Source: Yuukianura sp. NJ FZ-2021
Lineage: Eukaryota
NCBI GenBank assembly: GCA_046563655.1
Contig: CM102285.1
Span: 2,046,001-2,110,000, forward strand
Length of the DNA: 64,000 nt
Reading direction: 5' to 3'
Part shown: positions 1 through 64,000 of the stretch, in pieces
Layout of the letters: every line of letters begins with the position of its first letter
Numbering within the stretch: the first letter of the stretch is position 1
Notes under the pieces: generated by a model
What the model was told of the DNA's origin: nothing
Seen by the model: only the letters and a program-made list of their open reading frames with translations
The model's database searches: none
Program-made: the position numbers and the translations under genes

Positions 1-1725
1 TCGTATTGCTTCTCCTTTTTGTAGAAGGTCAAACGCTTCGTTGATTTTGTCCAAAGGCATTCGGTGAGTGATGAGTTTCTGCGCAGACTCGAGGCGTCCT
101 TCGACTATTTCCTTGCAAATCAGTTTGATTCCTTCAATTGGTTTGTATTTTCCGTAATACCCGCCAGTGAAAGTTTGACCCAGCAGCAAATTTCCAGCCG
201 ACACGGTCACCTCGGTACCTGACGGAAGTACTCCTACTATGACCAAGGTTCCCCAAGGAGCAAGTGACTTCTGCGCCTGTGCCATGCAAGCTGGCGCTCC
301 TGAACACTCAAAAGCGAAGTCTATTCCGCCTTGAGCTTTGAGTGTAGCCAGAATCTCCTCTTCTGATTGGTCACTCGTGCTAAAAAAGTCCGTGGCGCCA
401 AGGTCTTTAGCCAGTTTTGCCTTATGAACATATCGATCAATTGCGAAAATCTTGCCGGCTCCAGCCGCTTTGCAGCCGATGACCGTGCTCAGACCAACGG
501 CTCCAAGGCCCCAAACTGCGCAGACGCTTCCAGGGGCCACCTTCGCAATGTTAGTTGCCGAGCCGTAGCCAGTTCCCAAGCAGCAACCAACCAACGCAGC
601 GACGTCTAGTGGAATGGACTCATCAATTTTGCAAATTTTGGTTTCTTCCAGAATTACGTATTCAGCAAAAGTTCCGGCGCCAAGATATGTCATAGCTGGC
701 GTACCGTCGACAACAAGTTTAATTCTTGACGTTCCGTCCTGGCGAAAAAGCTCTTTTGCAAAATTGGAATTTGCACAGAGGTTGGACATTGGTTTTTGGG
801 TACAAACGACACATTGGTTGCATTGAACCATCCATTGTACAATGACATGATCTCCTGGCTTGACCTTTGACACGCCTTGTCCAACGGACTCCACGATTCC
901 AGCACCTTCATGGCCGCAAATCAATGGACGGTTGACTTTGGATGCCCCTGTAACCAAAGATGTAAGAAAATTTGTTAAAACCTTAAAAATTTCAGAAGGA
1001 ACTGAAAAGTGAAGCGTAGGTTATCAGGCTTAGTGTTACGAGACGTTTTAACCAGTGTTGGTGGATATCCACTTTTTTAGCATTTCGTCCAGGATATATC
1101 CACTGGATAAATGGATAAATCCGGATGAAATCCAGTTTCCGATGGACGAAATTGAGTTTCGTCCGGAAGAAACCAAAAAAATCCGGATATATCCACCACT
1201 TTCGAGAGGAGTTGAAAAAATATTTTATTCATCCACCAACACTGGTTTTAACAGTGTACGCGGTAAGGTTAAAACATTTATCCACTTTTTAGGCATTTCA
1301 TGAACGGCTGGATATCCATTGGAAGATATGAACGAAATGGGTGAATCAAAAGGGGCGGAGCTTTGCTGGCGGGGTGGTATGAATGATTTGAAATAGAGTG
1401 GTTAAAACTCGATTACCGTAATCGCGAGATTTCTCTATTTAACGCGAGTTTGACTTATAAAGTTCTCTTAAAAGGTTTACAAAATGTGTCCGTGAAAATT
1501 AAGAATAAGAATAAAATATTTTTACTTATAAAAGTTTTCCCTTTCCTTACCATTTCCACCGATATCAATGCCTCTGATAACAAACGTGTCTGAATGACAC
1601 AAGCCAGTTGCTTTGACCTTAACCCGGACTTCTCCTGCTTTCGGAGCTTCAAAGTTGACGTCAACAATTTTCAGCGGTGTATTTGGCGCAAACAAAACTG
1701 CCGCCTTTCCCTGAATTGCCGCCAT
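1..1725 (-). CDS. Zn-dependent medium-chain alcohol dehydrogenase, copy 1 (3' end runs off the window); exons 1725-1551 and 947-<1
   Basis: Exon 1 [10 protein letters not shown]...GLCHSD, GT-AG phase-1 intron, exon 2 with GHEG, structural-Zn cysteines, VGCC and the GLGAVG Rossmann motif. Confidence 0.92.
1053..1244. mobile_element. hAT-type MITE in the ADH copy 1 intron
   Basis: TIRs CAGTGTTGGTGGAT...ATCCACCAACACTG with a perfect 8-bp TSD GTTTTAAC (1045-1052 and 1245-1252); absent from paralogous introns. Confidence 0.85.
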
Positions 1726-2408
1726 ATTGCAACTCCTTGTAGCTTTTACGGTTTTGTTTGAGGCTTTTGAGAAGGAAATTAAAAAAAGGAATGTTTTTCA
1801 CTGTTAGTATTTTCTTATAACGCCTTGGTACATATATTACGCGGATGAAAATAATATTCTTTAATATTTCTAGTGAGACTTTTAGTATTCTTTATTATTC
1901 GAATTATTGAAGAGAGAAAGACGAGACTCGACTGGACAGTCCAAGAGTCAGAAAAGATGAGAGAAATCAAGGGACACTTTCCGAAAGATGCCACAAAAGT
2001 AGACCCTTCAAGGGATCATTATGAGTCCTTGAAAACTAATCTTAACTAAAAAGGAATTTCGTGTTTTCCAAAGTTGTGACGAAGGGAGTGTAACATATTT
2101 CTGGGCCATGGAAAATGTCGTCCCGACATGGAGATTACAAGGAATCTTAAAGATGAAGTTCCTGTGTCTTAAGTTAGCTACGAAGGGTGAAAGTTACATT
2201 GAAATATTATTTGTAACAATATACTAAATATGATCCTTAGCTCAACATAATTTGCAACTTATTTCTTCAATTTGAAACAAAATTGTGAATATTTAAAACT
2301 CTTAATCTATGATACTTATTTCCTTTCATTAGTCATTTTTGAAATTCCCATGGCTTTCTGCTTCAGTGCCAATGGCGAATGTAAACCGTAACTTATTTGG
2401 AACTTTTA

Positions 2409-2600
2409 CAGTTCATTTTTTTATTCTGTGCAGTTGGTAAAATCGATTGCATTGTCGCTTTTATGGAGATTTTCATTTTTTTTGAAAACATGACCACCAT
2501 GCTGTTTACATGGCGTTTTTCGCAAAATTGAAAAACACAATGTTAATCCTCCATAAGGCGATTGGAACAGCTCAACTGCACAAAATAAAAAAATGAACTA
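2409..2600. mobile_element. MITE-like inverted-repeat element with TA flanks (possibly Tc1/mariner-derived)
   Basis: AGTTCATTTTTTTATTCTGTGCAGTTG (2410-2436) is near-perfectly inverted at 2573-2599; inner inverted match TTATGGAG/CTCCATAA; TA on both sides. Confidence 0.6.
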
Positions 2601-2958
2601 TAGTCACAATAATATTTGCCCTTTCGGAATATATTTAACAAAAATACTTACAGATCATATTTCGTATAATTATTGACATTCTTGCTAAGTTGTGAGATGA
2701 AGTCATCAGTAGTGAATGAAGAATGCTTCTCCTTTACATTGAAACTTTTTTTTTCTTGAAAGTAGCAACGCAATGTAATCAACGCAACGTTACCAAATCC
2801 AAACCAATATGATGTGTTTATTTTACAAATGAGCTGTAACTTAAATTCTTGACACAAAATTATCCAATTGAAGATTTGCAAATTTTAATTTCAAGTTTCC
2901 TAGAACTGGCAAATACTGGCGCATTGGGTAAACATTTATGTATGTAGCATTAGCAACA

Positions 2959-4646
2959 CTACATTTCAATTATAGTTCGAATTGCTTCTCCTCTTTTCAG
3001 AAGGTCAAACCCATCGTTGATCTTTTCCAGAGGCATTCGGTGCGTGATAAGTTTCTTGGCAGCTTCCAGACGCCCTTCGACGATTTCCTGGCAAATCAAT
3101 TTCATTCCTTCAATCGGTTTGTATTTTCCGTAATACCCGCCAGTGAAAGTTTGACCCAGCAGCAGATTTCCAGCCGACACGGTGACTTCGGTACCTGACG
3201 GAAGTACTCCTACTATGATCAGGGCTCCCCAAGTAGCAAGTGACTTCTGCGCCTGCGCCATGCAAACTGGGGCTCCCGTACACTCAAAAGCAAAGTCAAC
3301 TCCGCCTTGAGCTTTGAGTGCAGCCAGAATCTCCTCTTCTGATTGGTCACTCGGGTTCAAAAAATCCGTGGCGCCAAGTTCTTTAGCCAGTTTTCCCTTA
3401 CTAGCATAAAGGTCAATTGCATAAATCTTGCTAGCTCCAGCCGCTTTACAGCCGATGATTGTGCACAGTCCAACGGCTCCAAGGCCCCAAACTGCGCAGA
3501 CGCTTCCAGGGGTTACCTTGGCAATGTTAGTTGCCGAGCCGTAACCAGTTCCTAGGCAGCAACCAACCAACGCAGCGACGTCTAGTGGAATCGACTCATG
3601 AATTTTGCAAATTTTATTTTCTTCCAGAATTACGTATTCCGCAAAAGTTCCCGCGCCAACAAACGTCATAGCTGGTGTACCGTCAGAAACAAGTTTAATT
3701 CTTGACGTTCCGTCCTTGCGAAAAAGTTCTTTTGCAAAATTGGAATTTGCACAGAGGTTGGTCATTGATTTTTGGGTGCAAACGACACAGTCGTTGCATT
3801 GGACCATCCATTGTACAATTACATGATCTCCTGGTTTGACCTTTGACACGCCTTGTCCAACGGACTCCACGATTCCAGCACCTTCATGGCCGCAGATGAA
3901 CGGACCCTTTCCTTTGGCTACCTCTGTAATCCAAAAATATGAAAATTCGTTATAGTTTTAAAACTGCAGAAACACAACTGAAAAGTGGACCGTAGCTGAT
4001 TAGTTTTAGTTTTGTAAACACTTTTCGTAGTATTGAAGTGCAGTGTGACTTCCAAATTTTTAGAAGTTTTGTGCGAATTTTTCAAATAAAAGGCACGCTT
4101 TAGTCCCGTATCAAGGTTGTTTAAATCGAAATTTTGTTGATTCTTTCTTAACAGGTTGTGCCGAAACTCATTTTTTGAACTTTAATTCCTTTAATTTTTC
4201 TCTTTAACTCGTACTTGTTGAAAAACTTCCCAATACGGCCCTAATATTTTATTTTTTTTGAAAATATTTTTATAATTTTTAGCCGCATTGTTTTTAATCG
4301 CAAAGGCAGCCGTACCTGTAATGGGTTATGAGAAAATTTCACCGAAATAAAATATAAGGCCTTGGACAGTCCTGAAATTTACGGTATACGAAATTTAAAA
4401 AAAAAAAAGAGTTTACTATGAAAATTTTGACTAAGGACACTATTTTTACCTGAAGTTTCTTGGTTTCTTACCGTATCCAAGGATTTCAACGCCTCTCATA
4501 GGAAACGTGTCTGAATGACACAAGCCAGTTGCTTTGATCTTAACCCGGACTTCTCCCGCTTTCGGAGGTTCAAAGTTGACGTCTACAATTTTCAACGGCG
4601 TGTTTGGTTCAAGCAAAACTGCCGCTTTTCCCTGAATTGTCGCCAT
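2959..4646 (-). CDS. Zn-dependent alcohol dehydrogenase, copy 2; exons 4646-4472 and 3923-2959
   Basis: Same 175-nt exon 1 and phase-1 intron; GLCHSD, GHEG, CNDCVVC...C, GCC, GLGAVG; ends IRTIIEM*. Confidence 0.95.
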
Positions 4647-5177
4647 TTTGCAACTCCTTTTATCTTTTACTGCTTTAATTTGAGCAAGTTAGAGTGAAGT
4701 TGAGACGAGGATTAATAAAAGAGGAATGATTATTAATTTTAGTTTTTTCTTATTACGTCTTGATGCATCTGTAAACAACAACTATTACTTGTTAAACCGG
4801 TTTTTGAAAAACAAATTGAAGGATTTCCAATTGTCGAAATGCTGACTTTTGGCGTAATACTCGAAAAAGATTGCACTATTACATCATTTCGACTTTTTTT
4901 TAATATTATTCTCCAGACGACTGTCTCAAAATTCTCTTTCACCTTGAAACTTTTTTTTATAGAGACAGGAAATCACTGCGAATTACCAAAGTTGTAATTG
5001 TAAATATTATGTGTGTATTTTGTGACACGAATTGAATAACTTAAATTCGAAAAGAAAAATCCACAAAAAATTTCCAATTATTGAAGATTTTTCAAATTGT
5101 AATTTTGAGTTTCCTAGAATTGGCAAATACTGCTTCATTGAATAAACAAAACAATTTTGTGTGTAAGTTTAGTAATA

Positions 5178-7614
5178 CTACATTTCAATTACAGTTCGAA
5201 TTGCTTCTCCTTTCTTCAGAAGGTCAAACCCATCGTTGATCTTTTCCAGCGGAAGTCGGTGGGTGATGAGCTTCTTTGCAGATTCGAGACGCCCTTCAGC
5301 GATCTCCTTGCAAATCAAATTGATTCCTTCAAGCGGTTTGTATCTTCCAAAGTATCCACCAGTAATGACTTGACCCAGCAGCAAATTTTCGACCAACACC
5401 TTGACCTCGGCACCAGGCGGAAGCACTCCGACTACGATCAGGGCTCCCCAGGAAGCAAGTGACTTCTGCGCCTGCGCCAGGCAAACTGGGACTCCCGTAC
5501 ACTCAAAAGCAAAGTCTGTTCCGCCTTGAGCTTTGAGCGTAGCCAGAATCTCCTCTTCTGATTGGTCACTCGAGTTCAAAAAATCCGTGGCGCCAAGTTC
5601 CACAGCCAGTTTTCCCTTGTTAGCACAAAGATCAATTGCATAAATCTTGCTAGCTCCGGCAGCTTTGCAACCGAGGATCGTGCACAGTCCAACGGCTCCA
5701 AGCCCCCAAACTGCGCAGACGCTTCCAGGGGTCACCTTGGCAATGTTAGTTGCCGAGCCGTAACCAGTTCCTAGGCAGCACCCAACCAATGCAGCGACGT
5801 CCAGTGGAATCGACTCATCAATTTTGCAAATTTTGTTTTCTTCCAGAATTACGTATTCGGCAAAAGTTCCCGCGGCAAGAAATGTCATAGCTGGCGTACC
5901 GTCGGCCACCAATTTGATTCTTGACGTTCCGTCCCTTCGAAAAAGCTCTTTTGCAAAATCGCAATTTTTGCAGAGGTTGGACATTGGTTTTTGGGTGCAA
6001 ACGATACACTCGTTGCATTGGACCATCCATTGTACAATCACATGATCTCCTGGTTTGACCTTTGACACGCCTTGTCCAACGGACTCCACGATTCCAGCAC
6101 CTTCATGGCCGCAAATCAACGGTCCCTTTCCTTTGGCTGCCTCTGTAATCAAAAAATAAGAAAGTTCATTAAAACCTTTAAGAATTTCAGAAGCGCAACT
6201 GAAAAGTGGAGTTTAGCTTATCAGCTTTAGTGTTTATAAAACTTAAGTGTAGTGTTAAGACTAAATGCTATAAGTGACATTGGGAGAGCCGGGGACATAT
6301 TTCCCACCCCGGCTTAGAGAACGGATGGGGGCTAAAGTGCAAAACGCAGGAGTTGGATGTTCTTCAGAAAGAATGTTAGAAACAAATTTTCATTATTTTC
6401 TTACAAAGCATACAATTTAAGAATCAAATGGTCGTCGTCTACGGTTGCTGACTCTTCCTGCCTTCGAAAGCTACAAGATGTGTTATCTTTTACACAAATC
6501 TCTGTGATCAAGCCAAGATTTAATTGTCTGCGATTCCAATGACGCATTTATCTGGTAAATTATACCTAATGCAAACCTTCTATATACGCATAGGGAACGC
6601 AGACTTGAAATTAATTATGTACGTCAGAGGTCAGAGGATTGTCAACATTGAAAATGAAGTTGACTATAGAAAATCCATGTCCAACTTCCAGATTTTTTTG
6701 AAATTACTTTTCCGAATTGAATAATTAATTAAAATTAAATTACTTTTGAAATTGAATAATTAAAGTCGCCGGTGCCCTCTTCAAACATTTCTATAGCTCC
6801 TGCTCAATGTACTTACGTCTTAAGTACCAAAAGTTAGTTGAGATAAGTCACGTACACTACCTATGAGCAAACATGTTTTTCCATTACCATTGAGATAACG
6901 GGAACAATGAACACGTCGACTGTTATACTTTCTGTCTAAAAATGTTTTGGGCATTTGGCCTTCGGGCCCAAAGAGGACCGTAATAAGTGTAAAAAAAGGC
7001 AAGAAAAATACCTTCAAAATTACTGTACTAAAACTGAATTCTTAAAAAGAAAATAATAATGAAAATTGGTTTCTAAGATTCTTTCTGAAAGCTCCTGCTG
7101 CGTTTAGCACACTCGCCCCCCTCATCGCTTCTCGAAACCGGTGTCGGTGTGTGCTAAATGTCTGAGGGGGGGGGGGGGGATTTTGTTTTTCATTGAAAAT
7201 CAATAGGCTAGGTTTGGTAAAAAGTACGCTAAACACTACAGTGGTTAAATAATTAACTAAAGCATGAAGGAAGCGTGGCCACCGAAAACTAATTGCGGAT
7301 TCGGATCCAACACTTCGTTAAAAGTCAATTAGGTCCGATATGCAAATGTTATAAAACGGCGATATTTGTTCGAAATGTAAATGTTTACCATAAACAACAA
7401 TAAGAACACTTTTCACTTCTAAGTTTTCCAGTTTCTTACCGTTTCCGAGGATTTCAATGCCTTGAATAGGAAGCGTGTCTGTGTGACACAAGCCAGTTGC
7501 TTTGACCTTAACCCGGACTTCTCCTGCTTTCGGAGCTTCAAAGTTGACGTCAACAATTTTGAGCGGTGTGTTTGGGGCAAGCAAAACTGCCGCTTTTCCT
7601 TGAATTGTCGCCAT
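5178..7614 (-). CDS. Zn-dependent alcohol dehydrogenase, copy 3; exons 7614-7440 and 6142-5178
   Basis: GLCHTD, GHEG, Zn cysteines, GLGAVG; intron expanded to about 1.3 kb. Confidence 0.95.
6248..7240. mobile_element. Degenerate ~1 kb inverted-repeat insertion in the ADH copy 3 intron
   Basis: Ends TGTAGTGTTAAG / CTAAACACTACA; ~6330-6410 is inverted at ~7048-7121; no clear TSD. Confidence 0.5.
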
Positions 7615-8799
7615 CTTGCCACTCCCTGTACCTTTAACAATCGTTTTAATTGTCAGAAGACTCAAACTCAACCAAGTTTCTGGCTCTCACTCCAAACTGT
7701 TTTAACTTGAATAAGTTTTTGAGTGATGTTGGATTTGGATGTTGAGAAGAGACAAGTGAATGACAGCCAATTGACTTTTTTTGGTTTTTCCTTCTTATAA
7801 AGCCTTACCTATATGTTTGTTGGGGGCAAAGCTCGGCAGTTTCCGATCCCCGCTGCCCGCGCTTTGCAATCCTCGATCTCCGCCAGCAGAAACACGACAA
7901 CGGGAGTGTAGCGTTGGGCGTAGAAAAACCGAATCGAAGCAGCGCCAGCGGAAATATAGGCCAAAAGAGCGGGTTTTGCAGGAACGGAAGCTAAGCAGAT
8001 GTGCAAATCCGGTCATTCCCTTATGAAGGAATCGGTTTGGACCGGGAAGTGTTTAAAGACTTTTAAATAAAAAAAAATTTATAAACTAAGTGCGACATTC
8101 GAATGTCGCCTAATTGCATTCGGGCCATTTCACAGTGGTTGTTTATTTTATTTTTTGGTTCTCAGGGAATCAAATAAATTTTGTAAACAAACTAACTTAT
8201 CAGCGCATTTTGACCAAAAAATTGACGTACCGATTGATTTTTGGCCTCAAAAAGCCTAACCCTCTAATGACAAACCAAAGGGTGATTAGCGTTCTGGAAG
8301 ACTTGGTCTTTGATATTTTGAGGTGCAAATCGGCTCATAATGCTTAGTTATTGCCTAAAGCTTATCCAAAGTATCTCTAAATTCTTGTTTATTTTCTTGG
8401 TTGCAATAATCATTATTTGCGAATTTGTGATTTCGCAGTCATAAGTTGATGTTATACTGAGATTTGGCGTCACAAACTTTGAACGCGCCAAATCCATGCT
8501 TTCAAAATTTAAACTACAAAGCAATGGCAATTGTAATAGACTGGGGTCGGAAAGTCACATGAGGCGGAGATCCAATTGTCATTGTAAAATGCCTCATTTC
8601 CCATTTCATGTTCTATTTTGTCAATTCAGCGCGAAGCTAATGGTTCAAGTTTTGCATTTCTCAATTGCCATTATTTTGTATTTTGTAAAATGCCGTAAGT
8701 TGGAGAGACTAGATTCTTGTTCTTTGTCTTTTGTGTCTGTCCCGTTAGTCGTCAATTAAATCTTTTCATCGGTCTGTCAAAGCCATCGGTAAGTCAAGA

Positions 8800-8955
8800 G
8801 TCAGCAGTCAAAGGTCAGCAGTCAACTGTCAGCAGTCAAAGGTCAGCATTCAAGGGTCAGCATTCAAGGGTCAGCAGTCAAAGGTCATCAGTCAAAGGTC
8901 AACAGTTAAAGGTCAGCTTTAGAAGGTCACCTTTCAAACCTTTCAAAGGTCAGAA
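8800..8955 (+). repeat. Minisatellite with a ~14-bp unit (AAGGTCAGCAGTCA-like)
   Basis: Repeated ggtcagcagtca / aaggtcagcattca units. Confidence 0.8.
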
Positions 8956-10159
8956 GAAGCTTTAGTTACGTTTTCTTTAGTTTGCCAATTGCTAAATGTT
9001 GAAAGAAAAAATATGGGTACATTGTTCACTGTTGCATTCTCTCAACCGAATGAGTTGTCAACGGCAACGTTGTAACTAAAGTTTGTTTCAAAAAACGCCT
9101 GAACTTTTTTTTTAAAAACCGACCACTGTGCATTTTAATTGAACTAAACTTTGTTGAACTAAGCAAAATTGTTGAAGCAAATTTTTTCCTACGTTTCTCC
9201 TGGCAATGCATTGAATTTCATCAAACTTAAATAGTACATGTCATAATTAATTTAATCATTCAGTGAGGTTAAATTTGTGTTTGAATTTGATGTAGATGAT
9301 GAATTCGTTCATGCTGACGAAGCATCTCGTAATTACTTTTCAATTACCTACCACTGACTGGACAGGTGAATAGTTTTTCTCAAAAACCCTACTTCTAACA
9401 CATAACGCTTTTGTGAATAATTTTCAACATTTTAAAAAACGAACATTTAAATTTCAGCGTTTGTGTGAACCGTTCTTAAAGTTGGGATGAAGTTGGTTTT
9501 TACACCACTCCAGTCTGAAATTGCTTCAAAAATGTTATTTAAAAAATGCCTAACGTCCACTCTATTGAGAAAAATATACTGAAAATCCCTTTGACAACTT
9601 TCAGGAATCGGAGTATCGGTAGTGGTGGGTTGCTGAAAGAAACGGAGAGCAGAAAAGCATGAACTGTGAATGGAATCAAAAGATCAGAGATTGAAGGAAC
9701 GGGAGCGGAGCAAAAGTGCCGAGCTATGACTGTAGGGAGCTATTACTTATACCTTAGGTGACGGAATGAGATCATACTCTCATATTTCAGTCCATCCCGT
9801 TATAGCGCCTAGGTAATTCTGCAAACCGGAACCATTAAACACAACCGGTATTAAACACTACCCGACTCACATCTCCCTCACGCTTTCAACATGCTGGCAC
9901 CCACGACTGTCTCAAAAATCTCCTTTACCTTGAAACTTTATTTTGTAGTGACTGGAAATCAATGCAAAGTCACCAAGTTGTAAATACTAAAGATGTTTTT
10001 ATATTCGTTTTATGTTTATTCAGGAAAAAAGATCCACATAAATTATCAAATGGAAGATTTTTCAAATTTTAATTTTATTTTATTATAATTTTAAGTTTCA
10101 TAGAATTGTCAAATATATTGTTTCATTCAATATTTTTTATTTGTGTATGTTTAGTAAAT

Positions 10160-11629
10160 CTACATTTCAATTACAGTTCGAATTGTTTCTCCTTTTTGTA
10201 GAAGGTCAAACCCTTCGTTGATTTTGTCCAGAGGCATTCGGTGCGTGATGAGTTTCTGCGCAGACTTGAGTCTTCCTTCATCAATTTCCTTGCAAATTAA
10301 TGCAATTCCATCAATCGGTTTGTATTTTCCAAAGTACCCGCCAGTTACCGTTTGACCAAGCAGCAAAGATTCAACAGGGAATGTGAGTTCGGTGCCTCTC
10401 GGGTTCATTCCGACGAGCACCAGAGTTCCCCAAGGAGCAAGTGACTTCTGCGCCTGCGCAGTGCAAACTGGAGCCCCCGAACACTCAAAAGCAAAGTCTA
10501 TTCCGCCTTGAGCTTTCAGTGTAGCCAGAATCTCCTCTTCTGATTGGTCACTCGTCGTGCTCAAAAAATCTGTAGCGCCAAGTTCTTCCGCCAGTTTTGC
10601 CTTGTGAGCATATCGATCAATTGCATAAATCTTGCCAGCTCCAGCCGCTTTGCAGCCGATGATTGTGCACAGTCCAACGGCTCCAAGGCCCCAAACTGCG
10701 CAGACGCTTCCTGGAGTCACCTTGGCAATGTTATTGGCCGAGCCATAGCCAGTTCCTATGCAACAACCAACCAACGCTGCGACATCTAGTGGAATTGAGT
10801 CGGGAATTTTGCAAACTTTTTCTTCATCGAGAATTGCATATTCTGCAAAAGTTGCTGTGCCGAGAGACGTCATGATTGGTGTATCGTCGTTAAGGAATTT
10901 GATTCTTGATGTTCCATCTTTTCGAAAAAGTTCTATTTCAAGATCGCATTTTTGGCAGACGTTGCTCATTGGTTTTTGGTTGCAGACAATGCAGTCGTTA
11001 CATTGGGGCATCCATTGCAAAATGACGTGATCTCCTGCTTTGACCTTTGACACGCCCTCTCCAACGGACTCCACGATTCCAGCACCTTCGTGTCCAAGGA
11101 TACTTGGAGAGGTCAACTTCTCAACGACTTTAATTCAAAAATTAATTCAAAATTAGTTCAAAATTTGTTTCGAAAATAAGATTTTTTTGGCAAGTGAGCG
11201 AGTGTATTTTAGAGATAAATTTTAGATAAAGTTTAGAGAGGTTAGTAAGTAAGAGAGTTTAGAAATTTTCGATGCGTTTTATAACAAATTTTAAGGGAAT
11301 TAAATTGTTAAGCACATTCGTCATCTTAAGATTGTTTTAGCAGTTTTGTTTGCATGAAAAGTTGATACACGTTGCGTATGTTTTTTAAAGGATTTTTTGA
11401 AACGCTAGTTGAAAGAAAAATAGTTTCGGAAGTGTAATTTTTTCTACAACTTACCATTTCCACCGACTTGAATGCCTTTAAGTGAATACAAATCGGAGTG
11501 ACACAAACCAGTCGCCTTGACCTTGACACGAACTTCTCCTGCTTTTGATGGTTCAAAGTTTACGTCAACAACTTTGAGCGGAGTGTTTGAAGTATACAAA
11601 ATTGCCGCTTTCCCTTGTATTGTCGTCAT
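10160..11629 (-). CDS. Zn-dependent alcohol dehydrogenase, copy 4 (most divergent); exons 11629-11455 and 11127-10160
   Basis: GLCHSD, LGHEG, PQCNDCIVC...C, GCC, GLGAVG; AAG acceptor keeps the frame. Confidence 0.93.
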
Positions 11630-12141
11630 TTTGAAACCGTGTCCGATTTTAAACTTGACTTTGAGAAGAATGAACTTAATCAGAATTAAAATTTTAAACA
11701 GCTTCTGCTATCTTTTATTTTTACTATCTTTCAGCTTTTCCACTGGAAGCACATATCTATGAAACTAGTTTTCAGAGAGACGTGAAAAACAAATACGGCA
11801 ACACTGATCCTATTGGTTATCCAAAATCCACTTTTAAAAACATCACAAAAAGCAATCTATACATAACCTTGTTCAACTTAAGCTCCCGGCGATTTGTTTC
11901 GAACTTTTTCATGCTCAAAGTTTCCTAAAGTGACACCAATGCAATGAAAAATTTGTATACATTCAGGCATTGAAAAAATAACTAAAAATGTTCAGGACTT
12001 TGAAATAGTATCAGAAATTTATTGCTTTTATTTTTTTAAAAGAACATGAAGTGAGCAGAATGAAAAAAGTGTTTTAAGGTTGCTGGTTAGTTTGCGCATG
12101 CGCAGGCCGGGTCAAGTCCAAGATGTCCAATATGTCACGTT

Positions 12142-12439
12142 CTACTTGCAGCATCGGATGGTGTCTGGAGTTGATGGACAATCAGCATTAGTTGGGTTGA
12201 GAGTTTTTCCAGCAGCAGTGCAAGATGCTTGATCAGTGCAAACTCCATTTTGAGCTTTGCATTGTGGATTTTGGGTGTACTTGGTCGCGTCCTGGGCAAT
12301 TGAGGCTAACGCGGCAAAATTTGGAACAACTTTAAAAATCTTCAAATTCAAAATTTTTAAAATTTGGGAGTCGTTTTTAAAACTACTCACCCTGGACCAA
12401 CAAGCAAGCGACTAGGGCAAAGATGATGACGGCCTTCAT
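12142..12439 (-). CDS. Small secreted six-cysteine peptide with beta-defensin-like spacing; exons 12439-12391 and 12305 (alt. 12329)-12142
   Basis: MKAVIIFALVACLLVQ signal exon, GTGAGT donor; mature part C-x6-C-x5-C-x13-C-x8-CC-K*. Confidence 0.8.
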
Positions 12440-13683
12440 TTTCAATTTAAAACTCCAAAAGGTGATGCTTTTGAGGAATGTAGATGCGAAGTTGTCTTTC
12501 TTATGTTTTGAGTGACAAAAACAAACGTTTATATACCAGTCTGCACTAATTTTAATGCGGGTAAATTTAAATACTAGACAGGTCATTTACAAACATTGGA
12601 GACTAATTAAAAGTAACAAAAGTCAGTTTGTCCTGTGCTCAACCGGTTACAAAGGACACTTCTAATGGAACAAAATTGCTCAAACGCAAGCAATTTCACT
12701 TATTAAATTCAATGCTTCCTAGCAAAAATAGTAGGAACCTTTTGTACGTCTTTTTCTTCACCGGATTATTTAACGCCGATGTATATTGAGTATGGTGTAC
12801 GAGCAGCTTTAGTCGGAATTTTCGTAATTATTTTATATGTGTAATACAATATATTAGGTGCAATCTGGATTAAGGGCGGAATAAAATAAAATAATAAACT
12901 TTGGACACGATATTTAACTTATTATTTAATTCCAAAATTCCATACCAAAATATTGTAATTTAAACTTGCGCTCACAAAAATTTTAGTTGAGCGTTTGCTT
13001 CGCAATTGTTGGTTTTTCGAATATAACGCCCCGCATGGCGCTCAAGAAGGTGACAAATAGATAATCTGAGGGTACAAAAAACTCCGTCCAGAATACTCCT
13101 ACTTTCTTGTGCATAAATCTGGTTAATTTACTTATTTGCAACCAATATTCTATGGAAAAGTACTCAAAGACGCAAGGACAGATCAAACACTTCTTAGAAG
13201 ATTTGAAGTTTGTGCATAAATAATAGATTCTGGTGTCATACTGTAGTTTATTTAGTAAGCCAAATCAATCACCTTCCGAGTTTTAAAAACTCTTAACAAT
13301 GATTAGTAATACCTCTTAAGTTAGGTCTTCACATAGCAGACGACATGGCTAGTGGTTTAAAAAATCTATTAATATATTGGACATGCTTTTAAGTTAAATA
13401 ACATATTCATAATGGCTGGTTTTAAAAGAGGTTTCAAGAAATCCATGAGGCATAATTTATATTGATGAAATTCCCACACATTTGGGCTATACAATTGTAA
13501 AAAAATTTAATGTTAGATTTTCAATACCAACCACAAAAAATGAAATTATGTTTGAGTTTGAACTTGAAAACTGAAACCAATATCTTACTGTCCACAAACA
13601 AATGTGAATTAGTATAATTAAAATTAAATTAGTATGTAACGACACAAACGTCAGTGTTGAGTAAACAATGCGAGTAACGTAAA

Positions 13684-15381
13684 CTATGTTTTCTGTTTCT
13701 TATTTCCGCCAAATCGAACCGGAATGTCCGCGAGATTTGCGTATTTGGATATTTCTGCCTGATGTTCATTTCGATCGTATCCTTGCACTAAGAAAGATTC
13801 TTTAGTTGACTCTGTCATTAGCGGTTGCATTACATTTACAACTGTGTCGAAAATTCGCGGAGCTGTAAAAATTAACCAATTAGATCATAGTTACAGAACT
13901 TAATAATGTATTTAATAAAAATTACAAATAAAGTTACCGTTGATGACCAGCATTCTACGATAGTTAAATGGATAATGAGCCTCATGATGGAGAACCCAGG
14001 TAATGTAGAATGGAATACCTAAGTAACAAAAAATCCAAGCAAATACTTGACACAAATTAGTAATTTAAATTAATAAAATAACACAACTTCCTCCCAATTA
14101 CCTATGAGTAATATGAGTACATACACACTAGGTTGTGAAATTACATATGTATGTACCCATTCACATGTAGTGTTATGTCTATTGCATGCATTTGTAACGT
14201 ATCTAATTAAACTAATGGAATGCTCGCTCATCCAACGTGATAAATTGCATTTTGCATCATAATTATAATGAAACATCAATATACTTACAACCTGTGCACA
14301 CATGCGTCTTCAACCCAAACGCTTGTATTTCGGTGATGAAAAATCCCGTTGGGTCTCCCGAATGGTTGTAACACAGTTGCGCCGATTTTTCTTCCAAGTA
14401 ATCCAAGCGAAGGTTGAGTTCAGATATGAGTTTTCCCTCGAGTAGCTTGCGGCGCAAATTCCAGTCGCCGAATGGAACCAGGGTAACTTTAAACAACATT
14501 AACTATTTGAGCAAAGTGTAAAATTACGTATAACCTATTACATTATATCATTACATAATTAATATAATAAATGTCATAAAATGACAATATTTGAAACAAA
14601 CACAATGATGTAGGAAATAGAAAACATTTTAGCGGTTTAAGCTTTACCTGGATTTCCGTATTTATCTTTTGCTGTATCGTAGTCAATCACATACTTTCTC
14701 TCAGTCTCAGGGTCAAACTTGTGATTCGGTAAGTTGTCGGCATTGACTTGCTTACGCCATTCCAGAGTCTGGTAATTACATACAATAAGTAAATGTAATT
14801 GGTAATATAATAATAATTATTATAATATAATAATATTATTTATTATACGAAAACCAAAAAGTCTTAAGCAGTTTTAGTCAATACTTCATAGAAAACACAA
14901 GATGCTTAATTTCATTTCCCGCTTACTTTTTCTAGGGCTTCTCGTGCTCTTCCATGATCAAATTTTTTTGCTGGAAGTATAGAAATAGGTTAAATGTTTT
15001 CTTAAATGTTCAACTTAAAAGTTCCAGTTTTATTTTCGAGTCGAAAGTGTTGAATTGTTTGCCTTTAAGCCATTTGATCAAATACGCATCTGACTTCATG
15101 TACTCCATCGTCAACTTCCCAGCTACAGCTTGTCTTAGCTACAGAGAACGTAAAGATTTTTATACAATTATACGTTTAACTATGATTTAAAATTAACTAA
15201 AATAATTCAGTTAAATGTTTGTCAAACCAGAGAACTATTAAAGGATATACTGAGAACTGACCCTGTCGATATCTGCTTTCTGCTTTGCTGTAAACACTGG
15301 TGGTTTTGCTTCAGTCACAATGACTACACCAAGGGAGAAAGTAAGTAAAAAAACGAATTCTAATTTGGAGATTGACCCCAT
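13684..15381 (-). CDS. CRAL-TRIO/SEC14-like lipid-binding protein with signal peptide, copy A (7 exons)
   Basis: Spliced translation gives DAYLIKWLKAKKFD (CRAL-TRIO N), TLEWRK, EAHYP, VINAPRIF, IPVRFGG. Confidence 0.88.
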
Positions 15382-16041
15382 ATCTTTATTTTAGGATTCT
15401 ATGCCTATCTTAAATTGATCAAAAGGTGTTAAGAATTCACTTTACAGTTTGATTAGAAGTGACCAAGAAATGTGTAATTTATAGCCAAGCATTATATGAA
15501 AATGTTTGTGAAATGATTTCACAAAATGGATTTCAGGAAGGTCAGGCTTTTATTCATTGACTTTGAAGAACAAAATTTGCAGGTTCTAAAAACTCGTTTA
15601 TTTACTCGGTCGTCGTTTCTAAGAAATAAGGCTTTGCTAAAAACAAAAGTTTCGTCAAACGGGTTTTATGATTGGAGTTACCTTCTTGCTACTTTGTTAA
15701 TATCTTTATAATTTAAATTTTAGGGTTTCGCAAGACTATATTTTTGAATGTGTAGGATTCTTCGAAAACGCTATGATAATTGCGAAAGCTAATAAAGCTA
15801 AACCGATTCAATGGAAACTTAATTCATATTATGTAAAATAAATCTGGAACAGCCAGATTTCAACATGTCAAAAAGGAAAAAATGGATTATGATTATTTTA
15901 CTAGATTTACTAGTATGGAATGGAAAACTTTTTCTTTTCTAAGTATTTTACTTTAGTTCGCTTTATCCTGACTCTTTGAATTAAACTTCCAAGCATTTTA
16001 ACTCTAAAGTGAGCATGACAAAAACAAATACACGACCTACC

Positions 16042-16290
16042 GCCCGAAATAAGCGACAATTCATGGGGGGAGCCTTGCTCCAGTAGCTATAGTCGACATA
16101 TTTATAATTGGTTTTAAACATCGCATTGAGTTAAATTGTGCTAAAATTATGTTACAATACGTTATGCAAGTATAAGTCAGTATGAATGTAGTAATTGAAC
16201 ACATTGGTTCAATTATTTCAGCATTATTTTGTTTACGATTTTCTTTCGGCTATGTTAATCCCTACATGAATTATTGCTTTTATTTCGGGC
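16042..16290. mobile_element. MITE-like element at the duplication breakpoint
   Basis: GCCCGAAATAA...AATTCATG is inverted as CATGAATT...TTATTTCGGGC. Confidence 0.45.
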
Positions 16291-16729
16291 AACATATCTC
16301 AATTTCCAAAGGTATATTCGAAAAAGTCGTAAGAGATAGTTTGTAGCCCAAGGGAATGCCTATCCAACGCCACTTTATTTACTTCAAATATCCCTTTGGA
16401 ACTCCCGGGAAAGCTCCTCAAATTTGAGCCCGAAATTCGGTTTTTTAGCTGTAACTCCGCCATTCTTCAACCGATTAGGCTGAAATTTGGAATTTAAGCA
16501 TTTTTTACACTACGGTCCAATTGAGAAAACCAAATAAAAGTTACAGAAACACCGAAGTCTCCGAATTTTGGTTTTTTTTCGTTTTTTTTTTTCAAAATTT
16601 TAAGCCTAATTATTTTTTTTTCGCTAATTTGGGTCACCAGTAGGTGTTGTGAATCTAAAACAACCAAAATCTCTGAAAAAAAAAGTTTGGCCAAAAAATA
16701 ATCCATTGGCCATAACGTGTCTCTGTTCG

Positions 16730-17326
16730 AAAGGATATGGCCCAAAACCCTATCAAAACGGTACCCGGTGCTATTCGAATGAAATTTTAACCAATTGTTA
16801 GAGTCAATATTGGGATCATATTTGCAAATTTGCAGCCCCCTGGAAACGATAGGTCACGGGTCACGGGGGGTCGAAGGTCACCATGTCATCCTATGACGAC
16901 CCCATGCAAGTAGCATATCGTTGGAACGGGCTTGACCTTCTGATTCAGAAAATGTATACATGTCAGTATATATGACGTAAGACAACGAAGTTATGGCGCC
17001 AAAAGTCCAATGATGTGAAATTCGGAAGCGGGCGGACTAGCGACTTCGAATTTCTAGCGCCATAACTTCGTTGTCTTACGTCATAGATATTGACATATAT
17101 ACATTTTCTGAATCATAAAATCAAGACCTTTCCAACGATATGCTACTTGCATGGGGTTGTCATAGGATGACATGGTGACCTTCGACCCCCCGTGACCCGT
17201 GACCTATCGTTTCTAGAGGGCTCAAAATTTGCAAATATGATCCCAATATTGACCCTAACAATTGGTTAAAATTTCATTCGAATAGCACCGGGTACCGTTT
17301 TGATGGGGTTTTGGGCCATATCCTTT
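16730..17326. repeat. Long palindrome: ~270-bp arms with a ~57-bp spacer
   Basis: 16730-16999 is the reverse complement of 17057-17326 with scattered mismatches. Confidence 0.95.
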
Positions 17327-17866
17327 TATACAACGAAATATGAAATGTTGAAAGCAGACAGAAACTACTTTTGTAAATTTAAATTTGAATTTTGAAGAGG
17401 ACAAAAACAAAAGAAAAATTCAGACCCACTCAAACTAAATTCAAAAACTTTTCTTCGAAATGGAATTAAATTGGATTTATGCAGTGGTTATCTATATGCT
17501 TACCTCTTATGTTAGGTCTTCACGTGGGAGACGACAAAGCTAGTGGTTTAAAAATCTGCTTAATATAGGACATGTTTGAATTGCTTTTAAGTTAAGTAAG
17601 TAAGTAACGTATACAAAATGGCTGGCTTTAAAAGAGGTCTCACGAAATCCACGAGGCATAATTTATATTGATGAAATGCCTACTCATTTGGGCCATCAAA
17701 CTGTTAAAAAACTTGAGTGTTAGATCTTAAAAATCAACACAAAATAAATTTATGTTTGAGTTTGAATTTGAAAAAATTAGACAAATATCTTTTTGTTCAG
17801 AAAAAAAAGGAATTAGTCTAGTACAATAAGATGTAACGACACAAACGTCAGTGTTGAGTAACTGAA

Positions 17867-19617
17867 CTATGTTTTTTGTTTTTTCGTTCCACCAAATCGA
17901 ACCGGAATGTCAGCGAGATTTGCGTATTTGGATATTTCTGCCTGATGATCATTTCGATCGTATCCTTGCACTAGGAAAGATTCTTTAGTTGACTCAGTCA
18001 TTAGCGGTTGCATTACATTTACAACTGTGTCGAAAATTCGTGGAGCTGTAAAATTTTAACTAATTACATCATAGTTACGGAACTGTATTTAATAAAATTT
18101 ACAAGTAAACTTACCGTTAATGACCAGTATTCTACGATAGTTAAACGGGTAATGAGTCTCATGGTGAATAACCCAGCTAATGTAGAATGGAATACCTAAG
18201 TAACAAAAAATCCATGCAAACACTTCAAACAAATTAGTAACACAAATTAATAAAATAACAAACATTGCTTGTAATAATAAATAATAACTTGTAATAATAG
18301 CTTGTAATAAATAACATGTATTTATACATGTATTTACACATGTAACAGAAGGGTAGTAGTGTGTCAGTTACATGTATTTGTTACGATGTAATTAAAATAA
18401 CGGAATGCCCGCTCATCCAACTTGGTAATTGCATCTTGCGTCATAATTATAATGAATATAATGACAATATACTTACATCCCGTGCACAAATGCGTCTTCA
18501 ACCCAAACGCTTGTATTTCGGCGATGAGAAATCCCGTTGAGTCTCCCGAATGGTTGTAACACAGTTGCGCCGATTTTTCTTCCATGTAATCCAAGCGAGG
18601 ATTGAGTTCAGATATGAGTTTTCCCTCGAGTAGCTTGCGGCGCAAATTCCAGTCGCCGAACGGAAGCAGGGTAACTTTAAACAACATTAACTATTTGAGC
18701 AAAGTGTAGTATTACATATAACAGATTGTCTTTATATAATTAAATAATTAATATAATAAATGTTATAAAATTACAATACTTGAAACAAACAGAATAATAA
18801 GGAAAAGAGAGAATTTTCATAGTTTAAGCTTTACCTGGACTTCCATATTTATCTTTTGACGTATCGTAGTCAACCACATACTTTCTCTCAGTCTCAGGGT
18901 CAAACTTGTGATTCGGTAAGTTGTCGGCATTGACTTGTTTACGCCATTCCAGAGTCTGGTAATTCCACACAAAAACTGAATGTATTTGGTAATATAATAG
19001 TAATAATGATAATATAATAATATTATTTATTATACAAAATCCAAAAAGTCTTAAGAAATTTTAGTCAATACTTCATAAAAAAAAATGCAAAGTGCTTAAA
19101 TTCATTTCCGGCTTACTTTTTCTAGGGCTTCTCGTGCTTTTCCATGATCAAATTTTTTTGCTGGAAGTATAAAATAAATTGCAAGTTTTCTTTACTTTTC
19201 AACTTAAAAGATACAGTTTATTCTCGACTCGAAAGTGTTGAATTGTTTGCCTTTAAGCCATTTGATCAAATAAGCATCTGACTTCATGTACTCCATCGTC
19301 AACTTCCGAGCTACAGCTTGTCTTAGCTACAGAGAAAAGATTTTTATGAAATTACACTGTCGGACTATAACTTAAAATTAACTAAAATAATAAAAACTAA
19401 TAATAAAATAATAAATAATAATAATATTTACTTAATTAACTAAAATTAAGTAAATATTTGTCAAACCAGGAAACAATTGAAAAATATTCTGAAAACTGAC
19501 CCTATCGATATCTGCTTTCTGCTTTGCTGTAAACACTGGTGGCTTTGCTTCTGTCACAATAACACCAATGGAAAAAGTAATTAAAAGAACGATTTCTAAT
19601 TTGGAGATTGACTCCAT
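17867..19617 (-). CDS. CRAL-TRIO/SEC14-like protein with signal peptide, copy B (7 exons)
   Basis: Paralog of copy A: MESISKLEIVLLITFSIGVIVTEA..., ESHYP, IPVRFGGTKKQKT*. Confidence 0.88.
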
Positions 19618-20889
19618 ATCGTTATTTTAGGATTCTATGCCTAACTTAAGTTGATCAAATATTTTAAGAATTCACTTTACAGTTTGATTAGAAGTAGCCA
19701 AGAAATGTGTAATTCATAGCCAAGCATTATATGAAAATGTTTGTCAAATGCTTTTACAAAATGGATTTCAGGAAGGTCAGGCTTTTGTTCATTGACTTTG
19801 AAGAACAAAATTTGCAGGTTCTGAAAACTCGTTTATTTACTCGGTCGTCGTTTCTAAGAAATAAGGCTTTGCTAAAAACAAAAGTTTCGTCAAACGGGTT
19901 TTATGATTGGAGTTACCTTCTTGCTTAATGTTTTTATAATTTAAATTTTAGGGTTTCGCAAGAATATATTTTTGAATATGCTTTTTGAAAAGTGATTGTG
20001 CTTTTTATTTTTGAAAGGATTCTTCGAAAACGCTATGATATATGCGAAAGCTAATAAAGCTAAACCGATTCAATGGAAACTTAATTCATATTATGTAAAA
20101 TAAATCTGGAACAGCCAGATTTCAACATATCAAAAAGTTGCACAATTGATTTCATTGTTGTGCCTCATTTAGTATAGAATGGAAGACTTTCTTTGTTCTA
20201 AATATTTGACTTTAATTCCCTTCTTCCTGACTCTTTGAATTAAACTTTCAAGCATTTTAACTCCAAAGTGAGCATGACAAAAACAAATACATTCAATGTG
20301 TATTTAATTAATGTAGATTATTGTTTTTGTTATTTTAGCTGCCAATGTCCAAGGAGAACAAGAAATTGTTATTAAAAGGTTCGAAATTTAGCTGAATGTG
20401 GAAAACTTTTGTTTGCTGTAGATTTGGAATAAACGGCGTGTTTGCGAAACAAGTTTTCTTGGTCCAGAATGACAAATAACGAATTTTTTCCCTAAGAAAA
20501 CCTCAAAGTTGGCAAAAGTGAAAGACGGGTTTACCAGTGTTACAGATCACTATATGCATTTTCGAAGTAGCGTGATATGCTTTAAGCTTTGCGTTTCAAT
20601 TTGTGCAATTGACCGAGGTCAACAACTTTTTATATGCTTATTCGACCCTAAATGGTGCAATTTAGTGGCTTCGCGATTTCCATTTTTAAATTAAATTGCG
20701 ACTGCAAAGGACGCCAAAAGTCACGAGGCCACTCAAAAACACATTAAAATAATTAAACACCTTAAACAAAAAATTTTTTTTAAAACGTGTTTAATTAGAT
20801 TTTTTTAGTGAATTCGTCCTTCCATTTTTCACTCAAACTTCAATCAAATCTTTCTCAACAGTATTTCACACCAAAATTTTGAGATTGAA

Positions 20890-23415
20890 ATGTTTCAGTG
20901 GATACTTTTGGTTTTGTTTCTTGTTTTAGTTTTCATAAAAATTCTATTTCGAAAGAATGATGAAAAATTTGCAAAGTATCCGCCTGGTAAGCTCGATACA
21001 AATAACATATAAATACATTGATAAAACATAGGCCTTGGTATTGTAGAATATTTTACACATATTAAGCACATATTTTACGAATAATAACTACCCAACATAT
21101 TCATGACGTGTTTGTTACAGGGCCACCCAGGTATCCTCTGATTGGTTCTCTGCTGTCAGTGTTGTGGGCAGACGCAAACGATCCATCAATGGCATTTCAC
21201 AAATTGAGCAAGAAATATGGACCAATCGTCGGTCTTCAAATGGGCGCAGTCCCAGTAGGTACGTTAATCAATTGTTTGTTTTTAATAAAAAAAAATTGTA
21301 AAAATGACCAAATACTTCCTTATTCTACGTTAAGAAACACACCCGTGTTAACATTTTTGATTACTTAATTAGTTATAATTTAAAACTTAAAAAAAGCTTT
21401 GTCAATTTGTAGTTGCAATTAATGGGAGTCAGATGTTAAGTCGCGTCGCCAACTCAGAAGATCTACTTACTCGTGTAGATGAAAGTGACATTTGGATCTT
21501 GGAGAAAACAAACTCCATTCCACTTGGTTTGTTTTCTTTAATTGTTATATCAAAATTATAAATTAATAGTATAACTAAAGTTAGTTTTGTTACTTTTGTA
21601 GGTTTGATATTCGTCCTTCCGGAACTTTGGACCAAGACTAGACAATATGCGATGAAAAATTTAAGGAAGTATGGTTTTACTGGACTAACTGAAACAAGTG
21701 ACTTCATTTTACAAGAAATTGTTGATATTTGTGATGAACTCAAAAGTCAAATGACGAATGGTCAAGTCACCTTGAGCTTAACAAATCAATTTGGTAAATT
21801 GTTTTTCAACATCACTTGGATGTTTCTCACTGGAAATCGTTACGGAAATGCCAAAACCGGTGAAAACATGCTTCAAATTGTACATGAGTACATTCGTGAC
21901 AGCAAGTTTACTGGAAGTATCGTTCAAATTTACCCTGCTCTCGTTCCGCTTTTTCCTGGGCTAACTGGGTTCAACAAACTCAAAGACTGTTGTGCTCGTT
22001 GGAGAAGCAACATAATCGTAATTTTGAAATCGCAATGTCAAAAAGAAATATCAACAAAAATGCCATTTTTGAATTAGGCGGCTATTGAGGAAGCTCGACA
22101 TGACGGAGGATATAAGACGAATCCCGGTAATTTTCTTGAAGACTTTCTTAAAAAGTTGGAAACTGAGAGAAAACCGAAGAATTTACAAGAAAGTGTATTC
22201 ACTGGTAGCTACAAAATATTACGGAAAAGGATTTCTTTTATTTGTTGGTACAGAATTTTATGATTTTTTTGTGTATAATTTGCAGAAGAAAATCTTGTTG
22301 CAATTTTTGAAGATTTTACTTTGGCTGGGATGGATACACAAGTAACTACTGTGAGATTTCTAATACGATTTTTAATGGAAAATCCCGACGTTCAAGATAA
22401 GTTGCATGAAGAAGTTGGCCGTGTCGTAGGAAATTCACGCCATGTGAACGTAGATGATATTGCAAAGTTCGTTACACTAACTCAAAAAATTAATCCAACC
22501 AAATTTCTACATCAATATAAGCAACTAATAAGAGCATTACTTTAAAATTAACCGTCTAATCAAAAATTTCAAAAATTTGAAACATGTAACACATTTTACT
22601 TATACATATTAGATTTATTAATGCCAATTTTTTCTCTCCAATTTAGCCTAAAATACGTCCAAGCTACTTTGGCGGAGGTGTTGCGGTAAGGCATTTGACT
22701 TTTCCCAATTACTTAATAACTTTAACTTTAACTTTTGAGAAAAAGTTAATTTTTTTTTGAAAATTTCTGTTAGACTTGGAAACATTGCTCCAGTCATTCC
22801 GCGTAAACTTTTGAAGGATTGGAGTATTGATGACTATGTAATTCCAAAGGTATGTTTTGTTTTGTCTTGCTATATTTCTGTTACCATTGAAAAATGCGCA
22901 GTTAACTTAATTTCAATCGAGTAGCACCCTAATTGTTATAATGCACGTACATAACTATTATTTTTTTATCATCTGAGGGAACGCTGGTAATCCTGAACAT
23001 TTGGAGTGGAGACAATGACGAAACTGTGCACAAAAATCCGACAAAATTTGATCCAAACAGATTTATATTAGAAGATGGTACTTTGATAGGGACTGAAAAA
23101 CTAGTTGCATTTGGATTTGGTATGTCAAAAATTTCAGTCTAGTCTCATCTAAACTGACCCTTGAACTCTTTGGGTTTAGCAGAATGTGTGACCTCTAAAT
23201 AATTCAGTTGCTTGTTTGTCATTATAGGAAAAAGGCGTTGCATTGGTGAACCTTTGGTTAGAACCTGGTTGACTCTTCTGACGACAGCTCTGGTTCAAAA
23301 TTTCAGTTTTCATGTTGACCCAAAATTCGGAACTTCCTGGGGAAAAGAAACAGTAGGACTGACGAGAGTCCCCGCTCCATACAACGTTATTATTAAAGCA
23401 CGAGATCATTCATAA
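20890..23415 (+). CDS. Cytochrome P450, CYP2 clan (CYP15/303/305-like), copy 1, multi-exon
   Basis: N-terminal TM anchor, PPGP hinge, WTKTR, AGMDT I-helix, EVLR, FDPNRF, heme motif FGFGKRRCIG across a splice junction. Confidence 0.93.
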
Positions 23416-24180
23416 AAGCTAACAAAACATTTGTTCACAACATTTGCAAGTAAAACTTTTTGTCCAAATTTACCATACAGATATTATTGTCCCAAATGTT
23501 GTAGTTTTATGCTGTTCAGAGAATCTGAAATAAACAACAATCTGAATAAAAAAAATTGAAAACCAAGGCTAATCCACTGTCAACTGGAAGTAAAGTGACT
23601 TCTTAACAAAAACTAGTTTTCTTTTCTTTCTTTGGAAGTTTCTTTTTCCTTGCAAAATAAAACAGGGTTGTCCATTGTATTTAGAAATCTTGTTTTGCAA
23701 TAGGTTTGATTTGTGGTGATGTCTTTTGCTTTTTGCAGTTTTAGTTGTTCAGTTAATCAACGTCGTAAAACACTATTAGCCTTTGAGTGGCCGCAAACAA
23801 AAACGCTCAGAAATAAGTAATTCGTTGAATTTTGCAACTGTGAAGGAAAAAGAGTGAAATAACCCGATTTGCAAAAATTCCTTCATAAGAATTTTTGCAA
23901 ATCGCGTCTTTTCAAATTTCAAATTTCAAGTTTCAAATTCTGAGTTAGGTTTCCCTTCAACTTGACATAAGTTTAAAATCGTTTCTATCGAAACAAAATA
24001 GGGGTGCACTTCTTTTGCTGGCTCTGACAGCATATGCATTTTTGGAATTGTGTTCAGTTTGCAATTTCAGTTTTTCTGAACTACATAACTGCAAACTAAA
24101 CTGTACTGTATTGTTAGGTGCCGTTTCAAAGTTTATTTTTGAATCTCAATTGTTTTAATTTGGAGAGTTCATAAATTGAA

Positions 24181-26847
24181 ATGTTTCTGTGGGCGTTTTT
24201 GGCTTTGTCCTTTGTTCTAATTTATATAAAAGCATTTGGAACAAAGCATAAAAAGTTTGCAAAGTATCCGCCTGGTAAGTTCGTCATCAGTGGATACAAT
24301 AATATTTTAATTCATGTTTTTTGATTTATATTAAAATTAAAACCAATTTAAACTAAATATTCATTGCAAAACTAATTAAAATTTTCGTTTGTGAAGGTCC
24401 TCCACGGTTTCCTATAGTTGGTTCTCTTCTATCAGTGTTGTGGGAAGACGCAAACAATCCATCCATGGCATTCCACAAACTCAGTAAAAAATATGGACCA
24501 ATCGTAGGTCTCCAAATGGGCGCAGTTCCAGTAGGTAAGCTAAACTTGTATTCGTGCTTCAATTAAAAATTAAATTAAAATTCTTATTTGTGAGTAGCCA
24601 AATCAAAAAGATCGTATATTTTTTTTACATTTTACGCTTAACTTTGATATATTCTTGTGTAGTGCTAGTTGAAATAGTCGAAACACTTTTATCAAAACGT
24701 AAAAAGACCAAGAAGTGAAAATGTCAACAATTACAAATAGTAGGTAAGGAACGGGTAGGGTAGTTTTTCATGTGTTTGATCTTTTCAATTTTTTACCAAA
24801 CCGTAGAATATGTTTGAACTTGTTCGCATTCTTTTTGTGCTTAATTTTAGTTGCAATAAACGGGAGTCAAATGCTAAGTCGCGTCGCAAATTCAGAAGAT
24901 CTGCTTTGCCGTGCAGATGAAAATGACAAATGGCTCTTGGAGAAAACAAACTCTCTTCAAATTGGTTGAACTACCACTCATTAATAATATTAATTGCGTA
25001 ATTATCATAATTTAGTACACGATATGACTTTTAGGTTTGCTATTCGGCCCGCCAGAATTTGCGATCAGAACACGGCAATTTGTGATGAAAAATTTGCGGA
25101 AATATGGCTTCAAGGGCGTAGCAGGGACGACTGATTTTATTTTGCAAGAAATTGTGGATGTTTGCAACGACATCAAGAGTCAAATGACGAATGGCCAAGT
25201 GACGTTGACCTCGACTGACCTATTTAGAAAAATCTTTTTCAACGTTGTTTGGATGTTTCTTACTGGAAATCGTTACGGGAGTGCCAAAACGCGTCAAACA
25301 GTTGTGGAAATTGTCCATGAGTACATGCGAGAGAGCAAAATCACTGGCAGTATCGTTCAAATCTACCCCGCTCTCATTCGAATTTTTCCTGGTCTAAGTG
25401 GATTCAATAGACTCAAAGACTGTTGTTGTCGCTGGAGAACCAGCTTAGCAGTAAGCGTGAAACAGGAAATCAAAAATACATAAGTAAATACCAAGCTCAA
25501 CTTTTTGAAATAGGGGGTCATTGACGAAGCTCGTCAAGACGGCGGGTACAAGACGAATCCTGGCAACTTTCTTGAAGAGTTTCTTCAAAAAGTAGAAACT
25601 GAAAGAAAGCCAAAAAATTTACAAGACAGCGTATTCACTGGTAATAAGAAAACAATACCAAAGTTACAATTTCATGGAAGAAACGTTTGTACAGCATATA
25701 AAGAAAGCTTTTTTTTTTAAATTTTGTTCAGAGGAAAATCTTATTGCACTTTGTCAGGAGTTTCCTATGGGTGGAATGGATACACAAGAAACTACTATGC
25801 GACTTCTAGTTCGATTTCTGATTGAATTTCCTCAAGTTCAAAACAAATTGCAAGAAGAAGTGGATCGAGTTGTTGGGAATTCACGTCTTGTTAACGTAGA
25901 GGACATTCCAAAGTAAGCTTGCTGATTGTGAAACAAAATACGTACCCTAACCAATAGTAATAATTACTATTGGTTAGGGTTAATTTATTAATTATTAATA
26001 AATTAACCCTAACCAGTAATTAATTCTTATTAATTTAATCAAACTAATTTTTGCTTTTACTCATTTTAGTCTGAAGTATGTACAAGCAACATTGGCGGAG
26101 GTTGTGCGGTAAGGCCGTTGGGTCTAGTTTTATTTCATTTTGGCGCAGTATGCGTTGTACTGTGGTGGCCAGTACGTCGCTTTAACCTGAATTACTGCAT
26201 ATCAAGTAAAGTTTTTATCTTGTTTTGTATTTTGCTAGACTCGGGAACCCTGCCCCATTGGTGCCGCGTAAACTTCTAAACGATTGGAAATTGGATGACT
26301 ACATAATTCCAAAAGTAAGGATAATAAAATATTTCTATTAAAAATACCTAACCTATATTGTAGTTCACATACATTTGTGTGTTATGGTTTTAGGGTACTA
26401 TGGTAGTCCTGAATATGTGGAGTGGAGACAATGACGAAACTGTGCACAAAAACCCAACAAAATTTGATCCAAACAGATTTTTATTGCAAGACGGAACTCT
26501 AATCGGGACAGAAAAGCTTGTTGGGTTCGGATTTGGTACGCTATTTTTTTTTTTGAAAATTTTAAAATATTCACATTTTTCTATTATCATAATCTATGCG
26601 GGATGAATACTGAAACATTTCAAAAATTTCCTTGTTTGGTGTCACAGGAAAGAGGCGTTGCATCGGTGAAAGTTTGATAAAAACATGGCTTACCCTCTTG
26701 ACAACCACTTTGATTCAAAATTTCAGTTTTCATGTCGATCCAAAATTTGGAACTAAATGGGGAAAAGATACTTTTGGACTGGCAAGAATTCCTGCTTCAT
26801 ACAACGTTATAATTAAAGAAAGACAACATTGTGCATCGAAGCCATAA
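24181..26847 (+). CDS. Cytochrome P450, CYP2 clan, copy 2, multi-exon
   Basis: Same exon structure; GGMDT, EVVR, FDPNRF, FGFGKRRCIG. Confidence 0.93.
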
Positions 26848-27109
26848 ATTTGTATGTGAATATAATTAAATAAATTTGCAATAGTTAAAGTGTAAGCTAT
26901 AATCGGGTTGATTGATTTAATACAATTCAATGATTTAATGATTAATATTATATTATTTAACTTTCAATTGCATAAGGGTTGGTTTTTTTTAAATCTATTT
27001 CCGAGTGAATCGTTTTTATATATAGAACGTAGTAATGTACATGGAACATAAAAGTTGATAAAATTATGTTTTTTTTTTCATAAAAACTCGACAAATCAAA
27101 TATGTTCAT

Positions 27110-29444
27110 TTAATGCATCCGAAATTTCCTGTCGAAATAGCGTTGATTGATGTTAGAAATGAGCAATTTCCTCTCGTTCATAAACTCATCTCGCATTTTC
27201 TTGGCTTTATCCAAGGTCAAAGGCCACTCCAAAAACTTTAGAATGTGCTCAACAATTTCAAATGGCAGAGTGTCAAATGGCGGGATTTTCCAAAGTTCTT
27301 CCGAAAACCAATCAAGTTGTTGCGGCGGAACTGTTGAACTTGACGTAATTGGAGTAGCTGGATTAACCAAGTAAAACACTAACATTTTACTGTGACCAGG
27401 TTTAGACGAATCACTCTGTTGAAAAGGCTGGACACGATGCTGAAAACTATTTGGGTAACAAAGACATCTCCCCTCGGGAGTGAGGACGGATCCAAGCTGT
27501 TGATTGAGACTTCCGTTGTCATGGAGACCATAAGTAGTTGCGAATATACGTTCAGTGTCGTACCCTGCTGACCTTGGTTCTCTAACGGCACATCGAAAAG
27601 CGAGATCACTTTCGGAGATATTACAGATATCGTAGTAGTAGATTCCAGTGGCGACGATGTTCTCATTTTTTATTCCATCGACATCCCATGCTCCACCGGT
27701 GTAGCCATGGCTACCTGGAGCCAGAACGCTGCTGGTAAACTTGACGATTACTTGCAATTTGGTCCCTAGGAGACAAATTTTGTTAGAAGTGGGTTGTCGC
27801 TTTGGTTGGATGAAGTGTTCTGATTCATCCGGTAACGGGATTGGCCGACTGTAATGCGCGCTGGAGGCTTCGCTGGCGATATTTCCTGTAAGATCGTTAT
27901 CGTATGTAGTTGAACTGCCACTACGTTCGACGGCTTCAGCACTATAGTCGGACAGATTCAGAGGTATGATTCTGGAAGTGTTACTTGCTATATCGTATGC
28001 TTGATCTGTCAACACATTTTCGAAGAGTGGTACAAATTTGGCGAAAATTTTCTCCAATGTACCATAAAGTGCAGCATGATGAACGGGATGTAGGTTGTTG
28101 ATGTACGAATCGATTCGTACCGTACCATCTTTCTTAATGTTAAACTCCGATGGAAGCCAACAGTACTTTTTTGAGCTTGAATACTTTTCAAGGTCGCTGA
28201 GCCAAGTATTGTCTAGTTGAAGAATTTTTCCGCTATTACAAAATTCCAATGTATTTTTCCTTAAAAATGGTTGTAAACTTTCGCGCGTTTGTCCATAACA
28301 AATTGGATACAGTGAAGGATTAATCAAATCCAACACTTGATTATCTAGTCCTGGATGCCAATCTTTGTATTCTCCTGGAACGCTTTCTAGGTTTGTCACG
28401 CCCTCTAGTAACTCCTGTCTCAGATTTTTTTCAATCAAACCATCTGAGTGCCACACACCATCAACATCTGACATTTGCACGTCTGTGATTGGATCTCTAA
28501 GAGATGCATAGTATTCCAGTTCTTCGAAAATGTAGGAAACTTGGTTATGCGTGAAACCTTGGTCAGTAGCTTTCTGTTTCCACTCGGATACGGTTTCTGG
28601 ACTTTTGATTTTGTCAAACCAAAATGGTTTTCGTCGAAGACTACCACTTAGTCGAATCATTTCAAGTTCCCGAAGTGTTTTCATTGTGTATCCTACTTCG
28701 TATCCCCATACTATTTCAAGCGGAGTGGCAAATTTTGGCCAATCATAGTCCTCTCTGTGGAACAACCCCACTGTTGCTATGACTTTCGTGTATGTTACTT
28801 GTATGTCAGGGTTTCTCTGGACTCTGAATGTTTTAGTAACTTTTCTGTATAATTCGACGCTTGAGTCACATATGATTGGATTTTTTCGAGAATATGGTTT
28901 CCATCTACCCTGCAAGACTGATAGCGCTGGAGAAAGGAAGTCGTAAAAATCTCCGCCGAACGAAATCACTTTTTGTTCAGTTTGTCCTGCACAAGCGCCA
29001 TAGCGTTAGACAAAAAAAAAAATTCAAAATTCCAAAGTTATTCAAAAAGTCAAAACCTAAATTCACAAATGGAAATTGGACGTTGGACTTACTTGTTTGT
29101 GTGGCTGTTACAGTGTAAATACACTGTATGCGGAATGTTGCCAAGTAGAATGACATAGGAATTTCCTTGATCCTAATGCCGCCAATAGTCGGAGGAAGCG
29201 AATCCCATAGGTAGTTTTTAAAATCCCAGCTCGTGACGTACGGATTGATTTTTGTGTCCAATGCCATTTTAAATGTTAACAATAAGTCCTTATCCATACA
29301 TTTCACTTGACCCGCATGACCTTGACCTGTGTTAGCTGAACCGACGACCTCGACGTGGATGGTGCGGCACTGCTTCTCCCAAGGTGTTTTTGAGTCCAGC
29401 GATTCAAAGTCAAGTAACCATTGTTGCTCCACTGTTGTAGCCAT
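27110..29444 (-). CDS. DUF4246-family protein (2OG-Fe(II) dioxygenase-like fold) with an N-terminal extension; probable exons 29444-29093 and 28968-27110
   Basis: Family-typical motifs DWHPG..QVLDLI.PSLYP, WLPSEF, IDSYINNLHP, LQVIVK, NE.IVATGIYYY, PNSFQHRVQPF, KPGH; the GTAAGT donor joins the upstream ORF in frame (weak, A-rich acceptor). Confidence 0.85.
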
Positions 29445-29636
29445 GCCAGCTATTCAATGGGTTTTAATTTGTTTTGCGCAAGACGCAGTATGTGATTAAG
29501 TGTGCTGTAAGTGCTGCATAATACATAGGAGCAAAAACGCTCCTGACGCTCGAAATAAAATTTAATCTAATCCGATTGACGGAGTTATCTTCACAAAAAA
29601 TATCAGTTTGCTGTTTCAAATTTAATCTTTACTGCG

Positions 29637-29738
29637 GTAAAACCAACGTAACTAAACGATCGGTGGTGTACCTATCTAAAAGATAGGTACACTGCGCATT
29701 CTAGAAAGCGACATTTTGTTTAGTTATGTTGGTTTTAC
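29637..29738. repeat. ~100-bp hairpin / mini inverted-repeat element between divergent genes
   Basis: GTAAAACCAACGTAACTAAAC vs GTTTAGTTATGTTGGTTTTAC; inner stem GTGTACCTATCT/AGATAGGTACAC. Confidence 0.7.
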
Positions 29739-30502
29739 TAAATTCAAATTTTCTTTTTTTTTTCTTAACAGGTTATATCATAATTTTTTTTTTTCAAATT
29801 TTCAAATTTTAGAGGCGCATATTTCATCTGACGCAGCTCTGTTGCGTTAGCAATTCGAAATCAAAACCATGAGTCAGCAACGTGAAAAATCAACAATTTC
29901 AGAGATTATTGAAAAAATCAACAAAATTGGTTCAAAAGTTGCTTTTTGTGTTTTAAAAAAAAATCGGAGTTGTGGCATAACCTGTTAGTGCATTTGTATA
30001 AACGGAAAATATTTACTCTCTATATTTATTATGTCCTGGAATGTTAATACAAAAAAATATTTTTTTTGTTACTAAATATTTAATTATTTTACCGTACCCA
30101 TAATTCAAGAATATGGCTGAATTAATTTTTCGGTGCAGCAATAAAGCATTCCACCGTTGCAACACACTATTACAATGTCCGCATTTACGCTTTTAAAAAG
30201 CTTCCTGAATTACGAAGCATAAAAGAGATATTTTCTAAAGAAAAAAAAGGTTTACTATTACTAACGAACGAGAAAAGTTCAAGAATCTGCAGCAAAATTA
30301 CTGTTGTACAGATGCAAGTTCAGGCTAATTATGTACCACGCCCATTTCAAAAACACGCGAATGTTTGCCTTTTTTGAAAATTAATTTTTGGATCAATATT
30401 GTCTGCAAACTACCAAGGTATCACATTTTTTCTTATCTTACATATTACAACTGCGTTGCAGTTAACACCTAATTAAAAAAAAAGCTCAAACCTTTTTTCA
30501 AA

Positions 30503-33024
30503 ATGGTGAAATCAAAAACTTTCATTTGTTTCGTAATTTTGTGTAGTGTTCTAACAGGGTTTGCACAATTACGCTCCAGTGGTTACAGTAACTTGAAAAT
30601 TCCAGCAGGGAGAAAGCGACCTTTGACCACTACAACCACAACGCTTTCACCGGTACCACTACCTCCACAGTCACAAAAAATTTCAAGAATTGGTACAAAA
30701 ATGGGCATTGATAACACACCCAATAACAGACGCATCAACTACAACATCGAGACGCCAACACTACAACCAGAAGTAGACACCGCTCTTCTTCCGCGCAACT
30801 CCCATAAGTCTACTATGGTTGAAACTCTTATGCAGGATACTGTACCGCTTGAAGTTTATGCACCTAGAGTAATGGAATTTCAACCAATGATGAACGTAGT
30901 TAGTAATGAAGAGGCACAGTATTCAGGATTCGATGAGACACAATCGGAACCAATAGCTGTTGACGTGGCTATGCAGATTCAAAGCATTTGGGATATCAAT
31001 GAAAACGATCAGGTTAAAACTCGGCTATTATACAAGGATCAATTACAGATAAATCTGTAGGATCAAATTTATTAGTGCAAAACTCATAATTATGAAAATG
31101 TTGTCAAAATTTAAAATGTGCTTTTTAACTTTTCTTAAATTAGAAAGTTATAATTGAGATTGATCTGACGGTACACTGGAAAGACTACGAGTACATGCCT
31201 GAAGATGAGTCGTATGTGCCGCCAGAGGAGATGGAAAATGTGACTGATCTACTAAAACAGTTCGGTGGAGAACCCCTCTCAACTGCTGAATTCGATGAGT
31301 TGTGGAAACCTGACATTTTTATTGGTGAGGAAATTTTGAAAACATTTTCGCTGAAAGATAAAGATTGACATGATTTAATGATTTTTAGTAGTTATTTACC
31401 ATTACACGTTGAAAAAATTTATTTAACATTTGAAGAAAAATTTAACTAGCTTTGTGTATTCTGTAATGACATTAGAACGAGTTGTAGAAGTAACGAAGCC
31501 AACACTCCTTTCGAGTCCGGTCACCATTAGAACAATCAGAAATGCTTCAAGTATTGTATACAATACACGGTAAAGTTAGCCTATAAAATAATGATTTTAT
31601 ATTAATGGTTCCAAATTACATTTTTGTTATAGTGCTTGTGCGTTAATTTCGGAATGTAAAATTTTACGACAGTAACCAAGCAACCAAAATATTTTATTTT
31701 ACTTATAGGGCGAATATCAAACTGGATTGCCATATGAATTTTCGATTTTATCCGGCAGATACGCAACACTGTGTTTTAGACTTGCGTAGTTGTATGTTCC
31801 ATAACTGAAAACTTGAAACTTCATTCCATTTCGATTTCGAAACATATGCTCTCCTATTTAGATCAAAGTGACGAAAGCAAAATGAATCTTCGGTGGAATC
31901 CACTTCCTGGAGCATACCTCGTGGACATAACGACTGACGACAACTTTGACTTAAAATTGAGTTACGCTACAAAAAGAAAAAAACTAATCAAGGATATTGA
32001 CCTTGGTGGTAATTAGACGGGCTGTCTTGCTGAATCAAAATGAACAACAACTTACATGAAACAAATTTTTTGAAAAAAAAAAAAACTGGTAAAATTTTAG
32101 ATTCTGTTTTCGATGTGCTACAAATCAAATTGTCAATGAGACGGCGGTTGACCTATCACCTTCTTCAAACTTACGTGCCATCGGCGTTTTTAGTTTTCAT
32201 TACTTGGCTCAGTTTTCTTATTCCAGAGGAACTCATTGAAGCGAGAATTGGTACGCATACGCAAAATTTTTTCAAGTTCAAAAAAAAATTAGACTTTAAT
32301 TATACATTAGTTTAATATAGTAATAAATATATTGTTTACACATTTATAGGTATTACAATGACAACGTTGTTGGCTTTGACAGCTATGTTTGCTGGAGTCA
32401 GGTTTTCATTCTAAAAATTTTACTCATTTTTTATAAAGTATTTTACTGCCAAATTCTTTTGCAGAGAAAATACACCGGTTGTGAGCTACGTAAGGTATTG
32501 GAAGTGAAACAAAAAATATTTATAAAGTTACTATTAATTAAGAGATACTTATTTTCGAAAATCTATTTTTACAACTATGTCTTTGCTATACTAGAGCAAT
32601 CGACATTTGGATGGCCTACTGCATTTTTAGTGTGTTTTCTACACTACTTGAATTTGCATTTTTCATCCGTTTGAGAAGCTTCTTGGTTTCGAAGCAACAG
32701 AAGAAAGTTGAGGGTGTACACTGCGACAATTCAACCAAAACAATGCAAAACAAGGACGATTCGCAGAAACGTCTTCTTTGCAACTTAGGTCAACAAGAAC
32801 ACTGCGCAGACATACCAGAAGTTGCTTCAAGTGTCGCAGCGACTTTTGCATACAAAGCTAAAATTCTGGATCAAAGTGCCTGTGTCTTCTTTGTTGGAAA
32901 TTTTCTCATTTTCTGCATCATCTATTGGCCATGGATTTTGATTTCATCTGAACACAACTCTTGGCAAGTCAATTCAACCCTCAACGGAGATCCTGAAGAA
33001 GTAAACGATGGATTTCTGGCATAA
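30503..33024 (+). CDS. Cys-loop ligand-gated ion channel subunit (GABA/glycine/GluCl-like branch, divergent), multi-exon
   Basis: Signal peptide; LWKPDIFI; Cys-loop CHMNFRFYPADTQHC; M1 YHLLQTYVPS; M2 ARIGITMTTLL; SYVRAIDIWM; M4 IIYW. Confidence 0.93.
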
Positions 33025-33401
33025 TTTCTCAACTTTGCTCAAAATTTTCAAAATTTGCAATTTGTTAACAAAATTCAAACATATCTTATTATGCCTCGAA
33101 AGCCTCACAGGCGAAGCTTGACATAACATTAATCAATGTCCGTATGTACCACGCTAAACTAAATACATTCAGCATTTCCCAATCAACACCGACCTTTTGA
33201 CTAAACTTATGTTCAGTTCAGTCACTTATGTTTTTTAACTAAGAATTATTTTGCCGTCTCAATCAAAAAAGTAGCACAATTTCAACTGTTAATTCTGAAT
33301 TAACATTCACGTTCTCGAGTGATTAATTAAATTTTAAGAAATGAAAAGCAAGAACTGAAGAATCATTATTAGTTCCATGACCCTGGACATGTAGTTTTAT
33401 T

Positions 33402-34097
33402 GATTCCACGTCATTACATCAGTTCAAATACATAAGTGGCAATTATATAAGTGACAAAGACATCAGTGTCAATTACATCAGAAGGACAATTACATCCAAA
33501 GCAATTTTATAAGTTGGAATTAGATAATTGAATATAATTAATAATTCATTGTTGTTAAATTTTAGTTGGTAACATTGTTCTGACCTGAAATTTTTATGGA
33601 GGCACTGCATTCACCCCCTGATAATTAAAGTAAAATTCTGAAAAAAAATTTCAGAATCGTGTTCTTTGAGCGTCATAAATGCGTAACCTAACCTAACCTA
33701 ACGTAATCAGTACTGCGAACTTTAAAAAACCTATATAACTATAAGAAACTATAAACAAATGTTGTAATTGAACGAACAAAGCTTAATTCAATTAATTTGA
33801 TGACTAATAAACCCTTCACTTTTTTGCAGTGCACTTTTATTTCTAATTCTTGGATAAGTGATGTAAATGCTTTTGATGTAATTGCCCTACTGATGTAATT
33901 GACACTGATGTAAATGCTTTGGATGTAATTGTCCTACTGATGTAATTGCTCTTCTGATGTAATTGACACTGATGTAAATGCTTTGGATGTAATTGCTCTA
34001 CTGATGTAATTGCCCTACTGATGTAATTGACACTGATGTCTTTGTCACTTATATAATTGCCACTTATCTAATTGAACTGATGTAATGACGTGCTACG
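33402..34097. mobile_element. Foldback/Mutator-like non-autonomous DNA transposon
   Basis: ~95-bp TIRs (CACGTCATTACATCAGTTCAA... / ...TTGAACTGATGTAATGACGTG), 15-17-bp TGATGTAATTG subrepeats, 8-bp direct flanks GTTTTATT (33394-33401 and 34098-34105). Confidence 0.8.
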
Positions 34098-34112
34098 GTT
34101 TTATTTACAGCC

Positions 34113-34312
34113 ATGTCCAATTGCCTATACATTGTGTTTTGATTCATCCTTGTTACGATTGCAGCTCCGAAAGGCGGTGAGTAAAACATCGTGCTTTTTG
34201 TTAAATATACATCTTATCCTTCCAAAATTTTATACGACATATGCAATTAAATATGTGAATTTCTTATTAAAATTTTTGCGTCTGCAGGACCAAGGCGGGA
34301 AGAGCTGTGTGA
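34113..34312 (+). pseudogene. Diapausin-like peptide pseudogene
   Basis: Exon 1 homologous to the next two genes, but codon 10 GGA>TGA; exon 2 remnant GPRREELCE then similarity is lost. Confidence 0.75.
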
Positions 34313-34895
34313 AAATATCAACATTGAAAATATTCGCGAACAAACTTTCTCACCATGACTCTGACTCTGACTTTTCCTTTGCTTTTTTTTTCTTTGTTTA
34401 AATCCTTGTAATTTTTTTAATATCGGAAAATACTGTTCACTATACCTGAATACATCAAAGTATGAAATCTGCCAAGAATTTTGCCTGTAATGCCCCTGTG
34501 TTATTGAAATGAATAAGAATTTTTGTGGAAATGGCAAAATTTACAGATGTGAAAATGGGTTTATAGTGTCTTTAAAATTAACCGCTCAATAGTCTATAAT
34601 GTGCATGCGCGTTAGTACCACGCTCAACTAATACCACCACCGTTTGCCAATAAAAACCGACGTTTTTGACAAAACTAATGGTCATATTGTTTTACCTTGA
34701 AGCTGAAATTATATTGTCGTCTCAATCAAAAGAGGTAAAGCAATTACAATTTTAATTCGAAATTATTATCCATTGTGCTCGAGCATGTCGATTAATCATT
34801 AACTAAATTTTAAAACATCAAACAGAAAAACCGCAACTGAAAAGTCATTATAGTTCCGTGGGCCTAGACATGAAATTTGCTGTTTATTTACAGCC

Positions 34896-35256
34896 ATGTC
34901 CACTTGCACACACATTGTGTTTGGATTCCTCCTTATTGCGGTTGCAGCTCAAAACGGTTAATAAAACGACATACTTTTTGTAACTTATAGATCTTAACCT
35001 CTCAAAAAATTTTCAGGGAATATGTAATTTGTAAATGCCTATGTGAACTTCCTTTGTGTTTACCTAAATTTTTGTGTCTACAGGAGCAAGGCGGGAAGAT
35101 TTGTGTGACCACACTTGCGGAACAGGGGAAGACGCAGAACTTCATCTGTGCTGCTATAACATTTCGAATGACTACGCAAAGGGAAGCTGCAATGAAAAGA
35201 ATGAAGCCTTTTGTGAATGTGACTACTACGCAAATCGTCGTCACCTTCCTGACTAA
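34896..35256 (+). CDS. Secreted diapausin-like Cys-rich peptide; exons 34896-34956 and 35084-35256
   Basis: MSTCTHIVFGFLLIAVAAQNG signal, then C-x3-C-x10-CC-x11-C-x7-C (plus an extra Cys). Confidence 0.8.
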
Positions 35257-35425
35257 CTTCCACGGGCAGCTACATTTACAAAAAAAAAAGTCTATAAACT
35301 ATAAATAATTAAAGATAAATTAGTTTTTAAACAAACAAATTTTAAATTTTGAAAAAAAAATTAGCAACGAAGTGATGACGTTAGTTTATAAATGTAAAAA
35401 AAATATGAACACAAATATACGTTAT

Positions 35426-36150
35426 TAAGTATCGTCAGATACTTATAGGGATCGTAATGTCCGTCCGTCCGTCTGTCCGTCTGTCCGTCTGTCCGTCTGT
35501 CCGTCTGTCCGTCCGTCCGTCTGTTTACTAGCCACAACATCTCTGGAACCGCTGGACCGATTTTCAATCTGTCTTCACAGATGAACTACACATAGTCCAG
35601 GGGTGAACAAGTGGTTTTCGGTTTGACCGGAAGTGGCCAACTTCCGGGTCAAAGGTCAAGGTCAAGTACATTTTCGACGGAATTTGGAAAAATGGCCTCT
35701 ACAAAAGTTGTTCATCTCAATGAGAGGAACAACTTTTCTGTCGGCGATGTTAACCTTTGACCTACGGTTCTAGAGATATAGACGCTGCAAGTTGCAAAAT
35801 GGCGTCGCTCATGCTACGCGCGTCTATAACTTTGGAACCACTGAACCGATTTTTAACCTGTCTGCGCAGATGGCCTTCACATGGTACATGGGTGATTAAT
35901 CGGTTTCTGGTTTGACCGGAAGCGGCAAAATTTCGGCCAATCCTAAAGCGGCCAATTTCAAAAACCACCAAATTCTAAAGCCACCAATTCCTTAGCGGCC
36001 AATTTCTAAAGCCACCAATTCCTTAGCCGCCAATCCTAAAACAGCCAATTTCAAAAGCCGCCAATTTCTAAAGGTCAACAATATCCGGCGCGGGAACTCT
36101 CTATAATTGATCTGACGATACTTATTTACATCGTCTTTGCAAGAAGTTTA
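35426..36150 (+). mobile_element. Helentron-associated / DINE-1-like non-autonomous element
   Basis: Perfect 15-bp subterminal inverted repeats TAAGTATCGTCAGAT (35426-35440) / ATCTGACGATACTTA (36110-36124), 5' partial palindrome, (GTCY)n microsatellite 35459-35523, internal ~16-bp tandem repeats. Confidence 0.8.
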
Positions 36151-36557
36151 TTTCATTTGAAACAGTAAAAACAGATTTCACTGGTTCTCAAATATGTTAG
36201 TGGCAAGACTTGCACATCAAGATGGATAAAACCCTACGCTTAATAGTACATAATGCGCATGCGCAAAACCACTTCAGTTGTATTTTTTACTAAATCCTTT
36301 TCCATTTGCCAATTAAAACAGACGTGTCGACAAAACTTATGCCCATAATGTTTAACCTTGCCGTTGGATTATGTTGTCGCCTCAATCAAAAGAAGTACAG
36401 AGCAATCACAATTGTTAATTCGGAATTATCATCCATTGTGCTCGCTGATGCTGCAAATTAACTAAATTTAAAAAATCAAAAACAACAACCGTAAAACTAA
36501 CGAATCAGTACAGTTCCGTAATCTATAGCACGTGCAATTTCTTTTTTACTTACAACC

Positions 36558-36926
36558 ATGACCATTTGCCTATACATTGTGTTTGGATTCCTGATTGGTA
36601 TGGTTGCAGCTCAGCACGGTTAGTAAAACATCAGGATATTTTTGTAACTTGGCAAAATAGATCTTAACTTGGCAATATTTAATGAAATTTAAGAATTACA
36701 TGTAATTTTGTTTGTATTTACACAAACGTTTGTGTGTTCAGGACCAAGGCGTGAGGATTGGTGTGACCACACTTGCGGAACAGGGGATACCAAAGAACTT
36801 GAGCTTTGCTGCTCCAACATTGCGAATAACTACGGAGGACAAGGAACATGCAATGAAAACAATGAAGCCTTTTGTGAAGATGACTACTACGACTACTACA
36901 CAGACCCTCACGTTCCTGACGACTAA
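36558..36926 (+). CDS. Secreted diapausin-like Cys-rich peptide; exons 36558-36618 and 36742-36926
   Basis: MTICLYIVFGFLIGMVAAQHG, then CDHTC...CC...C...C with an acidic Asp/Tyr tail. Confidence 0.8.
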
Positions 36927-37722
36927 CGTCAAAAGGCAACTACATTTACAAAAAAAAGATCAATCCGGTAGTCAATCCTACAACTATAAATTGTTAAATA
37001 AAATGCTTCCTTCATCAACATTTCAGTAATTAAATTTGGAATAAACTTATTTTTAATAAAGTGTGGTGTGTAACATATGAATTCCAAGCTATATATGCAC
37101 GCTTGCATTCTCACGTACATTGTGTAACTGTAACCGGAGTTGGGCTGAAGTTTATTGCATGTGCCAATTGCATTATTTTATAATAAAATTTAAAACTTAC
37201 ATGTAGTGCTCAATGCCATATTGATATTATACTAAAAAACAACTTAAGTTCCAAACGAATGTCACAATTTGCCATCCATTCGCACAATATCATTTTAAAA
37301 ATTAATTGTGCTATGACTCATTTTAATATCAATTCAAGGAAAATATAAGGGCGGGCATTTTTGTGCGTAACTTTGAACTTTGACGAAGATTTAATGTAAA
37401 GTAAAAAAAAACCGCAAGCGTGTCTTGCAAGCCTAATTAATTTTTTTTTTAATTTTTTGCCCGTGATACTTTTGAGAATATGAAAATTAAAAATACTGTA
37501 AAAAATGAAATGCTTTTTTTTAAACCGCTTTTTGAATTTTTCTTGAATTGTCCTTCATTTTCAAGTCGGAATTGACAATAATAATGTAATTTCCTTGTTT
37601 ATTGCCTTTTGTTATCGAATCAGTGTGAATATCAGCGTCGGAAAATTGTTAACGTTTAAAAACTATAATTGCCGTATCAGTTCGACTTTTAACTTAGCAT
37701 TGGAAACGGTGATCCGTACGAC

Positions 37723-38257
37723 ATGCGCAGGAGTCTTGCAGTCGGGTTGTCGGTTTTGTTGCTTCTGGGTTTTGCAACAAAAATTGGTCAGTACTTACGC
37801 ATGTTCTTGCCACTAAAAGCAATATTAATTTTTTTCTTTGTAAAAAAACGAATAACAAATTTCCTATATACCCGGAATTCCTTTTTCAAGTAGAATTGAA
37901 CAGTCATTTTTATAACTTCAGAAAAAACAATTACAGGAAACAAAGCAGTAGTAGTTACTCCCTCCACTAGGATTGCGCTCACCTTCATCACATACGTGTG
38001 TTATATCACGCGTCTGTTTGTGGATTTGTACGGTGGATTTGTACGTTAGTTGTACTAATGACCTGTTTGTTTGATTCACATTAGGTTGTGAACCAGAAGA
38101 TGGAGTGCCTCAGCCAAAATGCAACAAGCTTTGTGACGACGACGACGGCGACGTTTCAGAATGTTGCGTAAAGCAAAGCGGCGGAAAATTAAAATTTGGA
38201 GGATGCATTCCAGATGACAAAACTGACAAATTTGTAGCGCACTGTTTTGCTGACTAG
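37723..38257 (+). CDS. Divergent secreted diapausin-like peptide (not in the ORF track); exons 37723-37786 and 38085-38257
   Basis: MRRSLAVGLSVLLLLGFATKIG-CEPEDGVPQPKCNKLCDDDDGDVSECCVKQSGGKLKFGGCIPDDKTDKFVAHCFAD*; phase-1 intron as in the neighbours. Confidence 0.78.
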
Positions 38258-39439
38258 CTTTATGTTGAGCTCCTGGCTAACGACAAATAACCACATCCGA
38301 GAAAGACCGATTAATACTTTCATTTTGAAGTAAGGTTAATTATAGTCTAAACAATTTTACCGTTGTTAAATTACTTCGTTCATTATCGTCAATGTCAGTG
38401 AAAGGTTTACAATTCTGAAGACACGTTTCATCTGCTAAGTGCACTGAAATAAACATGTAGAGCCATAACATTGTGACATTTATTCGGACTTTTTAAACTG
38501 AATTTGTCATTAAGCAGCATACCCTGCCTCTATTTACCGTAAAATTCCTGATGGCCCGACCAAAATCTCAAGTTTTACTGCACGCGTTAGCCGAATTGAG
38601 TTGAATACTGGTCTTGTTGGCAGGCGGGCTAATTTTTGAAATTTTACGGTAAGCTATGTATAAATTTATTATTTATTCCCAAGACAACGAACTAAGGCGG
38701 TGTTGCTAGGTACTTGGAAAATGATGCGACGTCTGCGTATCTTAGCTCATAGCTTACCGCTCAATATTCTAAATCTACAAAACAAATCAGGAATTCGCAC
38801 GCGTCATTTCAAAAATCCTTCAAAACATAAACGAAACGGCCGTTCGTTTCGTTTCGTTTCCGTTTTATAAACGAAACGGCGGCAACCCTAGTCATTTGAG
38901 AAGTAAACAAAATCGGAAATCGTTTTCCAATTTGATTGTGGATAAATAAATGTAATTTCGTATTCAATTTACACGATAAAAGAATGGCAAAAGTCCGTTA
39001 ATAATAACGATGTGTTATCGTAACTATGGAACTCAAGTTAAAAATACCTCCACGATCGATTTCTGTTATACAGATTTCTGTATTTGTGTTCAAGATTTAA
39101 CACTTTTTGATTAAAAACACCGTGATTGATCAAGTTTTAGACAATTTTTTTTTACATAGTACACTATGTTTTGTCCACAACGCCACGAAAATGTGAAAGT
39201 CCACAGGCCAAAACGTTCTCCAAGTTAATGGGATTTTTAGGACGTATGATTTCATTTGAGGTAAAGTGTATCATTTAATTGCATTTTCAAATTAACTTGT
39301 ACCTATCACATTATTAACTGTCACGTAACATCCACCTAAGTTGTTGTTTCATAAATACGACTGCGAAAAGTTTGAAAGTGTCAAACATTCTTAAACTTGA
39401 TTGATGCGACATAACTTAATCTAGCCCAGTTGTAACATC

Positions 39440-40774
39440 ATGGTTGTGTTAAGAAAATATCTAAAATGTTACCGTATGGTGATAAAATTTGCAAATTTTC
39501 AAGGCATAATCCCCTTCAGGTTCAAACGAAACGAAGACGGCATTATTTTTGACAATTCAAAGTTAGGCAGAACAAAGTGGTGGTTGATCGCAGTTTACCA
39601 ATTTATTAATGCCATGTTTATGACATATCGTTTAGCTGAAGCTATGTACCACAATAGTATTGGTTCAGGTACAATTTCAATGAATATGTTCAACATTGCT
39701 ATGTGGACTACGGCAACATTCTTCAACATAACAACATGGATGTATGCACATCAGATTCAATTTTTCGTCAACGAAATGTTTGCAGTCCACGAAATACTAC
39801 AACGTAAGTAGCAAATTTACCTAATACGACAATATAGCATCAATATAAGTATAAATAGTACGTAATATATATATACTACTAATATATATACTACCATAAT
39901 ATTTTTCAAAATTCAAATGTCGACTAAATTTTGTTTTCGAAATTTTAGATGAAGCTGGAGGTGGTGGCACAGAAGAACCAGTTGGCTCAATAGTGAAATT
40001 AATTTCCGCAATATATTTTACCAGCTTTTCAATGTTTTTCACCGCCATTCGAACGGCAACAAAAAATCCGAAATACTGGGTGTCACTATTACCCGGACTC
40101 CGCGGAATTTCCAAAGCCAAGCTCATTCCATTTGGCTTGTTTGAATCTTACATGTCATACTGCATCTCAAATGTACTTCTTTTCTACGCTCTCACCTACA
40201 TCACTTATGTCAAGGTCACGAGGTCAAGTATCCAGGCACTGATGTAAGTTTCAAAACAAGACATAACAAAAACGGAAAAAATTTAAATTAGAAACTACGA
40301 AACTGTACTGTAACCCTTGTTAGGCTCAAGAAATCTCCGTTTCACTTCTGCAAATTGTACAATATTCTACGCATACTCAACGGTCGATTCAACTACACGT
40401 ACAGGCAATTTGTGTTACCAGGGCACTTTATTGCAATTTACTTGGCCTGTCTTCTCTGTGATGTCAACACAATTCACCTCTACGGTGTAGTCCGCATGCC
40501 GAACTACCTTGCATTTCCCTTGGTTGGAATCGCTGCAAAACTTATTGCGCTGCAAGCGTTTCCGCGATCGTACAAAGTTTGGAAAGAATCCACCTATGCA
40601 GTTGGGTATATCCGGGAAAAATTTGGAGAACAGACGCTTGTAAGCAAAATGCTGGATGTTGCTGCACCGCTCACTGTGCATGTTCGAAGCGTCTTCGTTA
40701 TTCAGCGTCGAACAGTCATGACGTTTTTCGAAATTGTCATTGGACATACGGTAACAGTCCTCCTGAGTTTTTAA
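39440..40774 (+). CDS. Gustatory-receptor-like multi-pass chemoreceptor (~369 aa); exons 39440-39803, 39949-40243, 40324-40774
   Basis: In-frame GT-AG splicing, about 7 hydrophobic segments, GIIPF near the N-terminus, C-terminal FVIQRRTVMTFFEIVIGHTVTVLLSF resembling GR TM7. Confidence 0.7.
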
Positions 40775-41516
40775 AGAAAAACGTAGTTAGAAAGCAAACA
40801 TTTTTTCACTTCCATGACTTTAGGCCGTTTAGTTTCTACTACCAATAACACTAGTTATCAACCTTTTTTTTTAAAAAAAAAAAACTAAACATCCATTTCA
40901 AAAAGCGATTTTTTGAAAAAAGAAAAAAAAAAAAAACACAGAAAATACAAACCAAAAAATTAATTCCAAGAAGCCTTAGCTTTATTTCCAGAAAGAAATT
41001 TCGGTCGTACCCTTTACATTGGGTACTAAAAACTCCAATAATTACGAAATTAGTAATGAATTAATTAATGTAAACAGGTGAGCCTAAAATTTATAGTGCA
41101 TTTCCAAATTCTACTGCTAGTGAGAAGTCGTAACTCAACACCTACTATAGCTTTAGTGTTAATTAACAACAGTGACCTCTACAGAGACTTAAAGTTATAC
41201 AGCATTATTTAATCTAACACAAATGAAAAATCGCATTGCCGAACACAATGGAAAGTTTACTGCAATAAACGAAAAAAAAATTGAGAAAAAGCTAGAAAGA
41301 ATTCGATAATATCTAAACTAGCGACTCCAATCTCCGAACACAGCAAATAAATTACCAACAGTGAAACAAAAAGTGGCTACTTTTACAAAGAAGTTGAATT
41401 TTATGAAAAAAAAAGAAATGAAGAAATAACTAACACACGACTTGCATAATTTCCTTTTTACAAAACTCATACTACACCACGAAGTTAACTCGTATTTACC
41501 TGAATAAGTTAGGAGT

Positions 41517-44500
41517 TTACCTGCGCTTGCGCATACCGTATACAGCTTTTCGTTTTCTGTTGCCCTGAGGGCTGTCGACCTTCCGCGGACCAACTTTTGG
41601 GCTTGATCTTGCGGACCTTCTTGGGGTAGAGGGGCCTGGAGAGGGAGAAGACGAAGACGACTGGCCAGGGCTGGAAACAATTTGTTTCTTACGAGACTTT
41701 TTAGTTGCTGACTGCGGTGGAGTGTTCGTAGATTTTTTCGTCGGTGAGTTTTTGGTTCTTGTTGACCTTGCTTTGACAGGGGAAACCCTTGCTTTCCATG
41801 GGGAGGTGCTTGCGGCTTTTCGTGGTGTTGCTGGTATTTCCTCTAGGATTTCAATCGAAGAAGATCCAGACGATGACGACTCTTCAACGACTTCCCTCCG
41901 GCGTGTCTTCCGTTTCTCAATTGACCTTGACACTTCCTTCTCTTGTGGACTTAGAAGATTTGGTGCACTTCGCTGTAGTTCTTCTGCGGTTATCTTAGGC
42001 AGATCCACCGTGACACGAGGGAGACGTGGCAACTTTGAAACTTTCTGATGATTATCTTCTTCGTCAGAGTCAGTTCTTCGCTTTCGCTTTTTTCCATCAA
42101 CATTTTTCGATTTCGAACTCAGTGGTTTCTCTTTTTCAGAGATCTTTTTGTTAGTCGGAGTTTCTTCTTCTTCCTCTTCTTCACTGGAACTAATGATCCT
42201 CGCCCTCTTTTTTACGGCAGAAGTTTTTGGACTAGCAGTGGTCTTCTTGGTCTTGGAATTCCCATCGCCTGAGCCTGAAGATTCATTCCGGTCTCTATCA
42301 CGAACCCCGCTACCAATTGCCGCATTTCGAGCAATTCTTTGATGTCTCGAAGGAGGAAAGAGCGCACGCTTAACTGGAAGTTTCGTTGAAATATCTTTAG
42401 GATTGCTGTTTTGACTTCCATGAATTTGTGGACTTTCTTTTTGTTTTTGACGAGTATCCTCTTCATTACGAGTGGGAGGATGCTTTCCCGGTCCAGTTCC
42501 GGCTACAATCCTGTTAAGAATCAAGAAATTCATTTGGTTAACCCATTTTTCTACGCTGGTAACGCGAAGGGAAAAATATGAAACTTACGTCGTAAAAGGT
42601 AGGTTTCCATTCATGGAAAAGTAATGTATTTTGTCCTTCCGGTCAAATTCTAGGGCAACATTGTGCAAAGTGACGCGTTTTCCTATATTTGTCTCCGCAA
42701 TAACGTACAGCTCTGAAGCCTGCCGAACCTGCAAACAATCACAATGAATTGAAATTCTGTGGCTAATCGCTTTAACAAAAAACAAAGCCAAATGAAGCGA
42801 AAACAGGAAACTGCCGTGTAGTAGTTACTTACAATGATGTCGATCTGAGCAGCAAGTAGCGGATTGTTACACTCAACGCTTCCTTGCGTCGACACTGGCG
42901 ACTTCGGATCAGTCTGAATAAAGCGTTTCGTCGCGAAGGGCGGCATGGTTCCATCACGCACCCGCAAGTAGAATTCTTTAGCCGATTTCCGAACTAGCTT
43001 CGTCGAAACGATCTATTAAAAAAAACAAAAATAAAATATTTAAAACAGACAGATTTCTTTGCCAAACTTGAGAAATTAAAAATTGTGACTTACAGTGCAA
43101 CGGACTTTGAACAGTATTTTTTCAACTGGGTCCAAATCAAAGAATTGTACTAAACCTTTCTCAGTAAAGTCTGAGTACGAAGTATCATTTGATCCGGTTG
43201 CTTCATCATCCGAAGGTGACTCAGAATCTGCCTCTGCTGCTGCATCTTCATCTCCATGAACTGAAGTCTCCGTTAGCCGTTCAGCCATCAACAGATTTTC
43301 TTCAGCCTGACTGAAGCTTCCAACATTTTGAGATCCCAGCAACTGCGATGATGGTTGTGTTGTACTATTAGATTTTTCCGAACTTCCTGCATTTCCTTCA
43401 GCATTCAACTCAATCTGCGTCAAACTTTGAAAATCTTCAGCTCTAAGCAGCTGAGACGTCGGTGGTGTATTGGAACTGTCAGAACTTCCAGTTGCAGTAC
43501 TTCTTTCAGCGTGCATTAAATCTTCAGCCTGACTCAAGCTTAAGATATCGGAAGTCCTGAGCAACTGAGATGTCTGAGGTGAGTTCGATTTGCGAGAACT
43601 TCTTGGACCTGGACTTTTCCGCGGTTCAGGGTTCAGTCCGTTTTCAATCTGAGTCAGACTTCCAATATCTTGCGTTCCGAGTAACTGAGATGTTTGAAGA
43701 GTGTTGGATTTCTGGGAGCTTCGTTGACTTCGTGCAGCGTTCATCATCTCCTCAGCCTGACTCAAACTTACTATATCTTGTGTTGCGAGTAGCTGCGATG
43801 TTTGTATTTGACTTGATTCGTGTAAATCATCCGACGTTGCTTTATCAGTTGAATTTTTCTTAGACAGTGTAGATGCACACTTCGATTTTTTAGTAGCAGC
43901 CATTGGAGCAGTATTATGTGCACTGCCAGACGCTTCCTGGTTGGACAAGGCGTCAAAGTAAACTGAGATAGGAGATGCTACTGGCTCTGCTGAAACACTT
44001 CTTGTGGAACTGGAGCACGTTCTGCCGGTTTTACTATGAGCAGCATTTGACGTTGTCGAATACGAATTGGCGGCAAAATCAAAATAATTGGGGGCCTCAT
44101 CGTAGTCACCATCATCTTCAAACATTTGTCGCATTTCGCTGTAGATTGGATCATCAGAGATCGAAATCGTCTTAAGTATAATCGTAGAAGGTTGTCTAGT
44201 CGTCTTGGCTGAACCTTGACCTTGTGCAGAAAAAAATGGAGAAGCCGATTCAGATTCTTGCAGGGGTCGATGAGAATCAGAGACTGGAGATTGTTCCGGT
44301 GGTGTTTCGTAGAGAATTGTCGAAGAGGAGCTTGAGTCGGGATCCTTCGTGGGTGTTGAACCAACCGTTCGGCTATCTCCTTCGTCAGTACTCTGACTCA
44401 AGTTGTACAACATTTCATCCATAACGCCAAATACGCTTTCGCTCATTTCAGAAGGCGCTTTTCTGTATCGGTCAGAAGCAGAGGATGCTTGAGCAGAATA

Positions 44501-45890
44501 CTCCGAAACTGTGGTTGCTGTGGGACTGAGTTGCATTTGTCTTGCCTCTCTTTCTGGAGTGTTGGATTGAGGTACTGGATCTGAGTTTCTTTCTTCACTG
44601 TCGCCGAGATCGATAACCTCAATTGCATCCGAGTTTATGGAAATTAAATCGTCTTCATTATTGGCCTCTACATCATCTGTAGTGTCCCCATCCAGATCCA
44701 CAAAAGGCTGTTTCTCCACAGCACTGGAAAACGAGCTTACCGTAGTAGTTGGGACAGACATGCGGAGCGGTCTTTGTCTCGATGGCCTTGTAGCTATATT
44801 CTCGTTGTTCTTTCTCGGGCTCCTTGATTTGGAACTTCTCATCTTCATGTTTTGACTTGGTGAATCTGGTTCAGATTGAACTGTCTCGATTCTCCTTGCC
44901 CGTTGCTCAGGTGAAGACCGACGAGGTTTAGCAGGCGATTGCACTGGTGAAGTGCAAGGCGCACTACTACCTATGACTTTCCACCCAGATTGAGCAGCAG
45001 CCTTTGGGGTTATTTGCTGTACATAAACGACGTCATTATCCACACCCCCTTCGTAGAATACTTCTGAAGCATTGTTTCGAGACATAGTACGGTTATCATC
45101 ACGATCCATCGGGAAAGAAAATACACCCTGAAAAAATAAGAATTTTGTAAGTGGCAATACTAAAGAATAAGTCTGAATTCAATTTTATGAACTCTTTACT
45201 CTGGTCTTACATCTTGGCGGTAATGTATGAGAACCGAGGCTTGAGTTGAATGGGCATCATTGAGTTGTAGTAGTTTGACTTCTTTACCAGACGAAGAAAC
45301 TAGAGTTTCCTTTCCACCCCACATTACCAAGTAGTCTCCAGGTTTGACATTTTGATGGAGAATGTGGGCGAGATCAGAGTTGGTTTCAACAATTATCTTT
45401 GGGATGGTATTAGTCAATCCCATTGTATCCGCACATGGTACTTCGGTAATACGTAGTAGAAGCTGAGCATGCTGAAAATCCATTTTGGTTACCCTCCCAA
45501 TAGTTACCTAGTGGCAGGCAAACAGTACAGTTTAAATGCCTTTCAACTCAAAGTAAAGATTCAGCCTAATCACAAACGTACGAATACCTTTTTAAAGTTG
45601 CGTGAATTCGGATTACGAAAACTGAAGTCACCCCATGCTCCAATCTTGAGCAGGAATAATCGAGCAAGGCCAAGCTGAGAGTATAGATGACACCCCGACT
45701 TCATGTGCTCGTCCAAGGCATCAAAAATGCCTTTACACCAAACTCGAAAAACACACCACTGTCCTCCGTTTCTGTTGCGGAGCGCCAATTCACCTGGCGC
45801 TCGGGTGGTGACATTGAAAAGATGACTGAGTGTTGATACACTGGACAGTGTATCGTCATCTTCTCCGTGATCGTGATCCCCGTTCATCAT
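41517..45890 (-). CDS. Large uncharacterised protein: putative N-terminal OB fold, long Ser-rich disordered region with SQ/TQ repeats, POT1-like OB fold, basic Ser/Lys/Arg tail (about 6 exons)
   Basis: ORFs 45570-45899, 45196-45483, 43076-45157, 42683-42967, 42585-42791 and 41517-42533 are joinable by GT-AG introns; motif FYLRVRDGTMPPF...IDIIV. Confidence 0.7.
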
Positions 45891-47425
45891 AGTAGACAAA
45901 GTTTGTTAAATGAACCGGTGAATGCAGGACAGGTCTTGCCGGTGGTATGCAATCTTTTATCCAACAACAATCTGTAAATAAAACGTAAACTTAATCAATT
46001 CAGCCCTTCAATTCCTGAACTAACAAAACAACAGTCACTAAATTGCTATTTTACCAAATTCCTAAAATCAAATCACAAACCACCATCTCACTTCGTCCAA
46101 ATGAATGAAAGAGGAAAATTCTGGTGTGACCATTCCACAGACATTGTGAAAAATCAGAAACGTGGTTGCAACGTGGCTTAACTACGCAGTTAGTTGAAGC
46201 TGTGCAATGCGGTGTCAAACTTGCCGGATTTGATCATCGAATTTAAACAGAATCTCAATTAGAATTGTACTTTTACAAAATCTGCAAGATAAACACAACG
46301 TCACAAAGTAGGGATCGCGCTGTTTGAATTATAAAACAGATTGTCTGAGTTGTCCGTGTTATCCGTGAAATAGTAGGGAGAAAAAAACACATGGGTTGAG
46401 TAAGCGGCGACGGCATCATTGTAACCACAACAATTCTAATCTTACAGTTGTGCGTTAAGTGGTAATCATCCGGCCGGCCGTTACGCAAGTTTATGCGTAA
46501 TGTAATGTAAGTCGCTTCTTTTGTTTAAAAAAACTTAACTGGCGTTACCTTTAGTTAAGTTTAGGTTAGCTTTTCCAATACCGTCTTAACAATAGGTTTC
46601 CGTTACTGATCATCAGGGTTGTCAAAAATGTGTGCTAAAAATTCCCAAAATATGGACAAGAATTAGGTATATGTTTTTAAAAAATCCTCCAATATTTACT
46701 CATTTAACATCAAACTTATGGGCATATAAATAAATATTTGCTAACAAAAACCCCGTAATATTTTTTTATTAACATTACGGACATGAAGCCTAAATATTTT
46801 TGACATCGCTGCTAACTATAGAACCAGGATGTCCTCACACCTTACAAAGAGCGTCTAAATACGGAAAACCGCAAACGTTCAACTCACTTACACACATTAA
46901 GAGAAACTTATGATGAAGGGCATAGGTCAAAGGCCGAGTACGTTTATCCTCCAGTTAACATAGGTTACGGCGGTACTTATCGAAACACCATGTCACACAC
47001 CTTACAGCGAAGAACGGAATCCGGAAAACCACAATCATTATTGTTATTACGATTAATTAAACCTAATAAGCGGCAGTGGAAAATGTTTCCGTCTAATTCA
47101 ATTTGGCAAATAAAGTGCACAAGGATGCAATTTTTTCCTAAAGTGTTTTTTTCTTGTTTTTAAGCAGTACGACGTTAGTATTTTAAATTTAAAACTTGTT
47201 CGACGGGTTTATAAGCAACCTGACCGACTGACAATGAAATCAAGCACATAACACCATCACTGAGTTCTTTGACGCAGGGTATATTGAGAATTGCAATTTT
47301 AAAGTTACACAGAAACTCTGTTGTTTTCGTTTGAGAATCATACGGCAGCTGATTTTTTCCGTTTTTCTGTTGTTTTTTTCTAAACTTACTTACAGTTTTT
47401 GAAAAGTAAATTAACATTAAAAAAA

Positions 47426-49768
47426 ATGGAATCAGATACAATTTTGAACGGGAAAAGAAATCTAATGGTTCAGGTAAAAACCCTTGTTGGATTGGGGCTA
47501 GTTGAGACTCTGGACTTTGCAGCAATGTCTTGCTTGGCGCCATTTTTTACGAAAGAGGCAGAACGCAAGGGGTTGAGTATCAGTGTGGCTGGAATCGTTT
47601 TTCTGGCGTCTCCTTTTGTGCAATTCATCGCATCACCGTTTTTGGGATCAGCGGTAATGTTGCGGAAATTTACGTACGGACGTCATTTCACAAAATTCCA
47701 TTTTTTTTTTCTTCCTTTTTTTTTAGATTTCGTATTTCGGTGCTCGAAAAACGTTTTTTCTCGGCGTTCTTCTCCTGGGATTTTCAAATTTCATGTTTGG
47801 ATTTTTAATTCCAATTCAGTCCGGTGCCATCTTTGCGTTTTGTTGCATTTTGTGCAGAGTGGTTGCAGGAATTGCGACAGTCGGAATATATACTAACGTC
47901 GTCTTTTTAGCAGAAACATTTCCTGGTGAAATCAACAAAGCTGTAGTAAAATTTCAAAATCAAAAAAAAAAAAATTTAAATAATTTTTTTGAATTCTAAC
48001 GTTGTTCGTTAATTTAGGGTTTTAATGAAATATTTGCTGGAGTCGGTACATCTGTTGGCCCGGTACTAGGCGGATTTTTGTATGATGTAAGTTTTAGGCA
48101 CAATCCTTGCCAGAGTGTTTTTCGCGCCAAAATTTGCTCTAAATTTGAAATTTCCACCAATTCTGAAATTCGGATATGAAATTACGCTGAAAATTACATG
48201 ATCTTTGTTTGTTTGTTTTTTCAATTTCAGTGGGGTGGATTTCCACTTCCATTTTGGACAATAGCGACTTCCGTGCTGTTCTTACTTCCAATTTGTGCTT
48301 GTTTATTACCAATAGTGGATTCTGATACACAAGAATTGGAAACAACTTCTGCACAGTGGTGGGAAATTATGAAATCTCCAGCAATATTTTTGAATTTGTG
48401 CGTAGGATTTGTTTTTGCTTGTGGATGGACTTTTATGGATCCAACACTAGAGCCTCATTTACGGCGGGTATATTTCAATTTTCACTCATTTTTTACTTAA
48501 TTCTTTTTACTCATTTTCTTTTTAAAAAGTGATTTTTTTTAACAAATAGGTGTACAAAGTGTCGTCGTCCACAACGGGAGGAATATTTTTGATAATGGCC
48601 ATTACATACACTGCATCGAGTGTTCTCGTGGGTGCAATTTCGGATTACGTAAAGCGTAAATGGATCTTTGTTTTGATTGGTTGCTGTGGTGCTGGATTGG
48701 CAATGCTATCTGTGGATCCTTCACTATTTGTTAATGATCATATGTAATACTTTATTGGACAAAAATTTTGGAAAGAGTTAACTTCTTCTGAAGTTTTTTG
48801 ATGCTACATTTCAAAATTTTTTAGGATGCTCTGGACAAAAGTGGTTGAGCTCGGGGCGTTTGGAATGTTCGCTGGCCTTGCCATGGTTCCATTGTATGGA
48901 CTGATGGTAGATGATGCAACGTGAGGTTTTTGAAGTCGCAAAATTTCCACAAACTTTTCTTTGAAATGTGATTTTTGACATAATTTTTTGAGTAAGTGCT
49001 AGGGGTTTTCCTCAGGACCAGGTCACATACGGTACGGTTGCTGGATTTTGGAATTCGGGTTATGCCATTGGGTAAATAACGTTTAAGCATTTACTTTTTT
49101 ATTTGTTTAGGCAAAGCTCAACTTTTTCGTTCAAATAGGCGGTTCCATTTAATTGTTCCGAATGAATTTCTCCGAACTGTATTGCTCTAAGGCATTGGCA
49201 CAGAAATCAATTTTTCCGAAAGTCAGATTGTCCCGAAAATAGTATTGAGCAATATGAGCAAATTGCCTCTCGGAGGAATTTACCTTTCGAAGGAAAAGGT
49301 TTCGCGGAAATTTAGTCGGAGAAATGGCGTTCTATCCAAATAGACACCTGATTTTAATGTACATTTTAGAGAAGTCGTTGGGCCGAGCTTTGGATCTATT
49401 GTTATGCAACATATTGGATTCAGCGCAGCTTCTACAATTATTTCAGGGTCACTCTTCCTATCCGTGAGTCTCGTTTTTATAGTCAATTTTTTTTTTCAAA
49501 AAAATCTTCGAAATGTTATTAATAGCTTAAGATTATTTTGGGATTTAAGTTAGTAACGTCAAACTTTCTTTTGTTCGTTTAGGCTAGCCTGTTCTGCATT
49601 TATTTTACATCTTCAGATCTGCAGAAAAGAACAAGATACGTGGCAATAGAATCGACCAATGATGAACCACCCAACATCCACCAAAATTTTACCGCAAGAT
49701 CGAAATCACCTTTGAGTGCAATTTTACATCACCCTGTACACTCACCTGGAAACATGCTCCAGAAGTAA
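47426..49768 (+). CDS. MFS transporter, SLC18B1-like, copy 1, multi-exon
   Basis: SCLAPFFTKEA, GPVLGGFLYD, WGGFPLPFW, FMDPTLEPHLR, EVVGPSFGS. Confidence 0.88.
49131..49340. mobile_element. Possible small foldback element in an intron of MFS copy 1
   Basis: tccgaa-type subrepeats on the left and tcgga/tcgcgga on the right; CAAATAG at both ends; intron longer than in paralogs. Confidence 0.35.
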
Positions 49769-50778
49769 CGGCATGTTCAAATGTCAATATGGAAATTAAG
49801 CGTTACCACAACCGCCGTTTTTCAAGTCCTACTTTTTCTGTTACGTTAGTCTAAAGTTTTTATTAAAATACGTTTGGAGCACTTTACAATTATTCTAGTT
49901 GAATGAGTTTTACAATACTGGTGTTTTGTATTAATTTGTGTTAATGCAATTTCATTGCCAAAGTTTGCATAAATCCAAGGCTGATAAACAAAGAAATACT
50001 TTTCTTTGACAGGTTAACTCAAGCAACTTAAGCTGGTTTTTCTAATTTGGAAACAAATTGGTTCCATTTTTTGGAGGATTTTTTTAATGATCGAGTCATT
50101 GCCTAACCTGTTAAAGGAAAACTCGTTGTCAAGACACCTTGGATAAATCTCTTGCTTAAAAAAAAGAAACTTCGGAACTTTTTAAGCGATATGTACTAAC
50201 TAAGTTTTCAATATTCACTCGGCAAGTAAATTATTTTGAAAGACAGTAAATTAGTATTATTGCCTGCGACAAACTCGTTTTTCATGGATTAAATTATAAA
50301 CCTGCGTAAGTGTTTTTCAAGATTAGCTGAGACATGAATTTTTTCAAATCGAGTTTTTCGCCAGTCTAATGACAAAGCCTTGAAAGTACTTTAATAAAAC
50401 GCTCCAGCATGAAAAACTGGTTTTCCAAAAACCAGTTTCAATTTTCCACGAGGTGGTGGAAGCTATATTACCGGCGGCAAACAAAAACAGCATTTGAACT
50501 GAATCTTCACACACCAAAGGACAAGGCCCAGCAACCGCACGACCGCTGGAGAAAGTTCAACTGCATAAAAATATTACTACAGTATTAAGGTAAAACACAA
50601 AAACAAATTTTTCAATAAATTATATTTAGCTATTCCTATGTTTAACGTGTTTTTATATATTTCAGATACAGTTTTTATTTTTTTTTTCTTATTTTATGTT
50701 TCACGTTTTTTTAAATATTTAAAATGTTCTTTTAGGAAACAATTTCCGCCATTTTCAACTCACTACAAACCAGTCATC

Positions 50779-53193
50779 ATGGAAGCAAAATCAACCGATC
50801 ACGCACTTTTTTCAAAGTCTACAGCCGAAAGCACTTGGCCACTTCCACGTTTCTACACTGAGTCATGGACTTTACCTCCTCCACTATTAGAAAACTCTAA
50901 TACGCATACTCGGTCCACCGACGCAGACAAATCTACGTGGTTAATTTTCACGCCGCGCACGACTCGAATTCTAGCTGAAACCGTTGGACAATGGCTCAAA
51001 AAAGAAATTGCAGCGGAAGTTGTAATGGTTGCAGCAGAAGCAAAAGCTAACTTCACATTGGTGGCAAGTGATGTGACCCTTGACCCTCAGGATTTGACCC
51101 ACCATGAACTTCTAGCAAAGGAGTTCCCTTCAAACGCAGGGGTCATTAGCCTATGGGGCGTTTGCGACGATGGAGACAATGTTGTGGGCTGTTTGCAAAA
51201 TAAGGACACGGGGAATCTGATCGGTGGATTTTTGAATACACTCAAATTCGTTTCTTCGTTCACAAAAACCAAGAAATTTATGGCTGTGACGAAGGGGTCC
51301 CATTGGGATGCAGGGGGACCCTTGGCCTCTAATTTCACCGCAGCTCTTCTCCAAGGGACACTTAAAGCCTTTGTCTCAGAATACCCTAATATAGACGTCA
51401 TTGGAGTAGACTTGGATCCAATTGAAACCTTGGACATTACTGCACTTGCGCAGCAAATAGTTTCTCAGCTTGGTTACGCCGGCGTAGAGCGGCAAATAGC
51501 GATTCGTCGAGGAGTGTCTTCATGCCCACGTTTAGTTCCGTTGGACGTGTCGTTCCCGCCACCGGAATTCAAAACTCCTTCGTTCCCATTTGCACTCAAG
51601 CCAGTTGGAGCTGGGAATCAAAAGTTGTACAAACCGGTACGGCTGATGCCAGTCGATTCGAACAAAACCGTTATCAAAGTTCACTCTATTTCACCAAATT
51701 TCTTAGAAGTTGCAATCCATCGTGAAACTCTCGGGCCGGAAACAGGTACATGCGGTTCTGATTTTGCCGGGATCATTGAAAAAACCGGAGTCGAATGTCG
51801 GTTTGCTCAGGGTGACCGTGTTTGCGGAGCGTTCCATCGATATGGCCTCATTGGAAACTATGTAACGTTGGATAACGCAGGATTTGTTTACAAGATTCCT
51901 TCTTGGATGAGCTACGACGAAGCTTCAACGCTGGGTATTCCACTTGGTACGGCCTACTTTGGTGTTTTTGTGGCGGGAAAACTAAAACAAGGTGACCATA
52001 TTTTGATTCACACTGCATCGGGCGGTTTCGGTCTCGCTGTCATGCAAATTGCAAAGCACGTTGGAGCTACTGTGTACGCTACTGCTGGAAGTGAAAAAAA
52101 GCGAAACTATTTGCGTGAAGTAGTTGGCGTCAAATATGTTTACAACTCACGTGACACAAATTTTGAGCGGGAAATTCTGGACCTGACTGGAGGTGAAGGG
52201 ATTGATCTCGTTGTGAATACAATTACATCAGAAGGCTTCAAAGAAGCCAGTTTGAACCTTGTAAGAAGAAATAGTGGCGGGAGATTTTTAGAAATGGGCA
52301 AAATTAATACTTGGACACACGAGGAAGTGCACAGGATAAGACCGGATGTGGAGTACAAAATCTACGATTTATATGCTGACCGCTACGCAGATACAACTCC
52401 GATTGAGCAATTGCTGCACTCTGGAGCTATTCGTGGAATGCCGTACAAACACAAGCCGATTGACCAATTGGCGTCAACTTTAAATGAATTTCGTGACAGC
52501 AAGCATATTGGCAAATTTGTGCTGCAAATGAGCCAAAAAGTGAGACTATTTCATGCTGAGAGTTCATACTTGGTCAGTGGAGCTCTAGACGACTTGGGAT
52601 TGGCTGTTGCTGGGTGGCTGCTGGAACAAGGAGCGGGAAAAATAATTTTGAACTCCCGGAGTGAGCCAAGCGATTCCGAAATTTTGAAAAAATTAGAGCA
52701 GTTTGGTGATTTGGTGGTCGTGATTTCAGCAGAAATCGATGAAAAGGAAGATGCTAAGCGTCTTTTTCAAAAAATTAAGAAGGAACTTCCTCCGCTCAAA
52801 GGCGTTTTCCATTTGGTGGGAATTTCTAAAAATCAACCCATCTCAGAATTGTGTTTGGACAATTTTGAGGAAACGTTGCATAGGAACGTAGACGGTACTT
52901 GGAATTTGCACAAAGAAAGTCTGACCTTTGACCTCGACCATTTTGTACTCATCAGCACCACAGCAAGGAACGCAGATTTTGCTGGCCAAGCAGACAACAG
53001 TGCGATTGCAAGTTTTCTGAATACTTTTGTCAAGTATCGTCAGCATCACTTAGGCCTTCCCGCAACTGGGATGAACTTTGAATCTGCCGCTGCGAAAAAT
53101 AGTCTCGACTCTGCCAGCTTATGCTGTAAAATGCATACACTTGAAAGAGTCATGCGCCTTGGTCGGAATCAAGCAGTAATCAGGGAAGGCTAA
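50779..53193 (+). CDS. Stand-alone type I PKS fragment (KR-structural/ER/KR), intronless CDS, copy 1
   Basis: ER motifs GSDFAG, LIHTASGGFGLA, YATAGS, GGRFLEMGK, HIGKFVL; KR-like LPPLKGVFHLVG, GTWNLH, LDHFVL; no KS, AT or ACP. Start placed at ATG 50779 after a likely 5'UTR intron. Confidence 0.88.
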   Translation: MEAKSTDHALFSKSTAESTWPLPRFYTESWTLPPPLLENSNTHTRSTDADKSTWLIFTPRTTRILAETVGQWLKKEIAAEVVMVAAEAKANFTLVASDVTLDPQDLTHHELLAKEFPSNAGVISLWGVCDDGDNVVGCLQNKDTGNLIGGFLNTLKFVSSFTKTKKFMAVTKGSHWDAGGPLASNFTAALLQGTLKAFVSEYPNIDVIGVDLDPIETLDITALAQQIVSQLGYAGVERQIAIRRGVSSCPRLVPLDVSFPPPEFKTPSFPFALKPVGAGNQKLYKPVRLMPVDSNKTVIKVHSISPNFLEVAIHRETLGPETGTCGSDFAGIIEKTGVECRFAQGDRVCGAFHRYGLIGNYVTLDNAGFVYKIPSWMSYDEASTLGIPLGTAYFGVFVAGKLKQGDHILIHTASGGFGLAVMQIAKHVGATVYATAGSEKKRNYLREVVGVKYVYNSRDTNFEREILDLTGGEGIDLVVNTITSEGFKEASLNLVRRNSGGRFLEMGKINTWTHEEVHRIRPDVEYKIYDLYADRYADTTPIEQLLHSGAIRGMPYKHKPIDQLASTLNEFRDSKHIGKFVLQMSQKVRLFHAESSYLVSGALDDLGLAVAGWLLEQGAGKIILNSRSEPSDSEILKKLEQFGDLVVVISAEIDEKEDAKRLFQKIKKELPPLKGVFHLVGISKNQPISELCLDNFEETLHRNVDGTWNLHKESLTFDLDHFVLISTTARNADFAGQADNSAIASFLNTFVKYRQHHLGLPATGMNFESAAAKNSLDSASLCCKMHTLERVMRLGRNQAVIREG

Positions 53194-53937
53194 CCTTATC
53201 TTTAGTGAGCATCTCAAAGATATGATCATATTTTACAGCAGTTCAGAAACAATAAACCAAAACAATGAATGATTTTGATGAAAAAAAATTGAAATTATGC
53301 AAAATTAATTTTTAACACAGTGGAAGGCACAGCAAAGTTTTCCAAACCTCCATGAAATTTACTATTTGCATCTTAACGACTTAATAATAGACTGTTTTAA
53401 AAAATCAAGTATTCAAGGTTTTTCAAATTCCTGCATCACTCGTTAAGACAAAAAAAATTAATTTGTCACAAGAAGTCTGACATTGCGTAGGTTGGTTGTA
53501 TTGCTTTTGAAGCAATGGCAATTATTTCGAAAGTTTCTATTTTTTTTAATGATTTCATGTTAATGCACGTTTTTTTTTAGCAAATATAGTCATCTGCTTC
53601 ATGAGACAAATTTCTACGAGACTCAATTAAATTACGAGGTCACACACTGCAGTTCCTGCATTTTTCCGGTTTTTTGATTGTGTTTTCAGATGGTAATACG
53701 ACTCTAGGCAAAGTAACCGCGAATTTGCCGTAATATTACAGGTTTGCTGAGGTAACAAAATTTAATCATCAATGTCTCTCTGAATTCCTCTGCCATGAAA
53801 AGGTGAAACCCAAAAAAAAATTGACAATCTTCGGTTAGGTGTGAAGCAAAGCTGCGTTGAGTAAGTCGCAGGCAAACGGAAAGAATTTATTAGTTGGCTA
53901 GATTTTGAAAAATAGTTCAATCTGACTTTGCAGAAGA

Positions 53938-56215
53938 ATGGAAACGGAGACAATTCATCGCCAAAAAGAAAACTTGATTTTGCAGGTGAAAACAATTGCA
54001 GGATTAGGGATGGTTGAGCTTTGTTACTTCGCGGCATTGTCTTGTTTGGCGCCATTTTTTACCAAAGAGGCAAAATTGAAAGGTGTGAACATCACCGTCT
54101 CTGGAATTGTTTTCATCGCATCTCCTTTGTTTTTGGTCATCACTTCTTGCTTTCTTGGCACAGCGGTAAGTAAACAATGGAAAATTATCGTTCCTTTGTG
54201 AGAATTTGTAATTTTTTCTTAATTCTTAGATTTTGTGGTTTGGTGCCCGGAGAGTATTTTTTGGAGGAATGCTGATCGTGGGATGTTCAAACATTTGTTT
54301 TGGATTTTTAAATCGAATTGAATCTACTACAGTGTTTGTCGTTTTGTGCATTTTATGCAGAGCAATTGCAGGATTTGGTTCTGTGGCAATTTGTGTCAAA
54401 GTCATTTTTCTTATGAAAGCGTTCCCTGATGATATTAACAAGGCTGTGGTAAAATCACATACTGTAAAAAAAAAACATTATTCTAATTTAGTTTAATTTC
54501 CGAGAAAAAATAATTCAGGGGTTGAGTGAAGCTGTTGCCGGGGCTGGACTTTCTTTGGGTCCAACAATCGGTGGAATTTTGTACGACGTAAGTTTAACAG
54601 CGTCAAAAAACGAAACTGCTTTCCTCATTTTCGAAAAAAAGAACCTTGGATATTTCACTACTCGTTCAGTTTTTTTTATCTTTTTAGTGGGGTGGATTTC
54701 CACTTCCGTTTTGGACCGTCGGAACTGTTGTCTTGTGCCTCATTCCAATCGGCGCTTATTTATTGCCACAAGTTGACTCTGAGTCGGACCAATCGAAACC
54801 AATTTCTGCTTCTGCGCATTGGCAGGAAATTATAAAATCTCCGACGATGTTTCTGAATATTTGGGTAGCATTTATTCTTGCCTGTGCGTGGACTTTTTTA
54901 GATCCAACTCTCGAGCCGCATCTTCGTCACGTAAATTATTTGACTTGGATTTTCCGGTATTATGCAAAATTAAATTGAAATGGAAATTCTATAATGTTGT
55001 TTCGACAGGAATTTGGAATAACGTCGTCTACAACAGGAGGAATATTTTTGATTATGGCCTTCTCCTACAGCCTGTCATGCATATTTCTCGGTTCGATTTC
55101 GCATCACGTAACACGAATGTGGATTTTTGTGTTTGCTGGTTTGTTGGGGTCAGGTTTGGCACTTTTGTCTGTGGATCCTTCCCTATTTGTCTATGACTAC
55201 AGGTAACTTTACCACACAAAAATTACCTAAATAGCAAAATTCGTGCTCAGCGAGCTAATTCGTGAATTTGAGTAAAGAATAATGGCGTCCATATTCCAGC
55301 TAACCAAGCTTTACCCGAAATTGTTGTAAATCATACACAAATTAGTTTGGATTTGTAGGCATCTTTGGACAAAATGCGTTGGGCTTGGGCTGTTCGGAGT
55401 ACTAGAAGGTTTTGCTTTTGTTCCACTTTATAGCCTGATGGTAGACGACTCAATGTGAGCTTTTCTTTTGAATATCCCGCCAAACTTTGCGTCAAAAGTG
55501 GTTGTTTTTTTTATTTTTAACAGCACGAGGGGCTTTCCTCAAAACAAAGTCACTTTTGGAACTCTGTCTGGATTTAGATATTCTGGCTACTCTTTAGGGT
55601 AACCATGCAAACAAATATTTTTTACTGAAATATGTACATGTATAAACGATAACTTGAATAAGCTTAAACTTGTGTTAAATATTAAATTTTGGTTTTTGTT
55701 TTAGAGAAGTCGTTGGACCCAGTCTTGGATCCGCTGTGATGCAGCACTTTGGGTTTCATACAGTTTGCACAATTATTGCAGCGACACTTTTCGTAACAGT
55801 AAGTTCTAGTAATGTTGTTTTCGTAACAGTAAGTTCTAGTAATGTTGTACAGTGTAGTTCAAATAGGATTGGACACAAACAAACTCAGAGTTTTTTTGAT
55901 TTTCATAATTGTGGGGAGTTATGCTGAGTCAAAAGTTGAAAGAAATCGATACAATGTTGATGCTTTGTACATAAGTTTCTCATTTTTGCATTCCCATCCA
56001 GACGAAATTACAAATTTTGACAAAAAATACCATGGAAACGGTTTTAGCATGTCTACTTTTCCGTGGACAACATGTATTTGATATATGTAAAAGTAGTATA
56101 TTCGTACATTTATTTTTTTAAACAGGGAGTCCTAGTTTGCTGTTACTTTACCTATGCGGAAGCAAGAAAAAGCAAAGACTACGCCTACCTAGAATCAACC
56201 AATATAGAACGTTAA
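53938..56215 (+). CDS. MFS transporter, SLC18B1-like, copy 2
   Basis: Same exon structure and motifs as copy 1. Confidence 0.88.
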
Positions 56216-57191
56216 GTAGCTAATTCCTTTGAAATAATTTTTAAAATATTTTAGTAACAACCCAAGTTAAAACCAAGTTAAAACCAAGTTACAACCATAT
56301 CTTATAAAAGTACGGAAATAAAGAAATAAAACGACAAAACATTAATCTATCTTTAAGTTTCATCCAAGTGTTTATAAATTAATGTTCAGATTTTGTGTAC
56401 TTTTCAAAATAAATAATTATTGACATCAAAAAAACTAAACATTCTTTAAAAAAGTTTCCTCGTTTACTTTTTAAACGATACGCTCCTTTTTTATGATTCA
56501 CTAAAAGCGAAATAATTCTGAAAAACATTAAAGTATTGTTGCCTGCGGCAGACTGGTTTTTTTTTCTACTTCAAAACTTGTTTAAAGCGACTGATTTAAA
56601 GCGTATTGTCTGCAGATAGGCCGACACATGAATTTTTCAAGTCCAGGTTTCCGTTTACTGCCTTAATGACCCAGCCTTGTAACTACTCTACAACGTTTCA
56701 GTTTAAAAAACTTGTTTTCAAAAACCTGTTCGAATTTTCCAAGTGGCGGTAGATGCTATTTTAGCGGCGAAACCTACTTCACTTCAAATTTCAGCTTTTT
56801 CAGCAAATCAGACCGCCTAACAACCACTTTCGCTGGTGAGTGGAGAAGCTCACCTGCATCAAAAACACCACAACACTAAAAGTAAAACACTAATAAAACG
56901 AATTTTACCTTAAACTATAGTTACCTTTTAACATTTTTTTCACATTGCCCACGTTAACTATGAATTGCTTCTAATTTAGAAGCAATTCTCCTTGAGAAGT
57001 TCTAAAGGGGAATTGCTTCTAAAAATTGGTGTGTCTAATGTGTTAAAGAATGGGGTTTTTTAAAAGTAATTTTTAGAAACTTCTCAGTTATAAGCAGTTC
57101 ATTTCAAACATCAGCAGGGAACTTTTTTAAGTCGTTAAAATTTTTTTTCATGAAACAGTTACCTTTACTGCCAGTTGGAAACGAAATAATC

Positions 57192-59597
57192 ATGATCGGA
57201 GCAAAATTCAACGCTGACACGTCTTCTTCAAAGTTTGCACCAGAAAGCACTACGCCGCCCCCAGGTATCTACACTGAGTCATGGATTTCATGTGTTCCAC
57301 TTACAGAAAAATTCGCTCATGCCGGTGCAGAAAGATCTACGTGGTTAATTTTCACGCCGCGCACAACTCGAATTCTAGCTGAAGCCGTTGGACAATGCCT
57401 CAAAAAAGAAATTGCCGTGGACGTTGTATCGGTTGTCGCAGAAGCAAAAGCTAACTTCATGTTAACTGCAAGTAATGTGACCCTTGACCCCCATGATTTG
57501 GCCCACCATCAACTTCTAGCCAAGGAATTCCCGACAATCGCAGGGGTCATAAGCCTATGGGGCCTTTGCCACAATGGAGACAATGTGGCGGGCTATTTCG
57601 AAAATGAAGCCACGAGGAATCTGGTTGGTGGATTTTTGAATACACTCAAATTTGTTACTTCCTTCACAAAAACCAAGAAATTTATGACTGTGACGAAGGG
57701 GGCCCTTTGGGGTGCAGGGGGGCCCTTGGCCTCTAATTTCACCGCAGCACTACTCCAAGGGACACTGAAAACGTTTGTAAAAGAATACCCCAATATAGAT
57801 GTCATTGGAGTAGACTTAGACCCGACTGAAACCTTGGACATTACTACGCTTGCGCAGCAAATAGTTTCTCAGCTTGGTTACGCCGGCAAAGAGCGGCAAA
57901 TTGCAATTCATCAAGGCCAGTCTTCATGCCCACGTTTAGTTCCGTTGGACGTGTCGTTCCCGCCACCGGAATTCAAAACTCCTTCGTTTCCATTTGCACT
58001 CAAGCCAGTTGGAGCTGGGAATCAAAAGTTGTACAAACCGGTACGGCTGATGCCGGTCGATCCGAACGAAACCGTTATCAAGGTTCATTCCATTTCACCC
58101 AACTTTTTGCAAGTTGCCATCCACCGTGAACTTCTCTCCCCGGAAACTGCAACTTCTGGTTGCGATTTTGCCGGAGTTATTGAAAAAGTTGGACCGGGAA
58201 GCCGGTTTGCTCAAGGTGACCGTGTTTGTGGAGCGTTCAATCGATTCCGGTTCATTGAAAATTATGTTACACTGAACAATGGAGTCTACATGTACCGGAT
58301 TCCTGATTGGATGAGCTACGACGAAGCTTCAACGCTCGGTATTCCACTTGGTACGGCCTACTTTGGTGTTTTTGTGGCGGGAAAACTGAAACAAGGTGAC
58401 CATATTTTGATTCACACTGCATCGGGGGGTTTCGGTCTCGCTGTGATTCAAATTGCAAAGCACGTTGGAGCTACTGTGTACGCCACTGCTGGAAGTGAAA
58501 AAAAGCGAAACTATTTGCGTGAAGTAGTTGGCGTCAAATATGTTTACAACTCGCGTGACACAAATTTTGAGCGGGAAATTTTGGAAGTGACTGGAGGTGA
58601 AGGGATTGACCTCGTTGTGAACACAATTACATCAGAAGGCTTCAAAGAAGCCAGTTTGAACCTTGTAAGAAGAAATAGTGGCGGCAGATTTTTAGAAATG
58701 AGCAAAATCAATACTTGGACCGTAGAGGAAGTACAAAGTCTCAGACCGGATGTGGAATACGCAATTTACGATTTACATGCTGACCGATTTGTAGATACAA
58801 GTCCAATTGAGGAGTTAGTAGCCGCTGGATTTGTTCGTGGAATGCCTTATCGGGTCAAGCCTATTGACCAATTGGCGGCAACTTTGAATGAATTCGGGGC
58901 CAGCAAGCATATTGGCAAATTTGTGCTGCAAATGAGCCCAAAAGTGAGACTGTTTCACGCTGAGAGTTCATACTTGGTCAGTAGAGCTCTAAATGACTTT
59001 GGATTGGCTGTTGCTGGGTGGCTGCTGGAACAAGGAGCGGGAAAAGTAATTTTGAGCTCCCACAGTGAGCCAAGCGATTCCGAAATTTTGAAAAAATTAG
59101 AGCAGTTTGGTGATTCTGTGGTCGTGATTTCAGCAGAAATCGGTGAAAAGGAAGATGCGAAGCGTCTTTTTCAAAAAATTAAGAACGAACTTCCGCCACT
59201 CAAAGGCGTTTTCCATTTGGTGGGAATTTCTAAAAATCAACCTATTTCTGAATTGTGTTTGGACAATTTTGAAGAAACGTTGCAGAGGAACGTAGCAACA
59301 ACTTGGAATTTACACAAAGAAACTTTGACCTCTGACCTTGACCACTTTGTACTCATCAGCTCCGCAGCAAGTAATGCAGATTTTGCCGACCAAGCAGCCA
59401 CCAGAGCCATTGCGAGTTTTCTGGATACTTTTGCCAAGTATCGTCAGCATCATCTAGGCCTTCCTGCAACTGTGGTGAGCTATGGATCTGCGACTGCACA
59501 AAATAGTCTCGACTCTGCCAGCCCATCATGGAAAATAAATGCCCTTGAAAGAGTCCTGCGCCTTGGTCTGAATCAGGCAATAGTTATGGAAGAGTAA
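57192..59597 (+). CDS. Stand-alone type I PKS fragment (KR-structural/ER/KR), intronless CDS, copy 2
   Basis: Close paralog of 50779-53193; start chosen by alignment (the ORF is open from 57150). Confidence 0.88.
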   Translation: MIGAKFNADTSSSKFAPESTTPPPGIYTESWISCVPLTEKFAHAGAERSTWLIFTPRTTRILAEAVGQCLKKEIAVDVVSVVAEAKANFMLTASNVTLDPHDLAHHQLLAKEFPTIAGVISLWGLCHNGDNVAGYFENEATRNLVGGFLNTLKFVTSFTKTKKFMTVTKGALWGAGGPLASNFTAALLQGTLKTFVKEYPNIDVIGVDLDPTETLDITTLAQQIVSQLGYAGKERQIAIHQGQSSCPRLVPLDVSFPPPEFKTPSFPFALKPVGAGNQKLYKPVRLMPVDPNETVIKVHSISPNFLQVAIHRELLSPETATSGCDFAGVIEKVGPGSRFAQGDRVCGAFNRFRFIENYVTLNNGVYMYRIPDWMSYDEASTLGIPLGTAYFGVFVAGKLKQGDHILIHTASGGFGLAVIQIAKHVGATVYATAGSEKKRNYLREVVGVKYVYNSRDTNFEREILEVTGGEGIDLVVNTITSEGFKEASLNLVRRNSGGRFLEMSKINTWTVEEVQSLRPDVEYAIYDLHADRFVDTSPIEELVAAGFVRGMPYRVKPIDQLAATLNEFGASKHIGKFVLQMSPKVRLFHAESSYLVSRALNDFGLAVAGWLLEQGAGKVILSSHSEPSDSEILKKLEQFGDSVVVISAEIGEKEDAKRLFQKIKNELPPLKGVFHLVGISKNQPISELCLDNFEETLQRNVATTWNLHKETLTSDLDHFVLISSAASNADFADQAATRAIASFLDTFAKYRQHHLGLPATVVSYGSATAQNSLDSASPSWKINALERVLRLGLNQAIVMEE

Positions 59598-60156
59598 AGT
59601 TATATATTCGTGGACTTTTAACTTGCCAAAGTTACGAACATATTTTAATGAAGTAAGAAAACAGGAAAACGAAACAATAATAAACTGGTTTCCAAAAACC
59701 AACGCTTCATGGTTTTTCAAACTCCAATACCACTTATTATAAACATAAGAACTTTAATGATAAACCAGAAAAGTCTTTTATAGTGTAGGTTGATTTGAAT
59801 ACTTTTGAATCAATCGGTATTGAATCCAAGCAATTGTTGAAGGATTTGAACAAAACCACAACATCATAAGTCATCGTGATACATGTATGCGGTCTGAAGT
59901 TCTACGTAAACTGTGTATACAATTACCTAAGTGAGATTTTAGGTAGAGTTGACGCAAGCGTTTTTATAAAAAAAAATTGTTAAAGAAAAAAAAAAGAAAC
60001 TGGTTTCCGTTTTCATTATTCAAAAACTGGTTTCTTGTAGCATATAGACTTGAGCCGTCAAAACCTTAAATTGAAGCTAAAACTCGAAAAAATAACTTTA
60101 GTACTTACCTTTGTGACTAATGCTTGGAATTTATATTTCTTTAGTTTAGATGAAGA

Positions 60157-62208
60157 ATGGAGTCTGTACCAATAACAAACAGAAGAGGAAAACTGAGTGT
60201 CCAAGTGAAAACGGTAATCGGAGTGGGGCTAGTTGAGATTCTATATTTTGTTTCCCACTCTTCGCTGGCGCCATTTTTTATAAAAGAGGCAGAATTCAAA
60301 AATGTGAATATCAGCGTCGCTGGAATTGTCTTCTTTGCTTCTCCTCTACTTCTAGTCATCACATCTCCATTTTTAGGCATAGCAGTAAGTCAGTCGCAAA
60401 TTATACTGCGCATGTGCAGAAAAGAACTAAACGCGGATAACTTAATTCCATTTTTCATTAGGTTTCGTGGATTGGTACACGGAAAATATTTTTCATGGGA
60501 ATGCTGCTACTTGGATTTTCGAACATTTGTTTTGGATTTTTGAATCGAATTGAATCTGGCGGCGCTTTTGTATTTTGGTGCTTTTTGTGTAGAGCAATTG
60601 CAGGAATTGGTACGACAGCGACGGCAATCAAGGTTATTTTTCTTGCCAGAGCTTTCCCTAATGAAATCAACAAAGCTATGGTAAAATTCAAAATTTTTAA
60701 AAAAGGATTTGGATATTTTTCACAAATTTTAAACTTTTCATAATTTATTGATGAATCATTTCAATTCCGATTTTTTTTAATTCAAGGGTTTGAGTGAAGT
60801 TTTCCCGGGGGTAGGAGTTTGTCTAGGGCCGGCAATAGGCGGCATCCTGTATGACGTAAGTTTTTAGCTCCAAAACTTCAATTTTCTTGATGAAACTTTT
60901 TTAACCAACGTAAAATTTGGAAATCTTGAACATTTGAACTCGTTTTTTATTCATCGTTAGTGGGGAGGATTTGGACTTCCGTTTTGGACAATCGGAACGA
61001 TTGTGTTGTGCCTCATTCCAATCAGTAATTGTTTACTGCCAGAAGTGGATTCAAACGCAAACGAGCTGAAAGATACTTTTGCATCTGCAAATTGGTGGGA
61101 AATTATGAACTCTCCAGGAATATTTTTGAATTTGTGGGTAGCCTCTATGTTTGGTTGTGCCTGGACATTTTTGGATCCAATATTAGAACCACACTTACGA
61201 CAGGTAAGTTTGAATTCTATTGGTTTTCGCGCCATTTTTGTAAAAAAAAATTGTATTTTCATAAAATTTGTGTTTGTTTTCTGTGATAGGGAGTTGGAGT
61301 GTCCTCATCTACCATTGGTGGAATATTTTTTGCAATGGCAATTTCATATACCGTGTCCAGTGTCCTTGTAGGTGCAATATCAGATCACGTAAAACAGACA
61401 TGGATCGTCATAGGTGTTGGATGTTATGGCTCCGGACTCGCAATTGTATCTGTCGACCCCACACTATTTGTGAATGATCACACGTAATTGCAAAAAAAAG
61501 AGAGCATTTTTTGGCAATTTATGTTGAAATTGTTTTCAAATCTGTCACAATATTTTTTGTGTAGGCAGCTTTGGGCAAAGGTGATTGGACTTGGGGTGTA
61601 TGGAATGTTCATAGCCGTTGCTCTTGTTCCGGTTTATGGAAACATGGTGAACGATGTAGCGTAAGGTTTACAAAATTTTGAAAGTCCCTCAAATTTTCTG
61701 TAACAAACAATGTTCATTTTGAATTTTGATCAGCGCCAGAGGTATTGTTCTAGACAATGTTACTTACGGAACGCTCTCAGGATTTTGGCTTTCTAGTTAC
61801 GCTATTGGGTAAACACGTATGCTCTATAATAAACACTTAATATAACGAAGTAGGTATGTCTGCATCTCAACTTAACTCAACTGTAGTTTAGTTTGTGTAA
61901 CTGCTAAATACAATATATTTGTACCGCTTATTTAAATAATATTTTAATATTGGCGAATACTTTTTTCTTTTTTTCTTAGAGAAATAGTTGGTCCAAGTTT
62001 TGGCTCGGTTGTGATGGAGCATTTTGGATTTGATGCAGCTTGTACAATTATGGCAGCATCGCTTTTCGTTTTAGTAGGTATCCTAACCTTAATTGTAATT
62101 AAACTAAATTAAAAACTAAATTTTCGTTATTTTTAACAGGGAACTATACTCTGCTGCTATTCTGTAACATCCGACGTAATGAAAAAGAAGGGATACATAT
62201 TTTACTAG
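60157..62208 (+). CDS. MFS transporter, SLC18B1-like, copy 3
   Basis: Same exon structure; FLDPILEPHLR; shorter C-terminal tail. Confidence 0.86.
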
Positions 62209-62246
62209 GATCAATGGGTGAAAGAAGGCAAGGTTTGTTGACTTTG

Positions 62247-62467
62247 ATTTTCTTTAACATGTTGGGTAGTACCTCACGTTTGTTTTTGACTTAGCAAAAA
62301 AAAAAGTTGTTTTCATTTCAATCGTAAACATAACAATATAGCCGAATTTATTAAATTTTGAATACGAATTGGTAGCAACTTTTCAGACAGGTACTAAAAT
62401 TGATACCAATTTTTTTTTTTCGTTTTTTTGTCAACAAGGGAGGTAGTACCCAACCTGTTAAAGAAAA
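62247..62467. repeat. Small inverted-repeat element downstream of MFS copy 3 (related sequence at ~50000-50120)
   Basis: TCTTTAACATGTTGGGTAGTACCTC vs GAGGTAGTACCCAACCTGTTAAAGA (25 bp, 2 mismatches). Confidence 0.5.
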
Positions 62468-63563
62468 TTAACTTTTCGTTGTCAAGGAACCTTGATAAAA
62501 CGGTAGAAAACTTTCTGAGGGGTTGAAAGAAAATGATTTCGAGTGAAATTATTTGGGTGAAAGCCACTTTTTCTTTCTCGGTTTTTGCATTCGTTTATAC
62601 AAAACCCACCAATATTTGTGTTCAAGGCGACACAAGGTTTCTAGCTGCTTTTGTGTCTTTCAACCGCCCCTCTCCTGGCACCATTTTACACAAAAGAGGC
62701 AGTATTTAAAAATGGGAATTTCAGTGTCGCTGAAACAGTTTTCTTTGCATCTTCTCTACTTCTACTCTAGTGAGAGAGTAGAATGTGAGAGCTGACTTTA
62801 ACATCAACAACTAGGTTAAAAAAAAGGAACTGTTAAAGTTCATCAAAATGAGAATTGTGATGGCGGTTTTTTTGTGGCGTCACCTCTGAGATAGCAGAAA
62901 GGCGAAAGAATTAACAAGAAGTAAGCTTGCAGACTAACGTAATATACGTGTGGCAGGACTTTGCCGAAGTGAGAGATAGCGGTTAGCCACATATTTGGCG
63001 TATTAACACCTAATAAGAATACATAAACTCTAAAGGATGAAGATTGAGAACATCTTTCCTAGTCAAAGTGTAAAACTAGACAACCAAAAATTAGATAAAA
63101 GTATTTCTCTAAGAAAGTGTTGGTAAATATGAAACGCCATTGATAATTTTCACGTCACGTTCACTATCACTACCTCTCAATTTGCCAAAAGTTAAAACTT
63201 TTGATGCTAGTAACAATCTTGTTTCAAAGTTTAGATATTTGTTACAAAACTGTGATACAAACAACCCCGGCCAAAAATTCAAGGTAAACTGTTAAAAATT
63301 AAGTAAAGATTTTATGTAAATCTAAAGAACGCATTGTTAACATAAGGAAAAATTGTAAAAAAAAAAACTAAGGCAAATAATAAAAAAAAACTTATCTCCG
63401 TTGGTATTTTTCAAAATTTTCGTTTCTTGTAGAATTAAGGCTAGACATTTGAAAACATAAATTTGCTGTTAAAACTCGATAAAGAGTTAGTACACAACAA
63501 TTTGTGACATCGGTTCACATGTGTCATAATTTTTGAATTTTCAGCTGTTTATTCAGATGAAGA

Positions 63564-64000
63564 ATGGAGTCTCTTACTATGTCTCCGTCAATTACAAACG
63601 GAAGAGGAAAACTGAGTGTTCAAGTCAAGACGATTGTTGGTCTGGGGCTAGTTGAGACTCTGTATTTCGCTGCCCTCTCTTGCCTGGCACCATTTTTCAC
63701 AAAAGAGGCAGAATTTAAAAATGTGAATATCAGCGTCGCTGGAATTGTCTTCTTTGCGTCTCCCCTATTTCTAGTCATCACATCTCCATTTCTGGGCAAA
63801 GCAGTAAGGCAGTCACTAAATATGCTACTAATGTGCAGACAAAAAAAAACTAAACGCGGAAAACTAAATTCTATTTTTTGTTAGGTTGCGTGGGTTGGTA
63901 CACGGAAAATATTTTTCATGGGAATGCTGCTACATGGATTTTCCAACATTTGTTTTGGATTTTTGAATCGAATTGATTCTGGTGGCGCTTTTGTGTGTTG
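63564..64000 (+). CDS. MFS transporter, SLC18B1-like, copy 4 (5' part only)
   Basis: LSVQVKTIVGLGLVETLYFAALSCLAPFFTKEA; exon 2 begins near 63884. Confidence 0.85.

Follow-up and report, generated by a model that had tools for sequence, protein, structure and literature searches.

Candidate stand-alone enoyl reductase genes embedded in a tandem array of SLC18B1-like transporter genes

The genome of the springtail Folsomia candida contains 36 antiSMASH clusters, 30 of them type I polyketide synthase (PKS) clusters, and most of these genes are ascribed to HGT in the excerpted report (PMC5490193). Surveys of animal PKS/FAS genes, as outlined in an excerpt of PMC10764717, start from the KS domain and, given that starting point, KS-less derivatives such as the two genes described here would be invisible to them. 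A reducing enzyme that serves a PKS in trans is LovC, presented in the excerpt of PMC7870829 as the trans-acting enoyl reductase of lovastatin biosynthesis. For the transporter SLC18B1, the excerpt of PMC12049414 reports Y51, R137, D140, E171, D255, D296 and W384 of hVPAT as highly conserved and functional. Our literature search found no paper joining SLC18B1 with polyketide synthase, and none joining Collembola with SLC18B1. Here, we analyze a 64-kb stretch of DNA (the window; all coordinates are positions within the whole of it) in which stand-alone enoyl reductase (ER) genes appear to be embedded in an SLC18B1-like transporter array, and we consider the full account given below, including the origin of the enzymes and the order of the duplications, to be probable.

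At this locus, SLC18B1-like MFS genes with short introns form a lineage-specific tandem array of at least four genes and one fragment, in a eukaryote that is probably a springtail-like soil arthropod. All genes lie on the + strand in the order MFS-A, ER1, MFS-B, ER2, MFS-C, exon-1 fragment and MFS-D, and the co-oriented alternation of MFS and PKS-reductase genes claimed in the preliminary description is therefore real. MFS-A (47426-49768; 465 aa) has nine exons (47426-47653, 47727-47945, 48018-48086, 48231-48467, 48550-48743, 48825-48920, 48997-49071, 49370-49463 and 49583-49768), modelled from paralogue-conserved blocks and common GT-AG sites and phases. The nine exons of MFS-B (53938-56215; 435 aa) are 53938-54165, 54230-54448, 54519-54587, 54688-54930, 55009-55202, 55359-55454, 55524-55598, 55705-55798 and 56126-56215, and those of MFS-C (60157-62208; 428 aa) are 60157-60384, 60462-60680, 60787-60855, 60961-61203, 61290-61483, 61565-61660, 61734-61808, 61980-62073 and 62140-62208. 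The three models are open, and the eight introns of each gene (64-327 bp, all GT-AG) share identical positions and phases. MFS-D starts at 63564 and continues beyond the window end at 64000, with exon 1 at 63564-63803 and exon 2 from 63885, placed by splice sites. Between MFS-C and MFS-D lies a partial, exon-1-like copy of C/D type (62674-62767), which had previously been overlooked and is 82.8% identical to MFS-C exon 1 and 85.1% to MFS-D exon 1. The window also contains ADH, P450 and DUF4246 genes.

Contigs of sequencing runs X1-X3 are unsuited to expression ranking, and stretches without X3 cover are uninformative, but an X3 contig that stops at 49071 continues with the first 15 letters of MFS-A exon 8, and intron 7 has thus been removed by splicing. 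Over 48911-49071, X3 contig sequence retains the modelled intron 6, from either an unspliced molecule or one in which that junction was unused; we keep the junction because its GT-AG sites, phase and reading frame are conserved in three paralogues.

Pfam MFS_1 and MFS_1_like match the MFS-A exons collinearly. PDB entry 9d7u was the sole match for three of four exon profiles of 64-81 residues (exon 1, 5.6e-4; exon 4, 2.5e-4; exon 5, 1.2e-3) and the top match for the other (exon 2, 4.3e-8), and the matches are collinear along its chain (239-297, 301-370, 399-465 and 477-525). Among solved transporters, the closest kinship is therefore with the SLC18B1 (VPAT) subfamily, as had been proposed. The 24-residue exon-7 profile, through which W384 would be placed, matched only designed PPR repeats and antibody chains in the PDB; an atlas search with MFS-B exon 2 returned generic MFS and sugar-transporter clusters only, and a homologue search with a single MFS exon gave no match. 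The window copies do not carry all of the conserved residues listed in the PMC12049414 excerpt. R137 and D255 of human SLC18B1 are kept in MFS-A, B and C, and D296 in MFS-A and C (His in MFS-B), whereas D140 is Ala in all three and Y51 is Met in MFS-A, Leu in B and D, and His in C; the correspondence to E171 is read from spacing alone. In further contrast to human SLC18B1, the window gene is present in at least four tandem copies.

Between the transporters lie two uninterrupted, intronless ORFs of ~800 aa that are ~79-80% identical (79% over 817 residues), each free-standing with its own start and stop. The ER1 ORF (50638-53193; conserved Met at 50779) sits in a duplicon at 50228-53516 with flanks of ~550 bp on the 5' side and ~320 bp on the 3' side, and the ER2 ORF (57150-59597; conserved Met at 57192) in a duplicon at 56510-59814 that is 85% identical to ER1 at the DNA level over 2570 bp. 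X3 contigs lie on ER2 at 58770-59518 with at least 95% likeness. After ~300 N-terminal residues, Pfam finds ADH_N, ADH_zinc_N and KR in that order in both ORFs, which is the layout of a PKS/FAS modifying region, in which an ER of MDR fold separates the structural KR subdomain from the catalytic one (psiKR-ER-KR). An AF2 model of the window enzyme (pLDDT 81.5, pTM 0.80) gave a MAS-like PKS modifying region as its best Foldseek match (5bp4, E 1.9e-52) and the KR-ER didomain 3slk at TM 0.53/0.56, and the best phmmer matches in the PDB are bacterial PKSs (1.2e-56).

The sole close relative of the two enzymes is P0020, a full-length KS-AT-DH-ER-KR-ACP PKS of 2129 aa on metagenome contig L001, which is 48-52% identical to them over 94% of the protein. 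In a tblastn search with P0020 against the window, only its residues ~1174-1988 matched (E 0.0); the six remaining matches had E of at least 3.0 and were 14-78 residues long, so that the search gave no KS, AT, DH or ACP remnant in the 64 kb, and in the ORFs Pfam detected ADH and KR families only. The ORFs are hence no type I PKSs, lacking KS, AT and ACP. Pfam, phmmer, tblastn and Foldseek matches thus bear out the earlier reading of both ORFs as intronless PKS fragments, and, judged from sequence, the genes are truncated derivatives of an intronless bacterial-type reducing PKS of which the psiKR-ER-KR core alone remains. The full-length relative on L001 is likewise one 6.4-kb ORF, so the intronless state is inherited; for the same reason we rejected a retrogene origin as uninformative. 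ER1, ER2 and P0020 group together with support 100, and this group is nested in an 8-row clade (support 99) that also holds PKSs from Folsomia candida and Orchesella dallaii. These springtail PKSs are the nearest named relatives, yet they are distant (tree path length 2.4-2.7, ~31% identity).

The preliminary description held that the enzyme and its transporter had been duplicated as a unit, on the grounds of homologous non-coding DNA upstream of the two enzyme genes. That homology is real (80% between 50228-50282 and 56510-56561, 68% between 50320-50634 and 56614-56929; local alignment score 149, where 200 shuffles reached 27 at most), but duplication as a unit is not supported. By self-blastn the duplicon is 3.3 kb long (50228-53516 against 56510-59814) and the transporters lie outside it; in the spacers beyond these limits, which were set by self-blastn and shuffle controls, the sequences are unlike (observed scores reached by 24/200 and 19/200 shuffles). 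Moreover, dS is 0.293 between ER1 and ER2 and 1.16, 1.06 and 1.21 between MFS-A/B, B/C and A/C. The better fit is the same description's alternative, simple co-duplication of neighbours that are unrelated: MFS-C/D (dS 0.291; 83% amino-acid identity over 114 codons) and the ADH pairs 40 kb away (dS 0.277) have the depth of the ER pair, which points to a general local duplication burst.

The main competitor, which we regard as unlikely, is a true animal metabolic gene cluster, with the reductase acting on a small molecule and the neighbouring SLC18B1-like transporter sequestering or exporting that molecule; the unit duplication would then be old and the ER genes homogenized later by gene conversion. 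The strict one-orientation ER-MFS-ER-MFS alternation is the pattern expected from unit duplication, and P0020 also has a same-strand MFS gene 1.9 kb downstream. The MFS copies have lost D140 and Y51, both reported as highly conserved in PMC12049414, which would fit a change of substrate, and the presence of ADH, P450 and DUF4246 genes would be in keeping with a cluster. The ER2 duplicon stops just 83 bp short of the block common to MFS-C and MFS-D, which we weighed against ER-only copying; the DNA at 59897-60156 upstream of MFS-C has its homologue at 63275-63563, ahead of MFS-D. As a side observation, the sequences upstream of MFS-A and of MFS-B give a weak hint of homology to each other (score 31, reached by 1/200 shuffles). 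Neither ER remnants between MFS-C and MFS-D nor ER-flank homology upstream of MFS-D were found (observed scores reached by 61/200 and 38/200 shuffles). The gap in dS between the enzymes and the neighbouring MFS pairs argues against an old unit, and gene conversion sits poorly with the fairly even ER divergence (pS 0.11-0.44 per 100-codon window, no near-identical tract) and with flanks that have diverged like synonymous sites, at 68-80% identity, before homology ends. The same dS in the ADH pairs also counts against it. The MFS on L001 is PCFT-like (E 0.006), not SLC18B1-like, and gave no tblastx match to the window MFS genes. Hence, a functional biosynthetic gene cluster is not indicated: no core synthase, and no KS, AT or ACP, lies within the 64 kb, and the linkage is not kept in the single relative. 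Unequal crossing-over between MFS paralogues was another candidate that we rejected: MFS-B would then be a recent A/C chimera, but it has a dS above 1 from both, with omega of 0.26-0.27 against each.

The description of the ORFs as KR/ER reductases stands for the ER, which looks active by sequence, and falls for the KR. We compared the ORFs with positions that are conserved in at least 85% of 191 PKS references and kept by P0020. ER1 has lost 16/38 and ER2 17/38 of the KR columns, 13 of them common to both, whereas each copy has lost 4/47 ER-domain columns. At the 95% level, 10/20 KR columns are lost per copy and none in P0020; 24/26 ER columns are kept, and the two exceptions are the NF-x-D Asp and an Ala that has become Val. 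The KR catalytic Lys (99% conserved in the references) is Asn and the catalytic Asn is Ala in both copies, the catalytic Tyr is replaced by Asn in ER1 and by Thr in ER2, and the Gly-rich NADPH motif is broken in both. Neither copy thus has the set of an active PKS ketoreductase (Lys, Ser, Tyr, Asn and the Gly-rich motif), and their Pfam KR scores are 124-128 bits compared with 179-242 bits in the eight relatives scanned. With Lys, Tyr, Asn and the Gly-rich motif replaced, the KR is predicted to be catalytically dead in ER1 and ER2, which is new in this analysis. The ER domain, by contrast, carries the GGxG nucleotide motif in both copies together with the core columns expected of an active MDR-type PKS enoyl reductase, and it is under purifying selection: omega between ER1 and ER2 is 0.38 overall, 0.23 in ER, 0.42 in KR and 0.62 in psiKR (Fisher tests for omega <1: 1e-15, 9e-15, 7e-4 and 0.011). 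The products are most likely NADPH-dependent stand-alone enoyl reductases.

Given the dead KR in both copies, the ORFs could instead be non-catalytic, either slowly decaying partial-PKS relics or non-enzymatic subunits that, for example, pair with a full-length PKS via the ER/KR surface. The first 100 codons are neutral (omega 1.0), psiKR is relaxed, and the NF-x-D Asp (98% conserved; also present in P0020) has given way to Glu in ER1 and to Gln in ER2. Against decay, both ORFs of ~2.4 kb are still open after a dS of 0.29, selection is evident in ER and even in the dead KR, 43/47 conserved ER columns and the GGxG motif are kept, and the two copies evolve at equal rates (33 vs 26 unique changes, p 0.44). 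A binding role without catalysis would be compatible with all of these counterpoints, but we judge the non-catalytic reading as a whole to be quite improbable. Least credible by far is an assembly error that joined PKS-like ORFs of bacterial or symbiont origin to host DNA: the lack of introns, the bacterial PDB matches and the Gammaproteobacteria MAG PKSs among the next rows beyond the 9-row clade of window copies and springtail PKSs (support 97; the fork joining the two has support 68) would suit it, but each ORF is flanked by intron-bearing MFS genes ~1 kb and ~0.75 kb away, the GC3 of the ER genes (0.41-0.42) matches that of their neighbours (MFS 0.36-0.39, ADH 0.43), X1 and X2 contigs bridge the spacers 49706-50360, 55819-56379 and 56712-57209, and the copies have diverged in place, flanks included.

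We therefore return to stand-alone enoyl reductases within a transporter array as the preferred reading. Before duplication, the KR would have lost catalysis and cofactor binding and been retained as a scaffold, with the MDR-type ER remaining intact. The gene and ~0.9 kb of its own flanks would then have been copied once, at a dS of ~0.29, into the adjacent intergenic spacer, within a local burst that probably also produced MFS-C/D and the ADH genes 40 kb away. The enzyme may work in trans on an ACP-bound intermediate of a PKS/FAS encoded elsewhere or, alternatively, on a free enoyl or enone. Because enzyme and transporter genes were copied separately, a pathway common to both is no more than possible. 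A further-reaching scenario, which we hold to be doubtful, is that, in an animal, the processing core of a PKS gained by horizontal transfer became a trans-acting ER with the dead KR as scaffold and was recruited into an expanding SLC18B1-derived array with changed proton-coupling and substrate residues; the resulting metazoan module would reduce a polyketide or lipid with a defensive or signalling role, followed by vesicle loading or export. If active, the enzymes would be an example of a transferred megasynthase dismantled into single-function enzymes. The locus is also a clean case in which gene order suggests a duplicated enzyme-transporter unit and divergence contradicts it, which calls for caution in animal cluster calling.

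In domain order and fold, the window enzymes resemble the modifying regions of fully reducing type I PKSs (MAS-like 5bp4; 3slk and 8g7w) and P0020, but in the window this region stands as a separate gene that lacks KS, AT, DH and ACP, and the catalytic residues and Gly-rich motif of its KR are gone. As with the springtail PKSs, an animal genome here carries PKS genes of bacterial type; the springtail proteins, however, are full-length KS-AT-DH-ER-KR-ACP enzymes, with or without MT and R domains. A stand-alone ER-KR of similar size and domain content, also without ACP, is P0281 (848 aa, on a 96-kb contig), which is ~34% identical to the window enzymes and has an intact KR (242 bits), in contrast to their degenerate one. 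LovC consists of the ER only and has no psiKR/KR scaffold. No LovC-named chain was among the 22 PDB sequences matched by the window enzyme at E <=1e-20, and a separate MDR-type ER serving a PKS in trans, as LovC is portrayed in the excerpted source, is our working model for the window enzymes. Provided that they are active, they would offer an animal parallel to the trans-acting enoyl reductases of fungi, differently built, with the ER held in a dead KR scaffold.

The plus strand between 47.4 and 64 kb of the window carries three complete multi-exon MFS transporter genes (MFS-A, MFS-B and MFS-C) and a fourth (MFS-D) that leaves the window, with two long intronless ORFs (ER1 and ER2) interleaved with the first three. 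The layout first reported for this region, MFS genes alternating with intronless PKS-derived ORFs on one strand, was thus recovered. Gene models built from paralogue-conserved blocks and common splice sites give nine exons each for MFS-A, MFS-B and MFS-C, with open frames of 465, 435 and 428 aa and eight GT-AG introns per gene at identical positions and phases. MFS-D starts at 63564 (plus strand) and has the same first intron as the other copies, and a 94-bp exon-1-like MFS fragment was found by sequence match at 62674–62767, also on the plus strand. MFS-A, MFS-B and MFS-C share 58–61% pairwise identity and evolve under purifying selection (omega 0.22–0.27). Directly past the MFS-C stop lies a MITE-like element (62229–62494) with 32-nt TIRs (62244–62275 and 62440–62471, 91% complementary), where summed contig depth reaches ~26,000 (elsewhere it is in the tens to hundreds) and both edges collect many loose ends; contig joints suggest pieces akin to it near 47974, 49176–49486 and 50007–50115.

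Single MFS exons gave weak, collinear matches to Pfam MFS_1. When profiles of exons 1, 2, 4 and 5 were run against all PDB sequences, human SLC18B1 (9d7u) ranked first for all four and was the sole match for three (E values 5.6e-4, 4.3e-8, 2.5e-4 and 1.2e-3, respectively; collinear), and the earlier 'SLC18B1-like' label is therefore correct. The structure paper (PMC12049414) terms seven SLC18B1 residues highly conserved. Against this list, R137 and D255 are retained in MFS-A, B and C; D140 is replaced by Ala in MFS-A, B and C, Y51 by Met (A), Leu (B), His (C) and Leu (D), and D296 by His in MFS-B, while the putative E171 equivalent is placed by spacing alone. On the residues named there, MFS-A to MFS-D are predicted not to be orthodox polyamine transporters.

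ER1 and ER2 are 79–80% identical, and in both approximately 300 residues of a structural KR subdomain are followed by Pfam ADH_N, ADH_zinc_N and KR. Among 1.84 billion representative proteins scanned, one close relative emerged, P0020 (52% identity); all other matches were at 28–36% identity save one partial match at 42%. P0020 is a 2129-aa KS-AT-DH-ER-KR-ACP protein encoded by one unbroken ORF on metagenome contig L001. Only its residues 1174–1988 match the window, so that ER1 and ER2 are cleanly cut pieces running from the DH/psiKR linker as far as the KR end, and comparison of P0020 with the 64-kb window found no remnants of other PKS domains near them. Both the Pfam domains and the P0020 match bear out the proposed PKS-derived identity of these ORFs. 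The best matches of the predicted AF2 structure of ER1 (pLDDT 81.5, pTM 0.80) were the modifying region of a MAS-like PKS and the KR-ER didomain of SpnB. In sequence, kinship is strongest with bacterial-type PKSs (1.2e-56), followed by animal FAS (2e-41) and mollusc FAS-like PKSs (3e-27 and 5e-24). In a FastTree phylogeny of the PKS processing region, P0020 groups with ER1 and ER2 in a clade (support 100) nested in an 8-row clade (support 99) with springtail PKSs of Folsomia candida and Orchesella dallaii. Only the next larger set (16 rows, fork support 68) brings in MAG PKSs of Gammaproteobacteria. The ER genes owe their lack of introns to a parent type (of the P0020 kind) that itself lacks them, and this lack is no indication of retroposition.

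The preliminary description had labelled these ORFs 'KR/ER', and the KR half of that label does not stand. P0020, ER1 and ER2 were placed in one alignment with 191 PKS processing regions retrieved by the searches, and columns at least 85% conserved and retained by P0020 were scored. In the ER domain, each copy has lost 4 of 47 such columns, the same 4 in both, compared with 16 (ER1) and 17 (ER2) of 38 in the KR domain, 13 of them in both. The KR catalytic Lys is replaced by Asn and the catalytic Asn by Ala in both copies, the catalytic Tyr by Asn (ER1) or Thr (ER2), and the Gly-rich nucleotide motif has lost three positions; these losses recur in pairwise alignment with 5bp4 and 3slk. Both KR domains are thus predicted to be dead and, because most losses are common to both copies, KR death would predate the ER gene duplication. 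The KR part is nevertheless constrained (omega 0.42, Fisher 7e-4), with stronger constraint on the ER part (omega 0.23, Fisher 9e-15), while the first 100 codons evolve neutrally and the two copies evolve at equal rates (33 versus 26 unique changes, p 0.44). The simplest reading is a putative ER enzyme that requires its KR halves as a structural frame. A caution on this reading comes from the ER NF-x-D motif, whose Asp (98% conserved) has become Glu in ER1, while ER2 carries Gln there.

Elsewhere in the window, four tandem zinc-type alcohol dehydrogenase (ADH) genes, each containing a large ~330-aa exon, occupy positions 1–11134 on the minus strand (omega ~0.3 for neighbouring pairs), and two paralogous cytochrome P450 exons (21562–22077 and 25028–25483, plus strand) share 63% identity at dS 0.92, one with a Pfam p450 match (9.4e-7). 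An unbroken 631-aa ORF (27110–29005, minus strand) holds a full DUF4246 domain (E 5e-108); as this family is mainly fungal, the gene may be another transferred gene. Three successive hydrophobic ORF pieces at 39425–40774 (plus strand) resemble the exons of a gene for a multi-pass membrane protein, and a 693-aa Ser/Thr/Gln-rich ORF (43076–45157, minus strand) has an internal repeat motif of ~30 residues; neither has a Pfam match. GC content (31–44%), short introns and the SLC18B1-type, tandem ADH, P450 and DUF4246 genes fit a springtail-like soil arthropod.

Homology of the non-coding DNA upstream of ER1 and ER2, also proposed earlier, is real (0 of 200 shuffles reach the score of the flanks), but it does not extend to a duplicated enzyme–transporter unit. 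The 3.3-kb duplicon (50228–53516 versus 56510–59814) covers the ER gene with its flanks and nothing else, and the spacers beyond it, towards the MFS genes, are unalike (24 and 19 of 200 shuffled controls score at least as high). ER1 and ER2 differ at dS 0.293, compared with 1.16 for MFS-A/B, 1.06 for MFS-B/C and 1.21 for MFS-A/C; both the upstream and the downstream transporter were left out of the enzyme copying. An old ER–MFS unit duplication, with later gene conversion along the full length of the ER duplicon, is a less likely alternative: divergence along the ER gene is fairly even and its flanks diverge like synonymous sites. MFS-C/D (dS 0.291, 114 codons) and the ADH genes at 1–6 kb (dS 0.277 for both ADH1/2 and ADH2/3) match the ER genes in duplication depth. 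The separate ER copy would then be one product of a burst of short local duplications across several unrelated families at once.

A contig from run X3 leaves the exon-7 donor of MFS-A at 49071 and resumes with 15 letters of the exon 8 start (49370), making intron 7 the single MFS junction supported by outside contigs. The run is labelled only 'DNA?', and it behaves like cDNA because of this splice. Together with further X3 contigs on ER2 (58770–59518), MFS-A and MFS-C, this is a weak hint of transcription at the locus. The same contig (48911–49071) keeps intron 6, suggesting a retained intron or incomplete processing of the transcript.

A functional enzyme–transporter module at the locus appears unlikely. 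No polyketide-building genes were found in the 64-kb window. On L001, the full-length PKS is followed on the same strand by an intron-bearing MFS gene (8325–10270), and the contig looks eukaryotic given its GC pattern (35–41% non-coding, ~48–53% coding). That gene best matches the proton-coupled folate transporter (PCFT) in the PDB (E 0.006) and is unrelated to the window MFS genes by tblastx, so this neighbourhood is not conserved linkage.

From their sequences, ER1 and ER2 would represent a KS-less, KR-dead, ER-only PKS derivative, of which an animal-type genome maintains two copies. A literature search returned no paper tying SLC18B1 to PKSs or to Collembola. Springtail PKSs are already known: the F. 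candida genome paper (PMC5490193) describes 30 type I PKS clusters, mostly deemed horizontally acquired. Stand-alone ER-KR proteins likewise already exist elsewhere, P0281 (848 aa) being one example.

Follow-up and report, generated by a model that had tools for sequence, protein, structure and literature searches.

Two long open reading frames lie on the plus strand of the 64-kb stretch of DNA analysed here (the window), at positions 50638-53193 (851 aa) and 57150-59597 (815 aa). Counted from the ATG that is common to both copies, the coding sequence of the first gene (ERKR1) runs from 50779 to 53193 (804 codons and TAA) and that of the second gene (ERKR2) from 57192 to 59597 (801 codons and TAA). 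The earlier note had placed both frames at this location, and the start that it gave, 50779, is the shared ATG. The two proteins are 79% identical (644/817), and the two genes are 85% identical at the DNA level over 2570 nt. All the motifs quoted from the translations were found again: LIHTASGGFG in both copies, LVSGALDDLG and LVSRALNDFG, and GQADNSAIAS and DQAATRAIAS. The frames, the motifs and the similarity between the copies are a real observation that goes far beyond chance.

The ERKR genes alternate with complete MFS transporter genes on the same strand. MFS1 (47426..49768), a complete intron-bearing gene of an MFS-type transporter with about 9 exons, has a stop codon of its own, which lies 1011 nt before the ERKR1 ATG. 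Its paralogue MFS2 (53938..56215) lies between ERKR1 and ERKR2; 977 nt separate its own stop from the ERKR2 ATG downstream. MFS3 (60157..62208) comes after ERKR2 and is not followed by an ERKR copy, and a fourth paralogue that starts at 63588 is cut off by the window end (63588..64000). The MFS genes are under purifying selection, with dN/dS of 0.24-0.30. The separate stops of the MFS genes led us to reject a fusion of MFS and ERKR as the main reading. The window also carries tandem Zn-ADH genes and P450 exons, families that are typical of xenobiotic or secondary metabolism.

Pfam identified the KR (E 6.6e-37 and 1e-35), ADH_zinc_N (E 7e-18 and 3.6e-17) and ADH_N families in the two ERKR proteins. 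No match to the KS, AT, DH or PP-binding families was found in either protein at E <= 0.1, and the domain content is psiKR-ER-KR only: an MDR-type ER separates the structural subdomain of the KR from the catalytic one, and there is no KS, AT or ACP that would make either gene a complete type I PKS. When the full-length sequence of P0053, the nearest relative, was used in tblastn against the 64 kb, only its ER-KR parts matched; no KS, AT, DH or ACP was detected in the window, the other six matches having E >= 3. Both scans bear out the absence of KS, AT, DH and ACP that had been read from the translations. In ERKR1, the structural KR half (psiKR) with the preceding strand of the DH-psiKR linker occupies 50848..51570 and is homologous to P0053 from about residue 1194; the enoyl reductase, with the MDR fold and the LIHTASGGFG NADPH loop, occupies 51571..52536 by Pfam and alignment; and the catalytic KR half, which is dead, occupies 52537..53190. 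The corresponding parts of ERKR2 are the psiKR half at 57261..57974 (alignment and predicted model), the enoyl reductase at 57975..58940 and the dead KR half at 58941..59594.

The N-terminal 230 residues of the ERKR proteins align to the psiKR of P0053 and of the structure 3slk. The AF2 model had a pLDDT of 83.9 and a pTM of 0.72, and its best Foldseek matches were 5bp4, 9d30 and 8g7w, which are modifying regions of PKS or FAS, and the 3slk KR-ER didomain. In the model of ERKR2, the psiKR begins with a strand at residues 39-47, followed by alternating helices and strands with pLDDT mostly >85, which by our reading appears Rossmann-like. The insertion of an ER between two KR halves is the normal topology in every fully reducing PKS and FAS. 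The earlier note had spoken of an ER embedded in a KR; the arrangement is as described, and the top matches (5bp4, 3slk and 8g7w) show it to be the usual one. The ERKR proteins are unusual only in that they stand alone and carry a dead KR.

Most of the ER seems to be intact. ERKR keeps 42 of the 55 conserved ER columns, a count identical to that of P0053, and the ER rate of change is balanced with that of P0053 with 5 of 6 outgroups. Residues G426, G427, G429, K452, S468, R469, E516, K519, D541 and K590 are present; in the annotation of ERKR2, all of these except E516 are listed as present, and Q321, G397 and V432 as deviant. Of these, S468 and R469 make up the Ser-Arg phosphate site. Within the NADPH motif HxAxGGVGxAAxQ, H422 and Q434 are present as well, V428 is replaced by F, a change common to P0053, and A432 is replaced by V. 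Three highly conserved ER columns have changes that are specific to the window: D321 (99% conserved) has become E in copy 1 and Q in copy 2, G replaces P397 (90%), and V replaces A432 (99%). Since A432 is, as we take it, the last (third) place of the GxGxxA dinucleotide fingerprint, the A432V change could weaken NADPH binding. The ER, whose nucleotide-binding motif the earlier note had called essentially canonical, retains the GGxG loop and the Lys/Asp pair and is not flawless. Its substrate loop (residues 323-336) departs from the consensus of the family; P0053 also differs there and shares most of the differences. K519 and D541, which presumably form the ER catalytic pair as candidate proton donors, are present in both copies and align with a Lys and an Asp of 3slk that are 22 residues apart. 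For FAS, a Lys/Asp pair in this role is supported by PMC4394236.

The KR half has lost the residues on which activity depends. We aligned 336 ER-KR segments of relatives to the query and scored the conserved columns from the alignment. In this alignment, the KR motifs coincide with the Gly-rich loop (G 93-100% conserved) and with the Tyr and Asn columns (N 99%). Of the 42 KR columns that are at least 85% conserved, the ERKR copies retain 25 and P0053 retains 38. The ERKR losses are G612, G613, G615, D663, D696, K714, Y751 and N755, and R638 in copy 2 only. The Gly-rich NADPH loop TGGxGxxG reads SGALDDLG in ERKR1 and SRALNDFG in ERKR2. At the NADPH-contacting positions, R638 is changed to H in copy 2 and D663 to E in both copies, and position 696 is N in ERKR2. 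In the catalytic set, the Lys column (K 99%) holds N in both copies (K714N), Y751 is replaced by N in ERKR1 and by T in ERKR2, N755 is A in both, and the catalytic Ser is present in copy 2 and is T in copy 1. Unique KR changes were more numerous in the window lineage than in P0053 with 6 of 6 outgroups (29 versus 12 at p 0.008 with one outgroup, and p 0.056-0.14 with the remaining five). By these losses the KR is dead, as the earlier note had proposed, and no longer binds NADPH or catalyses a reaction; we infer that the ER is the sole domain still able to bind NADPH. In 2 of 337 ER-KR segments among the relatives, the ER motifs are intact and the KR has lost its Lys, Tyr and Asn.

Candidate signals of separate transcription units surround both genes, as consensus matches in AT-rich DNA. 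Upstream of ERKR1, a block at 50320..50589 that is conserved between the copies (about 68% identity) may hold the promoter and a 5'UTR exon; it ends at a GT donor (50590) and is followed by a putative T-rich 5'UTR intron of 146 nt at 50590..50735 (GTAAAA ... TTTTAG). The counterpart in ERKR2 is a conserved block at 56614..56881, identified by sequence comparison, followed by a putative 5'UTR intron of 277 nt at 56882..57158 that contains a copy-specific 93-nt insert with a hairpin of 24-nt arms (56975-57023). The ERKR1 block contains an in-frame stop at 50495-50497 with no ATG after it, and therefore no N-terminal extension would pass through a splice at donor 50590. The ERKR1 acceptor could equally take a trans-spliced leader. 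The donor- and acceptor-like sites are common to the two copies, and in each of them no stop interrupts the 14 codons that lead from an acceptor-like AG (50734-35 and 57157-58) to the shared ATG. Candidate AATAAA signals lie 58 nt past the ERKR1 stop (53251..53256) and 82 nt past the ERKR2 stop (59679..59684). Capture by a transposon was rejected, as the two copies are not both enclosed by terminal inverted repeats; the sole flanking pair, of 17 nt with 88% complementarity, is found at copy 1 alone. A search of positions 46000-64000 with Rfam gave no match.

Comparison of the two copies showed that the frames are held open by purifying selection. Between ERKR1 and ERKR2, dN/dS was 0.39 overall, 0.24 in the ER, 0.55 in the psiKR and 0.39 in the KR, and all three domains had a dN lower than dS (Fisher p 8e-14 for ER, 3e-4 for KR and 0.008 for psiKR, and 6e-15 for the whole). 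The tightest constraint, with dN/dS of 0.18, fell on the NADPH-binding block of residues 421-480, and the leader before the shared ATG had a dN/dS of about 1.1. The overall value of 0.39 indicates only moderate constraint. The two copies have gathered unique changes at equal rates (30 versus 23, p 0.34). Neutral simulation left the frame intact in 4 of 500 runs when each lineage changed by 5%, and in none of 500 when the change was 7.5% or more. Over the 2407 nt of the ORF, 4 gap openings separate the copies, whereas flanking stretches of 330 nt and 147 nt have 14 and 4. In GC3 (0.41-0.42) the ERKR genes resemble the host genes around them; the GC of intergenic DNA is 0.32-0.33. The dS between the ERKR copies was 0.30, compared with about 1.0 for the adjacent MFS genes. 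The long frames described earlier are therefore retained, and neutral evolution is contradicted by dN below dS in every domain and by simulations in which the frames almost never stay open.

The nearest relative, P0053, is a 2129-aa single-module KS-AT-DH-psiKR-ER-KR-ACP synthase encoded on a eukaryote-like metagenome contig (locus L001). Residues 38-814 of the window protein P0002 are 50% identical (404/804) to residues 1194-1988 of P0053, a stretch that begins with the DH-psiKR linker and takes in the whole KR; nearly all other relatives have at most 36% identity. Besides this identity over psiKR-ER-KR, P0053 and the ERKR proteins have in common the GGFG loop, which is unusual, and a number of lineage markers. 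P0053 differs in having KS, AT, DH and ACP domains and in its KR, which is canonical throughout (GGLGGIG, K, Y and N), whereas the ERKR proteins begin at the DH-psiKR linker, end at the end of the KR and carry a dead KR. The earlier suggestion of excision from a modular PKS does not hold for this relative, which is a single-module synthase and not a multimodular assembly line. The P0053 gene is intronless and lies in eukaryote-like DNA of lower GC with an intron-bearing MFS gene downstream. A PKS-MFS cassette shared with this locus was rejected, since the MFS gene beside P0053 has no detectable similarity to the window MFS genes: tblastx of the tail of the L001 contig against the window found nothing at E 1e-3, and its MFS exon had no match below E 1.6. 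In a quick tree, the ERKR pair grouped with springtail PKSs.

Known systems resemble the ERKR proteins in part. The structures 3slk (the KR-ER didomain of spinosyn PKS module 2), 5bp4, 9d30 and 8g7w have the same fold and domain order, with E of 3.7e-57 to 2.9e-53 by sequence and 2.7e-52 to 3.4e-45 by Foldseek; the last three are the DH-ER-KR modifying regions of a MAS-like PKS, of MAS and of a modular PKS. They are pieces or regions of complete synthases with an active KR, whereas the ERKR proteins are natural free-standing products with a dead KR. Two bacterial proteins, P0189 (residues 5897-6511) and P0130 (residues 53-736), have intact ER motifs and have lost the KR Lys, Tyr and Asn; unlike the ERKR proteins, to which they are about 28-29% identical, these segments are parts of longer PKS proteins (6774 aa and 1513 aa). 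The fungal trans-ER LovC is a bare MDR protein without KR halves. The ERKR proteins differ from it in about 480 extra residues of psiKR and dead KR and in belonging to the lineage of in-line PKS ERs, and they do not show the LovC arrangement of a bare MDR protein encoded beside an hr-PKS with an inactive ER: the psiKR and KR halves are present, and no PKS lies in the window. LovC is like the predicted ERKR role in being a separate, NADPH-dependent ER of the MDR fold that serves an hr-PKS in trans; PMC7870829 reports lateral binding of LovC to the LovB MAT domain. According to PMC8251887, the fungal TerB, a 'collaborating PKS-like enzyme', is an hr-PKS cut down to DH0-CMeT0-KR; it works in trans with the nr-PKS TerA and requires its dead DH to cooperate productively with TerA. 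Like TerB in that account, the ERKR proteins are a cut-down PKS reducing region without KS, AT or ACP, in which one reductive domain, here the ER as predicted from its motifs, would be live beside inactive sister domains. TerB differs in that its live domain is the KR, it is fungal and its partner synthase is established, whereas the ER is the predicted live domain of the ERKR proteins, their KR is dead and their host is probably an animal. Our literature search, which covered titles and abstracts, found no paper on a free-standing psiKR-ER-KR0 protein.

We tentatively favour the explanation that the ERKR proteins are free-standing NADPH-dependent enoyl reductases on a dead KR scaffold that act in trans on carrier-bound enoyl thioesters of a separate PKS or FAS. 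ERKR1 and ERKR2 would be two intact genes, each with its own transcript. The internal psiKR-ER-KR of an intronless, P0053-like, single-module type I PKS may have become a gene of its own and been copied later. Its dead KR half would survive as the structural body that carries the ER, as it does in every reducing PKS and FAS. Because the KR in the same chain is dead, an ERKR protein could not make its own enoyl substrate, and the ER would most likely reduce alpha,beta-unsaturated acyl thioesters on the ACP of a separate PKS or FAS. By analogy with TerB, which docks via inactive PKS domains, the dead KR and psiKR body might provide the docking surface on the partner synthase. No partner PKS or FAS was found within the 64-kb window. 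To our knowledge, the known trans-ERs of the LovC type are all bare MDR proteins, and the ERKR form would have no direct precedent.

An alternative that we consider rather unlikely is a soluble, carrier-free NADPH-dependent ene, enone or quinone reductase that detoxifies or tailors a metabolite moved by the adjacent MFS transporters and uses the KR body as a folding scaffold. The intact ER and the evidence for selection apply equally to such an enzyme, and the MDR part matches quinone oxidoreductase 1yb5 (E 2.5e-25) and 2-haloacrylate reductase 1wly (E 6.6e-21). The alternation with MFS genes under purifying selection and the Zn-ADH and P450 sequences would also suit it. The divergent substrate loop would fit a change of substrate, but P0053, a complete PKS, shares most of these loop differences. 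A soluble reductase would not evidently need the psiKR and KR residues, yet both parts are under purifying selection, and the closest relatives are all carrier-dependent PKS ERs.

It also seems unlikely that the ER has been lost too, so that the genes encode a non-enzymatic scaffold or regulator or are slowly decaying young pseudogenes partly homogenised by gene conversion. The three lineage-specific substitutions at ER columns of 90-99% conservation point in this direction, as do the Q versus E difference at the D321 column, which suggests relaxed constraint there, and the fairly relaxed dN/dS overall and in the psiKR; the low dS of the ERKR copies relative to the MFS genes fits later copying or gene conversion. 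Against this stand dN significantly below dS in every domain with the NADPH-binding block the tightest, two frames open over 2.4 kb that neutral simulations at 7.5% or more never kept, the scarcity of gap openings relative to the flanks, the balance of unique changes between the copies and an ER that changes no faster than that of full-length P0053. Gene conversion alone would not maintain an open frame. The 14 open codons before the shared ATG leave room for a spliced-in coding exon, and with MFS genes on the same strand about 1 kb upstream the frames could be 3' exons of a larger transcript, either of a PKS with KS-AT-DH exons beyond the window or of an upstream MFS gene by read-through or fusion. 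We consider this quite improbable. No KS, AT or DH coding sequence lies in the 50 kb upstream of ERKR1, and an intron to such exons would therefore span many unrelated genes, while the closest PKS gene is intronless. The MFS genes have their own stops at a different tail point in each copy, the exon upstream of the conserved donor 50590 is closed by its in-frame stop, the leader evolves at a dN/dS of about 1.1, and both frames stop at the KR boundary ahead of an AATAAA.

Trans-acting reductases decide which polyketide positions are reduced and are useful for the re-programming of synthases. TerB is the only characterised truncated-PKS helper that we know of, and it supplies a KR. If the ERKR proteins are indeed trans-acting enoyl reductases, they would reveal a second route to a trans-ER, in which an in-line ER is cut out together with its structural cradle, and they would offer, ready for use, a soluble unit of the in-line ER lineage. 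Somewhat less likely is the wider scenario in which an animal turned the psiKR-ER-KR core of a resident PKS into a duplicated trans-ER, whose dead KR docks on the partner synthase and which sets the reduction of the product, in a transporter-rich, cluster-like locus. In that scenario the pair would be to the ER what TerB is to the KR, and it would be the first case, in any organism, of a trans-ER built in this way. The finding bears on how PKS-holding animals break up and reuse parts of megasynthases, and it points to a PKS pathway with transporters in the host genome. An animal host is plausible from the sequence. The window genes carry introns, and a Cys-loop channel exon in the window passes the Pfam threshold. 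In the Atlas, the ADH and P0002 led only to clusters in which bacterial sequences dominate. A neighbouring DUF4246 gene has matches of at most 46% identity, spread across rotifers, early-diverging fungi, a fly and Streptomyces.

The window holds two neighbouring open reading frames on the forward strand, ERKR1 (50638-53193, 851 aa, protein P0001) and ERKR2 (57150-59597, 815 aa, protein P0002), which are 79% identical in protein (644/817) and 85% identical in DNA across 2570 nt. The ATG common to both copies lies at 50779 in ERKR1, where the earlier note had placed its start, and at 57192 in ERKR2, giving 804 and 801 codons. Pfam analyses found ADH_N and ADH_zinc_N (MDR enoyl reductase, ER) followed by KR in both proteins, and none of the KS, AT, DH or PP-binding families in either (E ≤ 0.1), in agreement with the proposed ER-KR content; the motifs quoted for that proposal were all found in the two ORFs.

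Between the two copies, dN fell below dS in all domains (Fisher p = 6e-15 overall, 8e-14 in ER, 3e-4 in KR and 0.008 in psiKR, the structural KR half), with dN/dS of 0.39 overall, 0.24 in ER, 0.39 in KR and 0.55 in psiKR, and about 1.1 in the stretch ahead of the homology to P0053, a full-length PKS relative. Unique changes were similar between the two copies (30 v 23). When copy 2 was substituted at random, the open frame survived in 4 of 500 runs at 5% per lineage and in 0 of 500 at each of 7.5%, 10% and 15%. Where the flanks can be aligned, they differ by about 31%. Gap openings are rarer inside the ORF (4 in 2407 nt) than in the flanks (14 in 330 nt and 4 in 147 nt). GC3 of the ERKR genes (0.41-0.42) is as in neighbouring host genes (0.35-0.46), with intergenic GC at 0.32-0.33. 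Taken together, the dN/dS, simulation, gap and GC3 results indicate frames kept by selection in long-resident genes, and a selected gene pair is a well-supported reading.

Among proteins of similar length, all 50 matches to ERKR were at most 37% identical, and among longer proteins the single close relative was P0053 (2129 aa, KS-AT-DH-ER-KR-ACP; 50% identity, with 95% of the query covered). When 1.84 billion cluster representatives were scanned exhaustively with HMMER, P0053 (52%) was once more the sole close match among the matches listed; the other 149 listed were at most 36% identical, save one at 41% whose best stretch spans KR only. Since P0002 38-814 aligns with P0053 1194-1988, the ERKR proteins start at the DH-psiKR linker and stop at the last KR element, just ahead of the ACP linker. 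The top PDB sequence matches were 5bp4 (MAS-like PKS modifying region, E 3.7e-57) and then 3slk (spinosyn KR-ER didomain, E 8.1e-55), and Foldseek found the same structures with the AF2 model (40-row alignment; mean pLDDT 83.9, pTM 0.72, disorder limited to residues 1-34). Thus, an ER within a split KR is ordinary topology; what sets ERKR apart is its free-standing form and its dead KR. The earlier observation is confirmed and its interpretation partly supported, the dead KR and selected open frames being among the parts that stand.

To score the two domains, 336 ER-KR segments from database-search relatives were aligned to the query with phmmer, and columns conserved at ≥85% were counted (P0002 numbering). 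Both window copies kept 25 of the 42 conserved KR columns (P0053, 38) and 42 of the 55 ER columns (P0053, also 42). In the KR, the NADPH loop lacks G613 and G615 (and, in copy 2 only, G612), and R638 (copy 2), D663 and D696 are lost as well; at the catalytic columns K714 is replaced by N and N755 by A in both copies, and Y751 by T or N. With the NADPH loop and Lys/Tyr/Asn gone, the KR is predicted to be catalytically dead, as first proposed. Only 2 of 337 ER-KR segments pair an intact ER motif set with a KR that has lost its Lys, Tyr and Asn. In relative-rate counts against P0053, the window lineage had more unique KR changes with all six outgroups (among them 25 v 15 and 29 v 12; only one of the six significant at 0.05), and ER changes were balanced with five of the six. 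Column 751 is His in 86 of the 337 segments, with Lys and Asn retained (P0004, for instance, has GQSNHASAN); either a sizeable subgroup of KRs carries a His variant, or the alignment register is shifted by one residue.

The ER is intact at G426, G427, G429, K452, S468, R469, E516, K519, D541 and K590. K519 and D541, which align with Lys and Asp 22 residues apart in 3slk, are presumably the proposed ER proton donors. The FAS homologues Lys1771/Asp1797 are reported as proposed proton donors (PMC4394236), and a Lys is reported as general acid (PMC5331325).

Because the in-chain KR is dead and DH, KS and ACP are absent, ERKR cannot make its own substrate. If catalytic, the ER would have to be supplied with an enoyl substrate from elsewhere, and the most economical reading would be a trans-acting enoyl reductase for a separate PKS or FAS, with the psiKR/KR0 body (KR0, the dead KR) retained partly because ER folds against it and possibly as a docking surface as well. 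The same ER residues might instead serve a soluble ene or quinone reductase, which we regard as possible but unlikely. Three ER changes are confined to the window lineage, D321 (99% conserved) to Q or E, P397 (90%) to G and A432 (99%) to V, the last by our reading the final position of the GxGxxA fingerprint, and they weigh against an intact ER. An inert or decaying protein is nevertheless doubtful, given frames that appear to be selected.

It is highly improbable that the ERKR ORFs are exons of a larger transcript. Searching the 64-kb window by tblastn with full-length P0053 gave only the two ER-KR units and no other P0053 parts. The MFS-type transporter genes each finish with a terminal exon and stop of their own, about 1 kb ahead of the next ERKR ATG. 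A conserved block common to the two copies lies upstream of both ATGs, with a GTAAAA donor-like site (50590 in ERKR1, 56882 in ERKR2) and a T-rich stretch with a terminal AG (50735 and 57158). If these sites were spliced together, the upstream exon would be 5'UTR, since it carries an in-frame stop (50495-97) that no ATG follows. AATAAA follows the stops by 58 nt (ERKR1) and 82 nt (ERKR2). These are putative signals by consensus matching, and the acceptor-like AG could also serve trans-splicing.

For the trans-acting reading, LovC provides a partial parallel: it shows that ER activity can come from a separate protein, although LovC is a bare MDR protein. LovC is reported to bind the MAT domain (PMC7870829). 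TerB offers the best precedent: this truncated hr-PKS (DH0-CMeT0-KR) is reported to reduce TerA-bound intermediates and to require its dead DH for doing so (PMC8251887). A PKS helper made by truncation is thus known in principle, and none of the titles and abstracts searched describes a psiKR-ER-KR0 protein that stands alone.

Along the + strand the order is MFS1 (47426-49768), ERKR1, MFS2 (53938-56215), ERKR2, MFS3 (60157-62208) and MFS4 (beginning at 63588, start only in window), the MFS genes being paralogous and intron-bearing. An exon-1-like MFS fragment lies at ~62670-62770, between MFS3 and MFS4. The MFS paralogues have dS of about 1.0 (57-62% amino acid identity, dN/dS 0.24-0.30) versus 0.30 for the ERKR pair, thus the ERKR segment, some 3.2 kb long (50320-53516 and 56614-59814), was copied or converted after the transporter array arose. 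No inverted terminal repeats bracket both ERKR copies. Upstream of ERKR2 only, a 93-nt insert holds a near-perfect hairpin (56975-57023; 24-nt arms, 92% complementary, 1-nt loop), which may be a small mobile-element footprint. Bdelloid rotifers are reported to have horizontally acquired PKS-NRPS clusters flanked by multiple MFS and ABC transporter genes and a P450 (PMC11258130), a layout resembling the window.

P0053 itself is a 6.4-kb intronless ORF (49% GC) on the metagenome locus L001, and since 35-41% GC DNA with an intron-bearing MFS gene follows, its context is eukaryote-like. That MFS_1 gene (L001 8325-9008, +, same strand; Pfam E 7e-10) has no detectable similarity to the window MFS genes, and the PKS-beside-transporter layout may have two separate origins. 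[quoted passage not shown] As this is an unrooted tree with mostly unnamed rows, the springtail grouping is a lead only, hinting that the source was a PKS family that animals already possessed.

Spliceosomal introns are present in the window. An intron-split Cys-loop ligand-gated channel gene (31647-33021, +) has a Neur_chan_LBD exon (31 bits vs Pfam cut-off 26), with weaker Neur_chan_memb matches in the exons after it. This gene is the chief indication of an animal host, and the gene content of the window was read as probably that of an invertebrate. No Pfam family matches two long low-complexity ORFs rich in Ser, Glu and Lys (41517-45178, -; 355 and 700 aa). Paralogous exons at 21562-22077 and 25028-25483 (+) suggest a small tandem P450 pair; the second matches Pfam p450 (E 9.4e-7), and the first, with no Pfam match, was judged alike by eye. 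A tandem array of at least four highly alike Zn-dependent alcohol dehydrogenase genes occupies 1-11134 (-), with large exons at 1-1020, 2959-3957, 5178-6212 and 10160-11134 and a small first exon at 7318-7686; since the Atlas clusters nearest one copy are mostly bacterial, the array may be of foreign origin. A single-exon DUF4246 gene (27110-29453, -; Pfam E 5e-108) has best homologues of at most 46% identity scattered among rotifers, early-diverging fungi, a fly and Streptomyces, a patchy distribution that hints at horizontal transfer.
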